Shown here: piece after piece, positions 1-64,000 of the stretch
Layout of the letters: every line of letters starts with the position of its first letter
Numbering within the stretch: the stretch's first letter is position 1
From: a virus
Taxonomy: Duplodnaviria; Heunggongvirae; Uroviricota; Caudoviricetes
Length of the DNA: 64,000 nucleotides
Virus record (IMG/VR): IMGVR_UViG_3300033069_001204
Span: 1-64,000 of that record
Strand: one strand, 5' to 3'
The notes under the pieces: model-generated
What the model saw: the letters and a program-made list of their open reading frames with translations, nothing else
Told to the model about the DNA's origin: nothing
The model's database searches: none
Translations under genes and position numbers: made by a program

Positions 1-450
1 GACGCATTTGAGCTCATCCGCTATTGCCACGGACTCTCCAAGGTCCTTAGTGTATCCGGATTTTGGAGACACCGTTATCCAGTAATACATGCCGCAGTCT
101 CTGGCGAACTGCCTGAGCATCTTTGGATTGGTTCCATTGGTCTCCAGGCCGATCCAGACACAGGGCCACGCACCACGAATCGCGTTGATGATCGGGCTCA
201 GATTCTGGATAGTTGGCTCGCCTCCAGTCAGGACAATCATCGGAGGCTCCGACTTCATCGAACTCGGGATCAGGTCCGAGATGGACTTGACCAGATACGC
301 CTCATCGATGGTCAGATTCTTGGAATGATCCGTGTCGCAGAATGGGCACTCCAGATTGCATCCAGCGAAGCGCACAAATATTGCTGGCTTGCCGGAGTTG
401 TGCCCCTCTCCCTGAATGCTATAGAAAATCTCTGACACGTCGTAGATCAT
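1..450 (-). CDS. queE: 7-carboxy-7-deazaguanine synthase QueE (radical SAM), 3' end of gene beyond window start
   Basis: Hand translation of the minus strand from the ATG at 450..448 gives MIYDVSEIFYSIQGEGHNSGKPAIFVRFAGCNLECPFCDT...IVLTGGEPT. The CxxxCxxC cluster and the GGEP motif fit QueE. No stop codon before position 1. The ATG overlaps the queD stop (ATGA). Confidence 0.8.
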   Translation of the reverse strand, partial: MIYDVSEIFYSIQGEGHNSGKPAIFVRFAGCNLECPFCDTDHSKNLTIDEAYLVKSISDLIPSSMKSEPPMIVLTGGEPTIQNLSPIINAIRGAWPCVWIGLETNGTNPKMLRQFARDCGMYYWITVSPKSGYTKDLGESVAIADELKCV

Positions 451-845
451 ATCACATCATCCGTAATTTCCGCATAGCTATCGGAAGTCTCCGACACTCT
501 GACGCGGACCACTTTGCAGAATGGGACCTTGGCTTCGATGATCGCCTTCGTCATCCTGAAGATATGAATGGCCATATTCTCGGCCGTAGGAGCCCAATCC
601 CCTGGCAGGACATCATTCAGAAGGCGATGATCCAATTTGGATAGGACCTCATCCCATACGATCTTATCCAGGACTTTGAAGTCGATGATCATTCCTCCAT
701 TGCCACGTATCGCCTGGATTCCGGCAGTGGAAGCCACTTCGACCTCAACATTGGAGTTATGTCCATGCATATTGGCGCAGGGTCCCTTATAGTCGGGAAG
801 CCAATGGGCATAAGAGAATTCAAACTTGCGGGTTACGGAAATCAT
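447..845 (-). CDS. queD: 6-carboxy-5,6,7,8-tetrahydropterin synthase QueD (6-pyruvoyl-tetrahydropterin synthase family)
   Basis: 132 aa. FEFSYAHWLP...CANMHGHN matches the zinc-binding motifs of QueD/PTPS. Lies immediately upstream of queE, with start and stop overlapping. Confidence 0.85.
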   Translation of the reverse strand: MISVTRKFEFSYAHWLPDYKGPCANMHGHNSNVEVEVASTAGIQAIRGNGGMIIDFKVLDKIVWDEVLSKLDHRLLNDVLPGDWAPTAENMAIHIFRMTKAIIEAKVPFCKVVRVRVSETSDSYAEITDDVI

Positions 846-882
846 CTGCTCCTCCTATTTGTCATATTATACCGCGACTCCT

Positions 883-2499
883 TCACTTCAGATCCTTCCT
901 CTTGAAAGAATTCTGTTTTTTCTTCTTAATTCCCTCCAAATGCCAGAAGGAACTCAGGAAAGGCCGGCCTCTATGGAGGGCCTGGAGGACCTTGACGGAT
1001 TTCGTTCTATCGCATTCTCCATCCCTGACCATGAGCGGGGCCACTCGCATGATGCCCTCCACCTCCTCCCTATCAGTCCGATTCAAAGTCATCACGGCGG
1101 TGGCATGGGCATACTTGCTGGAAGCCTCGGTGAAGTCGCTCCTGTCCTGGAGTTCCTTATCTCCGAACATATTCTTTCCCTGAGTGGCGGTGATCACGCA
1201 GATGTGGCGGTCGAGAGACAGCCTGCGCAAAGCCAGCCACTTCTCATCCTCGCGTTCCCTCTTGTCCTTTCTCATGGTGGACGCCTCATCGGCCAGAATA
1301 TCCGCGTAGTCAATTATTACAATATCTGCGACAAAGTTTCTCGACACCTCCCACTCATCAAGAATGGAGCGAATTCTGCTTATGGATAGCTGCCTGCTGG
1401 CATGGCAGTCCAGCATGATTCTCTTGCCTTTGAATCCGCGATTGAGAGTATTCTGGCAGTCGCGGATCTCCCTCCAAGTCATGGGATCGACTTGCTCAGT
1501 GAGACGCCACCATGCCGCAGGCCTATAGGATTTGGGATAGTGCTTGCGACAGGCAGTGCATGGGACGTATTTGCGATTGCGCTGGACGTATTCTTTCAAT
1601 GGTTCATTGTCCTGTGGCTTGCCGCAACCAAACTCGCATGTCCTGAACTCCTCTCCGCATGAATCGTCCTGGTTGCTCATGCAGTCCATCACCGGCTCAT
1701 ATCTGGGAGAGCAGTATTTCCTCAGATCGGAACGGCCCACCATCCTAATTCCAATGCGTCGGCCCATCTGATTCTTGGACAGGTCTCCGCATTGGAACAA
1801 AGCCACGTTCCTGCGAGCCTTCAGACCCAGGAAGGCCAGCTCCGTCAGCATGAAAGTCTTGCCTGACTTCGGAGGGGCCTGGAATGCCAACAGGCTGTCC
1901 CTGACCAGAAACTCGTTGAGCAGCTCCCCCAGAGCTCCGGACAGCGTCATGAGCGGCTCGCTCTCCTCAGTGAACGCGTCTATGAAGAAGCTTCTATCCT
2001 CCATGATGGAGATGGATGAACTTGTCTCGGCAGCATGTCGGGTGAATGAGGTTATGACGTCCTCAGCCTGTTCTATGTCTCCAGATATGAGATGGCGATC
2101 CAGATCGGACTTGAGGGATTTCACCCTGCAGGTCCGCAAGTAGCTTCTCGCGCCTTCCAGGAAGTGAGCCACATTGAAATGGCCGTCCTCGAATTCAGAA
2201 TCCAGGGACTTCAATTGCTTCAGGATGATGGCGGCATCCTCTTCGGAGATCGCACCATCCTCAGCGGAGGTCATAAGTAGTTCCGAAATATCGGGGCCTG
2301 GGACCTGGCCATAGCGGTCATAGTATTTCAGACACCAGTCCGCCAATATCCTGACATTCTTGGATGGGATCTTGTCCACATCTATGGCATTGCGAATCCC
2401 AATCAGAAATTTCTCGGATGAGATCAGGCCAATTAGAAGCTTGCGTTCCCCGCCACCATCAAACGATACGGTCTTAATTGCCATCAGCGTCGTCTCCAA
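883..2499 (-). CDS. DnaB-like replicative helicase (RecA-fold ATPase) with an inserted Cys-rich segment
   Basis: 538 aa. Walker A APPKSGKTFMLTELA; Walker B-like VIIDYADIL; N-terminal DnaB-like helical domain. The Cys cluster CGEEFRTCEFGCG...CTAC suggests a zinc-binding insertion. Confidence 0.7.
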   Translation of the reverse strand: METTLMAIKTVSFDGGGERKLLIGLISSEKFLIGIRNAIDVDKIPSKNVRILADWCLKYYDRYGQVPGPDISELLMTSAEDGAISEEDAAIILKQLKSLDSEFEDGHFNVAHFLEGARSYLRTCRVKSLKSDLDRHLISGDIEQAEDVITSFTRHAAETSSSISIMEDRSFFIDAFTEESEPLMTLSGALGELLNEFLVRDSLLAFQAPPKSGKTFMLTELAFLGLKARRNVALFQCGDLSKNQMGRRIGIRMVGRSDLRKYCSPRYEPVMDCMSNQDDSCGEEFRTCEFGCGKPQDNEPLKEYVQRNRKYVPCTACRKHYPKSYRPAAWWRLTEQVDPMTWREIRDCQNTLNRGFKGKRIMLDCHASRQLSISRIRSILDEWEVSRNFVADIVIIDYADILADEASTMRKDKREREDEKWLALRRLSLDRHICVITATQGKNMFGDKELQDRSDFTEASSKYAHATAVMTLNRTDREEVEGIMRVAPLMVRDGECDRTKSVKVLQALHRGRPFLSSFWHLEGIKKKKQNSFKRKDLK

Positions 2500-4096
2500 T
2501 CAATCTATCATATTCCTTTTGAACGGCCCCTGACTTCAGCGCCTTGAAGCGGGACTCAAAGAATCCAGGGATGTCCATATTCTCATAATCTATTCTTGCG
2601 CTGGACATTGTCGCCAGGTCATCGAAGAGCTCCACAGTGAGCTTGGCATCCTTGTGGAACATTCCCAAATTGACATGCTCATAATCAAGGCAATTCTCCC
2701 TAATGAATTTGTTGATATATGAGAACGAAGCATCCCTGGCATGGGTCTTGTTGAACTTCCTGCTGCAGCCCTTCCAATATGGGCCTAGCTCATCCCTGAA
2801 CTGGCCAGGACATGCTTTAGGGTCTATGGCAAAACTGCCGTCCTCCTGTTCGCCATACGTGTTCTCATAGAGCAGGTCGATGAATTCCAGGACGCCCCAA
2901 TACCAGGCTCGGAACCCGGCATGGTCCTCCTCATTTCCGGTAATGCCTCCAGCCTTTTCGATTTGTATAGCGATGTTTTCAATCAAGTCCGGTTCCCTCT
3001 CCTGGACGAAGGGGAATGGGGAATCCTCGCTTACCTTTTTGAAGCATTCCAAAACATCCCCATTCCCAGTCCCCTTCCCAAGTCCGGATTTGGAGCGGCT
3101 CGAAACTCTGGGACGATAAAGAGTGGGGATTCCTTTCCCTGTGGAGTATGCTATGGTGGCGAGAATTTCCTCAACGGAGAAATCAGCCAGCCACTCAAGA
3201 ATGAGATTTCCATGGGACTTCAACAAAGCCGCTGTGATGGGGACCTTCCTGGACTTCGGAGCGGACTTATTCAATTCAGCCAATTGTTCAATCCAGTTAG
3301 ACAAAGCCTCTTTGATTTGCGGCCATGCGTCATGCTCTTGAAGCTTCAACGGAGATGCTTCGATTATATCATCCTTGGCATTCTCTCCTGATGGCAGTAT
3401 TCCGAGGCCTGAATTTTTTTCTTTCGAAGATCTTTTTATGTCAATAATATTTCTCGAAGAATGAGAGAATTTATTATTAATCTCTAGGGGGTTATATAAG
3501 GGGGGGACATTTTCAGGGGCCATTTTGGGGGTCTGCTTGTATCGTTTTGTATTCAGCTCCTGATTTCCGAATTTGAAAATTTTAAATTCGACCCCATTTT
3601 CCGAATTTGAAAATTTTAAATTCGACCTCAACTTCTCATCATTGAGAACGCTGGAAATATAATCCTGATTCACGGCTCCCATTCTCTCGTTCAGGACCTT
3701 GAAGTTCACCCTGAACCAAATGGCATTCATCTCGTCCCGCCAGTAGTCCAGAAGGTTTCCCGACACCGTATCTTTGGAGGCCCTGGAGGCTATGGAATGC
3801 AGGACGTTCCTGACCCGATGATATGAGAGATGAAGCTCTCCGCATAGAGTCCCGGCGTCGTGGGGAGTCAGGCCCATGCGAATATGGACAGGGGAGCCTC
3901 CTGTCGATAGGACCCTATTGAGGATGAAGGTCAGAAGGTAGGCCGCCTGGAGATCCCCATCGAGCATGTGGAGAATCAATTGGTCTATGATTATTGGCCT
4001 TCGGAGATTGAATTGCTGGAGAGCATCCATAGCAGCCTCAAAATAAATTCCCTGCTGGCTTCTGGTTGGGGGCCAACCCAATGAGATCCGTGCCAA
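2474..4096 (-). CDS. putative replication initiation / helicase-loading protein with an internal AT-rich iteron region
   Basis: 540 aa. Overlaps the start of the helicase gene. N-terminal wHTH-like region. The central low-complexity linker is encoded by AT-rich DNA carrying two 30-bp direct repeats, an architecture like lambda O with ori-lambda inside it. Confidence 0.4.
   Translation of the reverse strand: MARISLGWPPTRSQQGIYFEAAMDALQQFNLRRPIIIDQLILHMLDGDLQAAYLLTFILNRVLSTGGSPVHIRMGLTPHDAGTLCGELHLSYHRVRNVLHSIASRASKDTVSGNLLDYWRDEMNAIWFRVNFKVLNERMGAVNQDYISSVLNDEKLRSNLKFSNSENGVEFKIFKFGNQELNTKRYKQTPKMAPENVPPLYNPLEINNKFSHSSRNIIDIKRSSKEKNSGLGILPSGENAKDDIIEASPLKLQEHDAWPQIKEALSNWIEQLAELNKSAPKSRKVPITAALLKSHGNLILEWLADFSVEEILATIAYSTGKGIPTLYRPRVSSRSKSGLGKGTGNGDVLECFKKVSEDSPFPFVQEREPDLIENIAIQIEKAGGITGNEEDHAGFRAWYWGVLEFIDLLYENTYGEQEDGSFAIDPKACPGQFRDELGPYWKGCSRKFNKTHARDASFSYINKFIRENCLDYEHVNLGMFHKDAKLTVELFDDLATMSSARIDYENMDIPGFFESRFKALKSGAVQKEYDRLIGDDADGN
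3562..3627. repeat. two perfect ~30-bp direct repeats (tttccgaatttgaaaattttaaattcgacc) spaced 34 bp apart, in an AT-rich tract inside the initiator gene
   Basis: Read directly: 3564-3593 and 3598-3627 are identical. The surrounding 3400-3650 is AT-rich, unlike the ~55% GC of the flanks. Candidate iterons or origin. Confidence 0.7.
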
Positions 4097-4226
4097 ATCT
4101 CAAACCAGAGGCCAGCAGGGAATTCTTTGGATGATATCCATGTGGCGGCACGTTTGTTTCTGGTGGCGAGCCAGGGCCTATATTATGCCATGGACCCTGG
4201 AAGTTTTCAAGCTAGTTCCAAAAAGA

Positions 4227-6809
4227 TTATGGAATCCATAGGACATCGAAATCGGTCCAGCCTATCTCCTTCCCATGCCAGTAGAATCTCTTGGAGCCTT
4301 CGATTGTCATTACGCCACAATGCATGACCTGATATTTCATCAGCCCTATCTTGAATGGGGAATAGCTCACCACGAAGCTACAGGATGCCCCACTCAACTC
4401 CATCTCGCAGCGCTCCCCTGTCTCAGTCCGGATGATCGCCAGAGTCCCAGTAGAAGGCAGAGGCGATAGTTCACAGTATCTAGAACCCGTGATGTAGCCG
4501 ATCTGAGTCCATTTGGAATGTTTGGCATCGGTGGGCACTATGGTGAAGCCACCTAGGGTCTTTGATGTCCGACCCGCCCAATTGCCGGCCAGAGGTCCAT
4601 GCGGAATATGTAGGACTGGAATTTCCAGACATACATGGCTGGCCTTGAATCTGCTGTGAGCAAACTCGAAATCGGAGCCTCCTGCGTTGTGAAATGTCTC
4701 TGAGTAGATTGTCGGCATAGTCAGGCAGTTTGACTCTGTTCTGAACATCTGGAAGTATCCTACTGGATCGCTGTGTAGAAAAGCCACATCGTCTTTGTTC
4801 GATCGATCGTTCGTGTATGTAGCGAGCCATTCCTCCCTCCTATCCTCTGGGATATTGAAACGTCCTGCGAAGTATAGAACGTCCTTGTCATAATGTCGGG
4901 ACTCTAGTGTCTCTCTGAGATCATCAGGGAGGATACAGTCCGCATCAGTGAGAATGATGGTATCGCAGGCGGCCATCCCTCCCCACTCGATTCCGGCATT
5001 GATCATGGCTCCCTTATTGAAGGCGGCCCCATTCTTGTGGATGACTTCCATCCCCACAGGATGAGATATCACTCCCAGCATATTGCAGAGCTGCCGGGTC
5101 TGGGCATCCTCGTAGGAGGTCACGACGACCATCCTATCGAAATGCCTTTTGTTCAGCGGCAGGGTCCAGGCCAGCATGTCGCTATAGCCTGCGCAGACTA
5201 TGACACAGCCCAGGACCCCTAGAGGGTAGATCCCATCTTTTGGGGCTTTGGGCTCCTCCATATCCCTTGGAAGCATGCCATAGCTATAGACATCCAGGCC
5301 TGCCAGATGATAGAAATCAGAGACTCCAAGCACCCGACATTCGGTCTTTTTAGAAGCGAAGGAATTATGGGAGTCATGCCAGGCCCGGACGGATGCCTTC
5401 ATCTTGGCTTCGTGGGCATCCGAGGCGCAGAATATGATGCTGTCCGAGTAGTCGAGGACGTCAATGATGGTCTTGACCGGATGCCCGTCGATCTCCTTGC
5501 ATTTTGGATTGCTGTCCCATATCGCTTTGATATTCTTGGGTTCGGGATTGACTTCCAGCATGGTGCTCAGAAAGCGGCCGGCTCCATAGAGGACCACCGG
5601 CTCTGGCCTGGACTCCAGATCATCCCATATCGCCTTCAAGAATTTCTGGTAGCGTGAAGGTTCGCTATCCTTCCCTGAGTAGTCAAGCGTCACGATCTTA
5701 TCCCCCTCATAGTTATCTGGATATCCTTTGGCCGTAGGATGGATTAGGAACGCATTATCTCCCACAATATATTTGCAGCCAGGATTCAAAATGAGCTCTG
5801 CGACTTTCTTCTTGAGCTCATCTTTCATTGCATCAGTGAGAGCAGAAGACCCTGGCTCTAGCAGCCTCCATCCATAGGACTTGATGCTCTCCTCCGTCCC
5901 CGAGATTCTCACAGAGTTGTCGCCATCCGGGAGATAGGGCTCAATAGTCAGGCCGGGTTCCGGATAATCCTCTTTGCGGTATGCTCCAATTGGAAATACA
6001 CATGCTGCCTTCCTTTTTCGAATACCCATGGACTTGAGCCTGTCGGAATGCCATTTGGACACGTAGTCCATCTTATGGCTAGCCACAGTATGTGGGACCC
6101 TGAGCGGAGCCGAGCATAGCTCACAGAACTGAAGCTGCGCTCCGAATTCCTCCGGAGCCCTTTCCCACCAACCCTTTTCAACCTTCCATGCGACATCTCC
6201 AAATGGGGAGTTGTAGAGGATGTCGAGGGCTCCAGCCACTTCGCAGAAGTATGCTCCCTTCGGAGTGATGCTGGCGCTCCACATGTTCTGAATCCAGCAC
6301 GCGTCCCTGAGAGGAATCCATTCCTCATCGGAGATCCCGAAGTCCTTGCGACATCCCAAGAGCATCTGATGCCTGCCTTCATGGCTGTGGTCATTGATGC
6401 ATTGATATGGGAACACGTCCTGTATGAGTTCGAAGTGCTTCCGATATCCTGGACCTAGCGACGTCCACAGTCCACGTTTGGAAAGCAGGACATCGGAGAG
6501 ATGCTTATTGCGATAGGCCGCAAAGTCCTTGACGGCCTGGCGCATGGGCTTGAATGGAGGAGTATGGATCTTGTCTGCGTAGTATTTGACGAAGCTGTCG
6601 AACTTCGGATGGATGGTAGGCTCGCCTCCCATGATTCCGACCATGCCATGGAATCCCAGCATGGAGTCGACAGCCTTCCTGAACTGGCCCTCCTCAGCGA
6701 AGAATGGCTTCGAGTGCCTGCCACAGAACCTCGTGCAGTTTGAACAGGAGTGGGGACATGCATTTGTGAGTTCAATCTGGATGATCTTCTGCTCAGATGG
6801 AGACTTCAT
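4227..6809 (-). CDS. multidomain enzyme: N-terminal radical SAM domain + Rossmann-like middle domain + GT-A (family 2-like) glycosyltransferase domain + C-terminal domain of unknown function
   Basis: 860 aa. Residues 13-30 ELTNACPHSCSNCTRFCG (CxxxCxxC) and MGGEPT are radical SAM signatures. Mid-region YGAGRF has a Rossmann-like glycine motif. GT2-like VIVCAGYSDM...NKGAMINAGIEW...ILTDADCILPDD contains a DxD motif. Confidence 0.6.
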   Translation of the reverse strand: MKSPSEQKIIQIELTNACPHSCSNCTRFCGRHSKPFFAEEGQFRKAVDSMLGFHGMVGIMGGEPTIHPKFDSFVKYYADKIHTPPFKPMRQAVKDFAAYRNKHLSDVLLSKRGLWTSLGPGYRKHFELIQDVFPYQCINDHSHEGRHQMLLGCRKDFGISDEEWIPLRDACWIQNMWSASITPKGAYFCEVAGALDILYNSPFGDVAWKVEKGWWERAPEEFGAQLQFCELCSAPLRVPHTVASHKMDYVSKWHSDRLKSMGIRKRKAACVFPIGAYRKEDYPEPGLTIEPYLPDGDNSVRISGTEESIKSYGWRLLEPGSSALTDAMKDELKKKVAELILNPGCKYIVGDNAFLIHPTAKGYPDNYEGDKIVTLDYSGKDSEPSRYQKFLKAIWDDLESRPEPVVLYGAGRFLSTMLEVNPEPKNIKAIWDSNPKCKEIDGHPVKTIIDVLDYSDSIIFCASDAHEAKMKASVRAWHDSHNSFASKKTECRVLGVSDFYHLAGLDVYSYGMLPRDMEEPKAPKDGIYPLGVLGCVIVCAGYSDMLAWTLPLNKRHFDRMVVVTSYEDAQTRQLCNMLGVISHPVGMEVIHKNGAAFNKGAMINAGIEWGGMAACDTIILTDADCILPDDLRETLESRHYDKDVLYFAGRFNIPEDRREEWLATYTNDRSNKDDVAFLHSDPVGYFQMFRTESNCLTMPTIYSETFHNAGGSDFEFAHSRFKASHVCLEIPVLHIPHGPLAGNWAGRTSKTLGGFTIVPTDAKHSKWTQIGYITGSRYCELSPLPSTGTLAIIRTETGERCEMELSGASCSFVVSYSPFKIGLMKYQVMHCGVMTIEGSKRFYWHGKEIGWTDFDVLWIP

Positions 6810-6826
6810 TTCTATTATCCTTTCGT

Positions 6827-7747
6827 CTATTGGGGGCTTGGGGGCTTTTGAAGGGCTATAGGAGGATAGGGATCATGGGAGATGATCACTTCACCATATT
6901 TGTCGTTCGCTCCACAGGCTGCCGACTTGTGAGAGTTCCAGTCTATATATTTTATTCTATTCTGAGCAATGCGGACTGCCCATTCTGGAAAATACTCTGG
7001 AATAGGCAGCAACAGATCTGCCCCAATTCCTCGTAGATCGAGAGGCCTGAAACACATGCCATCGATTCCCCACAAAGTCTCAAGCGGCTTCATATCTGCG
7101 CCATTGAATGCCTGATGTAGAGCCAGGGCGACTCCTGGATGCTTGTTCCCTTCTATTGGGGGCCAGCCTTCGTATTCAGCGTTCTTCTCGATTTCCTCAG
7201 CATTCACTCCTGGGTCCGACATCTGGAAGCATAGATCGTCTCCAAGAATGAAGCCATCCACGCGGACCAGAATTTTGGCCATGGCGAGATCGGACAGACA
7301 CATCGAGCATTTGTGGGAGCCATCGATATAGACCAGATTGTAGATATTGCCCTGGAGCAAAGGCAGAGCCGATCTGCTGTCTCCATAGATGGTGGTTACC
7401 ATATCCCAGGCATTGGCCTTGCTGACGTTATATTCGAAGATGTGTCGATAGGCTTTCATCTCCTTGCCTGGAGCCCGATCCGCAATGTCCACGCAGGTGA
7501 GATGGCCATGTCCGTTATTGAACCTGCGGATCATCTCAATCCACATGAGGGCGGAGCCGCCGCCACGAGAGCCCACTTCCAGGATGTTCCAATACTGCCG
7601 CTCTTTCAGCAGTTTAGGGACAATGGAATAGAGCAGGGCATTGCGCTCAGGATTGAGAAGGACATCGAATTCCGAAGGCAGATAGTATCCGCCATTGGAG
7701 ATGACTTCAAGGAAATCATTTAGTATCATGGGAGGTCTCCACAGCAC
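6827..7747 (-). CDS. class I SAM-dependent O-methyltransferase, TylF/MycF (macrocin-O-MTase)-like, with a C-terminal extension
   Basis: 306 aa. ILEVGSRGGGSALMW matches the TylF-family motif E-x-G-V/S-x-x-G-G-S and is followed by an acidic VDIADR motif. Lies immediately downstream of the radical SAM/GT gene. Confidence 0.6.
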   Translation of the reverse strand: MLWRPPMILNDFLEVISNGGYYLPSEFDVLLNPERNALLYSIVPKLLKERQYWNILEVGSRGGGSALMWIEMIRRFNNGHGHLTCVDIADRAPGKEMKAYRHIFEYNVSKANAWDMVTTIYGDSRSALPLLQGNIYNLVYIDGSHKCSMCLSDLAMAKILVRVDGFILGDDLCFQMSDPGVNAEEIEKNAEYEGWPPIEGNKHPGVALALHQAFNGADMKPLETLWGIDGMCFRPLDLRGIGADLLLPIPEYFPEWAVRIAQNRIKYIDWNSHKSAACGANDKYGEVIISHDPYPPIALQKPPSPQ

Positions 7748-8021
7748 GCATAACAGAAGTAGCCAGAAAATGCTTAACGGCTCTCCCTATACGTAATTTA
7801 TCAAATAGTCCAAGGGGGATGTAGACTCTTTCCCAGCAAAGATGGTTCACAATGATCCAATCATCTGTTGAGCACATAAGCTCCATGGGCTTCATCATGT
7901 TCCGATAAAGAATGAGATGGTCCCATGGAAGCATTGGATCTTTACGAATTTCCCATTCAGGGATAGGACTTCTCAATGACTCCACAATGGAGTCGATCAT
8001 CTTTCTTTGAGCGGTTTTCAT
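7716..8021 (-). CDS. hypothetical protein (start adjusted to the internal ATG at 8021, which overlaps the upstream stop as ATGA)
   Basis: The protein-like part of ORF 7716..8210 begins at MKTAQRKMIDSIVESL. The upstream 63 residues are Arg/Ser-rich junk and overlap the neighbouring gene. Confidence 0.45.
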   Translation of the reverse strand: MKTAQRKMIDSIVESLRSPIPEWEIRKDPMLPWDHLILYRNMMKPMELMCSTDDWIIVNHLCWERVYIPLGLFDKLRIGRAVKHFLATSVMRAVETSHDTK

Positions 8022-8353
8022 AGATCTCCATACTGTCTCATGGTTCCCGGTCTCATCTCTGGAGCGGAGTCCGCCTTCGAATGAAGATATGATTCCGCTA
8101 CTTTGACGAGATGTCGATGCATGGCATCGCGAAGCTTCAGGGACTCTGTGAACCTGATTGGAATTCGAGCGCCTCCACAGAAAAGGATGACGTCGAATCC
8201 CGGAATCCATGGATGCTTCTCAAGAGAGATATATCCTCGTTTCAGCAAATATCCATCGTCCCGGATATGCGTATGCATTTTCCACTCTGAAAAATTCTCC
8301 ACCAGGCTCTTGACGGTGGACTCTATGAGCTCTTTGTTGATGGACATGGTCAC
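8018..8353 (-). CDS. hypothetical protein
   Basis: 111-aa ORF, consistent with the minus-strand operon; the stop overlaps the next start. Confidence 0.45.
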   Translation of the reverse strand: MTMSINKELIESTVKSLVENFSEWKMHTHIRDDGYLLKRGYISLEKHPWIPGFDVILFCGGARIPIRFTESLKLRDAMHRHLVKVAESYLHSKADSAPEMRPGTMRQYGDL

Positions 8354-8793
8354 TCCTTTTCCACTGTGTATTGGACTCTACGACGCGCCACCCTCTTCGA
8401 TGCTCTTTTCATGGCTGCCTGCATGAGAGAGATGATGGACGCGGCTCCAGCCTTTTTATGGATGAGCAGCTTTAGGACTGTCCTGGAGTCCTTGGGAAGC
8501 CCCTCCTTTGGAGGCCTCCCCACTTTCCCCGGCTTCTTGGTTTCATAGAAAGTGAGGGTTGGAATATTGAGAGATGGGTGGGTGTCCAGCTTCATGACAG
8601 TCGTCCCCAGTCCAATGTCCAGGTCCTCGCCATCCTCCAGGCATTTGATTCTTCTCTGTTGAGACAGAAGCTCATCCTCCATCTTGGATGCCAGGTCCAG
8701 CAGGGCTTCACGCTCTGTCGAACCCGAACCCTCTATGGGACATGCTCCGCTCTTTGCAGTCCATACTTCCCTTCTGGCGCTTTTTATAGACAT
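8350..8793 (-). CDS. hypothetical protein with a basic GRPPK (AT-hook-like) segment
   Basis: 147-aa ORF in the operon; start and stop overlap the neighbours. Confidence 0.45.
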   Translation of the reverse strand: MSIKSARREVWTAKSGACPIEGSGSTEREALLDLASKMEDELLSQQRRIKCLEDGEDLDIGLGTTVMKLDTHPSLNIPTLTFYETKKPGKVGRPPKEGLPKDSRTVLKLLIHKKAGAASIISLMQAAMKRASKRVARRRVQYTVEKE

Positions 8794-8801
8794 ATTCTAT
8801 T

Positions 8802-9137
8802 TCATCCTTTCAAAGGAATTTTGACATATCCCTCGCCCCACGCATCCTGGCAATCCTGACATAGGACGACCTTGTCGGAAAGACGAATTCCATTCTTGCT
8901 GTCGCATAGATGACAGGGCTCAGATTCCACGCTGTTGATTCGCCCCCACTCCTTCTCGGCCTTCTCCAGCGCCTCCACTCTTGTCGAGCCCACCCCAGTG
9001 GCATACTTGTCGCATGCATAGCAATGTCTGATGGCCATCCAATTATTAGGACGCGCTGGTGAAAAGCTCATGGAGTCATACCAATCAGGACATCCGCATT
9101 CCCGGCACTTCACTTTCTTCTTTTTATTCTTGCCCAT
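8802..9137 (-). CDS. Cys-rich zinc-ribbon protein
   Basis: 111 aa. Lys-rich N-terminus followed by several CxxC pairs (CRECGC, CYAC, CHLC, CQDC). Confidence 0.5.
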   Translation of the reverse strand: MGKNKKKKVKCRECGCPDWYDSMSFSPARPNNWMAIRHCYACDKYATGVGSTRVEALEKAEKEWGRINSVESEPCHLCDSKNGIRLSDKVVLCQDCQDAWGEGYVKIPLKG

Positions 9138-9149
9138 TCCACACCTCTT

Positions 9150-9731
9150 TTATTGTCTAATGAGTTTGAAGTCAGGCAGACGATCATGCTCTGTTAGGAT
9201 GGCATCTATCCTGGAGGTGTCCCACTTATGCTTCTTCATCCAGAGATATGCCTGGGTCGCCGCCCTCTGCATGCTTTCCCAGCCATCAATGTCGCAGTCA
9301 TGAACCAGCATTTGATGATAGGCGGCCTCTGCTAGCCACGGCAGCCACGACATAGCCTCAAGGTATTTCATCCGGTCTGAGTCGTAGGTCAGTGGAGATG
9401 GGCATGCCAGCCCTTTCTCTTTTCCCCATGCCGCGTCAAAGTCTTGAAGAGCTTCGATGACCGTCGGTCCAGACCCATATACTCCTTCCTGTATATTCTC
9501 CCCGAATAGAACGCCCCACTGATCCCCTTCCCGGTAGATCTTCAATGTCGGAGTGTCGTCTTTTGTTTTCATGGACTTCATCAGGCTGGCTGCCGAATCC
9601 TCCACCTCCAGGATCTTGCCATCCTTGGATCGAATGGTGGTAGGCGTTCTGTAGGTGCATTCGCTTATGCTAAGGATTTCGCTCTCCGCCACATGGACCT
9701 TGGATCCGCCTTTCATAGTCACAGCAATCAT
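9150..9731 (-). CDS. hypothetical protein
   Basis: 193-aa ORF in the co-directional operon. Confidence 0.5.
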   Translation of the reverse strand: MIAVTMKGGSKVHVAESEILSISECTYRTPTTIRSKDGKILEVEDSAASLMKSMKTKDDTPTLKIYREGDQWGVLFGENIQEGVYGSGPTVIEALQDFDAAWGKEKGLACPSPLTYDSDRMKYLEAMSWLPWLAEAAYHQMLVHDCDIDGWESMQRAATQAYLWMKKHKWDTSRIDAILTEHDRLPDFKLIRQ

Positions 9732-10066
9732 TTCTTCACCTCCGACTGATATTGGTCTCTTATGGTCACCACCTCGCTTTTGGTGGTGGAGAGCTCATCC
9801 AACGCCTCCGGGATGTGTTTCAGGGATTCCTCCTTCAAGGACTTGATGGCCATTGCCAGGATTGTGGGGAGATTGCTCTGCATGATTTCCATAAAAGTCT
9901 CTATTGGAAAGGAGGTCCCAAAGACGTCACCCTCTTTTCGAAATATCACGTGATTGAATCGCTCATTGATTTCTAGGACGACGCCCTGACATCCCTGCAG
10001 TTCAACAAGACGCTCAATGAGCTCGACCTGTCTTGTCACTCTTCTGACTTCCACCATATCCTTCAT
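9728..10066 (-). CDS. hypothetical protein
   Basis: 112-aa ORF; start and stop overlap the neighbours. Confidence 0.5.
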   Translation of the reverse strand: MKDMVEVRRVTRQVELIERLVELQGCQGVVLEINERFNHVIFRKEGDVFGTSFPIETFMEIMQSNLPTILAMAIKSLKEESLKHIPEALDELSTTKSEVVTIRDQYQSEVKK

Positions 10067-10078
10067 TTCTCTTCCTCC

Positions 10079-10438
10079 TTATAAGGTCTCCACTTCACGT
10101 CGTAGTTCGCTGATGCGGTCGGAGCATGTCTTTCGAATGCCCACCAGAAAGTCGGAAAGCTCAGATCCTGAGACCTTCCCGAAATCCACCAAAGGATGGT
10201 TCTTACTATTGAGGATCATTATCTTTGCCGAGAAGTTAGCCTCCATGGTTTTCCGATCTCCAATTGGATTTGGCTTCTTCGGCCCAATTCGCTCCATATC
10301 GCCTTCCTGATCCTCCTCCCAATCAGAAAGGGAATTGGCCATGTGATCCTCAGCTTTATCCAGCCATGCGAGCTTCTTCTCCAGAGATTCAATGATGGCT
10401 TGGATCTTCGAAGCCCTTGCTAGATTCTTTGCGTCCAT
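10079..10438 (-). CDS. hypothetical protein
   Basis: 119-aa ORF. Confidence 0.5.
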   Translation of the reverse strand: MDAKNLARASKIQAIIESLEKKLAWLDKAEDHMANSLSDWEEDQEGDMERIGPKKPNPIGDRKTMEANFSAKIMILNSKNHPLVDFGKVSGSELSDFLVGIRKTCSDRISELRREVETL

Positions 10439-10439
10439 A

Positions 10440-10901
10440 TCATTCTCCTATTTTGGAATTCTTCAAGACATGCTTGGCAATTTCTGCAAGCCTATCATCG
10501 GTGACAATGACGCTGCCCGTGTGCATATACCCATTGGGCATAGGAGCGCCAGCAAAATATACAATGATGCCATCACTGCATCGGACGATCTCCTCTATCT
10601 CGAAAGAGTTGCCCCGGTAATCCTTGACACGTCTTTCCAGCTCCGTCTCATCTGGCTCGGCTATTGGGGGCGTTATGGCTACCTGCTGCTCTAAGACGAG
10701 CAGGACGTCGTTTGCCCATTTGATGGCGGCTGCCTGAGCTAGGTGGGAGCTCCGCTCGGTCTCCATGCAGGTCTTCAGGGTTTTCACTCTGGACCTGATA
10801 TCAAAACCAAGCTTTATAGGGATGAAGCAGTAGAACTTCTCCGCATTCTTTTTCATCACAGCATCGCATATATTTTCGTGGTAGCATCCGCTGCAATACA
10901 T
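10440..10901 (-). CDS. hypothetical protein
   Basis: 153-aa ORF. Confidence 0.5.
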   Translation of the reverse strand: MYCSGCYHENICDAVMKKNAEKFYCFIPIKLGFDIRSRVKTLKTCMETERSSHLAQAAAIKWANDVLLVLEQQVAITPPIAEPDETELERRVKDYRGNSFEIEEIVRCSDGIIVYFAGAPMPNGYMHTGSVIVTDDRLAEIAKHVLKNSKIGE

Positions 10902-10902
10902 A

Positions 10903-11157
10903 TCATGCCTCCTTTTTCTGGACTGATTTGATGTCGAGCATGCTTAACGTCCTGAGCAGGTGGAGGCCTATGCTGCCATACCTCTTCAGGACTTCGGACT
11001 CCAGGCATTCCACAGAGCAGTCCAGGAAGACCAGGAACCTCTCCAAGTGAAAGCCATTCGCCACTGAGAAGTCATCGAGATTCGCTTTGAAGGTCTGCTG
11101 GAATGCGTCCTTGTGCAGCCTGGCCCTTCTACGATACTCCATCATCACTCTGTCCAT
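10903..11157 (-). CDS. hypothetical protein
   Basis: 84-aa ORF. Confidence 0.4.
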   Translation of the reverse strand: MDRVMMEYRRRARLHKDAFQQTFKANLDDFSVANGFHLERFLVFLDCSVECLESEVLKRYGSIGLHLLRTLSMLDIKSVQKKEA

Positions 11158-12068
11158 TTGCCCCTCTTATTGTTTGAGATTGTGGGTTTCCTGAATCCAA
11201 GTTCGCGCATCATCCCCCTGGCCACATCATCCGACATGCTGCCGGAATCCTTGACGCCGAACTGCGATGGCAGAATCAATTCTGTCTTTCCAGGGAATCC
11301 GGAAAGCATCTCGGCAAGGGACCATGCCCGCATCTGCGCGCTCTCCTCATTATCGAATAGAATATATCTACGTTCCAACCTGGCCAACCGGCCAACCTGC
11401 TTTGGGGTCACCTCGGTCCCGCATGAACACACGCTGCCATATCCAAGACGCCAGACATCCGCCGGACCTTCCACCACGACAGCCATGTCATCTTTAAGGA
11501 AGTCCTCGCCATACAGGCAGTCCTTGATTGGAATGCCGCCTTCGATGTCCGGAGACGATGAGACATAGCGGCGCTCATGGCCGTCCATGCAGAGCCTCGA
11601 CTGGAATGCCACCACCTTGCCCATCCTGGTGACCGGGATGAATATTCCCATCTTGTGGCGGCCAATGTTTGTGAAGGCTTCCAGATTCCAAAAAGCGACA
11701 AGGCTGTCGGAGGAATAGCCCCGGCTCTCCAAATAGTCGCGATGCATCCTCTTCAAAGGGGTCCTCTTTGGAATACGTAGGGGCTTGTATGCCCGGGATT
11801 CCGCCGAACCCTCCCTGGATATGGAAGACGGCCTGAACCGCTTCAACAACTCCACGGCCTGCGAAGGGGACAGCCCTCCCAATTCCAGAAGGACCGAATA
11901 CAGCGAATGGCTGCCGCATCTCCAGCAGGTGCAGACCCCGCTGGTCATATTGATGCCAAGGTGGTCCGACCGGTCATCGCAGAATGGGCAGCGCATATTG
12001 CTCCACCCATTTCTTGGAGCCGGCAATCTCAGGCCGCTCTCTGTGAATATTTCCAATACCCACGCCAT
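11145..12068 (-). CDS. DnaG-like DNA primase (CHC2 zinc finger + TOPRIM)
   Basis: 307 aa. CPFCDD...CWRCG zinc-binding motif. VVVEGPADVW fits the TOPRIM E-G-x-x-D motif; DxD acidic residues follow. Confidence 0.7.
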   Translation of the reverse strand: MAWVLEIFTESGLRLPAPRNGWSNMRCPFCDDRSDHLGINMTSGVCTCWRCGSHSLYSVLLELGGLSPSQAVELLKRFRPSSISREGSAESRAYKPLRIPKRTPLKRMHRDYLESRGYSSDSLVAFWNLEAFTNIGRHKMGIFIPVTRMGKVVAFQSRLCMDGHERRYVSSSPDIEGGIPIKDCLYGEDFLKDDMAVVVEGPADVWRLGYGSVCSCGTEVTPKQVGRLARLERRYILFDNEESAQMRAWSLAEMLSGFPGKTELILPSQFGVKDSGSMSDDVARGMMRELGFRKPTISNNKRGKWTE

Positions 12069-12075
12069 GGCAACC

Positions 12076-13698
12076 TCACAGGCTCGTTAGAATGTCATAG
12101 AGCAGATCGTCGTCGGGGACCTCCTCGCCATTCAGGATGCCGGAGATCGTAAGCCTTCTGCTGTCCATCTTCTGAAGGATGACCTCATCTATGGTATCCT
12201 TGGCGGCGAGCCACCACACGTTCACAGACTCGGCCTGGCCTATGCGGTGGCATCTATCCGTGGCCTGGGCATGTATTCCAGGAGAGGATAAGATTTCAAT
12301 CTTCGCCACATTGGATGCGACTTGGAGATTCAGGCCTTCCCCTTCGCTAATCAGATTTCCAACGAAGAGACGGATGCCTTCCTCATTGGTGAAGCGGTCG
12401 GCGCAGGCCTGCTTGCTTCCCATTACGAGCGGGCATACTGAGAAGTCCTTGAATCTTTCATGGAGACTCTTCACGACATTGCGGTGCCAGCCGAATGCCA
12501 CGAGCTTTGAGCATCCTCCTTCGATGAAGTCCTCCACCCATTCGCATGCCGGTTCGAACTTGCCGCGGATCACGGCCTGCTTCAACATCTCATATCGGAC
12601 AATCGCCTCGGACTTCTTGGCCTTCACAGCCCGCTCGGCCCCCACTCGTTTCACCCAGTCAATGGTTTCGGTCCTAATGCGGTCATACTCCTGGCGATTG
12701 GTTATGTCAAGAGGAATGACCGTATTGACTTTGGGGGGAAGCTCCTGTAGGACATCCCGCTTCAAGCGGCGAAGCATAATAGACTCCGATAGCTTTTCAT
12801 GGAGCTCCCTGGTATTGCTGGAGCCGTTGAAGTCCCAGCCCCAGGGACGATGCCGGGCTTTACAATACCTCTGTGCATACTTCATCATGCTGGGGAACAT
12901 GGCGGGATCGATGAGCTGAATTTGGGAGAACAGCTCTATTGGCCGATTGGGCATTGGAGTTCCGGATAGGATGGAGAAGTGGGGGACTCTCCTCGAAATT
13001 ATCCCAGCGGCCTTTGTCCGATTGGTCTTTGAATTCTTCAGACGATGGCCCTCATCGCAGATCGCTGTCTTGAAGCCATACGAAGCGAAGTCCTCCGATG
13101 CATGGAATTTGCCATCAGTCCCTTTCACGCAGAACCAGGAAGACAGAATGTCATAGTTTATGATATAGACTGAATTCGCTTTCGGCTTCAGGCGGTATGG
13201 GGTGGTCCCTTCCAGAATTTTAGGAACGAGCCGATCGGATGTGGACAGGATTTCCCTGCGCCAGTTCTCCTTCACAGAGGCCGGGCAGATTATCATGGCT
13301 GGCAGAGTATCGGGAGTGTCATGTAGATATGCTATTGTCTGTATGCTTTTGCCGAGACCCTGTTCGTCCCCCAATAAAATACGGCCATTCCGGGCCTTGA
13401 AGAATGCCACGCCGTCCTCCTGGAATGGACGCAGGGTCTTCTTGAGATCCTTGATGGCCTTTCCTTTGATGGCCGCCTTCTTTTCAAAGGATACTCCGAT
13501 ATCCGGGATGGGGAATCCAAGCTCAAGAAGCCTGCGCAGATTGTCTTTGCTTGGATCGCACTCCCAGTTTCCGGATTCCTTATCGAAGAAGCGACCGCTC
13601 AATGCGCTGACCTTCGCGGTCAGGGCTGCGCTATAGGGAAAGCATATTCGAATCTTCCCGCTAGCCAACAGAGTAGTGCTTTTGCCTTTTGGAGACAT
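12076..13698 (-). CDS. SNF2-family helicase with an N-terminal HARP-like domain (SMARCAL1-like annealing helicase)
   Basis: 540 aa. Motif I DEQGLGKS; motif II CDEGHRLKN; helicase C-terminal motifs. The N-terminus FPYSAALTAKVSALSGRFFDKESGNWECD resembles a HARP domain. Confidence 0.75.
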   Translation of the reverse strand: MSPKGKSTTLLASGKIRICFPYSAALTAKVSALSGRFFDKESGNWECDPSKDNLRRLLELGFPIPDIGVSFEKKAAIKGKAIKDLKKTLRPFQEDGVAFFKARNGRILLGDEQGLGKSIQTIAYLHDTPDTLPAMIICPASVKENWRREILSTSDRLVPKILEGTTPYRLKPKANSVYIINYDILSSWFCVKGTDGKFHASEDFASYGFKTAICDEGHRLKNSKTNRTKAAGIISRRVPHFSILSGTPMPNRPIELFSQIQLIDPAMFPSMMKYAQRYCKARHRPWGWDFNGSSNTRELHEKLSESIMLRRLKRDVLQELPPKVNTVIPLDITNRQEYDRIRTETIDWVKRVGAERAVKAKKSEAIVRYEMLKQAVIRGKFEPACEWVEDFIEGGCSKLVAFGWHRNVVKSLHERFKDFSVCPLVMGSKQACADRFTNEEGIRLFVGNLISEGEGLNLQVASNVAKIEILSSPGIHAQATDRCHRIGQAESVNVWWLAAKDTIDEVILQKMDSRRLTISGILNGEEVPDDDLLYDILTSL

Positions 13699-13702
13699 GG
13701 GT

Positions 13703-14317
13703 TCAGCCCCCTACAAATCGGGTGATGTCCTTGAAGGCTCTGGTGCATTTCCTACAGCACCAGCCTTTTTTCATAAGCATCTTCCTGATGCATCCCCGAA
13801 TTTCCTTCTTGCTCATGCGCCCCGAGATGCCGAGGATTTCCGCAGGGGTCCCGAGCACCAGCGCGATGACCTCTCGCGTCTCATCTCCGAGCATCGCGAC
13901 GCGGTCATGGAAGTCCATTGAGATCTCATAGGGCGGCTGTCCCTCGTCCACCGCCTCCACTTCCGATCTGCGTTCCCCCTTCCATTTCCGGATATAGTCC
14001 GACATCTCTTTATTGAGCTTTAAGAATAGCAGGGTCCGGAATGATCCGGCATCCGGATTCCAACGCTTCAAGGCATCCATGAAAATTGAATTGCCTATGG
14101 AGTGGAGCTCGGATAGATCAAAAGAATAGGCACGGTGGAAATGTTCCGCCCGATTGTATATTATGCCAGCGTTCTCTGAGTAGAGTCTACAGGCGGTTGA
14201 CATGGATAAACCTCTCATAATAACACCACAGTTCAATAATGGCAGGGTCCTGCGCTTCGGCAGCCTGGTCATCATCGATGGTTGGTTGAATGCTCGTATA
14301 CGGGCCAACATTGGCAT
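13703..14317 (-). CDS. sigma-70-family RNA polymerase sigma factor (regions 2 and 4); true start probably an internal Met near 14203-14218
   Basis: IYNRAEHFHRAYSFDLSELHSIGNSIFMDALKRWNPDAGSFRTLLFLKLNKEMSDYIRKWK resembles region 2.1-2.4. C-terminal REVIALVLGTPAEILGISGRMSKKEIRGCIRK is a region-4 HTH. Confidence 0.55.
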   Translation of the reverse strand: MPMLARIRAFNQPSMMTRLPKRRTLPLLNCGVIMRGLSMSTACRLYSENAGIIYNRAEHFHRAYSFDLSELHSIGNSIFMDALKRWNPDAGSFRTLLFLKLNKEMSDYIRKWKGERRSEVEAVDEGQPPYEISMDFHDRVAMLGDETREVIALVLGTPAEILGISGRMSKKEIRGCIRKMLMKKGWCCRKCTRAFKDITRFVGG

Positions 14318-14468
14318 TTCCTATCTCGCCAGGATTCTCGGCAAATGCGGAGAGCAGGGGCCTAAAGGAAAGAAGATCTTCTGTCGCGAATTCATCAATC
14401 CGGATAGGATTATCAACTCCAAGACTCGAAGACATGCCTGCGGCAGATTCTGGAAGTTGGCATATCAA
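14187..14468 (-). CDS. hypothetical small acidic protein, upstream of the sigma gene
   Basis: 93-aa ORF whose 3' end overlaps the annotated sigma ORF in another frame. Real only if the sigma gene starts at the internal Met. Confidence 0.3.
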   Translation of the reverse strand: MICQLPESAAGMSSSLGVDNPIRIDEFATEDLLSFRPLLSAFAENPGEIGNANVGPYTSIQPTIDDDQAAEAQDPAIIELWCYYERFIHVNRL

Positions 14469-14544
14469 TGGAGGCTCCCCCTCCCAGAAGGGCTCTATGA
14501 ATACCGAGTCCCATCGAATCCAGAATCCTATCTGACACGGGGGC

Positions 14545-14814
14545 TCATGAAGGACCGCTTCTTTCTCTGGTCTTTCGACGGGAAGCTAGAGGTGATTTCG
14601 TATCTTGAAGCCTGCGTCTGGGTGTCCGGCTATGACTCTTACGCTCTGCCTTCAAACGATCCCGTCGCACGACGTCGAGTTGAATCTCGAGCAGCTCTGT
14701 GGCGAAGTCATGAATTTTCTTACCGGCAGTCTTCGCTTCATCTTTCAGGACTGAATGGACGTCGTCGCGGATGCCAACGAACTTGCCATACTTATACTTT
14801 GAATCGGCTCTCAT
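14545..14814 (-). CDS. ribbon-helix-helix-like DNA-binding protein (start at MRADSKYKYGKF; strong SD aaggaggaagg)
   Basis: KFVGIRDDVHSVLKDEAKTAGKKIHDFATELLEIQL has a beta-strand then helix-helix pattern. Basic C-terminal tail. SD at 14818-14828. Confidence 0.5.
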   Translation of the reverse strand: MRADSKYKYGKFVGIRDDVHSVLKDEAKTAGKKIHDFATELLEIQLDVVRRDRLKAERKSHSRTPRRRLQDTKSPLASRRKTRERSGPS

Positions 14815-14875
14815 TTCCTTCCTCCTATATGGGAGGGGAAGGCCCGGCAAAGGACCTTCCCCTGGCGTCGAACGA

Positions 14876-15370
14876 CTAGGCCCCCTTCACAATGAAGAGC
14901 GGGCTGCTGTTCTCGTTGATCGGCTCGCTGACGTCTCGCGCCACTCCGGTCTTCTGCTCGACCTCCTTCATGGCCTTGAGCTTGGCTTCGGCCTCTATGA
15001 CCGCGCTGCTGTAGGCCCACTTCGTCGGCTTGGTGTATTTCGACACCACCGAGCCCAGGACGATGATCGGCGCGTCCATGCCGTTCAGCAGCTTGAAGGA
15101 CGCATTGGCCTCCATGACATTCGAGGTGAATGCCGCTTCGGAGATCTTCTGGATCTTCTTCATGATGACGGCGGCCTGCAGCGGGCTCACGTCGTTTGAG
15201 CCTGTGCTCATTGCCGCAAGCATCCTCCGTATCGGCTCCCTCAGCCTATCCGCCATGCATTGAGAGTTGACCAGCCTCTCGGTTTCGGCTATGAGCATCT
15301 CCACTCCGAGGAGCTCTGCGCCATCATTCTGTTCGGTAGCCTGTCTCACTAATTTCTTCTTCGTCGCCAT
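14876..15370 (-). CDS. hypothetical protein (start adjusted to MATKKK)
   Basis: The ORF runs 14876..15436; the internal Met at 15370 has an upstream gaagggag SD. Confidence 0.45.
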   Translation of the reverse strand: MATKKKLVRQATEQNDGAELLGVEMLIAETERLVNSQCMADRLREPIRRMLAAMSTGSNDVSPLQAAVIMKKIQKISEAAFTSNVMEANASFKLLNGMDAPIIVLGSVVSKYTKPTKWAYSSAVIEAEAKLKAMKEVEQKTGVARDVSEPINENSSPLFIVKGA

Positions 15371-15383
15371 TTCGTCACTCCCT

Positions 15384-15677
15384 TCAGCCCCGTTCCAGGG
15401 CCTTGTTGTATTTTCGAACTGCTGCGTGGACCACAAGCATCGGGATCTCCGGATACGTGTGCCACATGAATCGTATCAAGGCCTCTTCGTCATACTTAGG
15501 ATTGGCTTTTCTGGCATCATCGATCCGCTTTCCAAGCACTTCCTTATCGGTCGCCTGCTCTTCCAGCTCCATGCGATGTATTTCCAAATCGACCAAAGTC
15601 ACCACCGGCTTCCTAATCCCCGGAGCGCTGATGGTTCCGTTCCCAAGAATGACTGGAGCGCCTTTTAGATCCTTCAT
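15384..15677 (-). CDS. hypothetical protein (start MKDLKG, SD ggagggag). The upstream region carries TATAAT and the ttttcggaaaatt motif
   Basis: ORF 15384..15698; Met8 at 15677 has a well-spaced SD. Confidence 0.45.
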   Translation of the reverse strand: MKDLKGAPVILGNGTISAPGIRKPVVTLVDLEIHRMELEEQATDKEVLGKRIDDARKANPKYDEEALIRFMWHTYPEIPMLVVHAAVRKYNKALERG

Positions 15678-15730
15678 AATGAATCTCCCTCCATTCAATT
15701 ATATTTCATTTTCGGAAAATTCCACCTCCT

Positions 15731-16180
15731 TTAAATGGATTTTCTTAAAATTTTTCCAGGCCAGACGTATTCCAAATCTGGAGGCTCCACCCAACCATAG
15801 CGACTATAGAACGCCGGATCTTTACGAAGAAGATTTGAGCGGTAGCTGGCATGGTATTCAGCATTCCCAAGCCATGACGGCGTGTCGATACGCATTCCAC
15901 GATCCAGCAAAGCATCCTGCTTATCCATGAAAAAGTCCAAGAGAGAATCACGAAATCCCCGCAACCTCCACTCAGCGCATATCCAGATGGCGTATTCGCA
16001 TAGGCTGGCCTCGTATCCTTTCCATTGGAGGACGGCGGGATGGCTCGACCACCCTCTCCGTCCTTCAGATAGAAGCGCTTGAAGGATCTGCTTGCACTCC
16101 ACTCTTTGCTTTCCCAGCCTCTTGTAGTCTAGGCATCTCGCAGTCAGAGCGAAGCATGCATACGGCATGAACGTCTGCAT
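15731..16180 (-). CDS. putative pyrimidine-dimer DNA glycosylase (Pyr_excise / T4 endonuclease V superfamily-like)
   Basis: 149 aa. N-terminal MQTFMPYACFALTARCLDYKRLGKQRVECKQILQAL...HPAVLQW resembles the bacterial MRLWSLHPKYLDxKGLVALWREALLAQ...HPQL family pattern. Recalled from memory, not searched. Confidence 0.4.
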   Translation of the reverse strand: MQTFMPYACFALTARCLDYKRLGKQRVECKQILQALLSEGRRGWSSHPAVLQWKGYEASLCEYAIWICAEWRLRGFRDSLLDFFMDKQDALLDRGMRIDTPSWLGNAEYHASYRSNLLRKDPAFYSRYGWVEPPDLEYVWPGKILRKSI

Positions 16181-17496
16181 TAGACCTCCCTTTGTTTTCC
16201 ATGGACCGCCCTTACAGTGGGGAACCGCAGGCTGATTTTCCCATCGGCATCCGTCGACTCCTCAAAGTAGGAGACGGTGATTGTCTTGCCAATGATCTCC
16301 TTTGGATTCTTCCTATACCTGAGCCTTTGCTGATCGGTCCAGCCGGAACCCACGCCCACCAAGTTGCCCTTGTGTCGTATCTCCGCCCTGGCCATGACCT
16401 CCTGCTCTTCCATAAGCTCGGTGTTGGGGTCCATGATGTGCTTGGTCCCAAGCTGAATGCCTTCCACGACATACTCAGCCTCATGAAACTTCTTGACCTT
16501 GAGCATGTCCTTGCTCCGCTTCCCGACGTATGGGACATCCCTGCGGAGGATGAGGCCTTCCCACCCATTGACTTCGCTCTCCTTGAGCAAGGCGGCATAG
16601 GATTCCTCAGTCACAGGAGTCTGCTCAAGGACTTCAATGCATCCAGATGGATCGACGATATCCTTCAGATTTTCCAGCCTTTTGGAAAGCGGACGTCGAT
16701 CGCTCCCACGCCCTGCCATGAATTCCTTCATGGTCAGAATATCAAAGACCTTGTATCTGGGATGGGCGATGATGAAGTTGTTCCTCCGGATCTGGGACAC
16801 TGCCTCTCTGAAGTCCTCCTTCCCATCCCGCATGATGCACATCTCACCATCAAGGACGTAGCCGGATAGGTCGACCGGCAGCGCATCGATTGATGCCTTC
16901 AGGACCTTCAAGCTTTTGAACTCCTGGCCTTTTCTCGACATGAATCTGACTTTGTCATCTATCAGGGCCAAGACCCTGACGCCGTCCAGCTTCCTGCTGG
17001 CGAACCAGGAGCCATCGAAGATATTGACGTTAGGGCAGTCGTTGAGAGATTCAGCAAGAGCCACATCGAATGTGGGAATGAGCCCTGGGAATACCTTGTT
17101 GATGATCTTCACATCGATGCGACACTTCAGGTCGCGGTCGATGATATTCCAGAACACGTCTTGGATCTTCGGGGGAAGGCTCTCAGCGAAGCGGCGGCAA
17201 TGGGCTCTCGCAATGTCCCCGGTGATCTCCCTAGTCCTCAGATGCTCGAGCAGTTGAACCAGGCTGTGCATCTCATCGTCAGCAATGTCCTTCCACATGT
17301 CGCCTTTTGCGCAGGAGGCCGATGTGACTCCGTATTGATAGAAGCTGTTGTAGGCATAGAATAGCAAAGCCTTGCAATCAGTATGCCTCCTCAAGATGGC
17401 TTCTTTCTCGGTTCTTGAGTTTGTGCCTCGGAGACTCGACACTAGAACATAGAGCTCGTTCAGTTCCTTCACAGAAATCACCTCGCATTGTCGCAT
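16180..17496 (-). CDS. ATP-dependent DNA ligase
   Basis: 438 aa. Motif I KLDGVR (SRKLDGVRVLALI) plus nucleotidyltransferase and OB-fold motifs. The N-terminus parallels the T4 ligase N-terminus. Confidence 0.9.
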   Translation of the reverse strand: MRQCEVISVKELNELYVLVSSLRGTNSRTEKEAILRRHTDCKALLFYAYNSFYQYGVTSASCAKGDMWKDIADDEMHSLVQLLEHLRTREITGDIARAHCRRFAESLPPKIQDVFWNIIDRDLKCRIDVKIINKVFPGLIPTFDVALAESLNDCPNVNIFDGSWFASRKLDGVRVLALIDDKVRFMSRKGQEFKSLKVLKASIDALPVDLSGYVLDGEMCIMRDGKEDFREAVSQIRRNNFIIAHPRYKVFDILTMKEFMAGRGSDRRPLSKRLENLKDIVDPSGCIEVLEQTPVTEESYAALLKESEVNGWEGLILRRDVPYVGKRSKDMLKVKKFHEAEYVVEGIQLGTKHIMDPNTELMEEQEVMARAEIRHKGNLVGVGSGWTDQQRLRYRKNPKEIIGKTITVSYFEESTDADGKISLRFPTVRAVHGKQREV

Positions 17497-17902
17497 TGGT
17501 CCATAGTATTCGTTCCGGAATCATCCAAGGGACCATCACGGATGATACCGGGCTTCTAAGCGTCCTGACGCTTTTAGGCGGGTCTTTGATGGTGGACAGA
17601 AGGCCGGCAATATCCACCTCCGCTATGCCCAATGGAAGCAGCGGCAATCTTGCCGGACACTTCTTGATAGGGCCATGACTGCATTCCAGAATGGAGGAGC
17701 TTGTCATGCGGTTGGCATAGGCCAGAGCCGCTTCCAAGTCCATAAAGCCGAATAGCGGGGACCCATCCAGTCCATAGACTTTCTTTCCAATCTCATATCG
17801 GACGCACATCGGATTGATTGTCTTCTCGCACCAAATGAATCTCGATACATGTCTGGAATACATTCCGCCCATTCCGCAATCAAGCACGACCTTTAGGATC
17901 AT
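17378..17902 (-). CDS. hypothetical protein; 3' ~118 nt overlap the ligase start
   Basis: 174-aa ORF. The N-terminal two-thirds look protein-like; the C-terminal tail in the overlap is low quality, so there may be a frameshift or the true stop lies earlier. Confidence 0.4.
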   Translation of the reverse strand: MILKVVLDCGMGGMYSRHVSRFIWCEKTINPMCVRYEIGKKVYGLDGSPLFGFMDLEAALAYANRMTSSSILECSHGPIKKCPARLPLLPLGIAEVDIAGLLSTIKDPPKSVRTLRSPVSSVMVPWMIPERILWTNATMRGDFCEGTERALCSSVESPRHKLKNRERSHLEEAY

Positions 17903-17975
17903 CTGACCACTCCATGATCATTAGCAATATGAGCGCTAGAATGATCACTCCTGGCATTATAGTATTCATGGCGGA

Positions 17976-18395
17976 TTACTGATGCCAGAGATTTGCTGAA
18001 AGCTCACAGGCTCGCAGCATATTCACGACTTCCTCTCCGAGATGGACCGGGGTATCGTCGTCCTTCAACCAGGCCATACGAAGCACCGCCAGGGCAATGA
18101 CTCCTAAATGTGAGGTGTCGACTTCCCACATCCAATTGGTCTCCACGGTCGCTGCCATTTCATAGTCATCGTGGCCATCGTCCCATGCTGAATGCAATTG
18201 GACGACTCCATGATGGATGGCCGAGAATGTCATGGATGCCAGAGCGACTCCTTTGTTCTCAAGGGTAAGTCCTTTTTCGCCTCCTTCATTTATTCTGGTC
18301 AGAATGAGATGGCCATGCTTTGTGGCCTCATCCCTGGCGAAAGGCCGTAGAAGGCCCTCCGCCAGAGTCACCATATCATCTATTTTGGTTGTCAT
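17976..18395 (-). CDS. hypothetical protein
   Basis: 139-aa ORF. Confidence 0.5.
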   Translation of the reverse strand: MTTKIDDMVTLAEGLLRPFARDEATKHGHLILTRINEGGEKGLTLENKGVALASMTFSAIHHGVVQLHSAWDDGHDDYEMAATVETNWMWEVDTSHLGVIALAVLRMAWLKDDDTPVHLGEEVVNMLRACELSANLWHQ

Positions 18396-18398
18396 TGC

Positions 18399-19220
18399 CT
18401 ACCTGATTGGAATCATGGCCGATGGATTGTTTCCCAGCAGGAGAGTCTGCGGAGCTTGTCCATTCCACTTACGAATGGCCTCCAAGAGGATCATTGATTG
18501 TGACTGCTTCAAGGCTTCGCTCTGAATTCTCAGCGCTTCGGCCTCGCCCTTTGCTTTCGCTATCGTGGCTTCGGCTTCCTGCTGCGCCTTCTCCACAGCA
18601 TACTTGGCCGCCAGGGCCTCCTGTTCCTTCACCGTCTTTTGCTCTATTGCCTTCTCCAGGGCGTCTGTAAAATCGATGTTGGTTATGTTGACGTCAGAGA
18701 TATTAAGGATGTCGCCAACCGCTTTCTTCAGGCTAGACATTGCTGCTGCCCGGACTTCGTCGCGCTTCTTTACAATCTGATCGGCGCGATACTGGGAAGT
18801 AATCTGCTTTAAAGCCTCCTGCATTCTGGGCGATACCAAAGTCTTGAATACGCTATCTCCGGTATTGTATTCCCGGAACATGGAACATACTCGATTTTCA
18901 GGTATCGACATCAGGACGTTGTAGGAGATCTTCACAACCTGGGCGTCAGCCGTAAAGCATTCTGTGGAGTCAGACTGCATCCCGCTCTTGATGGAGACAT
19001 GATAGATTGTGGTCCAGGGAAGGGCGAAGCCAAAGCCTTCCCCAATTGCCCGGTCATCCATCTTGCCTAGGGTCACGGCTATCCCGCGTTCGCCGGGCTG
19101 GATGGTGTAGAACATCGAACAGCCTCCAATTAGGAGGAACAGGCCGATGACGAAGATGGCGATTATTGCTGAGATGGCGATTATTGCTGAGACTGATTTC
19201 ATGTTGAGTCCTTTATCCAT
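18399..19220 (-). CDS. SPFH/band-7 (prohibitin/HflC-like) membrane protein
   Basis: 273 aa. N-terminal TM helix, GERGIAVTLGK band-7 signature, C-terminal Ala/Glu/Lys coiled coil. Contains an 18-bp tandem duplication encoding AIIAISAIIAI. Confidence 0.7.
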   Translation of the reverse strand: MDKGLNMKSVSAIIAISAIIAIFVIGLFLLIGGCSMFYTIQPGERGIAVTLGKMDDRAIGEGFGFALPWTTIYHVSIKSGMQSDSTECFTADAQVVKISYNVLMSIPENRVCSMFREYNTGDSVFKTLVSPRMQEALKQITSQYRADQIVKKRDEVRAAAMSSLKKAVGDILNISDVNITNIDFTDALEKAIEQKTVKEQEALAAKYAVEKAQQEAEATIAKAKGEAEALRIQSEALKQSQSMILLEAIRKWNGQAPQTLLLGNNPSAMIPIR

Positions 19221-19563
19221 GTTTTACGCATTCTGAAAGCATGGATGCCACCTTGTCTTTTCCAAAGTGGCCGCAGAGGACTCCGAGGTCCTCCGCCACT
19301 GCGCTGTCTGGATCTGTGCTGATCTCCATGAATGTCCTGATGGAGTCCATTGGATCTTCCCGCTCGTCCAAGACCTCGCAGAATTCGCGGGCCTCTATTG
19401 CCGTCCTGAATAGGCACAGAGCCCGATCGATTTCCTCATCCTCCTTGTCTACGTCATCCTGGTCCTCCTCTTCCATGTCGGTGTCGTCATCCTCTGGCTC
19501 CAGGTATCTGTCTGCCAGACTATCCAATTCCCTGCCACTGTAATCCGAAAGCATCCTTCCCAT
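19213..19563 (-). CDS. highly acidic hypothetical protein
   Basis: 116 aa, Asp/Glu-rich (EPEDDDTDMEEEDQDDVDKEDEE). Confidence 0.45.
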   Translation of the reverse strand: MGRMLSDYSGRELDSLADRYLEPEDDDTDMEEEDQDDVDKEDEEIDRALCLFRTAIEAREFCEVLDEREDPMDSIRTFMEISTDPDSAVAEDLGVLCGHFGKDKVASMLSECVKHG

Positions 19564-19576
19564 CTCGCATCCTCCT

Positions 19577-19855
19577 TTAGTTTAGATATCCTGCTATGAA
19601 GCAGTGTCCTAAGTTGTCATGTCTTGGCACCAGCCGATTGATCAGGACCTTCCAGCCAGGCGGAGGGTCTTCGATAGTGATCGAATCCTGGATTAGGACG
19701 ATCGCCGCTCCCTCATCGGACAGGACTTTTAGCAGGCTCGCCGATGCCTCCGTTGAGTTCTTCTCCGCCTTTGATAGCGTCTCTATGAACTCTCTGCCCA
19801 CAGCCGTATACGGCGGACAGCTCATATTGCAGCGCGTCGTCAATTGAATATACAT
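19577..19855 (-). CDS. hypothetical protein
   Basis: 92-aa ORF. Confidence 0.4.
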   Translation of the reverse strand: MYIQLTTRCNMSCPPYTAVGREFIETLSKAEKNSTEASASLLKVLSDEGAAIVLIQDSITIEDPPPGWKVLINRLVPRHDNLGHCFIAGYLN

Positions 19856-20250
19856 GGCGTCACTCCTCTATGAAAACGCTCTACTCGAATCGGAGTCAAG
19901 GACGGACATGCCACTGTCCCTTCTGGCGCTTCGGCATCCCCTTGAAGATCCTTCCAGAATGTCCAGTCCAGACTGAATGATACGGTCTCCAATTTATCCG
20001 CCTTTTTGGCGAGACATAGGAGGACCGCATATGACCACAGATTGATGGATCGGCTTAGCCGTATGAACTCATCGCAGGACCCCAACGAGTCGAAGGCGAA
20101 AAGCTTAGAGCATGGAACCCTTGGACGCGTGATGGCATTCATCTGATAGGTGAGACTGTCCCTACGATCGAACTTGGTGGCTCGATAGCTCATGTAGACA
20201 TCCTCTCCACAGCGGCCCTCCCATACGCTGCAGATCTTATGGACTAGCAC
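19840..20250 (-). CDS. hypothetical protein
   Basis: 136-aa ORF. Confidence 0.45.
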   Translation of the reverse strand: MLVHKICSVWEGRCGEDVYMSYRATKFDRRDSLTYQMNAITRPRVPCSKLFAFDSLGSCDEFIRLSRSINLWSYAVLLCLAKKADKLETVSFSLDWTFWKDLQGDAEAPEGTVACPSLTPIRVERFHRGVTPCIFN

Positions 20251-20533
20251 GGCTCTTCCTCCTGTGCTTCATGCCTTGTATCTGAATCTTTCCAGGAAGG
20301 GTCACCCAGACGATTATCCGAAACTGCGGCTTATTCCTTAGCATCGCATTCAGCCCTGTTCCAAAAGTCCGGACGCCATCTTCATCAATGGATGAGAAGT
20401 CCGTCCGTGGACCTCTCATACAGACCCCTATCTCCAGTTTATTCACGAGATGATCGAGCGCCTCTTCTGCCAGCATGCCTTTTGGCAGCCGGCCCTTCCA
20501 GAGCTTCCCATCGGAGATGATGTGATACAGCAT
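20237..20533 (-). CDS. hypothetical protein
   Basis: 98-aa ORF. Confidence 0.4.
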   Translation of the reverse strand: MLYHIISDGKLWKGRLPKGMLAEEALDHLVNKLEIGVCMRGPRTDFSSIDEDGVRTFGTGLNAMLRNKPQFRIIVWVTLPGKIQIQGMKHRRKSRASP

Positions 20534-20544
20534 AGAATATTCTC

Positions 20545-21300
20545 CTATCCCACGTAGACAAGGCCATCGTCGCCAACGTATAGGTCCTGGGCATTGAAAG
20601 ACCTGGCAAGCTTAGTTAGGCTATCGGCCCGCGAGCCAATCCAGCATTTCTGATTATCCCAGAAACCCGTGCCATGTCCATTGCGGGCCAGCCAGAAGTC
20701 GTGGCCTGCCATGTCCAGTTCAGAGTCTGTGAATCCGTGGCGACGCAGAAAGTCGATGCAGTCCCGTTCGATCGTCTCCTTGGCCTGTTCCGATAGTTCA
20801 AGGTCGGCGCTAAGCTCAGAAGACCAGAGGGCCGTTTCGATATAGGACCGCATGAGAGTCGCCACCTGACGATCGTAGCATCTCCAGCAGTCATCCTTTG
20901 TCTTGAACTTCTCGCAGTCCGTATAGCTTAGACCTGCCATCATGGTTGCTGGGCACCATGCCGAAAGCTCATAAGACCACCGTGCCGGACAGCAGAATTT
21001 CCTCATCTCGGACCCACGGACAAACTTATGCCCCTCAAGCCAATTAGCTATGGGCATTCCCCCGAAGTCTTCGGGGACATATCCATTTCCGCGTCCGGCT
21101 TTGATCCCGGGATTGCGCTCAAGAACCCTGGCAATTCCAGATGGAGCGGGCTGTCTCAGCGTGAAAGGTTCATATCTTATAGAGACGCAGCCGGTCCCAT
21201 GACAGCGGGAGCACACAATGGCAATCTCGGGACTCTCACAACATCCCGAGTATAAGCCGGTTCCTCCGCACTGCTCACAAAATGCCTTGACTTCTATCAT
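20545..21300 (-). CDS. hypothetical protein with an N-terminal DnaJ-type CxxCxGxG zinc finger
   Basis: 251 aa. CEQCGGTG and CSRCHGTG repeats. Confidence 0.5.
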   Translation of the reverse strand: MIEVKAFCEQCGGTGLYSGCCESPEIAIVCSRCHGTGCVSIRYEPFTLRQPAPSGIARVLERNPGIKAGRGNGYVPEDFGGMPIANWLEGHKFVRGSEMRKFCCPARWSYELSAWCPATMMAGLSYTDCEKFKTKDDCWRCYDRQVATLMRSYIETALWSSELSADLELSEQAKETIERDCIDFLRRHGFTDSELDMAGHDFWLARNGHGTGFWDNQKCWIGSRADSLTKLARSFNAQDLYVGDDGLVYVG

Positions 21301-21309
21301 GACCCACTC

Positions 21310-21621
21310 CTACAGCTTCTTGATTTGGGCTTCGAGTCTCGCGATCTTGCAGCCGATGCTTCTTCTAGCTGCGTCCTCCATGGCTAGAAGTATCTCCTCA
21401 TCCTCGATACCGATGGAATTAGGCAGATCCGGTTTTGGAACGGCTACGCGACTCCCGTCATCTGAACGATACGTGGGAGGTCGATCGTCTGGGCAATCAT
21501 CTCGGATGGAGTATAAAGGGATCAGCTCATATTTCCCGCTCGCAAGCCGGTCGCGCAGCAGAATCAGGTCTAGGTATTCAGAGCAGATCTCTTTCGCCTT
21601 GTTCACATTTGCCAGTTTCAT
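21310..21621 (-). CDS. hypothetical protein
   Basis: 103-aa ORF. Confidence 0.45.
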   Translation of the reverse strand: MKLANVNKAKEICSEYLDLILLRDRLASGKYELIPLYSIRDDCPDDRPPTYRSDDGSRVAVPKPDLPNSIGIEDEEILLAMEDAARRSIGCKIARLEAQIKKL

Positions 21622-21827
21622 GACATGGCCTCAGATGTTGCTGTTGGAGAAGCGGTAGTTCCTGGCATGGCGCTTGAGATTGCGCTCCCTATTATGGCCA
21701 AGCGCCTCTCGATAGGCCTTCTTGCGATTGCTCTTGATCCAGTTGCCGCCCCTGTTGTGGTGTCTGAGGTCTGGCGGATTGGCGGTTCCCGTAAATTTGG
21801 TTTTGCTCATGGCAGCATCCTTGATTA

Positions 21828-21865
21828 TGATTGAAGAAAAAGAGGTCCCCCACGTTCGGGGGACC
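21828..21865 (-). terminator. rho-independent terminator (ggtccccc-acgttc-gggggacc followed by a T-tract on the minus strand)
   Basis: 8-bp GC stem at 21844-21851 / 21858-21865. On the minus strand it is followed by ctctttttcttc. Lies downstream of gene 21883..22230. Confidence 0.6.
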
Positions 21866-21882
21866 CCCAGGAAAAGGCGAGC

Positions 21883-22230
21883 TTATCCTTCGCTTGAGGC
21901 GTCAGCCTTGCCGGCTTTGGCGGGGCCGCCCTTTATTTTGGCCACCACGTCCGGATCATTGTCGATGGCGTATTGGGCGGCCCTTACTTCGACCTCTCCA
22001 ATGTCTGTGGACGCGTCGAAGATGAACTCAGCGGAGTCCTTGTCTGGATCGGCAAAAGCCTTGAGCTCTTCAACCCGGGACTGGAGATAGATGGGCAGGG
22101 CCGCTTGTCTCTGTAGCGCCTCAAGTTCTGTCTGGCGGCATTTCTGGAATAGGAAGTTCGCCGCTTGCGGGTGCTTGGCAATGAACTCCATCCAGTCCTT
22201 GTTGCTGAGATATCTGATTGAGATTTTCAT
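21883..22230 (-). CDS. hypothetical protein
   Basis: 115-aa ORF. Confidence 0.45.
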   Translation of the reverse strand: MKISIRYLSNKDWMEFIAKHPQAANFLFQKCRQTELEALQRQAALPIYLQSRVEELKAFADPDKDSAEFIFDASTDIGEVEVRAAQYAIDNDPDVVAKIKGGPAKAGKADASSEG

Positions 22231-22787
22231 GACATCATCCTTTCTGTTTTGATGGATTCATGATCTTTTCCAACTCTCGTGAATAATGCGGTTCCTTCAT
22301 GACAATCGGCTCCAGGTCCGAATTCTGGGTGCCAGCTGAAGTATGAATGGTCTCCATAGGAAATAGACTCCAGCGCGTAGTCCCCATAGCTAGACAGCCA
22401 CTCCTCAATAAGATGACGATCCTCGGCCCACAGGCCGCCATCCACTCCATACTCCAGATACGATTGCGCCCAGTCCGGGATGTCTAGATTCCTGACGATC
22501 TTATGGTCGGGGTCGTCCTGCACATTGAATGCCATGTAGAAGATTAGGCCATCGTCTATGATGTGGAGCTCCGGGATGTCGCCTATTTCCAGATCCAGGA
22601 AGGCGCGCTCGAGCAGCAGGAGCAACTCCTCCTTGGCATACTCCACTACGTCATTGGCATCCCAAAGCTCATTGGCTTCGATTCTGACGACGCACTCACG
22701 CTCGATTTCCGGCTCAAGGCCTGGAAGGCTCGGCGACTTTTCGGGGACCGGACCCCGGACGAATATCAGATTCCTGACCCATTTCAT
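22227..22787 (-). CDS. hypothetical protein
   Basis: 186-aa ORF. Confidence 0.5.
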   Translation of the reverse strand: MKWVRNLIFVRGPVPEKSPSLPGLEPEIERECVVRIEANELWDANDVVEYAKEELLLLLERAFLDLEIGDIPELHIIDDGLIFYMAFNVQDDPDHKIVRNLDIPDWAQSYLEYGVDGGLWAEDRHLIEEWLSSYGDYALESISYGDHSYFSWHPEFGPGADCHEGTALFTRVGKDHESIKTERMMS

Positions 22788-23197
22788 TTCTTGGCCCTTT
22801 CATATCTGACGATGGCCTGGCGGATCATCTCTGAACATTCCCTGAATGACGACTCCATGTATTGCTGCGCATCAGGAAACTGGGCGTTGCTGGCTTGCAT
22901 TGCGGCCACATCCGCATTGATTGCGGACACCTCGGCGAATAGCAGCAACGCGGCATTTCCTGGATCTCCGGCAAGGGATGGCTGCGGCAGGCTAGGATCT
23001 TCAGGAGGCAGGAATCTCGATATGGCGGGCCGGACCCGCTGCACCCATACCGCCCCATTGATTCCTTTGGTCTTGCCGCTCAGCCAAAAGATGATGGTGC
23101 TATGAGCGAGGCCGAGGCTCTTGGCGAATTGGGTCAAATTGCCCTTGGCTTCGATGGCCTGCTGTATTGCCTTCTTGATTTGTGGGGTGATTCGCAT
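22784..23197 (-). CDS. HTH (XRE/Cro-like) DNA-binding protein
   Basis: 137 aa. NLTQFAKSLGLAHSTIIFWLSGKTKG fits the helix-turn-helix pattern. Confidence 0.5.
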   Translation of the reverse strand: MRITPQIKKAIQQAIEAKGNLTQFAKSLGLAHSTIIFWLSGKTKGINGAVWVQRVRPAISRFLPPEDPSLPQPSLAGDPGNAALLLFAEVSAINADVAAMQASNAQFPDAQQYMESSFRECSEMIRQAIVRYERAKK

Positions 23198-23299
23198 CGG
23201 AGGCTCCTATATTAGGAAGGCCGCCACAAGGCAGCCCATGCATAGCATGACATAGACGGCGCATAATGCCATATCGATTATGTCCGACATTGTGGCCTC

Positions 23300-23998
23300 C
23301 TACTTTTTGACGGGCTCCTTTGCCCAGCCTTTGGCCTTGTAGAGGTCGTCGAGGCTTTTCTGGATCGTCTTCAGATTGATCTCGAACGCGCCATCTCCGC
23401 CCTGTGCCTTGTCATGTGTCAGGAAGTCGGCCACGATGATGCAACGCTTCACGTATTCCAAGCTGAATGTCGGAGCCTCAGCGCCTTCGATGTCGAAGCC
23501 GTAGCGCTCCTTGGCGATGCTGCGGAACCTCTCGATGTAGACCGACTTGCGGCCCTTGGATTCCAGGGCCTTCAACTTGGCCTGGGTCTCATCCAGGCTT
23601 TTCTGCATTCCGGCGTTGCGGGCCTCGCTCTCGGCGAGCCTCTTCTGAAGCTCGGCCACCGTCATTTCCTTCGACGCTCCCATTTCTTGATCTCCTGTAT
23701 TGGCGGGCTCTTGGAGCCCTGTTGTTGAAAGAAATTCATCCACCTTATGAAGCAGACCGAACTCGGCATCCGTGATGAAATCGAAGTCCGGATCGCCGAG
23801 CTTGCGATTCCTGCATTTCCTGGCATTGTCCTCTGCATGATTCCAGACAAACAGCGAAAGCTCATCCTCGTAGCAGAGATCGATTATCGCGGTCTTTCCG
23901 AATCCGACGAAGATGAGCTCGGGATTCTCCGATTCGATCTCGGTCCAGCCTTTGAACTTCGCCCTTATGGATTCCATGACTTTTTCGATTTCCATCTC
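23300..23998 (-). CDS. hypothetical protein (start MEIEKVMESI with a caggagg SD)
   Basis: ORF 23300..24064; internal Met at 23998 has a good SD. C-terminal coiled coil. Confidence 0.5.
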   Translation of the reverse strand, partial: EMEIEKVMESIRAKFKGWTEIESENPELIFVGFGKTAIIDLCYEDELSLFVWNHAEDNARKCRNRKLGDPDFDFITDAEFGLLHKVDEFLSTTGLQEPANTGDQEMGASKEMTVAELQKRLAESEARNAGMQKSLDETQAKLKALESKGRKSVYIERFRSIAKERYGFDIEGAEAPTFSLEYVKRCIIVADFLTHDKAQGGDGAFEINLKTIQKSLDDLYKAKGWAKEPVKK

Positions 23999-24079
23999 AA
24001 GGCCTCCTGTTTGTTGTCTGGAATTATACGACAGGCGGGGCTCCCATGCACCGGCCTGCCGCATTTATTTTCCGAAAAT

Positions 24080-24397
24080 TCAATAGCCGTTCACAATGGC
24101 CCATAGATTTTCGCGAGACTGCCAAGCATCGGGGTCTCGCATTGTCTTCACTTGCTCGGATATGGAGCGGCACTCATCGCAGAGCCTCTGATCCTTTTGC
24201 GGGGTCAGAGCCCTGCGTTTGCCGCATATTGAGCACTTCCCCCTGTCTCGTTTCGGTTTCATGTCCAGGCCTTTCAAATTGCCCAATAGAACCCATAGAA
24301 TAGCAGGGCGCATTCCGTCGCGAATAGGACCATTAGCAGAACATCCTTGGCGGTAATGCGGTCTGCATTGACATCGGCGACCAGCGCCTGTCTCCAT
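24080..24397 (-). CDS. small zinc-ribbon protein (likely MKPKRDRGKCSICGKRR...CDEC; real start internal)
   Basis: Two CxxC pairs. The ORF's N-terminal extension is doubtful. A separate ~44-aa membrane peptide (MPYRW...LLFYGFYWAI) probably lies at 24274..24408. Confidence 0.35.
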   Translation of the reverse strand: METGAGRRCQCRPHYRQGCSANGPIRDGMRPAILWVLLGNLKGLDMKPKRDRGKCSICGKRRALTPQKDQRLCDECRSISEQVKTMRDPDAWQSRENLWAIVNGY

Positions 24398-24410
24398 CTA
24401 TAGGGCATTG

Positions 24411-24851
24411 TCAACCCTCCTTTGCAGCCCGCTCGACAGGGGCTGGATACTGGTTCAGCATTACGGCGACTGTTGGGTAGACGCGGTTCGCCAGATCTTT
24501 GTGGGCGGCCGTATTCATGCACTCATGACGTATGGAAAAGTGCCGGCAGAAAAGGCCTTTTGCAGGCTGAGAGCCATGTGAGCATGCACTTTGAATGTCG
24601 GGATTCTCGGTGGTGCAGAAGAACCCAGGGATGAGCCGTTCGATCTGGTCGCTTTCAAAAAGCCTGATGCCGCACAGATTGACCTGAAGCGCGCCATGCT
24701 CGTCCCTGGCGGCTTGAAGATGCTGCATAGCCTTATTGAGTGCGGACCTGGTGGCGACGTCCTGTTCTGAGTCCTTGCTGAACTCATCCAAGGCATCATT
24801 CGTCCTGGCTATGGCGTCATTCAGAAGCTCTAGTCTTTCAAAGCTGTTCAT
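24411..24851 (-). CDS. hypothetical protein
   Basis: 146-aa ORF. Confidence 0.45.
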   Translation of the reverse strand: MNSFERLELLNDAIARTNDALDEFSKDSEQDVATRSALNKAMQHLQAARDEHGALQVNLCGIRLFESDQIERLIPGFFCTTENPDIQSACSHGSQPAKGLFCRHFSIRHECMNTAAHKDLANRVYPTVAVMLNQYPAPVERAAKEG

Positions 24852-24854
24852 GCG

Positions 24855-25250
24855 TTAGCCGCCTTTCGTTATGGCCTGGGCCTCCTGAATGGAGAACAGG
24901 CCGACGTTCATTATTAACGCGCGTAGCGGAGCCACCCTTGAGCAGAACACTGTCCTGCCAAGAAGCTCGCGCAATTCAGGAGTTCCAGGAAACGCGAAGC
25001 GGTCGAAGCATCCCAGCCGGGGCGCCTCAATTGCATCGCATTCCAGGATGACATGGCCGGTTCCAGGAGCCCCGCATAGCCGCAGGAACTCCTTGGCATC
25101 CTCCAATGTCCTGAAGCCCAGCAGGGGATTCTCAGCATTCTCCTGCTCTGTCGTGGCTCCTAGCTCATACTGGCGATATGCCATCCAGCCGACGAACTTG
25201 CCGTCATTCTCGGCCCCTGGGATTCTATGGACGGCCTTGTATATCTTCAT
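24855..25250 (-). CDS. hypothetical protein, a divergent member of the MK(I/V)YKAV paralog family
   Basis: 131 aa. Starts MKIYKAV like 26429..26866 and 27271..27684, with a shared G(L/F)xxxTxEDAKE/DAEAA segment. Confidence 0.45.
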   Translation of the reverse strand: MKIYKAVHRIPGAENDGKFVGWMAYRQYELGATTEQENAENPLLGFRTLEDAKEFLRLCGAPGTGHVILECDAIEAPRLGCFDRFAFPGTPELRELLGRTVFCSRVAPLRALIMNVGLFSIQEAQAITKGG

Positions 25251-25969
25251 TCCTTATCCTCCTTTTCGTTTTGCAGGGCTCCAAGCTCGCGGAGATTCCG
25301 GATCAGACGGCCCCATGTCCGGCCCCACATCATCTGCGCCTCTTTCTTGGCATCCTCGATGCTGCCACGGAATGGCTCAACGAAGCCGCCTCTCGTATGG
25401 AAGTGAAGCCATGCCGGATATGCCGCCACTATCTCCAGCCTGCCGCGCCTCCTGTATGGATCGGGCCGGATTATGAACAGAGGCCAGATATCCGGATTGT
25501 CGGGAATCCTACCATACGTCTTGCCATTCTTCGGGGCCTCATCCCATTTCAGACGCGGAACTACGAACTTCATTCCCTGGCCCTCCTTTTCGACCTGGCT
25601 CCGCCATCCTGCTCCCAAGGCCTCCTGTTCATGGAGCCGCGCGTGGGCGACAATATGACGCCTGTGATGACGTTGAGGCCCCTTGGCGTCTTGCAGATGC
25701 TTTGGATGCTCTTGCCGGCCCACTCGCCGCTTGTCGGCTTTCAGGGTTGGCCTGCATCTCCTGCTGAACATCCCCTTGTATCCATCCTTCAAGAAGCTTG
25801 GCAGGAGGGCATAGACGGCATAGGCGCCATCGGATGGATGGATCTCGACCATGACAATCGGGCCATCCGGGGACTTTATTCGACCCCGCCAGATTGAGAT
25901 GCTCTCATTGACCTTGACCTCCTCCCATCTCAGCCTTGGAATCTTGATCTCAATCATGGCGGTCCTCAT
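25247..25969 (-). CDS. hypothetical protein with an internal duplication (PRLRWEEV / PRLKWDEA)
   Basis: Start adjusted to MRTAMIEIKIPRLRWEEV (ATGA overlap with the upstream stop). Confidence 0.45.
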   Translation of the reverse strand: MRTAMIEIKIPRLRWEEVKVNESISIWRGRIKSPDGPIVMVEIHPSDGAYAVYALLPSFLKDGYKGMFSRRCRPTLKADKRRVGRQEHPKHLQDAKGPQRHHRRHIVAHARLHEQEALGAGWRSQVEKEGQGMKFVVPRLKWDEAPKNGKTYGRIPDNPDIWPLFIIRPDPYRRRGRLEIVAAYPAWLHFHTRGGFVEPFRGSIEDAKKEAQMMWGRTWGRLIRNLRELGALQNEKEDKE

Positions 25970-26223
25970 CTCAATGCGTTCAGGATTTCCAGCATGCCAC
26001 GCCTTAAATCCTCCTGGGCGGCGCGGCATCTGCAGGATTTGGAATCCGGGCCGCTATGCGCGCAGATCGTGTCGTCTGGCGTCAACGGCGAGTAGAACTG
26101 GCAGCTCTCCAGCTTGTCGGGCTCCGGAGAGCAGAGCCATACGGGACGTTCCATTCCTGATTCCTGGTCGACCTCTGTAACGACCCTGCAGTGATTGGTT
26201 TTCATTTCCTGGCCTCCTTTCAT
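25966..26223 (-). CDS. hypothetical Cys-containing small protein
   Basis: 85-aa ORF. Confidence 0.35.
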   Translation of the reverse strand: MKGGQEMKTNHCRVVTEVDQESGMERPVWLCSPEPDKLESCQFYSPLTPDDTICAHSGPDSKSCRCRAAQEDLRRGMLEILNALR

Positions 26224-26234
26224 GTTTGTGGTAT

Positions 26235-26471
26235 TCAGCTTTCATCCAGGTTCAGCTCGTCTACGACTTGCTGGGCTCCGGCATCATAGGCCGCCCGCAG
26301 CGCCTTTTCAATTTCCTGCTCCTCAAGCTCGAAGGTCCACGAGCAGCAGTTCGATTTTTTCGGATACAGGTCGATTCCAAGATGCTTCTTGGCGATGGCC
26401 TTGAGCGCCTTCTTGATTGTGGCGTCCTTCACCTTATCCTCCTGCTCAGCGTTATGGAACTGCAAAGACAT
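26235..26471 (-). CDS. hypothetical protein (start MSLQFHNAEQED)
   Basis: The C-terminal 78 aa of ORF 26235..26633 look protein-like; the upstream part overlaps the paralog gene. Confidence 0.4.
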   Translation of the reverse strand: MSLQFHNAEQEDKVKDATIKKALKAIAKKHLGIDLYPKKSNCCSWTFELEEQEIEKALRAAYDAGAQQVVDELNLDES

Positions 26472-26866
26472 GCCGATTTCGATCCGGGCTGCGGCGACCC
26501 GGATACGTGAAGCGGCGTGCGCTCCCAGAACACCCGGATGGGAAACACGAACTGGTATGGCACATATGTCCCTAAGCCATACCCTGCACAAGGATGTGAG
26601 ATCCAGCCTAGGAAGTCCGCATCGGCTTCCCATATCTCCGCCATGCCCTCCTTCGAGCAGGCCAGAGCTTCAGCCGCTTCAGCATCTGTGAAAGCATACA
26701 GGCCAGATCCGGCTATTGTCGGCTTCGTCGCAACTCCAGGCTCATATAGAAGCGACAGCTCGCCATCTCCTATGTAGGCGTTTCCTCCTCCGCCCCCCGG
26801 CTCACGTATTACACCCCAGCTGTAGAGCCGGCCGCCATAAGGTGTGACCGCCTTGTAGACTTTCAT
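26429..26866 (-). CDS. hypothetical protein, MKVYKAV paralog family
   Basis: 145 aa. Paralog of 27271..27684: LLYEPGVATKPTIAGSGLYAFTDAEAA versus LLYRPGVATKPVIPNSGLYAFTDRDAA. Both end with GLCSSIT. Confidence 0.55.
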   Translation of the reverse strand: MKVYKAVTPYGGRLYSWGVIREPGGGGGNAYIGDGELSLLYEPGVATKPTIAGSGLYAFTDAEAAEALACSKEGMAEIWEADADFLGWISHPCAGYGLGTYVPYQFVFPIRVFWERTPLHVSGSPQPGSKSACLCSSITLSRRIR

Positions 26867-26869
26867 AGC

Positions 26870-27157
26870 TCAGCCCTTCCTTATTTTGGCGAACCTGGGG
26901 ACGAAGCAGTTCTCAAGCTTGCCAGTATCTCGATTGATGTTGGCGTTGATTCCCATCACGTCATGGATCAAGTCCTGCGGACGGGCCGTGGCCATTCTTG
27001 GCAGATCCAATGGGCAGCCATTGCAGTGGCAGGCTTCGAGATCCATTCGGGTGTCCAGCCAGTTCTGCTGAATTCCATACTGCTTGGCGAAGTCGCCGAA
27101 TCTGGTCGCTATGGCGGCAATCAGATTATTCTCATCCTTCGTGGCATTCCAGTTCAT
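26870..27157 (-). CDS. hypothetical protein (CHCNGCP motif)
   Basis: 95 aa. The C-terminal tail FAKIRKG and the junction DNA are duplicated at 27157-27190. Confidence 0.45.
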   Translation of the reverse strand: MNWNATKDENNLIAAIATRFGDFAKQYGIQQNWLDTRMDLEACHCNGCPLDLPRMATARPQDLIHDVMGINANINRDTGKLENCFVPRFAKIRKG

Positions 27158-27270
27158 TGCTCAACCCTTCCTTATCTTGGCCAGCCTCACCCTCCCGGTG
27201 TAGCTGTAGTTGTCTGCATCCCTGCGGTTCCGGCCTGCCAGCGTCAGCAATGCCCATTTAATATAGGCCA

Positions 27271-27684
27271 TCAGGCCACCCTATGCTTAGGAGTTATTGA
27301 GCTGCAAAGGCCGGCGGATTCGGAACCCGAGCATTCCACCGGATAGAGCTCTAGCGGGGTTTCCGCCCAGAACTTGATGTGGTCGGCATGGCTGCATATC
27401 CATTGGGCTCCGGCGCGCGGGTGGCTGATATAGCCCAGGAACTCCGCCTCGCATTCCCAGACTTGCATGCATGGATACCTGTCTGAAAACGCAACTGCGG
27501 CATCCCTGTCCGTGAAGGCGTATAGGCCTGAATTGGGAATGACAGGCTTCGTCGCAACTCCAGGCCTGTAGAGCAGCGAAACAACGCCGTCCCCTAGCCC
27601 GGCAAGGCCTGCAGCATTTTTACAGGTCACGTTGAAGCTGTGGAGCTGGCTGCCCGATGCATACAAGACTTTGTAGACTTTCAT
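27271..27684 (-). CDS. hypothetical protein, MKVYKAV paralog family
   Basis: 137 aa; see 26429..26866. Confidence 0.55.
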   Translation of the reverse strand: MKVYKVLYASGSQLHSFNVTCKNAAGLAGLGDGVVSLLYRPGVATKPVIPNSGLYAFTDRDAAVAFSDRYPCMQVWECEAEFLGYISHPRAGAQWICSHADHIKFWAETPLELYPVECSGSESAGLCSSITPKHRVA

Positions 27685-27687
27685 TGT

Positions 27688-27876
27688 TCAGGCTCCTTTC
27701 ATGACCTCCGTGACATAGCCCTCGACCAGTTCCCAGTTCATGCCGATTGAGGCGTCGAAGCGGGCCTCCATCATGTCGAGAACCTGATTGGCCTGATCGG
27801 CATCCAGCGTGACTTCCAGGTTCTCCGCGGCCTGATGGACGTCCTCGATTGTCCAGTAGCATACCTTCCTGTCCAT
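27688..27876 (-). CDS. small acidic hypothetical protein
   Basis: 62-aa ORF. Confidence 0.35.
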   Translation of the reverse strand: MDRKVCYWTIEDVHQAAENLEVTLDADQANQVLDMMEARFDASIGMNWELVEGYVTEVMKGA

Positions 27877-27888
27877 GTCCTGATCTCC

Positions 27889-28305
27889 TTATTGAATTAT
27901 TCCGAATTCCATATAGCCGCGGATTCCCGTTATCATCTTGGCGAGGTCGGGATACTCCTTTTCCTGCTCTGGCACGAACTCGCCTTCCACTCTGTCAAAG
28001 AAGGCGCGGTTGCCTACGATCCGGGCTCCGCGCTCCGGCCCGAATACCATGACGTAGCCGGCGATGTCCAGCATTTCCAGGACTTCCCTATGCTTGATGA
28101 TGTCCTTGGCACCCTGACGAAAGCCCAGCTTGAAGCAGGTCGATCCGCGCAGGACGATGATGTCAGGATTCCCGGCCCTCCAGCCATTGGAGAAGCCCCG
28201 CTCGAATTCCAGGCGCTCGTCCTCGGTCAGCATAGGCTTTTTGCGGGCTAGGGCCTCAGAGGCTCTTGCGCTGGCCACGTCGAAGACGTCGTTGTTCGGA
28301 TTCAT
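27889..28305 (-). CDS. hypothetical protein (start MNPNNDVFDV; SD aagggaaggag)
   Basis: ORF 27889..28341 with an internal Met and a strong SD. Confidence 0.5.
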   Translation of the reverse strand: MNPNNDVFDVASARASEALARKKPMLTEDERLEFERGFSNGWRAGNPDIIVLRGSTCFKLGFRQGAKDIIKHREVLEMLDIAGYVMVFGPERGARIVGNRAFFDRVEGEFVPEQEKEYPDLAKMITGIRGYMEFGIIQ

Positions 28306-28341
28306 TTCCTGATCTCCTTCCCTTTGGTTGGGCATTCCCAT

Positions 28342-29692
28342 TATAAGCCTCTATTCACTTAGGCCCATAATGGGAATGGGCCGGAACTCCGGTATGGAGA
28401 ACCGGCCAGCTTCCCGTCTTCAATTTCCCGGACTTGGCGCCCTTCAGCTATTCGCCTATCGCGCTGGCTATTCGAATTCCTTGCGGCCCTTCGCTCCCTA
28501 GCTACCGCCGCCTATCCATTCGCATGCCCGGCAAAGCCCAGCCATTCCTATGATGGAGAATGGCCGTCCTTCACCTTCGTCTCGTTGACTATTGTCGTCC
28601 CGTCCAACCCCTTTATGGGAGCCTTGGCATCTGGAGCCCTTTAGCCCGAATAGGCCCTTGATTATTTAATTGGCCTATGGAATTCATCTCCAGCCCTTTT
28701 GCGGCTTCCCAATATTCGATTGGGGGATTTCCTCCTTGAGGGAATTCTGATTCCCTTGGATCTTTCAATGAGCACCGGAGCCTCTAGCGCTCCTTCAATG
28801 ATTCCATTATAGAATGGGATTGCAGAATAGGCAATAGCTTTTTCCGAAAATTTTCGGAAAATAATGGAGACCCTGGAATTGTCCCTGTGGAGCCTGCATC
28901 CCTGGGCGCAGGGTCGAGCCTAATGAGTCCTTAGAGTGGAGTCCTTAAGGCCAATATAGGCTCTTTTTCAGGGCCGGAATCCCAGGGATTCCCTATTCCT
29001 TATTATATAAAGGGAATTTCAGGGGCCAAAACCACGGCCATGGAATCCGGCCATTCCAGCAAAACACGAATCCCATGATGCCATAGGACTATGATATGGG
29101 GAATCCCATGATGTGGGAATACGGGCCATGCAATGCCAGACAGGGAATGACGCCATCCCTGGGAGCCGGGCCGGGCGGGGACGGGGATGGCCCTTATATG
29201 GGAAAGAGGGGAGGGGAGGCGGGACGGAATCCCAGGGGCCTGGGGGCCGGCCGGGCCGCGCGCCGGGGGAGGCTCCCCTCCTCGTGACATTCTCTCGTGA
29301 CATTCTCTCACGACATTCTTTCCATGGCATCAGGCCCATTCCCGGTCTCTTTCCATGGCATCAGGCCCATTCCCTATTCGCCATCCAATCCTCTCCCCTT
29401 ATGGCCTTCCCTATATGCCTTCATCATATCTTTCCCCACATATCCCTCCCATGCCTTTCCTCTATGGGAATATTATGGCCTTCCCTATATCTCTCCATTA
29501 TAATATATAGTTCTCCATATAGGCCTGTCTCCATATATCCATGGTCTCCCCTATTATATTCCCATAGCCATAGTCTCCGGATTTCTCCCCCCGGAAAATT
29601 ATGTCTTCCGTGACAGACATGAAAACCGGCTGTTGGTCTTTTCCTGTATTCCCTATATATTATCCTAGCCAAACCAATAAGGAGTCCATCCA
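28342..29692. promoter_or_regulatory. 1.35 kb non-coding divergent region packed with iterons and palindromes (candidate origin, pac site or regulatory switch)
   Basis: - Only compositionally biased short ORFs.
- Contains: an 8-bp inverted repeat at 28338-28374; a 20-bp perfect palindrome tttccgaaaattttcggaaa at 28841-28860; GGAATCCC(A) at 28976 (itself palindromic), 29068, 29101 and 29226; three tandem 13-bp units at 29283-29321; a 24-bp repeat ttccatggcatcaggcccattccc at 29320-29343 and 29351-29374; atggccttccctatat at 29401 and 29476; a G-run tract at 29160-29280.
- Plus-strand composition switches from C-rich to G-rich across it. Confidence 0.7.
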
Positions 29693-29965
29693 ATGTTCAG
29701 CAATCCGTTCCGTGTCCTTCTGAGGACAGCCCTTAGATTCTTCAGCGCTTCCGGCCTCCTCAACGGGGATAGGGTGCGCAGGACAGAGGATCTATGCAGC
29801 CGCCTTTGTAGATACGGAGATGTCGGATATTCCGAATATCGTGATGAGATCGGAATCGTCGAGCCGAATCCTGATTTTCCCCATGCTTTGGTGAATGTGC
29901 GCTGGATCGGGTCGGGGAAAGTGGATGTCATAAATCCGGAGAACCTTGAATTGGTGGAGCCATGA
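29693..29965 (+). CDS. hypothetical protein (SD aaggag)
   Basis: 90 aa. First gene of the rightward operon. Confidence 0.5.
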   Translation: MFSNPFRVLLRTALRFFSASGLLNGDRVRRTEDLCSRLCRYGDVGYSEYRDEIGIVEPNPDFPHALVNVRWIGSGKVDVINPENLELVEP

Positions 29966-30837
29966 ACATCCTCTACAGGCATCGCAGATTCGGACAACGG
30001 GCATTGCGGACAATCGGGCTGGCCAATGAGATCATTTCCGAGTATCAGGATCAAGGCTTCTCCCTGACCTTGCGCCAGCTCTATTATCAATTCGTGGCCA
30101 GGGGGCTCATTCCGAATTCCCAGCGGGAATACAAGAACCTGGGTTCCGTAGTGGACGATGCCCGCATGGCCGGCCTCATTGACTGGCTGGCCATAGAGGA
30201 TCGCACCAGGAATCTCAGGACCCTGCCTTGCTGGAAATCGCCAAAGGACATAATGTCCGCTGTCGTCGGCCAATACCGCACCGATCCCTGGCTTCTGCAG
30301 TCCAGCCATGTGGAGGTCTGGATTGAGAAGGATGCCCTTGTCGGAGTCATTGAACGCGTCTGCAATAAATGGCGGGTCCCCTTCTTCGCATGTCGCGGCT
30401 ACAACTCCCAGTCCGAACAATGGGCTGCCGGCCGTCGCATGCTGGACGCCTCTGTCGCCGGATATGAGCCCATTGTCCTGCATCTTGGCGATCATGATCC
30501 ATCCGGGATAGATATGACCAGGGACAATGAGGAGCGCCTGTCTTTATTTGCGGAGGGTCCGGTGGAGGTCCGGCGGCTCGCCCTGAACATCAATCAGGTC
30601 AGGAAGCATAATCCTCCTCCCAATCCCGCCAAGGAGACTGATTCGCGCTGCAGTTCCTATGTAAGCCGCTTTGGAAATTCAAGCTGGGAGCTGGATGCCT
30701 TGGATCCCAGAATAATAGAATCCCTGATTGATTCCGAGATACAGTCCATCATAAGTCCATCCAAGTGGAAGGAGGCCATGGCCAATGAGGAATCGGGACG
30801 GGATGCTCTAATTGCCGCTATGGAGGACATGGAATGA
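29962..30837 (+). CDS. compact Spo11/topoisomerase VI subunit A-like protein (CAP/wHTH with a YY motif + TOPRIM)
   Basis: 291 aa. SLTLRQLYYQFVARGLIPN is like the catalytic-tyrosine region RxxYY of Top6A/Spo11. VEVWIEKDALVGVI supplies the TOPRIM Glu (EKD). LHLGDHDPSGIDM matches the TOPRIM DxDxxG motif of Top6A (DADPYGIEI). Confidence 0.55.
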   Translation: MNILYRHRRFGQRALRTIGLANEIISEYQDQGFSLTLRQLYYQFVARGLIPNSQREYKNLGSVVDDARMAGLIDWLAIEDRTRNLRTLPCWKSPKDIMSAVVGQYRTDPWLLQSSHVEVWIEKDALVGVIERVCNKWRVPFFACRGYNSQSEQWAAGRRMLDASVAGYEPIVLHLGDHDPSGIDMTRDNEERLSLFAEGPVEVRRLALNINQVRKHNPPPNPAKETDSRCSSYVSRFGNSSWELDALDPRIIESLIDSEIQSIISPSKWKEAMANEESGRDALIAAMEDME

Positions 30838-31127
30838 TAGTCGTGGAATCGGGCTTTGTCACGATGACATGCCAGACAGTCCTTGAAGGAGGCCTCGGCC
30901 CTGAAGGCGAGTTGTTCTGTCGCCTTATGGATATCTCCGGAATTCTGGAGGTTGGCGGCGTATTCGATATCTGCTTCTATGAATCATGCCGCCTCATTAG
31001 CCGCAGGGTCAGCCCTGAGGATGCCGAGGTCCTCCGGAATATTCTGAAGTCCGGGAGGCCAATGACAATGAAAGGATACGACCATGGCATGCGTGATCAT
31101 ATGGGAATGTGGAAGCGAAACACATAA
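30834..31127 (+). CDS. hypothetical protein
   Basis: 97-aa ORF. Confidence 0.4.
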   Translation: MIVVESGFVTMTCQTVLEGGLGPEGELFCRLMDISGILEVGGVFDICFYESCRLISRRVSPEDAEVLRNILKSGRPMTMKGYDHGMRDHMGMWKRNT

Positions 31128-31256
31128 GTCAAGAGCAGACGCTGAATGCATTTCCAATAGAGGCCACATTAATCTCTCAAATGGAATTCAACGAAATATT
31201 GGAAATTCATTCAATGGAACATTATATTCTTGGAGAATATATAATGGAGAGGACTA

Positions 31257-31574
31257 ATGCGCATAACGATATCTAAAGATTTTACAGATGCTCCAGGAGG
31301 AAGATATATTAAAAATGGTGATTTTTCTGGAGAGTATTTTAGAGAAAAACATTTGGTTCCTGCATTTGACAGGCTCTCTAAAGGAGAAAAACTTATCGTA
31401 AATCTTGATGGTTGTTTTGGATTTGTGACAAGTTTCCTTGAGGAGGCCTTTGGAGGGCTTGCTAGGGAAAAAGGGACAAATGTCGTTCTAGAAAGAATTG
31501 AAATAGAAGATACTGAACAGCCAGAGCGCATAGAGTTGATCAAGTCGTATATTAAGAATGCAAATAACAAATGA
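31257..31574 (+). CDS. STAS-like (DUF4325-type) small protein in an AT-rich moron
   Basis: 105 aa. KLIVNLDGCFGFVTSFLEEAFGGL resembles the DUF4325/STAS pattern (xDFxGVxxISSSFxDEaFG). Local GC is much lower than the flanks. Confidence 0.4.
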   Translation: MRITISKDFTDAPGGRYIKNGDFSGEYFREKHLVPAFDRLSKGEKLIVNLDGCFGFVTSFLEEAFGGLAREKGTNVVLERIEIEDTEQPERIELIKSYIKNANNK

Positions 31575-31583
31575 AGGCTTTAA

Positions 31584-31829
31584 ATGTTAATGGCAATTGA
31601 ACTTATTAAATTGTTGGTGCAAATAGGCCTTGCGACTGCCATTTGTTATCTTGGATATAAACTTTCTGCTTTTAGAGCTGCAAATGAGAAGAAAATAGAG
31701 GTTTGCCTTAAGATTTATGATGAGCTCATATGTGCATTTAATAATGAAGAAGAATTTATAAGAAGTGCAGAAAAAACTGGCCGTAAAGATGAGGTTGTTA
31801 AGCTTGTATTCTCAGGGACAAGGCACTAG
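31584..31829 (+). CDS. small membrane protein (N-terminal TM helix) in the AT-rich moron
   Basis: 81 aa. LLVQIGLATAICYLGY is a hydrophobic helix. Co-directional with the STAS-like gene, 10 nt downstream of it. Confidence 0.45.
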   Translation: MLMAIELIKLLVQIGLATAICYLGYKLSAFRAANEKKIEVCLKIYDELICAFNNEEEFIRSAEKTGRKDEVVKLVFSGTRH

Positions 31830-31888
31830 AAACTTGGAATTACTGGCACGCAGCTGATACTCAAAAACATCAATAGGAGGACATCATA

Positions 31889-32137
31889 ATGGATTTCAGC
31901 GACGCGTTACTACATCTCAAAGCTGGAAGCAAGATTCGCAGAGAGGGATGGAATGGCAAAGGGATCTTCGTAGGAATGGCCGAACCCGGACCCAGCCCGG
32001 ATCTATTCACTGCTCGATGCCTATACATTGACACTACGGGGCTCCGGACCAAAAACAAGAAAGCCCCCAAGTGTCGGGTTCCATGGCTGCCAAGCCATAC
32101 GGATATTCTAGCGGAGGATTGGGAGCTGCTCAAATGA
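31889..32137 (+). CDS. DUF2829-family protein (Thoeris anti-defence Tad2-like)
   Basis: 82 aa. MDFSDALLHLKAGSKIRREGWNGKGIFVGM matches the DUF2829 N-terminal signature ALxxLKxGxKxxRxGWNGKGxF. SD aggagg. Confidence 0.5.
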   Translation: MDFSDALLHLKAGSKIRREGWNGKGIFVGMAEPGPSPDLFTARCLYIDTTGLRTKNKKAPKCRVPWLPSHTDILAEDWELLK

Positions 32138-32526
32138 TCATCCATTATGAATTGACTGGTCTTCCTGCTGAGATCCTGGGATACAGCCTGATAGCGGCCG
32201 CCATTGTCGTAGTCGCTGTGGCGACCATAATTGCCGTTCCATTTCTTGGAGCATTTGCTGAGGGCTTCGGTGATTTGTTTCGAGAATCCAGAATGGCGTA
32301 TCGCCTCACTGTCTTTACGGCGTATCGAATATGCAAAGCAGCCAAACGCCCATTCAGCAGGAAACGCGCATGGCAGACATTTTTTAGAATCAACACCAAT
32401 GCCGCCGCTCGGAGCAGGAATAGACTGTTAGTTCTGAATAAGATTGTCGAGACTATGAATGGCGATATGCAGGATTCCGACAAGCTTGAATGCGTAGCCG
32501 ACATTTTGAACGCTTACAAGGAATAA
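32134..32526 (+). CDS. membrane protein (single TM), start MIIHYE overlapping the upstream stop (ATGA)
   Basis: ORF 32071..32526; the ATG at 32134 is in the ATGA overlap. Hydrophobic stretch AAAIVVVAVATIIAVPFLGAF. Confidence 0.4.
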   Translation: MIIHYELTGLPAEILGYSLIAAAIVVVAVATIIAVPFLGAFAEGFGDLFRESRMAYRLTVFTAYRICKAAKRPFSRKRAWQTFFRINTNAAARSRNRLLVLNKIVETMNGDMQDSDKLECVADILNAYKE

Positions 32527-32607
32527 CGCAATGAAACGCGGAACTCCATTAATTCATCATAGCTGGTGTCCATGCTGCGATAGGGCTATGGCATCTCCTG
32601 GAAGGAA

Positions 32608-33318
32608 GTGTGGAGCCTGCGGACGGAAAGTCAGAAGAATAGGAAACCAAGGAAGGCGCAGATGCCAAAACCTAAATTGAAGCTACAGCCATCCAAGCCC
32701 AAGGCCAAGCCCAGGACGGCGAAGGTCAAGGAGGCCGACGACATTGCCTTGGAGCCGGTCGTCCAGGCCTTCTTCGATAAGCTGCCGGCAAGCCATCAGG
32801 TCAAACCCTCCAGCATGCCTTTGGCTCTAGGCCCGGAGGGCGTGGACTCATGGCTTGCCGGCAGCCCCCAGAAGTTGAAGGATGCCTGCGACGCATACTT
32901 CGAGTCCGTGGATATGCGGAACCTCGCCTTCCAGGACAACAACCCGAAGGCCGAGACGAAGATACCATACACGCATCAAGGCCTATGTCTGTTCCTTGGC
33001 CTGCTCGATCGTTCCAATCTCATCACCCTCCTGAAGTCGGATCCCCATAAGCCGATCATGGCCACAGCCATTCTCCGCATCGAACAGGATATTGTGGAGG
33101 GGACGCTGATGGGAGCATTCAATCCCAAGATGTCCAGCATGTATCTCACGCAATGTCTGGCCTGGCTCGATGGCCGGGGTTCGAAAGGCGGCGGCCCGCG
33201 CTCCGTGGAAGGCTCTGGCGTCCAAATCAACTTCGTGAGTGTGGAGTCCCCGGAGGATTTGAAACGGCTCAATGAGGCCAGGAAGCAGCCCGTCCTTGAC
33301 GTGGGCCAGGAGGACTAG
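32608..33318 (+). CDS. putative terminase small subunit (alternative start ATG 32662, MPKPKLK, with SD aaggaagg)
   Basis: Basic N-terminus followed by a helical domain. Lies immediately upstream of, and nearly abutting, the TerL gene. Confidence 0.5.
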   Translation: MWSLRTESQKNRKPRKAQMPKPKLKLQPSKPKAKPRTAKVKEADDIALEPVVQAFFDKLPASHQVKPSSMPLALGPEGVDSWLAGSPQKLKDACDAYFESVDMRNLAFQDNNPKAETKIPYTHQGLCLFLGLLDRSNLITLLKSDPHKPIMATAILRIEQDIVEGTLMGAFNPKMSSMYLTQCLAWLDGRGSKGGGPRSVEGSGVQINFVSVESPEDLKRLNEARKQPVLDVGQED

Positions 33319-33321
33319 ACC

Positions 33322-34773
33322 ATGGGTTCCGGAACCATTATTCTAAATGTCCTGACGTCCAAAGTCTTCCGTAAGATAAAGGAGGCGGCCGGTCCCTATT
33401 TGACTGAGGAGGAACGCAACGCCAGGATAGCCAGGGGCGAGACGATGTCCGAAGTCCGACACATTGTGCTGTCTGGCTCCAGCCGCTCAACAAAGACCTA
33501 TAGCGCGCTGCAGTTCATAATAAGCTGTTGCCTTGCGAATCCCGGACTTCAATGCGCCATCATAAGGGCCAAGCTGACCTGGCTCCGCAAGACAGTCTTC
33601 AAGGATTTCGTCAAGATCATGCACATGGCAGGGCTCTGGGATCCCTCCAGGATGAACAGGTCCGAGTGGGAATACACTTTCGACAACGGCTCCCAGATCT
33701 CATTCATAGGAATGGACCAGGATGCCGGCTTCGCAAAGGTCCACGGCATGAAGACCGACCTGGCCTTCTATAATGAAATAACGGAGCTCAGCTATGACCA
33801 CGTCCGTCAGGTCGATATCCGAAATACCTGGCTCCAGATCTACGACTTCAACCCGAACTGTCCGGAGCGTTACTGGATCTATGAACGCATCCTGTCCCAG
33901 ACCGGGAAGGCCGTCCACATCCATTCTACATATAAGGACAATCCATTCCTGGAGCGTCGCGTCGTGGAGAGCATCGAAGCCTATGAGCCGACCCCTGCCA
34001 ACATAGCGAGAGGGACCGCCGACAAGACATTCTGGGATATCTATGGCCTGGGCGTCCGCGGCACCATCTCCGGGCTGGTGTTCACCAATTGGAGGATGGT
34101 CAAGGACCTGCCGGATAAGCTGGACAAGCCTGGATATGGAATGGACTTCGGATTCACAAACGACCCCACCACCTTGACATTCTGCGGGCAGACCCCCGGA
34201 GAGATCTGGGTGGATGAGCTCATATATGAACGGGACCTCGTCAATCTATGCGTGCCGAACAATCCGGGCATCCGAAGCATAGAGGGCGAGATGCTCAGGC
34301 TCAAGGTCAAGAAGACCCTGCCGATGTATTGCGAGTCGGCCGAACCCAAGACGGTCAGGGATATGCAGAATGCCGGCTTCAATGCCATTCCGGTCGTGAA
34401 GGGTCCGGGCAGCGTGGTGGCCGGCATCACAGGCATGAAGCGATTCAGGCTGAATGTCACGGAGCGTAGCATCCATATCATAGCCGAGCTCGGCAACTAT
34501 AAGTGGAAGGATCAGAAAGGGTCCCTAGGGGAGGCGTTCGTCAATGAGCCCGTGGACGCCTGGAACCATTGCCTGGACGGCATACGCTACTACGTGATGT
34601 CCTGCGAACCTGGAAGCTGCATGGTGGAGCAGGGCAGGACCGAGATGCTGCCAATAAGAGTGGGACGCGGAGTGGCCAGCCGCAAATATGACATGTATCA
34701 GGGTCCCGATAATGAAGAGGGACAGGAGGCCCATCGCAGATGGCTGGATGCCGTATCCCAGCGAAGTCAGTGA
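33322..34773 (+). CDS. terminase large subunit (ATPase + RNase H-like nuclease)
   Basis: 483 aa. Walker A VLSGSSRSTKTY; nuclease motifs GMDFGFTNDPTTL and DAWNHCLDGIRYYV. Confidence 0.9.
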   Translation: MGSGTIILNVLTSKVFRKIKEAAGPYLTEEERNARIARGETMSEVRHIVLSGSSRSTKTYSALQFIISCCLANPGLQCAIIRAKLTWLRKTVFKDFVKIMHMAGLWDPSRMNRSEWEYTFDNGSQISFIGMDQDAGFAKVHGMKTDLAFYNEITELSYDHVRQVDIRNTWLQIYDFNPNCPERYWIYERILSQTGKAVHIHSTYKDNPFLERRVVESIEAYEPTPANIARGTADKTFWDIYGLGVRGTISGLVFTNWRMVKDLPDKLDKPGYGMDFGFTNDPTTLTFCGQTPGEIWVDELIYERDLVNLCVPNNPGIRSIEGEMLRLKVKKTLPMYCESAEPKTVRDMQNAGFNAIPVVKGPGSVVAGITGMKRFRLNVTERSIHIIAELGNYKWKDQKGSLGEAFVNEPVDAWNHCLDGIRYYVMSCEPGSCMVEQGRTEMLPIRVGRGVASRKYDMYQGPDNEEGQEAHRRWLDAVSQRSQ

Positions 34774-34836
34774 TTTTTGAGAATATCAACGTATAGTATC
34801 CTTGGTTTCCGGAAAACAACCAATTGGAGGAATACA

Positions 34837-35271
34837 ATGGACAAGAAGCCGGCAGACAGCAAGAAGACCGTCGCGTTCAGCGACAGCATGCGCAGAGGCG
34901 CTCGTCAGATGGGATTCGCGGACGACAACGACAGTCTCGCAGCCCTCCTCGCAGGGACCCCCAGCGCTCCGGCGGCGGACGAGACTCCGGCCGCTCCTGC
35001 GGACCAGGCGGCCCACGAAGCCGCAGAGACTCCCGAAAAGGAGGCCATGGAGGAGAAGGGCGTCAAGGAGAATCCCAAGACCCTCATGGACGACATCAAG
35101 AAGGTCCTCGCCAACAAGGACATAGCCAAGGAAGTCAAGGACAAGGGCGAGGCGGTCCTGACCAAGCTGGAAGAGCTTGACAAGAGCGTCGAAGACGCCA
35201 AGACCTTCCTGGCCGAGAACAAGCCGGCGGCCCCAGAGGAAATGGCTGCGGCGGCCCCAGAGGCCAAGTAA
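34837..35271 (+). CDS. Ala/Glu/Lys-rich disordered protein (start MDKKPADSKK; SD ggagg)
   Basis: ORF 34777..35271 with an internal Met and SD. Followed by a strong terminator. Confidence 0.5.
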   Translation: MDKKPADSKKTVAFSDSMRRGARQMGFADDNDSLAALLAGTPSAPAADETPAAPADQAAHEAAETPEKEAMEEKGVKENPKTLMDDIKKVLANKDIAKEVKDKGEAVLTKLEELDKSVEDAKTFLAENKPAAPEEMAAAAPEAK

Positions 35272-35289
35272 GTTCTGACACCCTCCTGT

Positions 35290-35334
35290 AAGGCCGGTTG
35301 ATGCCCACCACGTCAACCGGCCTTCTTATTTTTC
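35290..35334 (+). terminator. rho-independent terminator (11-bp stem aaggccggttg / caaccggcctt + cttatttttc)
   Basis: Read directly: stem at 35290-35300 / 35314-35324, a 13-nt loop, and a T-tract at 35325-35334. Confidence 0.8.
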
Positions 35335-35397
35335 GTGATACGTGATCCTTGATCCTATATATTTCACATAACCCAAGAACAAAAAGGAGAATGGGTC

Positions 35398-36153
35398 ATG
35401 GCGAAGAAGGCATTGGTCAAGAGAGAGGACGCGAAGAGCAACCCTCCAGAGGATCAACCCGTGAAGGATCTCGCAGACGCCCAGGCGGATGAAGCCGCAC
35501 GTGAGGAGTCCGAGAAGGATGACGTAGTCCCCAAAGCCGCAGTGGAGCATGCCGGAGCACATCACAGGCCTCTCGGCAAGTGCCCGCAGTGCAAGCAGTT
35601 CATGCTCAGGCCCCAGCATGGCGACGACTATTGTCCGGCGTGCAATCCCCCAGTCCCCAAAGTCGACATGGTCCCCATTCCAGGCAAGAGGCCGGTCCGC
35701 ATAGAGAATCAGGAGAAGCTGGCCGAGCTCACCAGGCCCAAGGTCATAGAGAGCAAGACAGCAGGCCCATTCACGGCATACCATGGCTTCAATATGTTCC
35801 TGCCGAAAGAGACAAGCCTGGGGACGTGGGCTGTCCGCAGCAGGGAACTGATGGTTGGCGGCTCATGGCACAAAGGAGCCGTGCTTCCAAGGGACACTCA
35901 AGTCCTGGTGAGGACAGGCATAGCATACGATGCGGCATTCAACACGCCATACATCGTAAGAGGCCTGACCACTTTGGATCTGGGAGGCGAACCCTCCTTC
36001 GTATCTACGAAGCATGAAGCCTACTTCAACAGCAACGTAATCGATGTGGATGGCGAGCTGTGTCTGGCATTCCATCTGCATGGCGACAGGGCGCATATCA
36101 AGCCTGGCGACTTCATAGCCGAGCTGCTCCCAGTGGCAATCAACAAGGCCTAA
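35398..36153 (+). CDS. zinc-ribbon + dUTPase-fold (dUTPase / dCTP-deaminase-like) protein
   Basis: 251 aa. CPQC...CPAC zinc ribbon. C-terminal SNVIDVDGELCLAF and IKPGDFIAELL resemble dUTPase motifs III and IV (GxIDxDYRGe, GDRIAQL). Motifs I and II are not clear. Confidence 0.4.
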   Translation: MAKKALVKREDAKSNPPEDQPVKDLADAQADEAAREESEKDDVVPKAAVEHAGAHHRPLGKCPQCKQFMLRPQHGDDYCPACNPPVPKVDMVPIPGKRPVRIENQEKLAELTRPKVIESKTAGPFTAYHGFNMFLPKETSLGTWAVRSRELMVGGSWHKGAVLPRDTQVLVRTGIAYDAAFNTPYIVRGLTTLDLGGEPSFVSTKHEAYFNSNVIDVDGELCLAFHLHGDRAHIKPGDFIAELLPVAINKA

Positions 36154-36157
36154 GACA

Positions 36158-36487
36158 ATGAGAACCCCAATAGAGTGTAGGAACGATGTGGATCTCGCAG
36201 GCAATCCCACGGGCGGCTTCGCCAGGGGGACGGGCTTCGATATCTCATGGCAGAATGGCCCATTGGGGCGAGGGGAGGAACGGAAGGAACCTAACGGGGC
36301 CTTCGTGGAGAACATCATAGCGGCGGCCCTCCAACGTCTGGAGTTCTATCAGACGGCCAGCTTCGGAAGATTCAAATGCAGGGAGAATGCAATTGCAATC
36401 ACGAAGCTGGAGGAGGCGCTCCTATGGTTGGATAAACGGACTCGCGACCGCGAAGAACGACAAGTAGAAGGGACCCACAAGGTCTAA
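36158..36487 (+). CDS. conserved phage protein of unknown function
   Basis: 109 aa. GTGFDISWQNGPLGRGEE...PNGAFVENIIAAALQRLEFYQ...CRENAIAITKLEEALLWLDKRTRDREERQVEGT resembles a family widespread in phages. Recalled from memory, not searched. Confidence 0.5.
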   Translation: MRTPIECRNDVDLAGNPTGGFARGTGFDISWQNGPLGRGEERKEPNGAFVENIIAAALQRLEFYQTASFGRFKCRENAIAITKLEEALLWLDKRTRDREERQVEGTHKV

Positions 36488-36505
36488 TAACCAAAGGAGA
36501 GCATT

Positions 36506-36889
36506 ATGTCCACGAAGACAAACGCCGTCGAGCTGGTCAGAGTCCAGGCTCGCTACGCCAGCAACGACCCAACCTACATCAGCTATGCCAGCGGCACGTA
36601 TGATGCCAACATGAAGTCAGTCATGGAGGCCGCAGGCTTCCCGGCCATCGTGAACATCGGTTCCATCTATGGAATCAATGACGATAGCCTCACAGTCATT
36701 CCCGGCAAGATGGCGGAGTCCAACAACGACTATGCCCAGGGCTTGTATTTCGACGTGGCCACAGAGGCCGCCATGCTCGCATTGAGCACGGCCAGGGTCG
36801 GAGCCCGCTGCGCCAGGACGGATGTCGACAAGGTCTTCGTCCTCAGCGCATTGCCAGCCAGCACCCTAGGCAACTGGTCGGAGGAGTAG
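36506..36889 (+). CDS. hypothetical protein (SD aaaggagag)
   Basis: 127-aa ORF with a strong RBS. Confidence 0.5.
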   Translation: MSTKTNAVELVRVQARYASNDPTYISYASGTYDANMKSVMEAAGFPAIVNIGSIYGINDDSLTVIPGKMAESNNDYAQGLYFDVATEAAMLALSTARVGARCARTDVDKVFVLSALPASTLGNWSEE

Positions 36890-36893
36890 TCCC

Positions 36894-37028
36894 ATGCCTG
36901 CCAACATAGTCAAGACCCGCAAGGATGAAAGGCTGTGGAGGCGGGCCAAAGCCCTTGCCAGGCGACAGGGAAAGGCTGGGGACTTCGCCTACGTGACCGG
37001 CATCTTTGAGAAGCTGAAAGGAAAATAA
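36894..37028 (+). CDS. small basic protein (44 aa, MPANIVKTRKDERLWRRAKALARRQGKAGDFAYVTGIFEKLKGK)
   Basis: Hand-translated from the ATG at 36894. SD gaggag lies 9 nt upstream. A terminator-like hairpin lies downstream. Confidence 0.35.
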   Translation: MPANIVKTRKDERLWRRAKALARRQGKAGDFAYVTGIFEKLKGK

Positions 37029-37055
37029 TCAGGAAATTTTCAGGGTTTCAGCGAA

Positions 37056-37095
37056 TGCCCGGATCTCTGACGAAGGGGTCCGGGTATTTTATTTA
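37056..37095 (+). terminator. possible rho-independent terminator (cccgga / tccggg stem + tattttatttat)
   Basis: 6-bp GC stem with a long 15-nt loop, then a T-rich tract. Weaker than the others. Confidence 0.4.
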
Positions 37096-37118
37096 TAGCA
37101 AGTTCAAGGAGGAGAACA

Positions 37119-38360
37119 ATGGAACGCATTCTAATCATTGCCTATCGACGGGAGCCGGCCAGCGTCTTCGGCGCGCTCTATCTTCCCAACCTTCTATGGC
37201 GTCTCGATAAGGTCAGGAAGGAGGCCGGAGGAGTCAGCGTGTGGGAAGGCGACATGCGGAAGTATGCCATCGATACAGTCCTGATAGATCCCAAGGATGG
37301 CAGTATCAGAGAAGACATGTTCAAGGAATATCTCCACAAGAATCCCGTGGATATCGTGGTCTCCATCAACCTTCCCAGATTCTGTTTCGGTCCGGAGTTC
37401 GGCAGGGTTCCGACATTCATCACGTGGGTCCAGGACTGGTGCTCCTGGATGACGCAAGAGAATGCCGGGAAGTGGAAGGAGATGATCCACTTCGGATACA
37501 ATGATTGGATGCTGGGACATGTTGGCAACTGTCCGATGTTCGCCCAGGAGCGTCTTATCGAGTGCCCATTCTTGATGCCTCATCCCATGGACATGCCTGA
37601 TAGGATAGAGGAGACGCTGGACATCGTGGCTCCAATGAACAAGGGCGGAGGCTGGGAGCAGTGGTGGGACGGCGACAGCTGCCAGAACTTCTTGAAAGAT
37701 AGGAAGGCCGACGTCCAGATAGGCAAGATGCTCATGAACCAGGTTGAGATGCTCGTATCCTCTGGGCAGGGTGGAATGGGGGGTTGGCAGGAGAAGATGC
37801 TGGAGACGCTTGGCGAGCCTTTGAATAGGTGGCTGAAGTCCCTGGGCGACAACCGGGACTTGTTCCAGAATGTCATATTGGAGAACGGCATATTGTCCTC
37901 CATGCTGAGGGGAGCCGCTGTGGAGAGGATGCTCAAGGCGGCCTCAAGGGGGGACATGTCCTTCTTCGTGGCGGGATTCGGATGGCCTCCGGAAATCGGA
38001 GGGGAATTCATAAGCCCGCAGAACCTCATGGCATTCATGAAGTCAGGACGATACGTCCTGCATGTGTCCAATATATGGAGATCCCATCACCGAATCGACC
38101 TTGCCCAGATGTTGGGGAGGACCCCGCTCGTCCTATCCATCTGCAACACCAATGCAACATATCGCGATCCCATGAAGTATTTCGATGCGCAGCAGGATCT
38201 TCTAAGGGCAATCATGCACTGGTGTCCGAAGGGGGAGAGACCCATATATAAAGAATACCGCTCCATTGATTTGGGACTCCCGGCGACAATAACGCTTGAC
38301 GGCCTTGAGAACTTCATGGACTGGCAGGCCCAATACGGAGAACGCGTATGCGAACTCTAA
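37119..38360 (+). CDS. Trp-rich hypothetical protein, possibly a degenerate GT-B-like fold
   Basis: 413 aa. N-terminal ILIIAYRREPASVFGALYLPNL (Rossmann-like beta-alpha) and C-terminal FFVAGFGWPPE...RIDLAQMLGRTPLVL are faintly GT-B-like. Confidence 0.4.
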   Translation: MERILIIAYRREPASVFGALYLPNLLWRLDKVRKEAGGVSVWEGDMRKYAIDTVLIDPKDGSIREDMFKEYLHKNPVDIVVSINLPRFCFGPEFGRVPTFITWVQDWCSWMTQENAGKWKEMIHFGYNDWMLGHVGNCPMFAQERLIECPFLMPHPMDMPDRIEETLDIVAPMNKGGGWEQWWDGDSCQNFLKDRKADVQIGKMLMNQVEMLVSSGQGGMGGWQEKMLETLGEPLNRWLKSLGDNRDLFQNVILENGILSSMLRGAAVERMLKAASRGDMSFFVAGFGWPPEIGGEFISPQNLMAFMKSGRYVLHVSNIWRSHHRIDLAQMLGRTPLVLSICNTNATYRDPMKYFDAQQDLLRAIMHWCPKGERPIYKEYRSIDLGLPATITLDGLENFMDWQAQYGERVCEL

Positions 38361-38764
38361 TAACCATTATGGTTCTGCTGTCATGCATTGCCGCCATGGC
38401 ATGGTATCGCAGCTCTCCGGGGACTCGGGTCATAAAGGTCGGCAGGGAGATATACACCGATGCCAGATTCGATCTCACTACGGCAGGGCTCGGCGTCGAG
38501 AATGCCAAGGGCTGGTGGCCCATTAAGAACCCCATGCTGCTCCCCAAGGAGGACATCTTCATGTTCCTGCCAATGGACTTCACGGACGCCAAGGGCAGGT
38601 TCCACAAGTGCTGCCAGGTCTCCAGGATTGGATTCTATGAGGTGGAGTTCACATCCGTCGGCGCGATGCATGCCCGGTCATTCAAGCTGGGCGTCATGGA
38701 TCTCCCCAAGAGGATGCGGGATGGCTTCGGGCTCTTCGATAATCCATATACGGTGAAATGGTGA
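38348..38764 (+). CDS. secreted or membrane-anchored hypothetical protein (N-terminal signal/TM)
   Basis: 138 aa. LITIMVLLSCIAAMAW is a hydrophobic N-terminus. Confidence 0.45.
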   Translation: MRTLITIMVLLSCIAAMAWYRSSPGTRVIKVGREIYTDARFDLTTAGLGVENAKGWWPIKNPMLLPKEDIFMFLPMDFTDAKGRFHKCCQVSRIGFYEVEFTSVGAMHARSFKLGVMDLPKRMRDGFGLFDNPYTVKW

Positions 38765-39159
38765 ACTACGAACTGGAATGCAATCGCAGATGGGATCTGG
38801 GAACCCGGCTCATTCAGGGCGGAGGCCCGGCCATGCCGACAAAGCTGTGGTCTTCAGAGTTCAACATGGTCTATCTGGTCATTCTCAATCAGATGTTCGA
38901 AGATCGGGATCGCTGGGACTACTCCAACGGAATGTTCAAGGTGGGAATTCCATGCTTGTTCTGCTCTTCGGATATCCCCATGCATCTCAAGATAGACGCG
39001 AAGAAGGGCCTAGTGGTGGAATACGCGTGCCAGGAATGTGGAGGGGTCCAGGGAGAGGGCGAGATATCCGGAGGCTGGGGAGACTATGCATTATCGGCCG
39101 GACACTATACGCGGGCGTTCTTCAGGGGGAAGGCGATAGCCCAGCATCCATCGATCTGA
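38758..39159 (+). CDS. hypothetical Cys-containing protein
   Basis: 133 aa. Last gene of the rightward block; convergent overlap with 39122..39661. Confidence 0.4.
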   Translation: MVNYELECNRRWDLGTRLIQGGGPAMPTKLWSSEFNMVYLVILNQMFEDRDRWDYSNGMFKVGIPCLFCSSDIPMHLKIDAKKGLVVEYACQECGGVQGEGEISGGWGDYALSAGHYTRAFFRGKAIAQHPSI

Positions 39160-39661
39160 ATATTCTTTCCTGGGCCAGAGCCAATTGATGGGCCTCTTCA
39201 TATCCCAGGCCGGGCCTCGTCAGAAGATACAGGACCTCCATGATCTCATGGAACGCCTTATACTTCCGCTGGCATGGAGCCAGGTTGGCATCAATCCAAA
39301 TCTGGAATTCAGGACAATAGGCATTGTGTCTAAGATAGTTAGCCCCCTCCGCGAAGTCCATATCATGGAGCAGCTTGACCTTGCCGCCATCAACCAGGCC
39401 TACCATATGGGGCTTTCCGAGAAGGGTGAAGTCCATTCTGGACGTGCCCGGATCGTCGAAGCTCCTCACACGCTCCACGATCTTCGGAGCTATTGGATTC
39501 CCAAATCCTTGGAAAGCTGTGCTAACATCCCCTGGACGGAACGACCCCGTTGCGACCTGCGGGGAGGGAGAAGATCCAGGGGATGTTAGCGCAACATTCA
39601 TAGCTGTCCTCCAATAGAAGTCTTGATGCCAAAGAAGGTGAGCACGGCTCCAGCCACCCAC
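39122..39661 (-). CDS. hypothetical protein
   Basis: 179-aa ORF; the probable start is the internal MNVALTSP. Confidence 0.4.
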   Translation of the reverse strand: MGGWSRAHLLWHQDFYWRTAMNVALTSPGSSPSPQVATGSFRPGDVSTAFQGFGNPIAPKIVERVRSFDDPGTSRMDFTLLGKPHMVGLVDGGKVKLLHDMDFAEGANYLRHNAYCPEFQIWIDANLAPCQRKYKAFHEIMEVLYLLTRPGLGYEEAHQLALAQERIFRSMDAGLSPSP

Positions 39662-40017
39662 AAAGCCACCTTCAGCACTATTTTCCAGTCCATGTCCATC
39701 CTTGGGACATTGATCACCATTGCCGGACCCTGGCTTTGCTTCTTCTCGTTCGTGACTCCGCAGTCAAGATCATTGATGCGATCCCTGCGGCAGGCATGGA
39801 ATTCATCTGCGAGGGCTTTCATGTTGCCATCAAGGCTCAGGATGCTGTCGTTGATCTTCTTGAATTCGGCCTTGCCCTCTGTAAGCTGGCTGCCGTGTTC
39901 AATTATCAATTTCGAAAATGGACTGACCACATCGTCGAGCATTCTTATCTTGGCTGATAACTCGCCAAGGAAGAACTCTTGAGTCTTGGTGATATCCCTG
40001 GGCTCTCTATCTGGCAT
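39598..40017 (-). CDS. C-terminally membrane-anchored protein (holin- or spanin-like candidate)
   Basis: 139 aa. Soluble, partly coiled N-terminus and a C-terminal TM helix IVLKVALWVAGAVLTFFGI. Confidence 0.4.
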   Translation of the reverse strand: MPDREPRDITKTQEFFLGELSAKIRMLDDVVSPFSKLIIEHGSQLTEGKAEFKKINDSILSLDGNMKALADEFHACRRDRINDLDCGVTNEKKQSQGPAMVINVPRMDMDWKIVLKVALWVAGAVLTFFGIKTSIGGQL

Positions 40018-40087
40018 GGCTTCCCTCGTGGTGTGTTTTGGGTCCCCATATCATTATACCCCCGACAAGGTCATTTTTCAATTCGAA

Positions 40088-40948
40088 TCACGTGCTGGAT
40101 AGGAATCCCATCAAAGCCTTATCGAAGGACGGCTGGGCCTGCACAGCCAGCGTGGCCACCTCCTGAAGTATGGAGGTGTCATCCATTTCCCATTTGGGGC
40201 TGAGCTCGACCTCATCCCAACGCGTATACTTGCGGAGCGGGAGCTGCGACGCTATGAAATCCATTCCCTTGACGGAGCCGCCATCCAGCATATACTCAAT
40301 GAGAGGCTTCGCCCATCGGATTAGCGACCATGAATTGGCTCCAGACACATCCATCGTATCGTCCTTGACGTGCCCGGTCCCAACGCTGAATACCGCGATG
40401 TCCTTCATTTCCATGCTGAATGTCTTGGAGAGCCCGGCAGCCAGGACCGCCGAAGGACAGTTGGCCCACAGGCCGCCATCGGCGTAGCCATTGCATATTG
40501 GGAAATAGGTGGGAGCGCTGACGCTATATAGGATGGCATCGCGAATTAGGACGTCGCCATCCTGGTCGCCTGTGGACGAGAATACTTTGGGTTTCTTATT
40601 GGCGAGATCGGAGGCCGTTATGTAGAGCGGCTTCTGGACATGCTTCATTGGCATGTCGCCGAATACTTTGACCAGGAACTTGATCAAGGCATCATTGGGA
40701 TACTTTGAGCAGCATGGATTCATATTGCGATACCATGGAGCGTGGAATATGTCTGGCAGATAGTCCATGAGGAGGGCCGGCAGCTTGGCAGGGTCCTCGC
40801 CTATGGCATAGTATGCCGCTATGGGAGCGAATATGGAAGTGGCCCCGAAGGCATCGAATATTGAATATGGACTGTAATTTGCAAAGGCAATGGCAGGGAT
40901 CAGTCCGAAGATCCCGCCTCCGTCTCCAGCTAACGCCCGTTTGATCAT
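40088..40948 (-). CDS. patatin-like phospholipase with a non-canonical nucleophile elbow
   Basis: 286 aa. GDGGGIFGLIPA matches the patatin DGGGIRG oxyanion motif. YADGGLWANCP matches the catalytic Asp motif DGGxxxNNP. The expected GxSxG instead reads FGATSIF. Confidence 0.65.
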   Translation of the reverse strand: MIKRALAGDGGGIFGLIPAIAFANYSPYSIFDAFGATSIFAPIAAYYAIGEDPAKLPALLMDYLPDIFHAPWYRNMNPCCSKYPNDALIKFLVKVFGDMPMKHVQKPLYITASDLANKKPKVFSSTGDQDGDVLIRDAILYSVSAPTYFPICNGYADGGLWANCPSAVLAAGLSKTFSMEMKDIAVFSVGTGHVKDDTMDVSGANSWSLIRWAKPLIEYMLDGGSVKGMDFIASQLPLRKYTRWDEVELSPKWEMDDTSILQEVATLAVQAQPSFDKALMGFLSST

Positions 40949-41205
40949 TTTGGAATTCCTTTGGTGTGTTTGAATGACAGCCCTGTGAGGGATTCAACGT
41001 CCTCAATTGGCCGCCTGTATTCATCAGTCTTGTGGTTCTGGCCTGCTGAATTGGGGAAAATCCAGGCTCTAGGCTCCTTATCCGGACAATAGGCCAGCTT
41101 GAAGAATGCCTCCGGGACATCAACTTGATTGTCCAATGAACGGCTCCCTGGCGAATAGATGGGTCCGCAGACTATGACCATCCAATAAGGCTTGGCGTGC
41201 CCCAT
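40945..41205 (-). CDS. hypothetical protein
   Basis: 86-aa ORF with a weak SD (aagagg). Confidence 0.35.
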   Translation of the reverse strand: MGHAKPYWMVIVCGPIYSPGSRSLDNQVDVPEAFFKLAYCPDKEPRAWIFPNSAGQNHKTDEYRRPIEDVESLTGLSFKHTKGIPK

Positions 41206-41252
41206 TGCCTCTTTATAGAGCTCGCCCTCAAGCTCTTTCCAATCTCCCCGGT

Positions 41253-41618
41253 TCAGGCTGGGCTCCTGCGGACAGCAGTTCGTTGTGTGGAATGTGGAGA
41301 GCAGGATATCCCTGCTGCTGGCATAGAGGGCAGGGAACTATGGCCCAAGTCTTCCTTGGAGCCTGAGTATGGCCTGGCGGTAGGGCTGCCTGATACTTCG
41401 GGATCATGCTTGAAGACGAGCCCTTCCCTGCTTGGGGATTGCGGCTGCCCGGCATGGATTACGCCTACGACATAGCGAGGCGTCCCCCTGGAAGGATCGA
41501 AGCTGGCCGCGAACGCTCCATATTCCTTTATGGAGTCCTGGGGCATGAAGTCCCTGAGCTCCTGGGCTCCAGCGGCCCAGGATATCAGGACGCATAGGAT
41601 GGATAGAAAGAACTTCAT
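41253..41618 (-). CDS. putative secreted protein (signal peptide MKFFLSILCVLISWAAGAQE); C-terminal part doubtful, possibly frameshifted
   Basis: The N-terminal 70 aa look protein-like. The remainder is Pro/Ser-rich, and several ORFs in all frames overlap 41197-41620. Confidence 0.35.
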   Translation of the reverse strand: MKFFLSILCVLISWAAGAQELRDFMPQDSIKEYGAFAASFDPSRGTPRYVVGVIHAGQPQSPSREGLVFKHDPEVSGSPTARPYSGSKEDLGHSSLPSMPAAGISCSPHSTQRTAVRRSPA

Positions 41619-42028
41619 TTCGTCCCAGAGTCTACGGTGGTGTCAGCTGATATATTAACCGTATTTGATCCGCTGACTACTTTCAGGCCGGGCAGGTCAA
41701 TTACTGTATTTGGAGGAACAGTTACGCTGCCTTTTACGCCCGAGCCTATGTAGACGTATGTGGTGGTCTTGGCTTCGGCATTGAAGGTCGCGGAGGTCTG
41801 CTTGTAATAGACCAGCTCCGGAGCGTCCTTGGGATGATCCAAGAATAGAAGATTGAACATGCCAAGCCACACAGATGGAGCCGGGGTTCCGGACGACACA
41901 TCAGCCACTGTGGAGGCTTTGATGCCTACGCCATCGCCTTCTATAATAACATCCTTCTCTTTTAGCTCGGCGCAGCCCAGCAATAGGGCAGACAGCATTG
42001 CGGCCAACAGAACTAGCATCGTTTTCAT
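41615..42028 (-). CDS. lipoprotein (lipobox LLGC)
   Basis: Start adjusted to MKTMLVLLAAMLSALLLGCAE with SD aaggag. The mature part is a Thr/Val-rich beta protein. Confidence 0.6.
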   Translation of the reverse strand: MKTMLVLLAAMLSALLLGCAELKEKDVIIEGDGVGIKASTVADVSSGTPAPSVWLGMFNLLFLDHPKDAPELVYYKQTSATFNAEAKTTTYVYIGSGVKGSVTVPPNTVIDLPGLKVVSGSNTVNISADTTVDSGTK

Positions 42029-42039
42029 CTTCGATCTCC

Positions 42040-42441
42040 TTAAGCTAATATTTGATTTTTGCGTTCTTCTGTAATGACTCCAGCGGAGACTAGATACGCC
42101 ATCGCCATCAGACATTCCTCGGAGTCAGGCCGCACGACTTGGTAAAGCTGCATGTCGCGGACAAACTCCTGGATGATGGCGTCCGTGGATGAGACTAGCG
42201 CGGCCTTTTCTAGCGATGTGAGCTTTTGATAGAACTCGTATGGCGTCCAAGTCCGCTCTGGCGTCCTGTCTAGCGGAGCCTCGGCAGCATCGAAAACCGA
42301 CTGCGCCGCCGTCTTCTGGTCATCCGTAGCGCCTTCTGGAAACGCTAGGCTCCATGTGCTTTTATCGTCTGGTTTGCCAACTGTGAGCATGAATCCCTGG
42401 CAAGCCGCTTCGAGCTTCTGAATTAGCAAATAGTATTTCAT
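42040..42441 (-). CDS. hypothetical protein (possible tail-fibre assembly or chaperone)
   Basis: 133 aa. Lies immediately downstream of the tail-fibre genes. Confidence 0.4.
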   Translation of the reverse strand: MKYYLLIQKLEAACQGFMLTVGKPDDKSTWSLAFPEGATDDQKTAAQSVFDAAEAPLDRTPERTWTPYEFYQKLTSLEKAALVSSTDAIIQEFVRDMQLYQVVRPDSEECLMAMAYLVSAGVITEERKNQILA

Positions 42442-42450
42442 ATCTTCCTC

Positions 42451-43431
42451 CTAAAACCACCATGATATAGTCATTCCAGACCACGGAACAGACTCACCAC
42501 CATCGCCATACCATGTCGTCGTTCCTGAAGCGGCCGACTTCTCAACCTCTGCGAAATAATGATATCCCGCTGCAGGCATCCCTTTATATGATGCTGGAAT
42601 GCCGGCATAGGGCGTTGTTTCATTGGTCGATCCTTTTATAGAAGACGTGCTGGCGTTGTTAGTCACATCATATCCTATTCCATTTTGCCTCTGCACTCCC
42701 GATGTCGAATTAGCGGAAATGGCTACGGCTTCTATCGTTATGGATTCACGCCCTATTCCGTTCACGAAATCGAACTTATTTGATGTGCTGTTGTTCTTCT
42801 GCCTCCAGGTATTAGTGGTGTATGTCCAGGAATCAGTGGAATCAAAGCAAGAGAACGTGGCCATAATCCTGTTTCGATAATTCCATAAAAGACAGCGAGG
42901 ATAGCTGCCTCCGCTTGCTGCGGTCTTTCCAAAAGAGACTTCGCATTTGCCTGTTGTTCCGGTTGTGCGGATAGTCCCTAAATAGTTATAGTTCGTGGCT
43001 CCGGTAAGCACGTGGACGCCATCTTGCACATACAACGCCGTTGCTCTAGATGTTGCGGAAGCCCATGCGACGGCATATAGAGCGAATGTCCCGGAACTGT
43101 CGTATATGAAAATATCATAATTAGTATCGGCTGTCAGTACCGATATGTCTAAAGATACTTCACTGAAAGTCCTCAAAGACCATGACGATCCATCATAATA
43201 TGCAATTCGCGATCCGGTGTATGGAGTGAAGTAAAGCGTCGAGGCTGCCGTGGTGTCTGTTGGAGGAAATGGATTGCCGGATACGAGCGTCAATCGGCCA
43301 TTGTTGATGCTGTAATCTGGAACATAGACGCCATCTATGCTCGCCCAAGCCGCATTGTGGCGGACATACACGTCGCCATCGCTGGGGGCATCAGCCATAA
43401 ACATTGTGGTGCTTATCGCGCTATTTGCCAT
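42451..43431 (-). CDS. tail fibre / receptor-binding protein
   Basis: 326 aa. Ser/Thr/Gly/Asn/Tyr-rich beta-rich composition typical of fibre distal domains. Confidence 0.55.
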   Translation of the reverse strand: MANSAISTTMFMADAPSDGDVYVRHNAAWASIDGVYVPDYSINNGRLTLVSGNPFPPTDTTAASTLYFTPYTGSRIAYYDGSSWSLRTFSEVSLDISVLTADTNYDIFIYDSSGTFALYAVAWASATSRATALYVQDGVHVLTGATNYNYLGTIRTTGTTGKCEVSFGKTAASGGSYPRCLLWNYRNRIMATFSCFDSTDSWTYTTNTWRQKNNSTSNKFDFVNGIGRESITIEAVAISANSTSGVQRQNGIGYDVTNNASTSSIKGSTNETTPYAGIPASYKGMPAAGYHYFAEVEKSAASGTTTWYGDGGESVPWSGMTISWWF

Positions 43432-43447
43432 AACAGGTCTCCGTTGA

Positions 43448-43882
43448 TTACTCGTCTATCATTTCTTGGACTGGATATGGTATATCGCCGTGGCCGGAAA
43501 AATCCAGACTGATAGAGTCTCCGGATGCTAGCGCTTTCTTTCGAATGTTGTAGTCGCTCCACAGCTCCTGCCACCAATTCTTATTAGCCGTGGCTTTGAC
43601 ATAGGTGACTCCGGCAACGCTCCCCAACATAAGCTTTCCTATTGTGGCGGAGACTCCATTTGCGTCCAAACGTTCATTTTGATAATTTGTGCATGCTTGC
43701 CAAAGCATATCCACAGTAACAATTTTTGCCTCATCTAAAGGCGTGTTGCCCTCAGTTAGCCATGCTTGGTATTCCTGCCAGGCTTCGCTATTTGATTCGG
43801 CAGGAATGAATGTGCGATATTCTCCATCATCGAAACGAAGAACACCATTTCCAATTTGAGGAATCTTATATAATGTTGACAT
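43448..43882 (-). CDS. hypothetical tail-associated protein
   Basis: 144-aa ORF between the two fibre genes. Confidence 0.4.
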   Translation of the reverse strand: MSTLYKIPQIGNGVLRFDDGEYRTFIPAESNSEAWQEYQAWLTEGNTPLDEAKIVTVDMLWQACTNYQNERLDANGVSATIGKLMLGSVAGVTYVKATANKNWWQELWSDYNIRKKALASGDSISLDFSGHGDIPYPVQEMIDE

Positions 43883-43883
43883 G

Positions 43884-46800
43884 TCAAAGCTCCGCTGTTA
43901 AGTCTATATATGTTGTGGCATCCAAAGTGGAAAAATAGAAATTGCCTGCTGCTGTAACTGTCGCATAGATATTAACTGAATTGTCTCCAGTAGTTCCTAC
44001 TGAGGGTTGGCCGCAATTACTTACACTCCAAGTTCCTGTTTTAGTCGCAGTAGGAGCTGCTCGCATCTTAGGAAACGCCATTGAAAAGCCAGATATTCCT
44101 GAAGATGATCCATAGCCTCTTAACCAAACATTAGCCAGACGATTAAAATACCGCCTACATTGTTGCGTATCTATGTCGGGATCGCATGGTATGAATTGCG
44201 TCGCGGTCTGGCCTTTCTCCAGCTTGACATTTGCTACGTAGAAAGTATTGGACGTCGAGTCCATGGCGTTGACTTGATTTGCAGTTCCATAAATTGCCGC
44301 TGCAGCAGTTGTCCAGGCATCGAGTGTGGATGTCTGGAAGTTGCTGCCGCATGCCAGGACAAAATTGACTCGTAAAGATACTGTGTTGTCCGTAGAAAAT
44401 GTTGGGCCGGACACATCAAGCGTTACGGGGAATGAGAAATACGTCCAAGTATTGGCGTCCGTTATCTCGCATTCATGCACAAAACTATAGCTGTTTCCGA
44501 CGTCAGCTAGGACAGCACAATAGGTTCCTACTTTGGACGCCCGAAGCCAAAACGACAAGGTCACATAGCCACCAAGGAATGGAGATATAATTGTGCCCTC
44601 AATACGTTGCTGCACTCGATAGACATCTGTCGAGGCTATTGACGTGTCAGCAGTAGTCACGCTGACCTCAAGTGATGTGGTGGAGGATACTCTGGCTTCT
44701 GTATAAGATGGGACGGTGGTGCTTTGCGATAGCGTCACTAGTCCTGCCCCTACATATGTCCACTGCCAACAATCCAACGCATACTGGTTATTGGCTGTTA
44801 TGGCTGTGGAAGTCCCACGCTGGGCTATTCTAAAACTCCCGTTCCTCATGATATTGTCATTAATGACGGACAAGTCCAGCGGAGTGACATACTCTACAGC
44901 AGGGCGGTCGATGATCAATAATGTATTGGCGTCAAGAACTATGGCAATAGGCTTGAGATAGTGCCCCTCAGTCGTGGTTCCAGTCTCTGTCATATCTCCT
45001 GCAGACGTATCGGATACATACAGCACAGGACCCGTGAATCCATGGGACGTATAGGTGTAGCGGCCGATTGGGCAGAATACAAAATTATTGGCATCCACAA
45101 CAGAGGACACCAGACCCACAGACTCGACAGATTCTATGCTGTCGGCCTGCGCCAGCGCGTAGCTGCCATCTGCCAGTTTAGCCACAGCTTGATTGACAGA
45201 AAAACCATGGCTTGTGGAAGCGACTGCAACGGCTAAGGTATCCCCGCTTGCGCCTGCGTTATCGTCCACATACTTCTTGTTCGCCGCTTGATAGTCTGTA
45301 GTAGGCGCAGAACTTGGCGTGATGGGGAAGCTTGAGAACGTCTTGATGCCACCCACAGTCTCATCGCCGGAAGTAGCAACTGCGCCAGCTTGAGCCGCCG
45401 TTACGCTATGCGGATTCGATGTGCTGGAAATATGGTTTTGAATATTTGCATTAGCGGGTTCGTAGACGCCGCTATGCGTATGGTTTCCCGCTGCTGCTTG
45501 CGCTGAACCTGTCCCCAATGTATGATGTAGAGAGCTTGCGCTTGAATCAGTATCGGGACTCTCATGCGTGTTGGCTTGCACCAGCTTGTTCGAGCTATGG
45601 TCATGATCTAGCGGCGTCCTAGCGTCGCTGTTGCGGGAATCATTGTCAGTTACATATTTATTGGATGATGATGGCGTTCCGCTTGTCCCTGCCAATGCGG
45701 CTTTTTCATCGCTGCTTGGAATGTTGCCATGTGCATAAGTTGATTCATGCGTAGAGACGGCGCTGGAAGCTGCCCCGCTTGCATCTGCTCCAACATCGGA
45801 AGCAGATAATGTAATATCGCTGGAAAGAGCCTTACTATTGATTGTCCGTGTGCTTGGGACTATGCCGCCGTGGGCTGTCGTGGTGTAGCCCGTGTGGGTA
45901 TTGAGATTGCCTTGGACAGTGGCGGCGGCTCCGCTGGCGTCTGCGCCTACGTCGGAGTAGGTCAAAGCTATTCCATCGATCTTATAGCTCTGTCCGCTCG
46001 GGATATTGACAGAGCCTGAATCATCCGCAGTAACCAGGGAGTTCTGTATAAGCTTCCCTGTGGTGGAATCGAAGCGGACTATGGCATTATCAGTAGAAGA
46101 CGCAGGTCCGGAAACATCGCCTAATCCCGATACGGAATCGTCCACATACTTCTTTGTAGAAGCCTGATAGTCTGTAGTCGGAGTGGGGACCAGCGGAGAG
46201 CTGCTGAATGTCTTTATTCCAGCTATTGTCTCATTGCCGCTAGTAGCCACAGCCCCAACGTCAGATGCGGCTAATGTGATGTCGCTAGACAGAGCCTTGC
46301 TATTGACTGTGCGGCTAGTAGGGACCGCTCCAGCCTGCGCCGCTGTCACGCTATGTGGATTGCTTGTGTTGTTTATATGGGTGGTAAGATTGCTCTGGAC
46401 TGCGGAGGCCGCTCCAGCTGCGTCGAAGCTCGCGCTAGACAGACCGCCGTCCTTGATAAGCTTTCCTGTTATACCGTCGAATTGGACTAGGTTACCATCG
46501 GTGGAGTTTGCAGGTCCATACACGTCTCCGGTCCCTGCCGGCATATCGTAGCTGAAGTTGCCAGCACCGTCATTCTTAAGGTAGCCTACGGCATCTGCGA
46601 TATTGGCGACGTCGCCAGTTTTCTGGAAGACTGAAGAAACCGCTCCGCCATTTTCATCCACATACTTCTTTGTGGCCACCTGATAGTCAGTTGTTGGCGT
46701 AGGGACTATAGGAGAGCTAGAAAAGGTCTTTATGCCAGCAACGGTCTCATTGCCCGTTGTAGCCACTGCTCCAGCCTGCGCGGCAGTCACTTCATGCGGA

Positions 46801-47072
46801 TTGGCGACATCACTGAGGTGAATGGTCAGATTGGACTGGACGGTTGCTGCGGCTCCACTGACATCAAAACTAGATGGCGAGTATCCTGAGTCTTTTAGCG
46901 CTTTGCCAGTGGTCCCGCTGAAGGATACAAAGTTCCCATCTACGGAACTTGCCGGACCGATGACTGTTCCATTAGAGAGGCCTATCAGAGTGGTCTGGAT
47001 GACTGCCACAGGTCCCATCGAAGCAGACTGGATGACTGTGACTGGATTTAGAGTCATGGTGAGCTCAGGCAC
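43884..47072 (-). CDS. long tail fibre protein with three copies of the phage tail-fibre repeat
   Basis: 1062 aa. The repeat (V/L)TAAQAGAV(A/P)T-GNETVAGIKTFSSSPIVPTPTTDYQVATKKYVD occurs three times, each followed by DSG/GASG. Ser/Thr/Ala-rich. C-terminal globular domain. Confidence 0.8.
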   Translation of the reverse strand: MPELTMTLNPVTVIQSASMGPVAVIQTTLIGLSNGTVIGPASSVDGNFVSFSGTTGKALKDSGYSPSSFDVSGAAATVQSNLTIHLSDVANPHEVTAAQAGAVATTGNETVAGIKTFSSSPIVPTPTTDYQVATKKYVDENGGAVSSVFQKTGDVANIADAVGYLKNDGAGNFSYDMPAGTGDVYGPANSTDGNLVQFDGITGKLIKDGGLSSASFDAAGAASAVQSNLTTHINNTSNPHSVTAAQAGAVPTSRTVNSKALSSDITLAASDVGAVATSGNETIAGIKTFSSSPLVPTPTTDYQASTKKYVDDSVSGLGDVSGPASSTDNAIVRFDSTTGKLIQNSLVTADDSGSVNIPSGQSYKIDGIALTYSDVGADASGAAATVQGNLNTHTGYTTTAHGGIVPSTRTINSKALSSDITLSASDVGADASGAASSAVSTHESTYAHGNIPSSDEKAALAGTSGTPSSSNKYVTDNDSRNSDARTPLDHDHSSNKLVQANTHESPDTDSSASSLHHTLGTGSAQAAAGNHTHSGVYEPANANIQNHISSTSNPHSVTAAQAGAVATSGDETVGGIKTFSSFPITPSSAPTTDYQAANKKYVDDNAGASGDTLAVAVASTSHGFSVNQAVAKLADGSYALAQADSIESVESVGLVSSVVDANNFVFCPIGRYTYTSHGFTGPVLYVSDTSAGDMTETGTTTEGHYLKPIAIVLDANTLLIIDRPAVEYVTPLDLSVINDNIMRNGSFRIAQRGTSTAITANNQYALDCWQWTYVGAGLVTLSQSTTVPSYTEARVSSTTSLEVSVTTADTSIASTDVYRVQQRIEGTIISPFLGGYVTLSFWLRASKVGTYCAVLADVGNSYSFVHECEITDANTWTYFSFPVTLDVSGPTFSTDNTVSLRVNFVLACGSNFQTSTLDAWTTAAAAIYGTANQVNAMDSTSNTFYVANVKLEKGQTATQFIPCDPDIDTQQCRRYFNRLANVWLRGYGSSSGISGFSMAFPKMRAAPTATKTGTWSVSNCGQPSVGTTGDNSVNIYATVTAAGNFYFSTLDATTYIDLTAEL

Positions 47073-47440
47073 TAGGACCCCCTTCTCACGACCTCAGAGG
47101 CTAGGAAGAGCTGGTTCACTCCAAGAGTATACCGCTTCCCAGCAGAGGATATGAGTTTAACGCCTATGGCATAGGTATGATTCGCTTCCAGACTCTCAGT
47201 ATCCGTTGGAATGAAAGATACGGACTGGACTCCGGAAGTGGGATCATCTGTGCATGCCTGGGTCTTCGAAATGAGAGCATTGGACTCGTTCGCTGTAGCC
47301 GCGTTGTCTATGGAATCCTTGACATCGATAAGAAGAGTGCAGTCGGTCAGATCAAATGGATCTCCAGCAGAGTCCAGGACTGTGATGGCGATTTCGAAGT
47401 CATCTCCACGGTATGCTTGGATATCCATGATGGACCTCAA
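47072..47440 (-). CDS. hypothetical tail protein (Ig-like or distal tail candidate)
   Basis: 122-aa ORF immediately upstream of the fibre gene. Confidence 0.4.
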   Translation of the reverse strand: MRSIMDIQAYRGDDFEIAITVLDSAGDPFDLTDCTLLIDVKDSIDNAATANESNALISKTQACTDDPTSGVQSVSFIPTDTESLEANHTYAIGVKLISSAGKRYTLGVNQLFLASEVVRRGS

Positions 47441-47673
47441 TCATTTATGGGAACGTATGTCGCCGTGGCCCTGGCGGACCAGAGTGTCTTCTGGACCTTC
47501 TCGATTGTCGTGGTTCCGCCGGCTACGGTATCCCTGCGTATGAGTCCTGGGACAGTCGAGAGATTCTCGTAGCAGTAGTAGGTCACGTCGCCATCCACCA
47601 GTTTGATGTAGGGAATAGTCTGGTTGGTGATCTGGACGCCCTTAGAAGTGATGCCTATTGAGGGAATTTGCAT
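47437..47673 (-). CDS. hypothetical protein
   Basis: 78-aa ORF. Confidence 0.4.
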   Translation of the reverse strand: MQIPSIGITSKGVQITNQTIPYIKLVDGDVTYYCYENLSTVPGLIRRDTVAGGTTTIEKVQKTLWSARATATYVPIND

Positions 47674-47724
47674 GTCTGGGACTCCTTTTCTATTCGTTGG
47701 AATATAGCATTTTTACGACAAAAT

Positions 47725-49140
47725 TCAAGCCGATGGGACCTGGAACCGGAATCCATTGTCCACGTCCATTTGCATGATATAGACGTTGTTGAATGGGTAG
47801 CCGCCTGAGAATGAAGCATCGGAATTGGGATCCGTAGGTCCGCTAGAAGGATATGGAGGATCTGGAAATATCCGAGCAAGAATTTCGGTGTCAGGGTCGG
47901 AATCTTTTGCGACAATTATTGGATCGACCTTGGTGTATTGCGAAGACGTGAATCCTGCATCCTGCCAAGGGACTGTTCCGAAATTAGTGTTAGAAGCTGC
48001 GGACATGTAAATATATGGTGTCACATTGAAGGCATAGCGCGAAGCCCAAGCTCCGACTATTTTAGCGTCTACATATTGCTTATAGTCTGTGAAATAGATG
48101 CTCGCCGCTTTTGACCATGGATCTCCAGAAGGCTCTCTGGTATAGGAGAGTCTGCATAGCTCAGTTTTTGGAGAGCGGCCTTTGTCATCCACACTGCTTG
48201 ATGTGATCCACTTGTCTGGGAATTTCTTATGCAGATCTGCCCAAATTCCCCAACCCCGAAGACCTACGTAGTCCCCCGCCGAAAGCGTAAGATCTACTTC
48301 ATACACTCCATCTGCTATGACGGTATTGGATCCACCATTGACGCTATATGCCAATGACTGATCCGGATCAGGGTTGTCCAATTCTCGATTATAGACCACA
48401 ATGCGATAGTCGCCATCGGAATCGGCATACAGCGATTCTGTGTATCCGTAGGCCGTCATGACAAAGCTTTTGTAGTATCGAAAATGGGCCTCGATAAGAG
48501 ATTTTGCCCATCCCCATACATCATTGTTGTAGATGTCAGGATCTGTCGAACTGTAGGAATAGTGACCACCAGCAACATGGGAGAATATCCCTCCCCATCT
48601 GTCTCTTGATGATCCAAATGCAGCCGTTATGTTAGTGCCCGGTGTGGTCCCCCATCCGGAATACCACAGAGCTGCAGTTGCAGTAAATTTTTTCCAGCAG
48701 CATAGATCAAGCATTCTTTTTTGCTGCCTTAGAAACGCCGACTGGTCATATCCGTTCGCCAGTGGAACAATATAGGGTTCATCCATATATGAAAGTAATT
48801 TAGCTAACGTCCAAGCGGGAGCTACATCACCTTCTGTAGTTTTTCCAGACCAGTCTCCTCCAGAGTCTGATATGTCTACAAACTTAGTGACTATAGTGGT
48901 TCGAAAGTTGTCTGATAGTCCTTTGGCGTAGGTATAGGAAGCCATGCGATCCGGGACGAAGTAAATGGTGTTGGTGGTCGGATTGCTGACATAGCCGGGC
49001 GCGTAGGCCAAATCCCAGCGTTCATTTATTGCGAGCTGAAGAGCCACCCAATATTTGGCCTGATAGGGATCGGGATTGTCCCAATCCATATCCAGATCGT
49101 CCCATGATGTTGGGAATACGAAATCATCCATGTGGCTCAT
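47725..49140 (-). CDS. hypothetical tail or baseplate structural protein
   Basis: 471 aa, Tyr/Trp/Asp-rich, within the tail module. Confidence 0.5.
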   Translation of the reverse strand: MSHMDDFVFPTSWDDLDMDWDNPDPYQAKYWVALQLAINERWDLAYAPGYVSNPTTNTIYFVPDRMASYTYAKGLSDNFRTTIVTKFVDISDSGGDWSGKTTEGDVAPAWTLAKLLSYMDEPYIVPLANGYDQSAFLRQQKRMLDLCCWKKFTATAALWYSGWGTTPGTNITAAFGSSRDRWGGIFSHVAGGHYSYSSTDPDIYNNDVWGWAKSLIEAHFRYYKSFVMTAYGYTESLYADSDGDYRIVVYNRELDNPDPDQSLAYSVNGGSNTVIADGVYEVDLTLSAGDYVGLRGWGIWADLHKKFPDKWITSSSVDDKGRSPKTELCRLSYTREPSGDPWSKAASIYFTDYKQYVDAKIVGAWASRYAFNVTPYIYMSAASNTNFGTVPWQDAGFTSSQYTKVDPIIVAKDSDPDTEILARIFPDPPYPSSGPTDPNSDASFSGGYPFNNVYIMQMDVDNGFRFQVPSA

Positions 49141-49973
49141 AAAAACCTCGGAGCATCCCCAGTATAGATGTCGTATTTATTATCTCCCAGAACATAGGTG
49201 CTGAGAGTGATTGTCAAGTCTCCAGATGCTGGACTATGGGCGGTGAATGTGACAGAAGACGTCTTGGATGGCTCATCATCAGAGTCCCACCAACCTTCTG
49301 ACGATCCATAGGTCCCTATGACCCATTTCGAATTTGAACTATCATAATAGATATCGCCATAAGTAAAATGGCCACTGACCTGCGCCAGGCTCCGCGTGTA
49401 AGTAGTGCTGCCATCCGTCCACTGGGGAAGGCCAAAATACTTGGTGCCAGTAGCTGATCCCCTAGCGGTATATGCCGCCAACTTTGTAGACGAATCCCAG
49501 CGGTCGAATAAGACAGCCAGAGTTTTGGTGGCTCCTCCATGCAGCGCCCCACGAGGAGTCAGCGTCAGTGTTCCGGTCTCTCCTAAAGTGGATATAGCAC
49601 TAGGCACGGTATAGAAATTATCTCCATAGTAGGTTCCCGATACGGTGTATTCCACAGGCTCACGGCCTAGTGGATAACTGGAGCTCAGAACCACCCATCC
49701 GAAACCTGCAGTATTGTAGAGCTTCCACGACGCGCTAGAAAATCCCATATATCCACTATAGAAACCAGCTTGCGTATAGGGGACCAGCGGACTAGCAGTA
49801 GCGCCATCAACCACATAGGAGTATCCAAACGTAGTTGCGATGTTGTATTTGGATTTGAAATAATAGAGGTAGTATCCCGCATCATTTCCCAATCCTAAAT
49901 AGATCGGGTCGCTAATGGCGCCAGCAGGATGCGTAGGCATGCGGAACGCCGTCTGTTTTAATCTCCATGTCAT
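49137..49973 (-). CDS. hypothetical tail structural protein (start adjusted to MTWRLKQ)
   Basis: ORF 49137..50060; its N-terminal extension overlaps the upstream gene. Confidence 0.45.
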   Translation of the reverse strand: MTWRLKQTAFRMPTHPAGAISDPIYLGLGNDAGYYLYYFKSKYNIATTFGYSYVVDGATASPLVPYTQAGFYSGYMGFSSASWKLYNTAGFGWVVLSSSYPLGREPVEYTVSGTYYGDNFYTVPSAISTLGETGTLTLTPRGALHGGATKTLAVLFDRWDSSTKLAAYTARGSATGTKYFGLPQWTDGSTTYTRSLAQVSGHFTYGDIYYDSSNSKWVIGTYGSSEGWWDSDDEPSKTSSVTFTAHSPASGDLTITLSTYVLGDNKYDIYTGDAPRFL

Positions 49974-50386
49974 TCGGTGCCTCCAGTATAGGTTATCTGA
50001 AGCGCATGCGCCACTCCCCAAGTCCCAACCGGAAGATCTGAGACCCAGGCCATATCGCATACCTCCAGAGTCCCAGTCCCAGTAGATGCCTGATCCCTCC
50101 CATTGCCATAAAGAGCCACGGAATATCCCGCAGCCGTAGATCCTCCAGTAGTCTTATAGATGATTGTGGAGGCATCGCTGCTTCCTCCAGACCCCGGATC
50201 GGTTATCTTCTCCACCGCATGCAGGCGGATTCCGGCTCCGGTATTCTCCGTCCTAATGGTAGGACTGTCGAGAACCCTTGATCTCTTGTTCAGCTCATTC
50301 TGTCTCTGGACCCATTCCCGAATATGCATATCACCACGTCCATTCTCCGCCATTCTTATCTGGATCCCAATACATCCGGACCTCAT
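49970..50386 (-). CDS. hypothetical structural protein
   Basis: 138-aa ORF; Gly/Thr-rich C-terminus. Confidence 0.4.
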   Translation of the reverse strand: MRSGCIGIQIRMAENGRGDMHIREWVQRQNELNKRSRVLDSPTIRTENTGAGIRLHAVEKITDPGSGGSSDASTIIYKTTGGSTAAGYSVALYGNGRDQASTGTGTLEVCDMAWVSDLPVGTWGVAHALQITYTGGTE

Positions 50387-51137
50387 CCGGCCCCACCTTG
50401 GGGGCCTTCAGCATGGAGCGTTTGATGGTCTTCTTCAGGACTCCGGCCTCCATATAGCGGCTGGCCATGGCCTCTTTCGCCAGCCACAGTCCATCAGTGC
50501 TCTGCTTAGGAGCGCATCCCGAACCGAAGCTGCCATTGACGCCATACCAGTCCTCCATGTCGGTATCGTTCACAGTGGAGGGATATGTCACTATGTATAT
50601 GACCGAACTGACGGCATGCCGCAATGCTCCAGTCACAACGTCCTGGAGCGGGGCTCCTCCGCTCTCAAAAGCCGCAGCCATTGAAGTCGAGGTGAAGGGG
50701 CTCTCATTGTAGACCATGCTGCCCAGGGAGGATGTCGTGGCGTTGTTGCAGACCCAGGAGCCTTGCTTGCAGGCCGCTCCATAGATGTCAAAGATGCCGG
50801 CCACCTCATCATAGGCATTGGCAAGACGAATTCCGAACCACTCTGGCAGGAACATGACCTCGGCGCTATTGTAGTTCTTAATGATGGTGCCGTTGCTGAA
50901 GGAGCCGGAGTATGGATTGTTCGAAGCCTCTGCATAAATGAGCCAATGCTGGGCCTCTCTCTTGGAGACACATCCCGTCACGAAGGTCCCGGCCACTCCG
51001 GTCCATGATGACGCATCGTCCTTATAGTCGAAGAGATAGGACGCCTCGCTGCCATCAGGGACGAACCATCCTATCCTGTAGAGCCGGCCATCCTTATTGG
51101 TCTCTATGGTCAGCTTCTTGATTATCTTGACTGCCAT
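50331..51137 (-). CDS. hypothetical structural protein
   Basis: 268 aa. Confidence 0.5.
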   Translation of the reverse strand: MAVKIIKKLTIETNKDGRLYRIGWFVPDGSEASYLFDYKDDASSWTGVAGTFVTGCVSKREAQHWLIYAEASNNPYSGSFSNGTIIKNYNSAEVMFLPEWFGIRLANAYDEVAGIFDIYGAACKQGSWVCNNATTSSLGSMVYNESPFTSTSMAAAFESGGAPLQDVVTGALRHAVSSVIYIVTYPSTVNDTDMEDWYGVNGSFGSGCAPKQSTDGLWLAKEAMASRYMEAGVLKKTIKRSMLKAPKVGPDEVRMYWDPDKNGGEWTW

Positions 51138-51430
51138 TATCTGCCTCCCTGTGGTTCGAACTCATCGACCTGCAATAGATCCCCTGAGTCCAGCGAACTA
51201 ACTGCCAACTTGGTCTCAGCGTCCTCCAGCCTTGCCTCCCGTATGGAGTCCTCCAGAGTCTCAATTGTCGTCTTCAGTTCGAGGATCTCGGAATCCCTCG
51301 ACTTGAGCTGGGCCTCCAGCGCCTTGTTGCGGTCCTGGAGCTCCTTCACAGTGGCTGCGGTCCGGCTCTTCAACGCCTCGACGGAGGACTCCAGCTTGGC
51401 AAACTGCTCCTTAGTGATGAAGTCAGGCAT
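51137..51430 (-). CDS. coiled-coil protein
   Basis: 97 aa with a heptad-like Leu/Glu/Lys pattern. Confidence 0.45.
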   Translation of the reverse strand: MPDFITKEQFAKLESSVEALKSRTAATVKELQDRNKALEAQLKSRDSEILELKTTIETLEDSIREARLEDAETKLAVSSLDSGDLLQVDEFEPQGGR

Positions 51431-51431
51431 G

Positions 51432-51869
51432 TTAGTTGTCCTCTATGGAAAGCCTCAGCTTCGTAGCCACCACTCCGCTCCAACGATCCAATGGGAATCC
51501 CTTGGAGTCCCTGAACTTGTAGAGGACATTGTGGTCTATCTGGAAATCGAAAAGGGTCAGTATGGCCTCCTCCATAGTCTGGAGAGCCGACACATTGGCT
51601 GTAATGGTGGTCAGCTTCCTGGTGAATGGGACCAGGGTGGCGACGCCCATGCGGTCCATCTGATCCACCGGACCCGCTGCACATTCATCCGTTATGAGCA
51701 GGACTCCAGGAGGCTGGACGGTGTCGAGAATCCTGAAGACCTTATCGAGGTCCTGCTCGCATGCCACAACCCGGGTGGACCACGTGCTCTGCGTGGCTAG
51801 CTGAGTCTGGAGATAGGCCAGGATATTAGCCAGGCCATATCGAGTCCGGCTATAGTCCGTCATATCCAA
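51432..51869 (-). CDS. hypothetical head-tail joining region protein
   Basis: 145 aa. Confidence 0.45.
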   Translation of the reverse strand: MDMTDYSRTRYGLANILAYLQTQLATQSTWSTRVVACEQDLDKVFRILDTVQPPGVLLITDECAAGPVDQMDRMGVATLVPFTRKLTTITANVSALQTMEEAILTLFDFQIDHNVLYKFRDSKGFPLDRWSGVVATKLRLSIEDN

Positions 51870-52327
51870 ATCCCCTGGACGAGATCCTGCTTGGGAACAT
51901 AGAAGGCGTTCTCAGAGAAGATCGGCGTGTCGCTATCGACCTGCAAGCTGAGTCCGACCTCCTGGCGGAGTTGGATGGCTCCATCAATGGCCATCTTGCC
52001 ATCCAAGAATAGCTGGAGCTCCTTCAATGCCTCCTCGTAGGAATACTTATACTTGGTCGGGACGTCGTCGCCAATGCCCCTCTTGTAGAGATCATACTCC
52101 ACAATTCGGTAGCACCACTCCTGGACGATGGGGCTGTTCGGAAGCGGAGTGGCATAGTAGCGGCTGGCCATGGAGTTGATATAGCCCTCAGCCCTAGTGA
52201 CCACATCAGTGAGAAGGATGTTGCGTTCCGCTGAAGACAGGGCCGTTCCGCCATCGGTGCAGAGCTCGGCCAGCTTGGCCTCGGTCATCCTTTTGGAGAG
52301 ACTCGCTACGCTGATATATGCGCCCAT
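51860..52327 (-). CDS. Mu gp36-like (DUF1320) head-tail connector protein
   Basis: 155 aa. N-terminal YISVASLSKRMTEAKLAELCTDGG...LLTDVVTRAEGYINSMASRYYATPL matches the DUF1320 pattern (YisvxdLxxrlxexxlxqLtdd...AxxxidsylxxRYxlPl). Confidence 0.55.
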   Translation of the reverse strand: MGAYISVASLSKRMTEAKLAELCTDGGTALSSAERNILLTDVVTRAEGYINSMASRYYATPLPNSPIVQEWCYRIVEYDLYKRGIGDDVPTKYKYSYEEALKELQLFLDGKMAIDGAIQLRQEVGLSLQVDSDTPIFSENAFYVPKQDLVQGIWI

Positions 52328-52422
52328 GGAAACCTCCTTGATGTTTGAGCTACATCCCCGATGTCCTGGAATCCTGGGCTCCGGGGATGGGGCTCCTGTG
52401 AGAGGCGCGCATTCTTTCGTGT

Positions 52423-52460
52423 CTAAAAAGAGAGGGCGGCGGTTCTGATTCCGCCGCCCT
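52423..52460 (-). terminator. rho-independent terminator downstream of the capsid gene (agggcggcgg / ccgccgccct stem; T-tract on the minus strand)
   Basis: 10-bp GC stem at 52433-52442 / 52451-52460, an 8-nt loop, and a minus-strand ctctttttag after the hairpin. Confidence 0.75.
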
Positions 52461-52487
52461 CAAGCCAACTCAATAAGGCAGGAACTG

Positions 52488-53411
52488 TTAGGCCACCCCG
52501 GTGCTTCCTATTGCGAAGAACGGGAAGGTCGGGAGTCCGGCTCCACGGGCCTCAACGCCCCAGATCAGGGAGTTGTAGGTGAACGCGCGGTCGGAGTTGA
52601 ACGGAGTCAAGGCGATCATCTCCGGGGCTTTCCTCTTCTGATACAGCGTGGGCTTGATGCCGCCGCCGATGTTGAAGAGATACCAAGCCGTCTCGGAGTA
52701 GCCGTCGAGCCACGGATTGACAACCAGCTGGGCGCTGCCTTCGTATTGGTTTGTCGCTCCGAAGTTGTTGAACTCGTTCTCGACGATGGCCTGTCCGGCG
52801 TTCTCAAGGGTCGTGGGGACCATGAGAACGAGCTTGGGAGTCGTGTTGACCGGAATGGCCGGGCTATCCTTGTCAGCCTGGACCCTGAACCCCTTCATGG
52901 CGGACTTGGCCTCGCCGAAGTTGGCGGGAGTCAGAGCGCCGGTCCTGAGGTTGTCGATCGTGGAAAGGCCGATGGTGTGGGTGTCGGCAAACCAAGCGAG
53001 CCCGTCGTAGGTCTTGGTTGTGGTGAACCCGTTGCCAAGGATCTCCGCCATGATCTGGTCGGGGAGCAACTCGGCATTGCGGCCCATCATGGACGCCAGC
53101 ATGGAATACTGGCTGATCTGCTCGTCTTCGAACTTGATCCTGGGGATCTCGATGGTGTCCTCGTAGGTGTCGTTCGCGACGGCGACGTCCTGTGTCTGGA
53201 CGTTCCTGAACAGCCTCGGACTGTTGATGACCAGCTTCCTCATCGCGGGGATGAAGCTCAGCCACGAGTATACGTTCTGGTAGCTGACGGACGGGACTTC
53301 CTCGTAGATGTCCTTGAAGGCTCCGGGACCTGCGGACTTGATGCCGTCCTGGAACTTGGTCAGAAGACCAGAGTTGACTATGTCGTAGTCACCCCTATTG
53401 TGAATATCCAT
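52488..53411 (-). CDS. major capsid protein, Mu gpT-like
   Basis: 307 aa. N-terminal LLTKFQDGIKSAGPGAFKDIYEEVPSVSYQNVYSWLSFIPAMRKLVINSPR parallels the Mu major head subunit N-terminus. Strong terminator downstream. Confidence 0.65.
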   Translation of the reverse strand: MDIHNRGDYDIVNSGLLTKFQDGIKSAGPGAFKDIYEEVPSVSYQNVYSWLSFIPAMRKLVINSPRLFRNVQTQDVAVANDTYEDTIEIPRIKFEDEQISQYSMLASMMGRNAELLPDQIMAEILGNGFTTTKTYDGLAWFADTHTIGLSTIDNLRTGALTPANFGEAKSAMKGFRVQADKDSPAIPVNTTPKLVLMVPTTLENAGQAIVENEFNNFGATNQYEGSAQLVVNPWLDGYSETAWYLFNIGGGIKPTLYQKRKAPEMIALTPFNSDRAFTYNSLIWGVEARGAGLPTFPFFAIGSTGVA

Positions 53412-53441
53412 TTCCTATCTCCTTTTGGTGGTTATTTGGTA

Positions 53442-53849
53442 TTAGGCCACAGGAGCCTTGACGCCGACCCACACCATGACGCCGAGAGAATCGACGCTCA
53501 TGACCGTGCCTGCGACGATGCTGTTCGTGCCGGCATGTGCGACTGTCGAAGCATCTTCGACGTAGCAGACCTTGCCAGTATCAGCCGCCACAACGGGGGA
53601 AGACGTGCTGTTCGTGATTCTGTAGACGCCCTTCTTTGCGAAGGCCGTGCCAGCAGAGGCTACCTTGTCGAAGCAAACTCCGACAACCTGATGTGTCGAC
53701 ACGCTCGCGTCCGCCTCATAGCCCTTGCCATCGGCGGTATCCACGGCGATCATCACGCCGTTGGAAGACGAGTTGCCGGAAGTGCTGTTGATTGCCTCGC
53801 CGGTGACGACAAAGCTACCCAGTCCAGCCTGTTCTGCGCTAATGCTCAT
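53442..53849 (-). CDS. DUF2190-like head decoration protein
   Basis: 135 aa. Gly/Val/Ala-rich beta pattern GVCFDKVASAGTAFAKKGVYRI...VAGTVMSVDSLGVMVWVG. Lies between the protease/scaffold and the capsid gene. Confidence 0.5.
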   Translation of the reverse strand: MSISAEQAGLGSFVVTGEAINSTSGNSSSNGVMIAVDTADGKGYEADASVSTHQVVGVCFDKVASAGTAFAKKGVYRITNSTSSPVVAADTGKVCYVEDASTVAHAGTNSIVAGTVMSVDSLGVMVWVGVKAPVA

Positions 53850-53868
53850 CTCAAATCCTCCTTTAGGA

Positions 53869-55362
53869 TTAGTGTTGCATTTTTATATCTGAGAACGAAT
53901 TGAAGCCCATCATCCTTGCCTTGCGTTCCAGTTCGGGATCGTTGACCGTGATTGTCTTGGGATCGGTCGTCCCTACTGCAAGGCCCTTCAAGATGTCGTC
54001 TGAAAGGCCGCGCATCACTGGAAGAGTCTCCACGAGATCGCTGAATGCCTTGGGAGAGCTCATTGCCAGGTTCTCCATTGTCGTCCTTTGGACTTCCAGG
54101 ATGCGATCATCATCCAGAAGCTTTTGAACTTTGATCCTGGCGCTCTCCTTCTCCGCTCCAGCCTTCAATTTCTTGATCTCGTCATTGAACTGTATCTGCA
54201 TATCCTCCATCTTCTTTGAAAGATCGGAGAAGGACTTTACATTGTGCGACTTAAAGAACCTATCGGCGTCATCCCTGAATACCTTTAAGGCGCTGGTCGC
54301 CACCGTCATGGCCTTGGTGTCGGTGAATGACTTGATGTTCAGGCACTTCGCCATATCGGACAGAGCCATCATTGGAATAGTGGCCTGATCGGCCACCGCT
54401 CCATAGCCGCCCATCTCATTCCTCTTCTTGAGCATCTCGACGGTGCGCTCATTGCCAGAGGTGAAGCCCGCATCCCACAACTCAGGGAACTGCGACTTGA
54501 AGGCATTGAGCCTGTCCATCTCCGCCATCACGGCGTTACGCTCCACATCGGAAAGCGCCTCTTTGGACTTCGAATCGAGCCAGGCGAGCATCTGCGGACC
54601 CGTCATTGAGTCCCTCTTGTCGAAGATCTCCACCTGCATATCCGCAAATGAGCGATACTGCCTTCCTATAACCGAGTCGCTGAACGATCTCATCGACTTG
54701 ATAAGGGACTCATCGCCTTTGCAGAAGTCATCATACTGACGAAGGGTCTCCAGCATGAGGTCGTTGAGCTCTCGCGCGCCCTTATCGATCTCCACGATAG
54801 CGTCCTGATACTGCTTGGCCATCATCTGCTTGGCGCTGGGATCATCATTGGCGGCCATCAGGGCTTCGGGATTATGGAACGACGGCTTGTTGGTGATCGC
54901 CACTGAGTGGACCTGATCTGGACGATCATTGTCATCGAAATGAAGCACTGGGCTGGTGTAGCGAATCTCTTTGTTCCTGAGCCTATCCGCAGCCTTTGGC
55001 GTCCATGAGCTGACCTTGCCATAGAGCCCTTTGCCTGGGACCATCTGGAGTTCCTTGATCCAACCTGCGGCTGGGGAATCTCCACTGGACCCAGAAGACT
55101 TATCGAGCGAATTGTGCTCATAGTCAACTGTCAGATCCTTGCCACGTGTCTTGAAATCCTCCAGGATCTTTGCAAGGTCCTCTTCGTTCGCATCGAACGA
55201 TCCGCGTTCTCCGCCCTTGGTGAAGTTGTTCGTGCCAAGTCGGATGAGCAGGATGGTCTGCGGGAGATCTTCCATCGAATCGGCGGCTTCCTGCTGCGGA
55301 GCGACGTTCTGTGGAATCACCAGTTCATCCATATCGGAAAGGTATACGAGCTTCGACATCAT
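53869..55362 (-). CDS. Mu gpI-like prohead protease fused to a scaffold-like C-terminal coiled coil
   Basis: 497 aa. DLTVDYEHNSLDKSSG...SPAAGWIKELQMVPGKGLYGKVSSWTPKAADRLRNKEIRYTSPV matches the Mu protease I family signature (IDYEHxx...PAAGWI...EYRYxSPV). Confidence 0.65.
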   Translation of the reverse strand: MMSKLVYLSDMDELVIPQNVAPQQEAADSMEDLPQTILLIRLGTNNFTKGGERGSFDANEEDLAKILEDFKTRGKDLTVDYEHNSLDKSSGSSGDSPAAGWIKELQMVPGKGLYGKVSSWTPKAADRLRNKEIRYTSPVLHFDDNDRPDQVHSVAITNKPSFHNPEALMAANDDPSAKQMMAKQYQDAIVEIDKGARELNDLMLETLRQYDDFCKGDESLIKSMRSFSDSVIGRQYRSFADMQVEIFDKRDSMTGPQMLAWLDSKSKEALSDVERNAVMAEMDRLNAFKSQFPELWDAGFTSGNERTVEMLKKRNEMGGYGAVADQATIPMMALSDMAKCLNIKSFTDTKAMTVATSALKVFRDDADRFFKSHNVKSFSDLSKKMEDMQIQFNDEIKKLKAGAEKESARIKVQKLLDDDRILEVQRTTMENLAMSSPKAFSDLVETLPVMRGLSDDILKGLAVGTTDPKTITVNDPELERKARMMGFNSFSDIKMQH

Positions 55363-55415
55363 TCATTCTCCTGCTTTTCGCTGATTACCATAGTTCATGT
55401 TCACACAAAATCAAC

Positions 55416-57881
55416 TTATGCAGCCACGCCCAGGCCTTGGAGACTGGCGGCGATGGTCTGCAACTGGGCCTGCAGCGTGGACTTGGTTGCCGGATCTTGT
55501 TCGTTATCCATCTGATTCTGGAGATCAGCCTGCTGCTTGAGAAGGTCCTCCTTCTGCTTCTGCCTGGATATCGCGAACTCGGATATCTCGTTGTTGATTC
55601 GCGCTTCGTCCCCACTATGCTCCCTCATCGACTGAATCATGTCTGGGGACATCCCGACATTGGCAGCCCTGGATTCCCAGCCCTGCGGACCTTTGGCCTT
55701 GGAGAAGTCAGCTATCTCGGCATTGAGCCTCTCAGCGTCATTGCCGTGCTGCGCCAGGGTCTGTATCTGCTCTGAGGACATCCCGGCATCCTGGGCCTTC
55801 TTCACCCAGTCAGGGATGGCGGGCTTCTGGTCCAGGGCCGCCATCTCTGTCTTGCCGGCCTCCGCCTTCCTGTCCTTGATCTCCTCTATCTTGGATAGGA
55901 TGACGTCCTTCTCCGCCTGGGTCTTCGCTTTGCCCAGCGAGTCATAGGCGGCATTGAGCTCGTTGTTGATTTGGGCCGATGCCGGAACTGCTGCGCCATG
56001 GGGATTGGGGACGACTCCGCTTGCGGACTTTATGGTCGCCAGAGCCGTGGCCATGTCCATTGCCCCCGATGCCACCTTATCCTTGACTCCAGCCATGACC
56101 GATTCATCGACGCCATACTTGGAAGCCAGATTCTTGACGGTATCGACCTGGATGGACTTGAACTTCGCGATGTCCTCAACAGCCTTTCCGGCATCCGGAG
56201 ACGGCTTCTGATTGAGCTCTCCACGAGCCAGGGAGGCAGCCGCATTGTCTTTCATGTGCTGGGACTCGGCATCCTTGGAAGCCTTGGCCTCTGCATCCTT
56301 CTGCATGGCGGCAACCATCATTGGATCCTCAGCCAGGGATGGGTTTTCAGCAAGCAAGTCCGCTCTGGCCTTCTGCTCCTTCTCGGAGAGGATGGCCCTG
56401 TCCTTCTTGGCCGCCGCCAGCTTTCCACTGAGGGTGGACATCTCCGCGACCCTCTTCAGGTATGCCGGAGACTTCTGATCCTTCCCAGTGGACTTGTCAT
56501 ATAGGCTTGGGCTCACGCCTTTGCTGTAGGGCTTCTCGACATTCTTCAGCTCATTGAGCCTGGCCTCCATCGTCTTGATGCTGGCATCCGCGGCATCGAG
56601 GGCGGTCCTGGAATTCCTCCAGGATGTGGAACCCTCTGATTGGGCCTCAAGGGCCTGGACGGCACGAGATCTCGCATCGATCTCGTGCTTGGCTATGAGC
56701 ATCTTCTTGGGATCATCGATGGTCTTGGTCTCTTCAATCAGGTTCTCCAGATCCCTTCTGGCCTGGGACGCCTTGAAGTCGGCAGCCAGCATGGCGGGCA
56801 GCTTGTCCTTGGAGACCTTTCCATACCGGTCGACCTTGGAGTCCCATCCCGAACGTGGGGTATAAGCCAGGACCCTTCCAAGATTGGGATCATTCGTCTT
56901 CGCAGCGGCATCGACGATATCCCCCACTCTGGCATCGAAGGCATCCTTCCCTATGGTCTGGGCTCTCGACTTCAGAAGCTCAGTCTTGACAAGCTCCTGC
57001 TGCCAGGGCTGCAGCGACTTCATGGCATTGCCGAGAAGCTCGCCTCTCCTCTCCTGGATATCCGCAGGGGACTTAGGATTCATGGCTGCGGAGATCATGG
57101 CGGCCGGGCCTGCGGCCTTCAAGCTTTCCATGGTCTGGCCCTGGGATTCCTTCTTGCCAGTGGCATCCAGCGGAGCATCGAGCTCCTTGAGCCTGGCTTT
57201 GACAGCGGCAATATCCGCCACGGAGGACTTCCCAGATTCCAGAGCCTTGGCATCTTGCTGGATGGCCTCAAATGCTTTCCGGATGTCCCCGGCGTTGGGG
57301 GCCTTCCTCTCCTCCGCCACCTTGACACGTCCAGCCATATCGGCCAGGCCCTCCATCAAAGCGGAATGGGCCTTGACGCTCTCATCCTGGACCCTCTCCT
57401 CTTTCTTGGAGGCGAGATTGTCCTTGCGCTCTTGCTCCTTCTGGACCTTCTCCTTCTCCTTCTCCTGGACTTCGGAGAGCCGTTTCTCCTCAGCCTCGGC
57501 CTCCCTCGTGATTATTGGCATGATGGTCCGCTTCCAGGCCACCGCCTCGAAACCTTCGTTGGCTCCTGGACCAGCCTCTGACATATACATGGAGGCGTCA
57601 TGCTTGACCTTGAGGTCCTTGATCTGGCCCCGCATCTCCTTAATATGGTTCATCATGTCCAGACGCTGCTGCGGGGTCCCCACGATCATATCGGAAGACT
57701 TCTGGAGCTTCTCTATCCTAGAGGACAGGTCGGACATCTGCTTCGCATAGCCCTCCATGTCCTTCTTGGCGGCGTCCTTCGCCTTTTCAATCTCGGGCTT
57801 GAGCCTGGAGGTCAACTCCTTCAAGGCCTCCTCTGATTCGCCGCCATGCAGATACTCGTATGCCAGCTTTGAGAGTTCCAT
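55416..57881 (-). CDS. 821-aa Ala/Lys/Glu-rich coiled-coil protein (head-associated; scaffold or internal-protein candidate)
   Basis: Long low-complexity helical sequence with no enzymatic motifs seen. Lies between the giant gene and the protease. Confidence 0.5.
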   Translation of the reverse strand: MELSKLAYEYLHGGESEEALKELTSRLKPEIEKAKDAAKKDMEGYAKQMSDLSSRIEKLQKSSDMIVGTPQQRLDMMNHIKEMRGQIKDLKVKHDASMYMSEAGPGANEGFEAVAWKRTIMPIITREAEAEEKRLSEVQEKEKEKVQKEQERKDNLASKKEERVQDESVKAHSALMEGLADMAGRVKVAEERKAPNAGDIRKAFEAIQQDAKALESGKSSVADIAAVKARLKELDAPLDATGKKESQGQTMESLKAAGPAAMISAAMNPKSPADIQERRGELLGNAMKSLQPWQQELVKTELLKSRAQTIGKDAFDARVGDIVDAAAKTNDPNLGRVLAYTPRSGWDSKVDRYGKVSKDKLPAMLAADFKASQARRDLENLIEETKTIDDPKKMLIAKHEIDARSRAVQALEAQSEGSTSWRNSRTALDAADASIKTMEARLNELKNVEKPYSKGVSPSLYDKSTGKDQKSPAYLKRVAEMSTLSGKLAAAKKDRAILSEKEQKARADLLAENPSLAEDPMMVAAMQKDAEAKASKDAESQHMKDNAAASLARGELNQKPSPDAGKAVEDIAKFKSIQVDTVKNLASKYGVDESVMAGVKDKVASGAMDMATALATIKSASGVVPNPHGAAVPASAQINNELNAAYDSLGKAKTQAEKDVILSKIEEIKDRKAEAGKTEMAALDQKPAIPDWVKKAQDAGMSSEQIQTLAQHGNDAERLNAEIADFSKAKGPQGWESRAANVGMSPDMIQSMREHSGDEARINNEISEFAISRQKQKEDLLKQQADLQNQMDNEQDPATKSTLQAQLQTIAASLQGLGVAA

Positions 57882-57883
57882 GA

Positions 57884-60800
57884 TTATGCCTCCTTCTTTG
57901 TCTCAGTCTTGGTTTCGGTCTTGGCTGGCGGGGCCTGCTTGGCTCCTCCCTGATACTGCTTGACCACCTTCAGATATGGAGCGTTGTATTTCTTCTCGCC
58001 CACGCTATCCACTGCGGCCCTGGCCCCTTCTGGAGTCATCTTGAACTTCTCCACCAGGAACTTGATGATGCCGTCCTTGCTGAATGTCAGGCCTTCGGAG
58101 CCTTCGACATACACTATGGCGGCATCGTCGACCTCGATGGGTCCTTTCGCGGCCTCAGGCATTAGGCTGTCGATCAGCGACACCCTGGCATGCTTCAGCT
58201 TATCAAGGGCGTCAGTGACCTTGACCATTTTCTCCGCTTGAGCCCTGACCTCTGGGGACAAATCCGACATGGCCATAAAATCATCTCCTATGTTATCATT
58301 GAAACCTTCTGTAGAGCCATCCTCATCCACGATGTCATATTCCTGATCCTGGGGAGCCGCAATAGGGCCTACGATTATTTGACGATTCCCATCCTTATCC
58401 ACCACCACGCGCCGTCTGGACTTGATCTCTTCCAGAGCCTTCTTGCGCAAATCAGCCAAAGCCCTTTTATAGACATCTATTTGTTCTGGGGTGAGAGGGT
58501 TGTCTTTGAAGTCATTGGGGGCATAGGCCTCTATCAGCCCGGCCTTCTCACCCTCTGGAATATCCTCGCTATCCTCAATCTCCTTGCGTAGCGCCTTCAT
58601 GGCTGAAGGCTCCCGGACCGCCCTGCGGAATCCATCCGCGACCATGGCATCCATTATTAGCAGATCATCGGAGTCAAGCTGGATGACTTCCTGCTTGCCA
58701 TCCTGCATCCTGATCTTGATGCTCTTGGAGGCCATCATAGGATGCCAGGCGCTTTCCGGGTGGTCTGAATTATACCTGACCAGAGCTGCATCGAAGTCAG
58801 GGACCGGAGCGCCTATGGCCATGGAGGCCGCGCGGCTGTCGTAGAGGTCCAATTGATATGGAGACCAGATGTAGGATCTCCAGTCTCCGGAAGCCCTGAT
58901 GGCATCCCTGTTCTTGAAGTATTGCAGGATCTGGCCTATTGGAAGTCCGAAGGTTTCCGCAATGGCCCTGACGGGATGATCGACTATGTCGGACAAAGCC
59001 CTGAGCTGTGGAGGCACTATCTGCCATTCCCACGAAGCCTCTCTAAGCTTCTCAGCCTTGACCTTGGCGTCCTTGGACATCATCGCCCAGGCGTAGGATA
59101 TCAGGCCATTGGCGGCTTCGCCCAGGAGCGGAATGCCGCCTAGGACCTGCTGGGCCATTTGCTTGACGAGGTCGTCCGTCCTGGAGAAGTAGGCGAAGCT
59201 TCCTGTGGTGGCGGCGAAGCTTACGAGAGCCGGAGCCACGACATAGAATCCCAGGCCGCTTCCTATCTCCTTGATGCGTTCATACGCCGAAGCATCCCGC
59301 ATATCCGGGCTATAGAGTCCGCGATAGGCCGACTCGAATAGTGCATTCATCTGGCGGTTGAGCGGACCTTTGAACATAGTGAGAAGCTTCCAGGCTCCCG
59401 GCTCACGGAATAGCGTGGGGAGATATCTCCAGTCACCAAGGCTCTGGGTCTTCCTCACCACCTCATCCGCTATTCTGGCAGCGGCCTCCGGACCTTTGGT
59501 CTCGGAGTGCGTGAGATAATGCGCGAGCCAGACATGAACGGCGACTCCCTGGTCCACTTTGGATATTGGAATCATGGAAGTCTGGACGAACCATCTAATG
59601 GATGGCTTGGGCATGTTCTTGACAAGGCCCTCCGGAACTCCAGCCCAAATCATGATTGAGCCTATGGCCTCTCTGGAAGCTCCAGCCGGGATTCCCATGG
59701 CCTCCCTGAGCGACTCCTCGCTGGCGGCCTCTATGCGCTCCGCCAATTCCCTCTGAAGGTTGTGCGGGCGATTCTTCATGAAGGGGCTGGCTTCGTAGAT
59801 CATATTCAAAGTCTTGCCGACCCTGAACACGTCCTGAGGTCCGGGGGAGAGCAAGTATGCCGCCCGTATGGCCGCCGTCGGGCTGCTACCTTTCATTCCA
59901 ACTGGAAGCGAGGAAAGCTGATTGAGCACGGACACCACGCGGAATCCCAAAGAGGATACAGCCATTGAATTCCTGAAGTAGTCCAGGACTCCATCATTAT
60001 TGTTACGATTCCTGCCAAATGCCACGTCCTCAAGCCATTTGCTGACTTGGCGATAAGCCTCTTCGGATCGTAGTTTCATGGCCCTGCTTATGGCCTTGTC
60101 GTTGAGATAGGATGCCGCATGGGTCAAGGCTTCATTGCTGGACACATACCAAGCGGTATCCAGCATATTCCTATTGACTGTCCCGAAATAGCTCAACCGA
60201 TCAAAGCCCTGCTGCCCTCCAGTCCTCTCCTTCGTGCTGGAAGTCCTGGCATTCGGGTTCTGGCGGTAGAGGAGCCTGGCCTTCATGTCGGAGAGGATGC
60301 CGTCCTTTGCGGAATACGAGTCATGGTCCAGGTTCCTGATTGGGAAATAGCCATCGATCTTCTCCATGTCGATGCCATGCTCCCTACGGAACTCCTTATT
60401 GACCATTCCCCATTGGGTATCGGAATACCACTGGATCTGTCTATCGATGGCATCCTTCAGGCTCTGTGGCAGTATCCTCTCCGTCTCGCTTATGACATCG
60501 TGGATGGTGCCCTCCAGGAAGGTCCCGGCAAGATGCTGGATGTTATCCGGATTCTTCGAGTTGGCATATATGAACATCAGGTTGTCCAGAGACATCGGAC
60601 CCAGGTCAATATTCCTGCCACGGACATCCTTGACATGGAGGGTGTGTTGTTTCTTGGAGAGCCCGCCTTTCATGTCCTCCCAGGCCAGTTCATGGTTGGC
60701 TATGGTGGCCTTGCTCATGGCCTCCGATACTTTGAAGTTCTCATTGATGGCGTCGTTGACGACGTCGAACACGTTCCTCTTGAGAGCGGAGTCCTTCACC

Positions 60801-63800
60801 ATGCCCGTGAACCAGTCAATAATGGTCTCCGGAGCCAACATGCCCCAGCCGCCATTCTTAATGGCCAGGCCCATGTCCTGAAGCCTATTGAGGAAGGACC
60901 GGCTGTAGCCGCGCTCGGAAGCCATTCTGGTATTGAAGTCGCGGACCCAGTCGGGCTTTTCCGGATTGGGGAGGGACATCGCCCTGCCCATCTGGGTCAC
61001 GCCTTCCTGGACCTCAAAGGAGAACGCGGAGGTCTCCAGCCGCTTCAAGAGGTCATGCTTGGTCTCGCCTATGGAGCGGAGCATATAGATATCATCAACG
61101 ATGCTCTGCAAGCTGGAGGTGGGAAGGTCCTCAAGCCTTACTGCGCTATTCCTGCGAAGGTATTGAGCCATCTCCTTGGCCAGGTAGTCAGGGATGAATG
61201 CCTGCCTCTGCTGCGCATCCAATTCCCTCCTCAGATCATTGAGCCTGGAAAGCTGCTCATCGGAAAGCAAAGCGCCATCAGCTGTGAGCATACCTTCAGG
61301 ATTTCCGGTGATGTCCTCAATCTCGGCGGTAAGCTCCGACTGTCTCTGATTGACCTTCTCGAAGTGGTCCACCGTCTTCTGGATGGCTTCATCATTCCTT
61401 GCCGGGACTTCATTCAGGCTGTCAAGATACTCGGCCAGCTTCACGTTATTCTCATAAGGCATCGTGGCCTCATTCGGGGCTGACTGAAGCCTCTTCAAAT
61501 AGGCCCTGGAGGACGAGATGGCATCCTTCGCCAGATTGAGAGCCACGGCATGGCGTTCCTCCCTGGCCTGGCCCATCACATCATCCAAGACATTGAACAT
61601 CTTCTGGGTGGCCAGATCGGGATTTTTGAGATCCCTGATTTCCAGGAGCCGGGACTTGGCCTTCTCCTTGGCGAGCTGAGGCACGTCTTCGGAGCGAATG
61701 GCATCCATGATGATGCTCTCATACGCTGAGCGATACTGTGCCGGGACCATGTCGGAGCGAATGGCATCGTCGGCAATCTCCTTGACCATGGCCGACTGAT
61801 TCCTGGAGGAGTCCACCGCCTCATTCCAGTTGGCGCGCTCCTCCTCTGACAGAAGCCTCCAAGGCATCTTATAGCCAGAGGCATCCGCTGGGACCACTCG
61901 ATTGTAGAAGGTCTCTCCGCTGGTCAGGATGACGTCCCCTGTCGGATCATGTCCCCATTCCCCGGTATAGAGCGGAGGCATCCCGGCATCCTTCCCCGCT
62001 CCTTTGGCCTTGGCGTATTCAAGGATTCTTCTATAATAGGAATTGACTGCGATATCATTCCTGCGCTTCTCGAATTCCGAGGGCAGGTCGTCGCAGATCT
62101 TAATGACGCGCTCCGCAAATGCGTTCCAATTCCTGGAGGTCTTCCCCGCCTGGACCACGGCCTTCTTGAGCTTGGCGGCATCCTCAGGGTCTCCAACCAC
62201 GTTGTCGATATATTCTCCAGCCGCCTCTATGGCCTCCGCCATATTCTTGCGGCCCAGGGCATCGCCCACACTGATCCATTTCTGGAATGCGGGAATCTCG
62301 TCCGGGGACACGCCGCCCTTTTTGCCGATTCTGGTGATGACCTTATTGGCTATCTTGATATCGCGATCCTTCGTGCTGATGGAGGCGAAGGATTCCGAAT
62401 CATGGTGGTTGGCTGAGAGGACCAGCTTCAGAAGATCGGGATGGGCCTTCAGCATGTCTTCCGATATCTTGGAGATAAGCGGATCATTGGGAACGAACTC
62501 GTCCCTGGAATCCCTGAAGATATTCGCTCCGGAGAGGTCGGCCACGAAGTATGCCTTGCCATCGACCTCCGTCACGAATACGTGGTCCGCCAATGGAAGC
62601 TCGGCGGCCCTATTGGAGAACAGGCTCGTGGCATCCTTGAGGTTGTGCTTCTCAAGCATCTGATTGAACTTCACAGCGAAGTCCGAATCGGTCTCCTTGG
62701 CGAAGGACTTCTTGCTCCTGAATGGCTGGGCCGTTATGGCTCCGCCTTCGGAGTCGAGGCCGATGAAGCGTATCGGAGAGAATCCCATGGCGTTGGCCAC
62801 TTCCAACCGAGTCAGGAGATCGCCAAGCGATGAGCCCCAACCACGGGCCGGGAGCAATTTGCCTGATGGCGTGTGGTAGGTGTAGATCTTCATGCCATAG
62901 CCTTCTTTGGCATCGACATGATGCCCAGCCACCCAGCGGTCTTGCAATGGCCACGACTTGAATATCGTGTGTGAGTAGTCAGGGAGCGTGAATAGGACGC
63001 CTTCGGAGCCGGAGGATACTATCTTGGCCGGGCTTCCCTTCTTCTGGACATAGGAGGCGCCATCCCAATTCATCAGGGTAGAGAGATCTATGGTCGGATC
63101 TCCCAGGGCCGAATTGATCAGGACTGCGTATTGGCTCCCTTTGCCTCTTGCGATTGGGAGCTCCGTCGCCTTTTCTCCTGCCTTGTCCAGGAGCGTTGTA
63201 TGGCTTCGCGCATTCTCGTCTTTCCAAGTCTTTTGTCCCTCTTCGAGTCCCACAGACTCGAATACTCGTCCTTTTCCACCGAGCGCATCTGTAGCCTCCT
63301 TTGCTGTTTTTGTCGGCTCGCTTGAGAGCAGCCTTTTGAATCTATTCGTCTTGTCCGTCGAGGCGGCGAACTGGGAGCCGAAGTCATCGAGATTCAGGCC
63401 ATAATTCGCAAGCTCCTCATTCATGGAGCGGCGCATCTCGAAATCGGAAAGCAGGGCCGGATCGTCCATGCGCTTCAGAATGGACTGCGCTACGGGCTCT
63501 GGAACCTTGGCGGCGCTGAGCCTGACCTTTGGCGGGACATTCCTGCGATCAGGCTCGCCCTGGGCTTCAGGAGTCCCCTGGTAGCTTTTGAATAGGTCGG
63601 AGATTGTCCCGGCCACATCGGCGTCGCTAGCCTCCCCGAAGATGCCGGGGAATACCCTCTTGAACCATACCATGATATTGTGGACGAACTGGCCAAGCTG
63701 TCCTTTGCCTTCCATATCCCTAAAGGCTCCGGACTCCATGAACTTCGCCACCTTCTCCATTGCCAGGAGCTTGCCGATCTGTTCAGGGGTCTTCCCCTGT

Positions 63801-64000
63801 CTTTCGCCAATGGAGCGATACTGGTCCTCGACGTCCTGGGACCAGAAACCATTGCCTTCCTTGGATGCCAGATCGGAGACGAGCGACTCGAACTTCTCAA
63901 CCCTGGCCTCCGGAATGGCGGCTCCATGCCCATAAAGGAACCTATGCGTAAAGTCCTCATGGCCCAGAAGGTCATGCAGCTCCCTGACATCCGTTATCTT
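57884..64000 (-). CDS. giant virion-module protein (>2000 aa), 5' end beyond the window
   Basis: The track ORF is 1958 aa from the Met at 63760. Hand translation of 63761-64000 in the same frame has no stop or Met and reads as protein, so the gene continues past the window end. Confidence 0.6.
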   Translation of the reverse strand, partial: KITDVRELHDLLGHEDFTHRFLYGHGAAIPEARVEKFESLVSDLASKEGNGFWSQDVEDQYRSIGERQGKTPEQIGKLLAMEKVAKFMESGAFRDMEGKGQLGQFVHNIMVWFKRVFPGIFGEASDADVAGTISDLFKSYQGTPEAQGEPDRRNVPPKVRLSAAKVPEPVAQSILKRMDDPALLSDFEMRRSMNEELANYGLNLDDFGSQFAASTDKTNRFKRLLSSEPTKTAKEATDALGGKGRVFESVGLEEGQKTWKDENARSHTTLLDKAGEKATELPIARGKGSQYAVLINSALGDPTIDLSTLMNWDGASYVQKKGSPAKIVSSGSEGVLFTLPDYSHTIFKSWPLQDRWVAGHHVDAKEGYGMKIYTYHTPSGKLLPARGWGSSLGDLLTRLEVANAMGFSPIRFIGLDSEGGAITAQPFRSKKSFAKETDSDFAVKFNQMLEKHNLKDATSLFSNRAAELPLADHVFVTEVDGKAYFVADLSGANIFRDSRDEFVPNDPLISKISEDMLKAHPDLLKLVLSANHHDSESFASISTKDRDIKIANKVITRIGKKGGVSPDEIPAFQKWISVGDALGRKNMAEAIEAAGEYIDNVVGDPEDAAKLKKAVVQAGKTSRNWNAFAERVIKICDDLPSEFEKRRNDIAVNSYYRRILEYAKAKGAGKDAGMPPLYTGEWGHDPTGDVILTSGETFYNRVVPADASGYKMPWRLLSEEERANWNEAVDSSRNQSAMVKEIADDAIRSDMVPAQYRSAYESIIMDAIRSEDVPQLAKEKAKSRLLEIRDLKNPDLATQKMFNVLDDVMGQAREERHAVALNLAKDAISSSRAYLKRLQSAPNEATMPYENNVKLAEYLDSLNEVPARNDEAIQKTVDHFEKVNQRQSELTAEIEDITGNPEGMLTADGALLSDEQLSRLNDLRRELDAQQRQAFIPDYLAKEMAQYLRRNSAVRLEDLPTSSLQSIVDDIYMLRSIGETKHDLLKRLETSAFSFEVQEGVTQMGRAMSLPNPEKPDWVRDFNTRMASERGYSRSFLNRLQDMGLAIKNGGWGMLAPETIIDWFTGMVKDSALKRNVFDVVNDAINENFKVSEAMSKATIANHELAWEDMKGGLSKKQHTLHVKDVRGRNIDLGPMSLDNLMFIYANSKNPDNIQHLAGTFLEGTIHDVISETERILPQSLKDAIDRQIQWYSDTQWGMVNKEFRREHGIDMEKIDGYFPIRNLDHDSYSAKDGILSDMKARLLYRQNPNARTSSTKERTGGQQGFDRLSYFGTVNRNMLDTAWYVSSNEALTHAASYLNDKAISRAMKLRSEEAYRQVSKWLEDVAFGRNRNNNDGVLDYFRNSMAVSSLGFRVVSVLNQLSSLPVGMKGSSPTAAIRAAYLLSPGPQDVFRVGKTLNMIYEASPFMKNRPHNLQRELAERIEAASEESLREAMGIPAGASREAIGSIMIWAGVPEGLVKNMPKPSIRWFVQTSMIPISKVDQGVAVHVWLAHYLTHSETKGPEAAARIADEVVRKTQSLGDWRYLPTLFREPGAWKLLTMFKGPLNRQMNALFESAYRGLYSPDMRDASAYERIKEIGSGLGFYVVAPALVSFAATTGSFAYFSRTDDLVKQMAQQVLGGIPLLGEAANGLISYAWAMMSKDAKVKAEKLREASWEWQIVPPQLRALSDIVDHPVRAIAETFGLPIGQILQYFKNRDAIRASGDWRSYIWSPYQLDLYDSRAASMAIGAPVPDFDAALVRYNSDHPESAWHPMMASKSIKIRMQDGKQEVIQLDSDDLLIMDAMVADGFRRAVREPSAMKALRKEIEDSEDIPEGEKAGLIEAYAPNDFKDNPLTPEQIDVYKRALADLRKKALEEIKSRRRVVVDKDGNRQIIVGPIAAPQDQEYDIVDEDGSTEGFNDNIGDDFMAMSDLSPEVRAQAEKMVKVTDALDKLKHARVSLIDSLMPEAAKGPIEVDDAAIVYVEGSEGLTFSKDGIIKFLVEKFKMTPEGARAAVDSVGEKKYNAPYLKVVKQYQGGAKQAPPAKTETKTETKKEA

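Follow-up and report, generated by a model that had tools for sequence, protein, structure and literature searches.

Spo11, which makes the meiotic double-strand breaks of eukaryotes, requires partners, and to our knowledge Top6A, the A subunit of topoisomerase VI, is not an active nuclease alone, without its B subunit; a lone A-like protein may therefore need a partner as well. The established chemistry of Top6A and Spo11 yields a 5'-phosphotyrosyl link and a free 3'-OH (PMC10123090). Stand-alone homologs of the A subunit have been described in viruses as the Mini-A family (Takahashi et al. 2020, NAR Genom Bioinform; PMC7671362), the signatures of which are a length of about 300 aa, an RxxY/FY motif, a TOPRIM Glu with DxDxxG, an xWELDAL box, a viral origin and the lack of a B subunit. 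The xWELDAL box is the version of the T2BI box that sets Mini-A apart from Topo VI and Topo VIII, and the same authors leave room for a host or viral Mini-A partner (PMC7671362). The existence of Mini-A, the small size of its members, the missing B subunit and the confinement to viruses are thus already known, having been published in 2019/2020. A rolling-circle initiator role was proposed by Medvedeva et al. for the Mini-A of skuldviruses, in analogy with HUH proteins; in skuldviruses no further replication gene has been identified. The role of Mini-A is described as unexplored in a review as late as 2024, and targeted literature searches found no functional study or published assay of any Mini-A.

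The gene considered here lies in a window of 64,000 nucleotides (the whole stretch of DNA that was analysed). The source is an uncultured phage of some 89 kb, and no cultured phage has a TerL that exceeds 35% identity to its own. The ORF is a true gene and no chance ORF, because the homolog search found at least 8000 homologs and PHROG 6247 ("DNA topoisomerase") is matched over the full length (E=3e-110). At E<=1e-3 the family comprises 11,303 cluster representatives (clusters at 50% identity), and most Mini-A relatives are 290-306 aa long. The translation agrees exactly with the ORF and motifs given in a preliminary description of this DNA, with TLRQLYYQFV at residues 36-45, IEKD at 121-124 and GDHDPSG at 176-182, and a Shine-Dalgarno-like GGTGGAG precedes the start codon. 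The features are listed in the table. The antisense ORF is taken to be a shadow ORF. The 90-aa upstream ORF is probably co-translated with Mini-A. As a conserved small partner it was rejected, being an orphan with itself as the sole database match, and the small ORFs that precede Mini-A in PaMx25, Sano and SPN19 are unrelated to it. The 97-aa downstream ORF has no PHROG or Pfam match and is absent from 80 related viral loci.

Features of the Mini-A gene and its immediate surroundings (positions in the window)
Feature	Position	Strand	Description
Mini-A gene	29962..30837	+	ATG start, 291 aa plus stop; stand-alone type IIB topoisomerase A-subunit homolog
N-terminal winged-helix / truncated 5Y-CAP domain	29995..30297	+	residues ~12-112; motif LTLRQLYYQF
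R38	30073-30075	+	invariant Arg in LTLRQLYYQF
Y42	30085-30087	+	predicted catalytic Tyr in LTLRQLYYQF
TOPRIM domain	30304..30582	+	residues ~115-207
E122	30325-30327	+	predicted metal-binding Glu in EVWIEKDAL
D177	30490-30492	+	in HLGDHDPSG
D179	30496-30498	+	in HLGDHDPSG
PPPNPAK motif	30613..30633	+	residues 218-224; strongly conserved
SWELDAL	30682..30702	+	residues 241-247; 'xWELDAL' T2BI box
C-terminal helix pair	30706..30825	+	residues 249-263 and 266-288; secondary structure of high-confidence model
Upstream 90-aa ORF	29693..29965	+	stop overlaps Mini-A start (ATGA); called as gene on JGI contig
Downstream 97-aa ORF	30834..31127	+	start overlaps Mini-A stop
Antisense ORF, 276 aa	29665-30495	-	overlaps Mini-A gene

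The product of this gene is almost certainly a typical representative of the known Mini-A family. It is short, as the preliminary description had noted, with 291 aa and the Tyr at position 42, compared with 369 aa and the Tyr at about 106 in M. mazei Top6A, and it carries RxxY/FY, the TOPRIM Glu with DxDxxG and the xWELDAL box. It is encoded by a virus, as seen from terS, terL, a tail fibre and a head protease gene in the window, and it has no B subunit nearby: the earlier statement to this effect held up, as the window ORFs of at least 250 aa, and the part of the shorter ORFs that was scanned, yielded no GHKL/Bergerat ATPase domain. Homologs were counted in 83 records of cultured phages and in 559 stretches of IMG/VR, and some belong to phages of Listeria, Salmonella and Pseudomonas, hosts that are also named in PMC7671362; sequence identity is 46-56% to the homologs carried by phages that infect cyanobacteria, actinobacteria, firmicutes and proteobacteria. 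The cultured-phage orthologs include PaMx25 gp51, Sano gp37, SPN19 gp26 and Pam3 gp41. In GenBank and other database labels the cultured-phage homologs are called 'DNA topoisomerase', and in some records 'DNA binding protein'. A search of NCBIfam with Mini-A gave no match, and no PDB sequence was matched at E<=10, whether the query was the protein alone or one of two profiles. Mini-A had been brought in before only as a comparison; the SWELDAL box and PHROG 6247 make the protein a Mini-A itself. A copy in a phage packaging operon had likewise been called unusual. Because Mini-A is phage-borne by definition, a location in a phage is no oddity but the rule (PMC7671362). The protein resembles the other members of the Mini-A subfamily (PHROG 6247) in everything tested, and nothing of substance is different, except that this copy is on the terminase strand and outside the replication gene block.

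R38, Y42, E122, K123, D177, D179 and G182 are invariant across 128 representatives, and R38, Y42, E122, D177 and D179 are kept in homologs as distant as 19% identity. The RxxYY motif reads here R38-Q-L-Y41-Y42, in which Y41 varies to H or A in relatives, and DxDxxG reads D177-H-D179-P-S-G182, downstream of E122. In the T2BI box, W242-L247 are at least 90% conserved among the 128 representatives, and E243 is unchanged in homologs down to 19% identity. The PPPNPAK motif shows no variation among close Mini-A homologs; P219 and K224 reach at least 90% conservation in each of the two representative alignments, and N221 does so in the 128-member alignment only. The helix pair at the C terminus is variable in sequence and poorly conserved in the alignments, and a dimerisation or regulatory role for it would be only a guess. 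Among the 150 best representatives listed, four carry an intein inserted three residues before E122. Intein homing to the TOPRIM glutamate motif is a mark of an important active site; a literature search found no paper naming an intein together with Mini-A. The label 'DNA binding protein' on some GenBank homologs and the lack of any reported Mini-A activity so far would suit a DNA-binding or regulatory protein that has retained the fold alone, but the invariance of the five cleavage residues, down to the most distant homologs, and the targeting of the active-site motif by inteins make such a non-catalytic protein highly improbable.

Mini-A shares the fold of Top6A (CAP plus TOPRIM). The CAP-like winged helix, the TOPRIM domain, the catalytic Arg and Tyr, the Glu with DxD and the kinship with Top6A and Spo11, all of which had been proposed before, were supported. 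The superposition on Top6A covers only about half of the chain, and Foldseek with a first, poorer Mini-A model gave no match. In hhalign, Mini-A and a purpose-built Top6A/Spo11 alignment are collinear with every catalytic residue paired, at a weak score (P ~0.03, probability ~2%), and the PPPNPAK segment aligns collinearly with the 'YDLPTD' segment of Top6A in the profile alignment. Pfam TP6A_N matches Mini-A at E=0.23 and 11.7 bits, below the cut-off of 26, and Pfam TOP6A-Spo11_Toprim matches only 2 of 17 Mini-A members, the best at E=0.009, below threshold. Compared with a Topo VI holoenzyme, the protein thus stays below the Pfam thresholds, and it also lacks the full 5Y-CAP and an adjacent Top6B gene (GHKL plus transducer). 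Archaeal and plant Top6A (PDB 1d3y, 2zbk, 2q2e) has about 64 N-terminal Top6B-binding residues that are missing in Mini-A, is partnered by a B subunit with its ATPase whereas Mini-A has neither, and bears the Topo VI version of the T2BI box instead of WELDAL. Spo11 (PDB 8urq/8uru) acts with a Top6B-like and other partners, whereas Mini-A has no conserved partner and its break-making is hypothetical. Topo VIII, a plasmid-borne type IIB enzyme in single-chain or split form, is like Mini-A in residing on mobile elements, in lacking the N-terminal half of 5Y-CAP and in having the same cleavage residues (PMC7671362); it differs in its fused or adjacent Bergerat ATPase and its RVELNAM box, both of which are absent from Mini-A.

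Mini-A might instead be a true topoisomerase, which would manage the topology of replicating phage DNA either with an unrecognised ATPase (a phage 'Mini-B' or a host GHKL protein, e.g., GyrB/ParE) or as an ATP-independent relaxase or decatenase. Mini-A belongs to the type IIB A-subunit lineage, its residues for reversible transesterification are invariant, it is labelled 'DNA topoisomerase' in databases and found in replication modules, and a partner has been left possible (PMC7671362). However, in addition to the lack of a GHKL ATPase in the scanned ORFs of the window, none was found among the 25 families listed (of 37 matched) for the genes flanking Mini-A in 65 loci, and Mini-A is without any conserved neighbour. 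We therefore regard a true topoisomerase as unlikely, and with no ATPase subunit, ATP-driven strand passage by Mini-A is also unlikely.

A JetD-like defence nuclease or an anti-defence function had been suggested as well. In such a reading Mini-A would serve host takeover, cleaving the host's DNA or one of its defence elements, on the model of the stand-alone Toprim nucleases MksG/JetD and the OLD family. No specific support for this was found. A PADLOC defence-model search with Mini-A gave no match at E<=10, no SMC-like JetC/MksB domain is present in the window ORFs scanned, the JetABC/MksBEF genes are absent, and DUF2399 is matched weakly by only 3 of 17 Mini-A members. MksG/JetD, the nuclease of MksBEFG/Wadjet (PDB 8b7f), is host-encoded and has no tyrosine candidate in its CAP-like domain (PMC10123090), whereas Mini-A is phage-encoded and keeps both the Arg and the Tyr. 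Moreover, the 46-56% identity across phages of distant phyla would be atypical of arms-race genes, and the usual neighbours of Mini-A are replication genes, not accessory islands. These observations make an anti-defence nuclease quite improbable. The window does hold a Tad2-like gene; a low-GC island parts it from Mini-A.

The preliminary description placed the gene in the packaging operon, and this stands only in part. Mini-A shares its strand with terS (32608) and terL (33322), and the replication genes of the window are on the other strand; however, terS is about 1.8 kb downstream, and between the two lie four small ORFs, two of which form an island of 34-38% GC with promoter-like sites. 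In relatives, Mini-A is found among replication and recombination genes, both in cultured phages and in 66 viral contigs, and eight annotated phage contexts are all early replication or nucleotide-metabolism regions. For example, the order in PaMx25 is ligase, small ORF, Mini-A and RecA; in BKO1-3 Mini-A follows a polymerase exonuclease subunit; in phi38:2 it is followed by one small ORF and a VirE primase; and in LWP01 it precedes the polymerase within the early region. The closest metagenomic relatives have NAD-ligase, a small ORF, Mini-A and an SNF2 helicase, with a DUF5906 primase further downstream. Within 10 kb of Mini-A in the 66 viral loci, an SF2 helicase occurs in 30%, UvrD in 14%, DnaB in 11%, a primase in 11% and a sliding clamp in 6%, whereas a large terminase occurs in 7 of the 66 (~11%), always downstream and on the same strand. 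This frequency is expected if Mini-A often lies last in an early or middle module bordering on the late operon.

A packaging-associated endonuclease, nicking or cutting concatemers or making genome ends for the terminase, would fit the shared strand and the short distance to terS in the window, as well as the seven loci with a terminase downstream. It is at odds with the 89% of sampled loci (n=66) that have no terminase within 10 kb, with the early regions in which annotated phages carry the gene and with the low-GC island and its promoter-like sites ahead of the terminase genes. Furthermore, the TerL of the window matches terminase large-subunit PHROGs, and the terminase large-subunit family carries its own nuclease domain. 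A packaging endonuclease is thus very unlikely: the position of Mini-A near the terminase is a minority arrangement without a functional link, and Mini-A most probably stands outside the packaging machinery.

A conserved neighbour of any kind was also rejected. When 2204 ORFs from 81 loci were clustered by blast, the best co-occurring cluster was present in just 13 of 67 loci, and Mini-A is the only window gene in a cluster common to another locus. Among the 130 genes flanking Mini-A most closely, each Pfam family matched was present in three at most. Since the gene surroundings differ from locus to locus and contain no constant partner, the argument from context is statistical and not specific.

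Taken as a whole, the explanation that we moderately favour is a Mini-A protein that makes a transesterase cut in phage replication or recombination; that this cleavage is the role of Mini-A is, taken by itself, a tentative assignment that we put close to an even call. The invariant residues point to a Mg2+-dependent tyrosine transesterase, which, by analogy with Top6A, Spo11 and MksG, probably works as a homodimer. A DNA phosphodiester is the predicted target of Y42; the protein would end up joined to the DNA through a 5'-phosphotyrosyl bond, a 3'-OH would be left free, and the phage DNA would so acquire a nick or a double-strand cut at the replication or recombination stage. The cut could then prime rolling-circle or recombination-dependent replication and concatemer formation, or it could relieve a topological problem. 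The HUH rolling-circle initiators (phage P2 gpA, phiX174 A) offer a functional analogy only, in the attack by a Tyr, the 5' linkage and the 3'-OH primer; their fold and metal site are unrelated to those of Mini-A, whose nicking is hypothetical.

In a stronger and more doubtful form of this proposal, Mini-A might be a phage 'Spo11', a partner-free Top6A-like protein that makes a programmed nick or double-strand break, remains covalently bound to the 5' end and exposes a 3'-OH that launches rolling-circle or recombination-dependent replication and concatemers. A repeat-dense non-coding region (28342-29692) lies directly upstream of the 90-aa ORF. It could be a candidate cis target of such a Mini-A.

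The discovery value of this locus is small, as the Mini-A family is already published and its cultured homologs are already annotated. What the window adds is context: the proximity to the terminase as a minority arrangement, the lack of a conserved partner and the inteins at the TOPRIM glutamate motif. The biological question still matters, since Mini-A is abundant, unusually well conserved and in possession of all Spo11/Top6A cleavage residues, and what a lone A subunit is capable of bears on the control of cleavage in Spo11 and Topo VI and on the origin of the type IIB family. If Mini-A does act as a phage 'Spo11', it would represent a mechanism of replication initiation undescribed for tailed phages and would be a plausible stand-alone ancestor of the Topo VI/Spo11 cleavage subunit.

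The protein under study is an ordinary member of a family that has already been published. Mini-A, as Takahashi et al. 2020 defined this subfamily of A subunits of type IIB topoisomerases, comprises proteins of ~300 aa that lack the N-terminal half of the 5Y-CAP. An RxxY/FY motif supplies their conserved Arg and their catalytic Tyr, a Glu and DxDxxG lie in their TOPRIM domain, and a C-terminal xWELDAL box sets them apart from Topo VI and Topo VIII; they are carried by viruses and proviruses without a B subunit, and their function was given as unknown (PMC7671362). All of these sequence features are present in the protein of the window (R38-Q-L-Y41-Y42, E122, D177-H-D179-P-S-G182 and S241-WELDAL-247), and the motifs quoted in the preliminary description, TLRQLYYQFV (36-45), IEKD (121-124) and GDHDPSG (176-182), were found exactly in the translation. 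PHROG 6247 ("DNA topoisomerase") matches residues 3-289 with E = 3e-110. Pfam lacks a model for these proteins, its sole match being a sub-threshold one to TP6A_N (residues 23-44, E = 0.23), and no matches were found in NCBIfam, PADLOC or PDB sequences. Homologs in the database number at least 8000, and in a whole-library profile search 11,303 representatives of 50%-identity clusters matched Mini-A at E ≤ 1e-3, 2565 of them at E ≤ 1e-30. These numbers show that the gene is real. Its ATG, preceded by a Shine-Dalgarno-like GGTGGAG, overlaps the stop of a 90-aa ORF (ATGA), and its stop overlaps the start of a 97-aa ORF. Because the homolog evidence falls on the plus strand, the antisense ORF covering most of the 5' two-thirds of the gene is taken to be a GC-rich shadow ORF.

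Features of the window (NA, nucleotides)
Feature	Position (NA)	Strand	Remarks
860-aa protein	within 4227-7747	-	weak N-terminal radical-SAM match, E = 3e-4
Methyltransf_24 protein	6827-7747	-	adjoins the 860-aa protein
SNF2 helicase	12076-13698	-	early/replication block
ATP-dependent ligase	16180-17496	-	early/replication block
SPFH/Band-7 protein	18399-19220	-	PF01145, E = 8e-26
Small protein 1	24855-25250	-	N-terminus MKIYKAVHRIPG
Small protein 2	26429-26866	-	N-terminus MKVYKAVTPYGG
Small protein 3	27271-27684	-	N-terminus MKVYKVLYASGS
Non-coding gap	28342-29692		1.35 kb, repeat-dense
Palindrome in gap	28840-28861		TTTTCCGAAAA|TTTTCGGAAAA
Tandem repeat in gap	29281-29319		CTCGTGACATTCT, three copies
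Perfect 27-nt direct repeat in gap	29317, 29348		two copies
Antisense ORF	29665-30495	-	276 aa
Mini-A	29962-30837	+	ATG start, 291 aa
Low-GC island	31100-31900		34-38% GC vs 53-59% in flanks
Promoter-like sites in island	31199-31228, 31281-31310
DUF4325 gene	31257-31574	+	in low-GC island
81-aa ORF	31584-31829	+	in low-GC island
Tad2-like/DUF2829 protein	31889-32137	+	82 aa; PF11195; phrog_872, E = 4e-20
terS	32608-33318
terL	33322-34773
Patatin-like phospholipase	40088-40948	-	PF01734, E = 9e-10
Tail fibre	43884-47072
Head protease	53869-55362
821-aa ORF	55416-57881	-	no PHROG or Pfam match
1958-aa ORF	57884-63760	-	no PHROG or Pfam match

The Mini-A motifs are invariant in 31 close homologs. 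Among 17 sequences down to 19% identity, which include phages of Cellulophaga, Bacteroides, Flavobacterium, Listeria and others, R38, Y42, E122, K123, D177, D179, P180, G182 and E243 are invariant, and Y41 is replaced by H or A; Y42 is therefore the nucleophile. In 128 representatives the invariant residues are R38, Y42, N52, W75, R83, E122, K123, G146, S149, D177, D179, G182 and L208, and WELDAL is conserved to at least 90%. The catalytic Tyr and the TOPRIM Glu and Asp residues, whose conservation had been proposed as a check, are thus invariant in all three sets. Further conserved motifs are EDRTR, CRGYxSQSE and PPPNPAKxTDSR.

To relate the family to Top6A and Spo11, we built an alignment from verified Spo11 and Top6A sequences of the PDB plus 414 Top6A homologs with PF04406, PF20768 and PF21180, and compared it with Mini-A alignments using hhalign. 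The match is collinear over 193 columns with weak statistics (P ~0.03, HH probability ~2%), and within this weak alignment LTLRQLYY of Mini-A pairs with STLREMYY, E122 with the Top6A/Spo11 Glu (Spo11 E233), and D177 and D179 with DGDP/DADP (Spo11 D288 and D290). Pfam scans of individual Mini-A homologs gave scattered and weak matches, the best being E = 1.6e-4 for DUF2399 (the C-terminal Toprim of JetD), 0.0024 for TP6A_N and 0.009 for TOP6A-Spo11_Toprim. Given such weak statistics and matches, the kinship with Top6A is remote; what supports it is the architecture, the identity of the motifs and the fold, in line with published work that treats Mini-A as a separate, deeply diverged clade. The preliminary description named failure to superpose on Top6A as a refuting result, and this result did not occur, although about half of the chain, and no more, superposes; the Spo11/TopoVI-A-like structure that it put forward was right.

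Top6A and Spo11 act by Mg2+-dependent transesterification, leaving a 5'-phosphotyrosyl link and a free 3'-OH (PMC10123090). Mini-A would act in this way too, judged from its invariant winged-helix Arg/Tyr and Toprim Glu/DxD, which make up the complete catalytic set of these enzymes; the alternative at this point is a non-catalytic DNA binder. The structurally similar Wadjet nuclease MksG lacks the CAP tyrosine, whereas Mini-A keeps Arg/Tyr there, which brings it closer in mechanism to Top6A and Spo11; a role as an anti-defence or host-DNA nuclease is a further alternative. ATP-driven strand passage is unlikely because Mini-A has neither an ATPase nor a Top6B-binding segment. No GHKL ATPase was found in any window ORF of at least 250 aa, in agreement with the earlier remark that a B-subunit gene is missing nearby, and the alternative of a topoisomerase would call for an undiscovered partner. 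Most probably, Mini-A would nick or break phage DNA in replication or recombination. For the Mini-A of skuldviruses, Medvedeva et al. put forward a part in starting rolling-circle replication, and a 2024 review lists the role of Mini-A as unexplored.

The window derives from an uncultured tailed phage whose TerL shares at most 35% identity with that of any cultured phage; the longest database contig with an identical Mini-A protein is 88,985 bp. Early and replication genes lie on the minus strand (~8 to 28.3 kb), parted by the non-coding gap from a plus-strand unit that runs from the orphan 90-aa ORF through Mini-A, the 97-aa ORF, the low-GC island, the Tad2-like gene and a small ORF (130 aa as called on the JGI contig) to terS and terL. 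The island, which separates Mini-A from the terminase genes, has the look of a moron gained recently. It follows from this gene order that Mini-A, placed in the packaging operon by the preliminary description, shares its strand with the terminase and lies upstream of it, yet is not embedded in such an operon. The Tad2-like protein belongs to the family of Tad2, the anti-Thoeris sponge. The gap, directly upstream of the Mini-A cassette and between divergent units, is a candidate for an origin or a regulatory hub. It is packed with short repeats, among them two copies of GAATCCCATGATG and a GGAATCCCAGGG family whose members point either way, and cumulative GC skew reaches its minimum at ~29.7 kb.

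Mini-A homologs occur in 83 cultured-phage records, annotated as "DNA topoisomerase", "DNA topoisomerase VI", "DNA binding protein" or hypothetical, and we examined the neighbours in eight of them. In PaMx25 the order is primase/helicase, MazG, RNase H-like, ThyX, ligase, small ORF, Mini-A and RecA, with a RecB-like exonuclease and a helicase farther downstream. Pam3 has a helicase and RNR; Mini-A lies farther downstream, and after it come HNH, radical SAM and aGPT-Pplase genes. Mini-A lies among nucleotide-metabolism and early genes in Sano and SPN19, next to a polymerase exonuclease subunit, NinB and a resolvase in Bacteroides BKO1-3, and near a VirE primase and 7-deazaguanine genes in Cellulophaga phi38:2. 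In Flavobacterium FPSV-S1 a helicase and an exonuclease are encoded on the other strand, a few kb upstream of Mini-A, and in the temperate Listeria LWP01 Mini-A is in the early lytic region between switch and polymerase. The closest metagenomic relatives show the order NAD-ligase, small ORF and Mini-A, with an SNF2 helicase and a DUF5906 primase farther downstream. Iterated HMM searches within 10 kb of Mini-A in 66 IMG/VR loci (~10 kb of flank per side) found SF2 helicase in 30%, UvrD in 14%, DnaB and VapE/DUF5906 primase in 11% each, and sliding clamp and PDDEXK exonuclease in 6% each. No conserved neighbour emerged: the best blast cluster occurs in 13 of 67 loci, and of 130 flanking genes, 3 at most share any one Pfam family. 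The large terminase is within 10 kb in 11% of the loci (7/66), each time downstream on the same strand. The unusual association with packaging claimed in the preliminary description is not right. The arrangement in the window is therefore a recurring minority pattern, as would be expected if Mini-A often closes an early/middle module next to the late operon; the alternative that bears on this arrangement is a packaging nuclease.

Several cultured phages with Mini-A also carry DNA-hypermodification gene sets: phi38:2 (locus L091; FolE/QueF/TGT-like 7-deazaguanine genes ~2-5 kb downstream of Mini-A), Pam3 (L001; aGPT-Pplase and radical SAM genes), PaMx25 (L002) and SPN19 (L004). PaMx25 and NP1 are Queuovirinae members. 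In the window, the 860-aa and Methyltransf_24 proteins may together be a module that modifies nucleic acids or metabolites. The three small proteins (131-145 aa) have near-identical N-termini, the second and third also having longer common blocks (e.g. GVATKPxIxxSGLYAFTD), and appear to be a paralogous family of the early region. The 1958-aa and 821-aa products are presumably virion or injected proteins, given their position near the head protease.

Inteins were found in 4 of the 150 best listed Mini-A representatives (homologs P0182, P0193, P0238 and P0258; 653-712 aa). They are ~370 aa long and are inserted at the equivalent of E118|V119 (nt 30313-30318), three residues before the TOPRIM Glu, with Cys1 at the start, HN at the end and then Cys+1; they carry the LAGLIDADG motif GLYLAEG and match LAGLIDADG_3, Intein_splicing and Hint in Pfam. 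A literature search found no paper naming an intein together with Mini-A. To the published family, the present analysis thus adds its scale, the absence of any conserved partner, the extra conserved motifs and the LAGLIDADG inteins.

Follow-up and report, generated by a model that had tools for sequence, protein, structure and literature searches.

The closest described counterpart of the locus examined here is VapKSC, a kinase–STAS-antitoxin–toxin defence system with an ssDNA-activated kinase, in which VapK phosphorylates VapS, VapC is released, and the S48A substitution in VapS abolishes defence (Chambers et al., EMBO J 2026, PMC13373217). Kinase–STAS pairs also occur as CapK–CapS, which are transcriptional controllers of immune operons (PMC13373217). 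The 64,000-nucleotide stretch of phage DNA that we analysed, hereafter the window, codes for phage replication, structural and packaging genes and, within a short AT-rich block, for a standalone STAS protein of the DUF4325 family (ORF A). In contrast to VapKSC, this STAS gene is the only intact member of the set, as the kinase gene upstream is down to ~35-45 codons, and the 81-aa transmembrane (TM) protein encoded downstream (ORF B) is not a VapC-like PIN nuclease. Judged from its sequence, the block is very probably a horizontally acquired, ~0.7-kb internal piece of a three-gene cassette (X-A-Y), retaining the end of X, the whole of A and, apparently, the first ~78 codons of Y. The preliminary description had seen in it an autonomous two-gene moron, an interpretation that gives way to that of an internal fragment with a cut-down X and an apparently truncated Y.

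The block (31128..31850, + strand) is delimited by composition and by the left and right limits of homology. GC is 0.35 at 31130-31870 compared with 0.53 ± 0.035, the sole such dip in 64 kb, so that the sharp fall first noticed is real and the composition is not uniform by windowed calculation. The 700-bp window from 31111 has a GC of 0.351, about 5 SD lower than the 0.530 ± 0.035 of all 700-bp windows, of which none elsewhere falls below 0.42, and 200-bp windows across 31100-31900 give 0.33-0.375 with both flanks at 0.50-0.60. Codon composition agrees, with GC3 at 0.24 in the leader, 0.26 in ORF A and 0.28 in ORF B vs 0.51-0.75 in six flanking genes. The left junction lies at 31128-31150, directly after the stop codon of a 97-aa ORF without family match (30834..31127, + strand) whose GC of 0.52 and GC3 of 0.61 are backbone-like, and the right one at ~31825-31870. 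A search for direct repeats at the two ends, or for a duplicated target site, found none, on which ground we rejected a transposon or homing-type insertion. Promoter-like sites are not enriched (7 vs 3.9 ± 1.9 expected), no terminator-like site was found 3′ of ORF B, an Rfam scan of 28500-32700 returned no RNA family and a tRNA scan no tRNA.

Horizontal origin, as proposed in the preliminary description, is borne out by this extreme composition together with the closest relatives of ORF A, which are 57% identical and come from metagenome-assembled genomes (MAGs) of low-GC Clostridia. Dating the insertion by low GC alone was rejected, since in 98% of 121 loci the cassette has a higher AT content than the flanking DNA; it is only the excess beyond the family mean of 0.08 under the flanks that speaks for recency, and with a GC of 0.17-0.18 under its own flanks the insert belongs to the most extreme 3% of the family. 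Both this tail position and the low GC3 would suit inert debris, i.e., a recent illegitimate-recombination scar, some arbitrary stretch of a prophage or host cassette that was taken up during infection and has no function in the phage, with ORF A intact only because it is short and the event recent. We take this to be a serious possibility, without thinking it probable. It fits with the lack of repeats or other signs of a dedicated capture mechanism, and no close relative that could show conservation was present in the collections searched. In particular, blastn of 29900-35000 against 50,697 phage records gave only distant matches, all to a topoisomerase-like gene; relatives found through that gene reach at most 64% identity in IMG/VR and 59% in JGI metagenomes and have nothing else in common with the window, and relatives of the large terminase subunit (TerL) reach at most 40% identity in the collections searched. 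Against debris, two slightly different genotypes of the metagenome, the window and a twin contig (L026), share the insert in identical form. The six SNPs that distinguish these two all lie beyond the insert and are uninformative on selection.

The segment upstream of ORF A, previously read as the insert's own AT-rich upstream region, is in fact coding and corresponds to the 3′ end of a lost kinase gene, namely the last ~35-45 codons of X (31129..31257, + strand), as identified by an X profile, pairwise BLASTP and composition. A profile of 128 X sequences searched against the six-frame translation of the window gave a single match, in the frame 31072-31254 (E 2.1e-6), which covers profile positions 308-351 of 363. 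Pairwise BLASTP against X C-termini gave E-values from 1.8e-7 to 3.6e-4, with homology beginning at nt ~31129-31150. The remnant (GC 0.34) includes the C-terminal GT..W box and lacks a start codon from which a whole gene could be read. It ends in a TAA stop (31255-31257) that shares its final base with the ATG of ORF A, in the sequence TAATG, and the Shine-Dalgarno sequence that serves ORF A, GGAGAGGA at 31246-31253, lies inside the remnant, as does a promoter-like site at 31199-31228. The remnant also contains a 17-nt inverted repeat (31143-31159 / 31197-31213) with an ordinary folding energy (z −1.7; 11 of 200 shuffles fold equally well).

ORF A (31257..31574, + strand) and ORF B (31584..31829, + strand) are the two co-directional frames of 105 and 81 aa reported earlier. 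The DUF4325/STAS assignment of the first is upheld by an HMM search with Pfam PF14213 (E 3.9e-10, 39.7 bits against a gathering cut-off of 23, profile positions 1-62 of 64), and all 221 ORF A homologues carry the same domain. Against the profile of its own family ORF A aligns over its full length (E 4e-45) with every invariant residue kept, and it is a complete standalone protein, a single STAS domain with no additional domain. Structure comparison of the predicted model recognises the alpha/beta topology of a divergent STAS fold, in which Ser59 stands at the start of a helix (58-72) that follows strand 3 (46-49). This places Ser59 at the canonical STAS phospho-site and makes it the predicted phospho-acceptor. 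The gene has a good Shine-Dalgarno sequence and sits inside a long co-directional gene block, and the completeness of its invariant residues together with this ribosome-binding site is a further argument against inert debris.

ORF B begins 10 nt past ORF A, where the cassette has Y. The single TM helix described earlier was recovered as its one hydrophobic segment (residues 2-20), which is followed by ~60 helical residues. Its assignment relies on this position and on weak matches to Y proteins. When ORF B is aligned with the Y protein of one cassette (L029), the two are 31% identical and ORF B stops at '..SG.R' while Y runs on. A phmmer search against 16,176 ORFs returned Y proteins as the best two non-self matches (E 0.071 and 0.73), and hhalign against a Y subfamily gave P 0.0015 in matching register. 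The pooled Y profile did not detect ORF B (E 3.7), no homologue was found in a set of 5.8e9 proteins, and an exhaustive search of 1.8e9 representatives gave junk only, with P0122 being a tandem-repeat translation. From these comparisons ORF B is probably the 5′ ~78 codons of Y, with its last codons and stop derived from the right junction; the C-terminal ~100 residues of Y proteins are missing. The truncation of both X and Y and the orphan status of ORF B, which has no detectable homologue, would both suit inert debris.

At ~126 of the 163 related loci the DUF4325 gene stands in the middle of a three-gene cassette, with the genes tightly coupled in the order X-A-Y; 13 loci lack the kinase gene. 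X (~340-390 aa) is made up of a STAS domain and a GHKL serine kinase of the SpoIIAB/RsbW type behind a long, basic N-terminal helix, A (~105 aa) is the standalone DUF4325 STAS protein, whose canonical STAS phospho-site is occupied by an invariant Ser, and Y (145-210 aa) usually has one or two N-terminal TM helices and a helical tail. No segment above a simple hydrophobicity threshold was found in ~29 of 135 Y proteins, and Y matched neither PIN nor any other Pfam domain. The expectation that DUF4325 proteins partner with ATPases is borne out by X, whose profile has SpoIIAB as its top four matches among PDB sequences. Pfam HATPase_c_2 and HATPase_c match 8 and 12 of 39 X members, respectively, and a structural model of X matches STAS in addition to SpoIIAB/RsbW, to which the predicted kinase domain is structurally closest. 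The Ser column is kept in 126 of 126 complete cassettes vs replaced (by A, C or G) in 3 of the 13 kinase-less loci (Fisher p = 6.5e-4); being retained with the kinase and sometimes lost without it, the Ser is tied to the kinase.

Compared with VapKSC, the complete cassette has the same gene order, a STAS+GHKL (SpoIIAB-like) kinase, a standalone STAS protein of ~105-116 aa whose Ser/Thr at the canonical phospho-site is absolutely conserved, and an effector. The DUF4325 profile has VapS (9z7o_A) as its sole match among PDB sequences, at a marginal E of 0.51, with the conserved Ser columns aligned. The DUF4325 Ser falls on residue 66 of the 9z7o chain, which would be native S48, a validated phospho-site, if the 134-residue chain consists of an 18-residue tag and the 116-residue protein. 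Besides this marginal similarity of A to VapS, the cassette departs from VapKSC in having a small membrane protein in place of the VapC PIN nuclease as the third gene and a long basic helix at the N-terminus of X. The cassette also shares with CapK–CapS a GHKL kinase with an internal STAS domain and a downstream STAS substrate, which in CapS is phosphorylated on a conserved Ser. However, CapS carries a C-terminal wHTH DNA-binding domain whereas the 105 aa of ORF A make up a STAS domain and nothing else, CapK has an N-terminal HTH where the model of X predicts a single long helix, and a CBASS, Bub or Thoeris operon lies downstream of CapK–CapS rather than one small TM protein.

The classical partner-switching modules SpoIIAB–SpoIIAA, RsbW–RsbV and SiaB–SiaC display the same folds and the same logic of a kinase acting on a phospho-Ser STAS protein, and they supply the best structural matches of X and A. 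They differ in that the cassette is not linked to a sigma factor or a diguanylate cyclase as target, that the X kinase is fused to its own STAS domain, that DUF4325 is a separate Pfam family and that the cassette is carried by prophages and mobile elements. ORF A might act as a mimic of SpoIIAA/RsbV that titrates a SpoIIAB/RsbW-type kinase of the host and so reprogrammes sigma-factor activity during infection, instead of being directed at a defence cassette. Its STAS fold and the canonically placed Ser are compatible with this, and the structural closeness of the X kinase domain to SpoIIAB and RsbW makes cross-talk conceivable. We regard such a hijack of host partner switching as very improbable.

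The cassette is common across many phyla and in prophages (a single-peptide genome scan gave at least 528 confirmed matches, and there were 147 confirmed viral ones), and it is annotated as hypothetical in every record examined. The 148 nearest-neighbour ORFs in 42 viral contigs include repressors (17 and 12) and integrases (~19), besides CII and Ant regulators and tail genes. Marinobacter phage AS1 carries the cassette, as AS1_41/40/39, on the repressor side of Cro/CI, and Francisella phage KIRK, as Fhv_0046-0048, between cI and int. Further genomic neighbours include OLD and AbiEii-type ATPases, mad2/mad3-like genes, PDC-S02 and ResIII. PADLOC-DB v2 gave no match for ORF A, ORF B, the flanking ORFs or the X and Y proteins of two complete cassettes. 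In the literature, DUF4325 occurs in three papers, only as an annotation, and a search for publications on a kinase–STAS–TM cassette found none; the STAS and GHKL mentions in a paper on jumbo phages proved unrelated to it.

By analogy with VapKSC, we tentatively propose the following mechanism for the complete cassette. The STAS protein A would hold the effector inactive until an infection or damage signal activates the X kinase, which would then phosphorylate the conserved Ser on A. The phosphorylated STAS protein would release the membrane effector Y, and the cell would be stopped or killed. The prophage exclusion genes rexAB of lambda adjoin cI, and the cassette adjoins the repressor in temperate phages in a similar manner, is co-directional with it and ends in a membrane protein, although there is no kinship in sequence or fold and the fragment in the window lies outside any lysogeny module. 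A position on the repressor or integrase side, as for rexAB, would suit an abortive-infection or exclusion module borne by prophages. A defence role for the complete cassette in prophages is thus plausible, as inferred from this analogy.

It does not follow that the fragment in the window defends anything. In the moron reading of the preliminary description, ORF B would be a membrane effector and ORF A its regulator, the pair protecting an infected cell or a lysogen by defence, superinfection exclusion or abortive infection. Exclusion and Abi systems often use membrane effectors, and complete cassettes occupy classic moron and lysogeny positions in prophages. Moreover, six loci with DUF4325+Y and no detectable X (L062, L091, L094, L102, L107, L181) suggest that a kinase-less pair may be viable. 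Yet the kinase, i.e., the sensor or switch enzyme, is missing from the insert, so that nothing would release the effector, and ORF B is without the C-terminal portion of Y. The two frames match nothing in PADLOC, are followed by no terminator and are accompanied by no excess of promoter-like sites, and neither an integrase nor a repressor was found among the ten large ORFs scanned in the window. We therefore judge a working two-gene moron improbable, and the defence or superinfection-exclusion role once suggested is unlikely for a kinase-less fragment in a phage in which no lysogeny genes were detected.

The surroundings of the insert offer a different perspective. The gene immediately 3′ of it (31889..32137, + strand; 82 aa), which the preliminary description had missed, is Tad2-like, with a match to Pfam PF11195 (E 6.1e-20, 72 bits against a cut-off of 25, profile positions 1-72 of 73) and to phrog_872 and phrog_1048. 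Tad2 is Thoeris anti-defence 2, a DUF2829 sponge (Yirmiya et al., bioRxiv 10.1101/2023.05.01.538930). The Tad2-like gene itself has a backbone-like GC of 0.53, lies outside the insert and is unrelated to DUF4325. Its stop is overlapped by the start of a 130-aa ORF (32134..32526, + strand) with one TM segment (19-37), which is a called gene in the twin contig and belongs to the same small-gene accessory stretch before TerS; a longer ORF that overlaps it has no family match. TerS (32608-33318) and TerL (33322-34773) follow. The insert is upstream of the terminase, as stated earlier, but it does not directly adjoin TerS, from which the Tad2-like gene and the 130-aa ORF separate it. The Tad2-like neighbour marks the stretch as an accessory, anti-defence region and tips the balance towards anti-defence.

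We consequently favour, tentatively, the reading of the insert as a recently captured fragment in which the STAS gene, left without its kinase, serves as antitoxin or decoy, which would make ORF A a candidate anti-defence gene. Taken whole, including the identification of the block as a fragment, this statement falls somewhat short of an even chance in our estimation, and its functional part, the proposed action of a STAS 'antidote' in trans, is likewise possible rather than probable. With no kinase and a crippled effector, the STAS 'antidote' is the sole working part of the insert. ORF A would be expressed from the + strand gene block of the phage, beside the Tad2-like anti-Thoeris gene, and would act in trans against a cassette of the same kind encoded by the host or by a prophage, where it could either hold on to Y or occupy the kinase as a decoy substrate. 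Phage antitoxin mimics and decoys have been proven experimentally in T4 Dmd, directed against RnlA/LsoA, and in the pseudo-ToxI of ΦTE. The likeness to these is confined to the proposed logic, by which a neutralising half without its toxin disarms the host copy; they are unrelated proteins or RNAs of proven function, whereas the activity of ORF A is inferred.

Solo DUF4325 genes, with neither X nor Y and of native composition, are found in unrelated viral contigs (L113/L117, L116, L121, L141). Their maintenance at native composition in several unrelated phages argues against debris and, together with the Tad2-like neighbour and the good Shine-Dalgarno sequence of ORF A, for an anti-defence gene. 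In one of them (L141) the Ser is replaced by Ala, the equivalent of the VapS S48A substitution. In the same direction, the strong pressure on phage genomes with respect to size and deletion, and the fact that the insert adjoins an anti-defence gene, speak against inert debris. Other observations weigh against anti-defence. The insert is very poorly ameliorated and may have arrived too recently for an intact ORF A to be informative, and it keeps pieces of both neighbouring genes, which resembles a random cut more than a tidy capture. ORF A retains Ser59, so that a host kinase could still turn it off, and it is just 50-57% identical to its nearest cassette-borne relatives. Similar 5′-cut cassettes in bacterial genomes (e.g., L100 and L106) show that the cassette undergoes this kind of decay, again in keeping with debris.

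A broader proposal joins the two halves of this argument: the cassette would be an undescribed, widespread abortive-infection or exclusion system that works by phospho-switch release of a membrane effector, and the solo phage DUF4325 proteins would constitute a new anti-defence family of 'stolen antitoxins' or kinase decoys, comprising ORF A, the solo genes L113, L116 and L117 and the Ser-to-Ala variant L141. We consider it doubtful that both halves hold jointly. Marinobacter phage AS1 and Francisella phage KIRK are cultured phages with the full cassette, which makes experiments feasible. If the proposal is true, the three-gene kinase–STAS–membrane-protein module would have DUF4325 as its phospho-switch, antitoxin-like subunit, and the VapKSC/CapKS principle, described only in 2026, would extend to effectors of another class and to a far larger family of genes. 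This would support the view of GHKL-kinase/STAS pairs as modular triggers for bacterial immune effectors. The position of ORF A beside Tad2 would add evidence for the clustering of anti-defence genes and their discovery by guilt by association, and the kinase-less STAS genes of phages, if they are anti-defence factors, would clearly exemplify how a phage can disarm an abortive-infection system with the captured subunit that neutralises it.

Between approximately 31100 and 31900, 200-bp windows drop to a GC content of 0.33–0.375, against 0.50–0.60 on both sides, and the 700-bp window from 31111 has a GC content of 0.351, compared with a mean of 0.530 ± 0.035 for all 700-bp windows in the 64 kb; at this window length, the AT-rich block is the only region of the 64 kb below 0.42. 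Third-position GC is likewise low (0.24–0.28 in the block versus 0.51–0.75 in six flanking genes). The sharp compositional anomaly in the preliminary description is thus borne out, as are its two co-directional genes: ORF A (31257–31574, plus strand; 105 aa) matches Pfam DUF4325 (PF14213, E 3.9e-10, above the curated threshold), and ORF B (31584–31829, plus strand; 81 aa) carries one hydrophobic segment at residues 2–20, in keeping with the N-terminal transmembrane helix assigned to it. What does not survive is the picture of a two-gene moron with its own leader, since the block is very probably a middle fragment torn from a three-gene cassette, X–A–Y, that encodes a kinase, a STAS protein and a membrane protein.

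The window encodes a phage helicase, ligase, tail fibre, head protease, TerS and TerL, and contains no tRNA genes. The block does not directly adjoin the terminase: a gene resembling Thoeris anti-defence 2 (Tad2; 31889–32137, plus strand; PF11195, E 6e-20) lies directly 3′ of the insert, and a 130-aa single-transmembrane ORF without family (32134–32526, plus strand), whose start overlaps the Tad2-like stop, also intervenes before TerS. Together with a 97-aa ORF on the 5′ side (30834–31127, plus strand), they make up a run of small accessory genes between a topoisomerase-like gene and TerS. The 291-aa product of the topoisomerase-like gene (29962–30837, plus strand) matches phrog_6247 (‘DNA topoisomerase’, E 3e-110), shows just a faint N-terminal resemblance to Topo VI-A in Pfam, and recurs at 40–64% identity in more than 100 viral and metagenomic contigs that have nothing else in common with the window phage. 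Further upstream, about 1.3 kb without convincing ORFs (~28350–29690) separates divergent minus- and plus-strand gene blocks. This region is rich in repeats, with an exact 27-nt direct repeat at 29317 and 29348, a 30-nt repeat at 29399 and 29473, GGGCCGGAATCCCAGGG in three copies and a 13-nt tandem triplication at 29281; its GC content ranges from 0.70 to 0.41, its GC skew reaches −0.57, it matches no Rfam family, and it may be an origin or regulatory region. A very large ORF of 1958 aa (57884–63760, minus strand), downstream of the structural genes, takes up the window's right end.

ORF A falls within a large standalone DUF4325 family of ~105 aa, for which we found 221 matches, the nearest being 57% identical; at least 528 family matches were confirmed in a genome scan and 147 in a viral scan. 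We compared 160 loci (80 in genomes spanning many phyla, 80 in IMG/VR), and their neighbourhood is near-constant: the DUF4325 gene (A) lies in the middle of a compact cassette of three genes. The upstream gene, X (~340–390 aa), often has a stop overlapping the start of A, and the downstream gene, Y (~145–210 aa), usually encodes a protein with one or two hydrophobic segments at its N terminus and a helical tail after them. Profile classification yielded 126 complete cassettes, 13 loci in which the kinase gene is missing and a few with an internally truncated X, the class to which the window was assigned.

A sign of this truncation lies immediately upstream of ORF A. When all 64 kb were translated in six frames and searched with a profile of 128 X proteins, exactly one match emerged (E 2.1e-6), in the frame 31072–31254 of the plus strand, covering positions 308–351 of 363. 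Compared one by one with X proteins by BLASTP, this frame gave E-values from 1.8e-7 to 3.6e-4 over the last 30–37 residues of X, with GTLYSWRI in the window corresponding to GTLF/YSWRI in X. The homology starts at nucleotide ~31129–31150, coinciding with the GC drop, and the frame closes with a TAA that shares its last base with the ORF A start codon (TAATG), the same coupled junction that complete cassettes have. Taken together, these matches and the junction identify the supposed AT-rich upstream region as the 3′ stump of a kinase gene. Within it lies a 17-nt inverted repeat (31143–31159 and 31197–31213; 94% complementary, 37-nt spacer) with no unusual folding energy (z −1.7), overlapped by a promoter-like site, TTGGAA-18-TATATT (31199–31228). 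Four IMG/VR loci (L125–L128) carry two cassettes in tandem (e.g., L125 4205–5942 and 7795–8749), one divergent but complete and the other cut at the 5′ end like that of the window, with an X remnant of ~65 aa, DUF4325 and an intact Y. The last 40–75 codons of X are kept in independent 5′-cut cassettes (the window, L100, L106 and L125–L128), and this shared retention may point to a promoter inside that segment.

At the other end, ORF B occupies the position of Y, 10 nt 3′ of ORF A. It is 31% identical in alignment to the central part of Y from a comparison locus (L029), with IELLxLxV, CLKIxDE and KDE..K.V.SG.R as common motifs, and ends at ‘...SGTRH’, where the L029 protein runs on for ~85 more residues. 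In a phmmer search of 16,176 ORFs its best two non-self matches were Y proteins (E 0.071 and 0.73), and profile comparison with a Y subfamily gave P 0.0015 in the same register. Since neither of two very large protein searches returned a homologue of ORF B, we can only infer that it is a truncated Y, from position, architecture and weak similarity and not from demonstrated homology.

The invariant residues of X fit the GHKL boxes (E..N...HA, DxGxG, RGKGL, GT..W); the best four matches of its profile in the PDB are SpoIIAB (E ≈ 0.015), its middle region weakly matches STAS antagonists, and Pfam detects HATPase_c_2 in 8 and HATPase_c in 12 of 39 members. X is therefore a SpoIIAB-type serine kinase preceded by an N-terminal helix and a STAS domain, which gives substance to the earlier suggestion that DUF4325 proteins partner ATPases. 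Ser59 of ORF A lies at the N terminus of the helix after strand 3, the canonical STAS phospho-site, and its column holds Ser in 126/126 complete cassettes, while it is replaced in 3/13 kinase-less loci (Fisher p = 6.5e-4): by Ala in a 460-kb viral contig (L141 7944–8306), Cys in L121 (7977–8336) and Gly in L039 (6001–6342). The whole set contains four substitutions, three of them in kinase-less loci; the fourth (Gly) occurs in a locus with X kept and no detectable Y. No other internal evidence speaks as strongly for phosphorylation of A by X at this residue as this coupling of serine and kinase.

Perhaps the closest parallel is provided by the CapK–CapS and VapKSC systems (Chambers et al., EMBO J 2026; PMC13373217). 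VapK, a STAS-GHKL kinase with ssDNA as its presumed activator, phosphorylates Ser48 of the 116-aa STAS antitoxin VapS and thereby frees the PIN toxin VapC; the operon guards E. coli from phage Bas42, and VapS S48A abolishes protection (PMC13373217). X–A–Y shares with VapKSC the gene order, both folds and a conserved phospho-site. The sole sequence match of the DUF4325 profile in the PDB is ‘Escherichia VapS’ (9z7o), a marginal relationship (E 0.51) in which the Ser column aligns with chain residue 66; if an 18-residue tag accounts for part of the 134-residue crystallised chain, this would be native Ser48. However, X–A–Y has a membrane protein as effector in place of a PIN nuclease, which rules out membership of VapKSC. 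CapK is an HTH-STAS-GHKL kinase and CapS a STAS-wHTH repressor (PMC13373217); because ORF A is without a wHTH domain, CapKS is ruled out as well. No PADLOC model matches any cassette component, and our literature search found no paper describing the cassette.

Among the 148 ORFs nearest to the cassette in 42 viral contigs, transcriptional repressors (17) and CI-like repressors (12) dominate along with integrases (~19 ORFs, five PHROGs), CII-like activators, anti-repressors and tail genes. The cultured Marinobacter phage AS1 (L350, MK088078) carries a full cassette at 2871–4797 (AS1_41/40/39, each labelled ‘hypothetical’ in the record) on the repressor side of its switch, following a 135-aa gene divergent from Cro/CI. 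In lambda, rexAB sits on the repressor side, next to cI, and the AS1 cassette thus holds an equivalent position. Francisella phage KIRK has its cassette (Fhv_0046–0048) between cI and int, and both cultured phages are ready experimental systems. Neighbours in bacterial genomes include OLD-family and AbiEii-type ATPases, mad2/mad3-like genes, PDC-S02, PD-(D/E)xK nucleases, ResIII and methyltransferases; these defence-type surroundings are only suggestive, the counts having no baseline. Raw PADLOC counts, likewise without baseline, among 150 nearest-neighbour ORFs of L030–L089 are five mad3 (best E 4e-49) and three mad2, both of the MADS system, three PDC-S02 and two Old.

Cassette GC is lower than flank GC in 98% of 121 loci (mean deficit 0.08), as is typical of mobile accessory genes, and the deficit of the window insert (0.17–0.18) falls in the 3% tail of the family. 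With the nearest relatives of ORF A in Clostridia MAGs, this upholds the proposed horizontal origin and is consistent with an insert that came recently from a donor of low GC. The block has no direct repeats at its edges, a twin contig of 3.7 kb in the same metagenome carries an identical insert, and no close relative of the window phage was found in any collection searched.

We tentatively propose the following mechanism for the complete cassette. A would keep Y inactive until a signal switches on X; X would then phosphorylate the serine of A, which would let go of Y, and freed Y would act on the membrane, aborting infection or excluding a competing phage. With the kinase lost and Y crippled, the only intact component in the window is the ‘antidote’, ORF A, and it is improbable that ORFs A and B form the defence or exclusion moron first envisaged. 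ORF A could instead act in trans against host defences, as an antitoxin or kinase decoy, a reading that we hold tentatively, at somewhat under an even chance. It is favoured by the directly adjoining Tad2-like anti-Thoeris gene, and by the retention in ORF A of all invariant residues and a good Shine-Dalgarno sequence inside a long co-directional gene block. Unrelated phages also keep solo DUF4325 genes of native composition that have neither X nor Y within ±2.5 kb, in the replication module of a 25%-GC phage (L113/L117) and in L116, L121 and the 460-kb contig L141; in the last, Ser is replaced by Ala, and the equivalent VapS S48A abolishes VapKSC defence. Counting against an anti-defence role, the insert is young and cut untidily on both sides, and Ser59 remains phosphorylatable. 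That the block is inert debris is the main rival and only slightly less probable than the anti-defence reading; hijack of a host partner switch by ORF A, conceivable for a STAS protein with its phospho-site in place, is very unlikely.

The block brings to light a large VapKSC-like prophage module that had gone unannotated, and it offers a concrete candidate role for DUF4325. It also raises the testable hypothesis that phages redeploy the STAS subunit of this cassette as an anti-defence factor.
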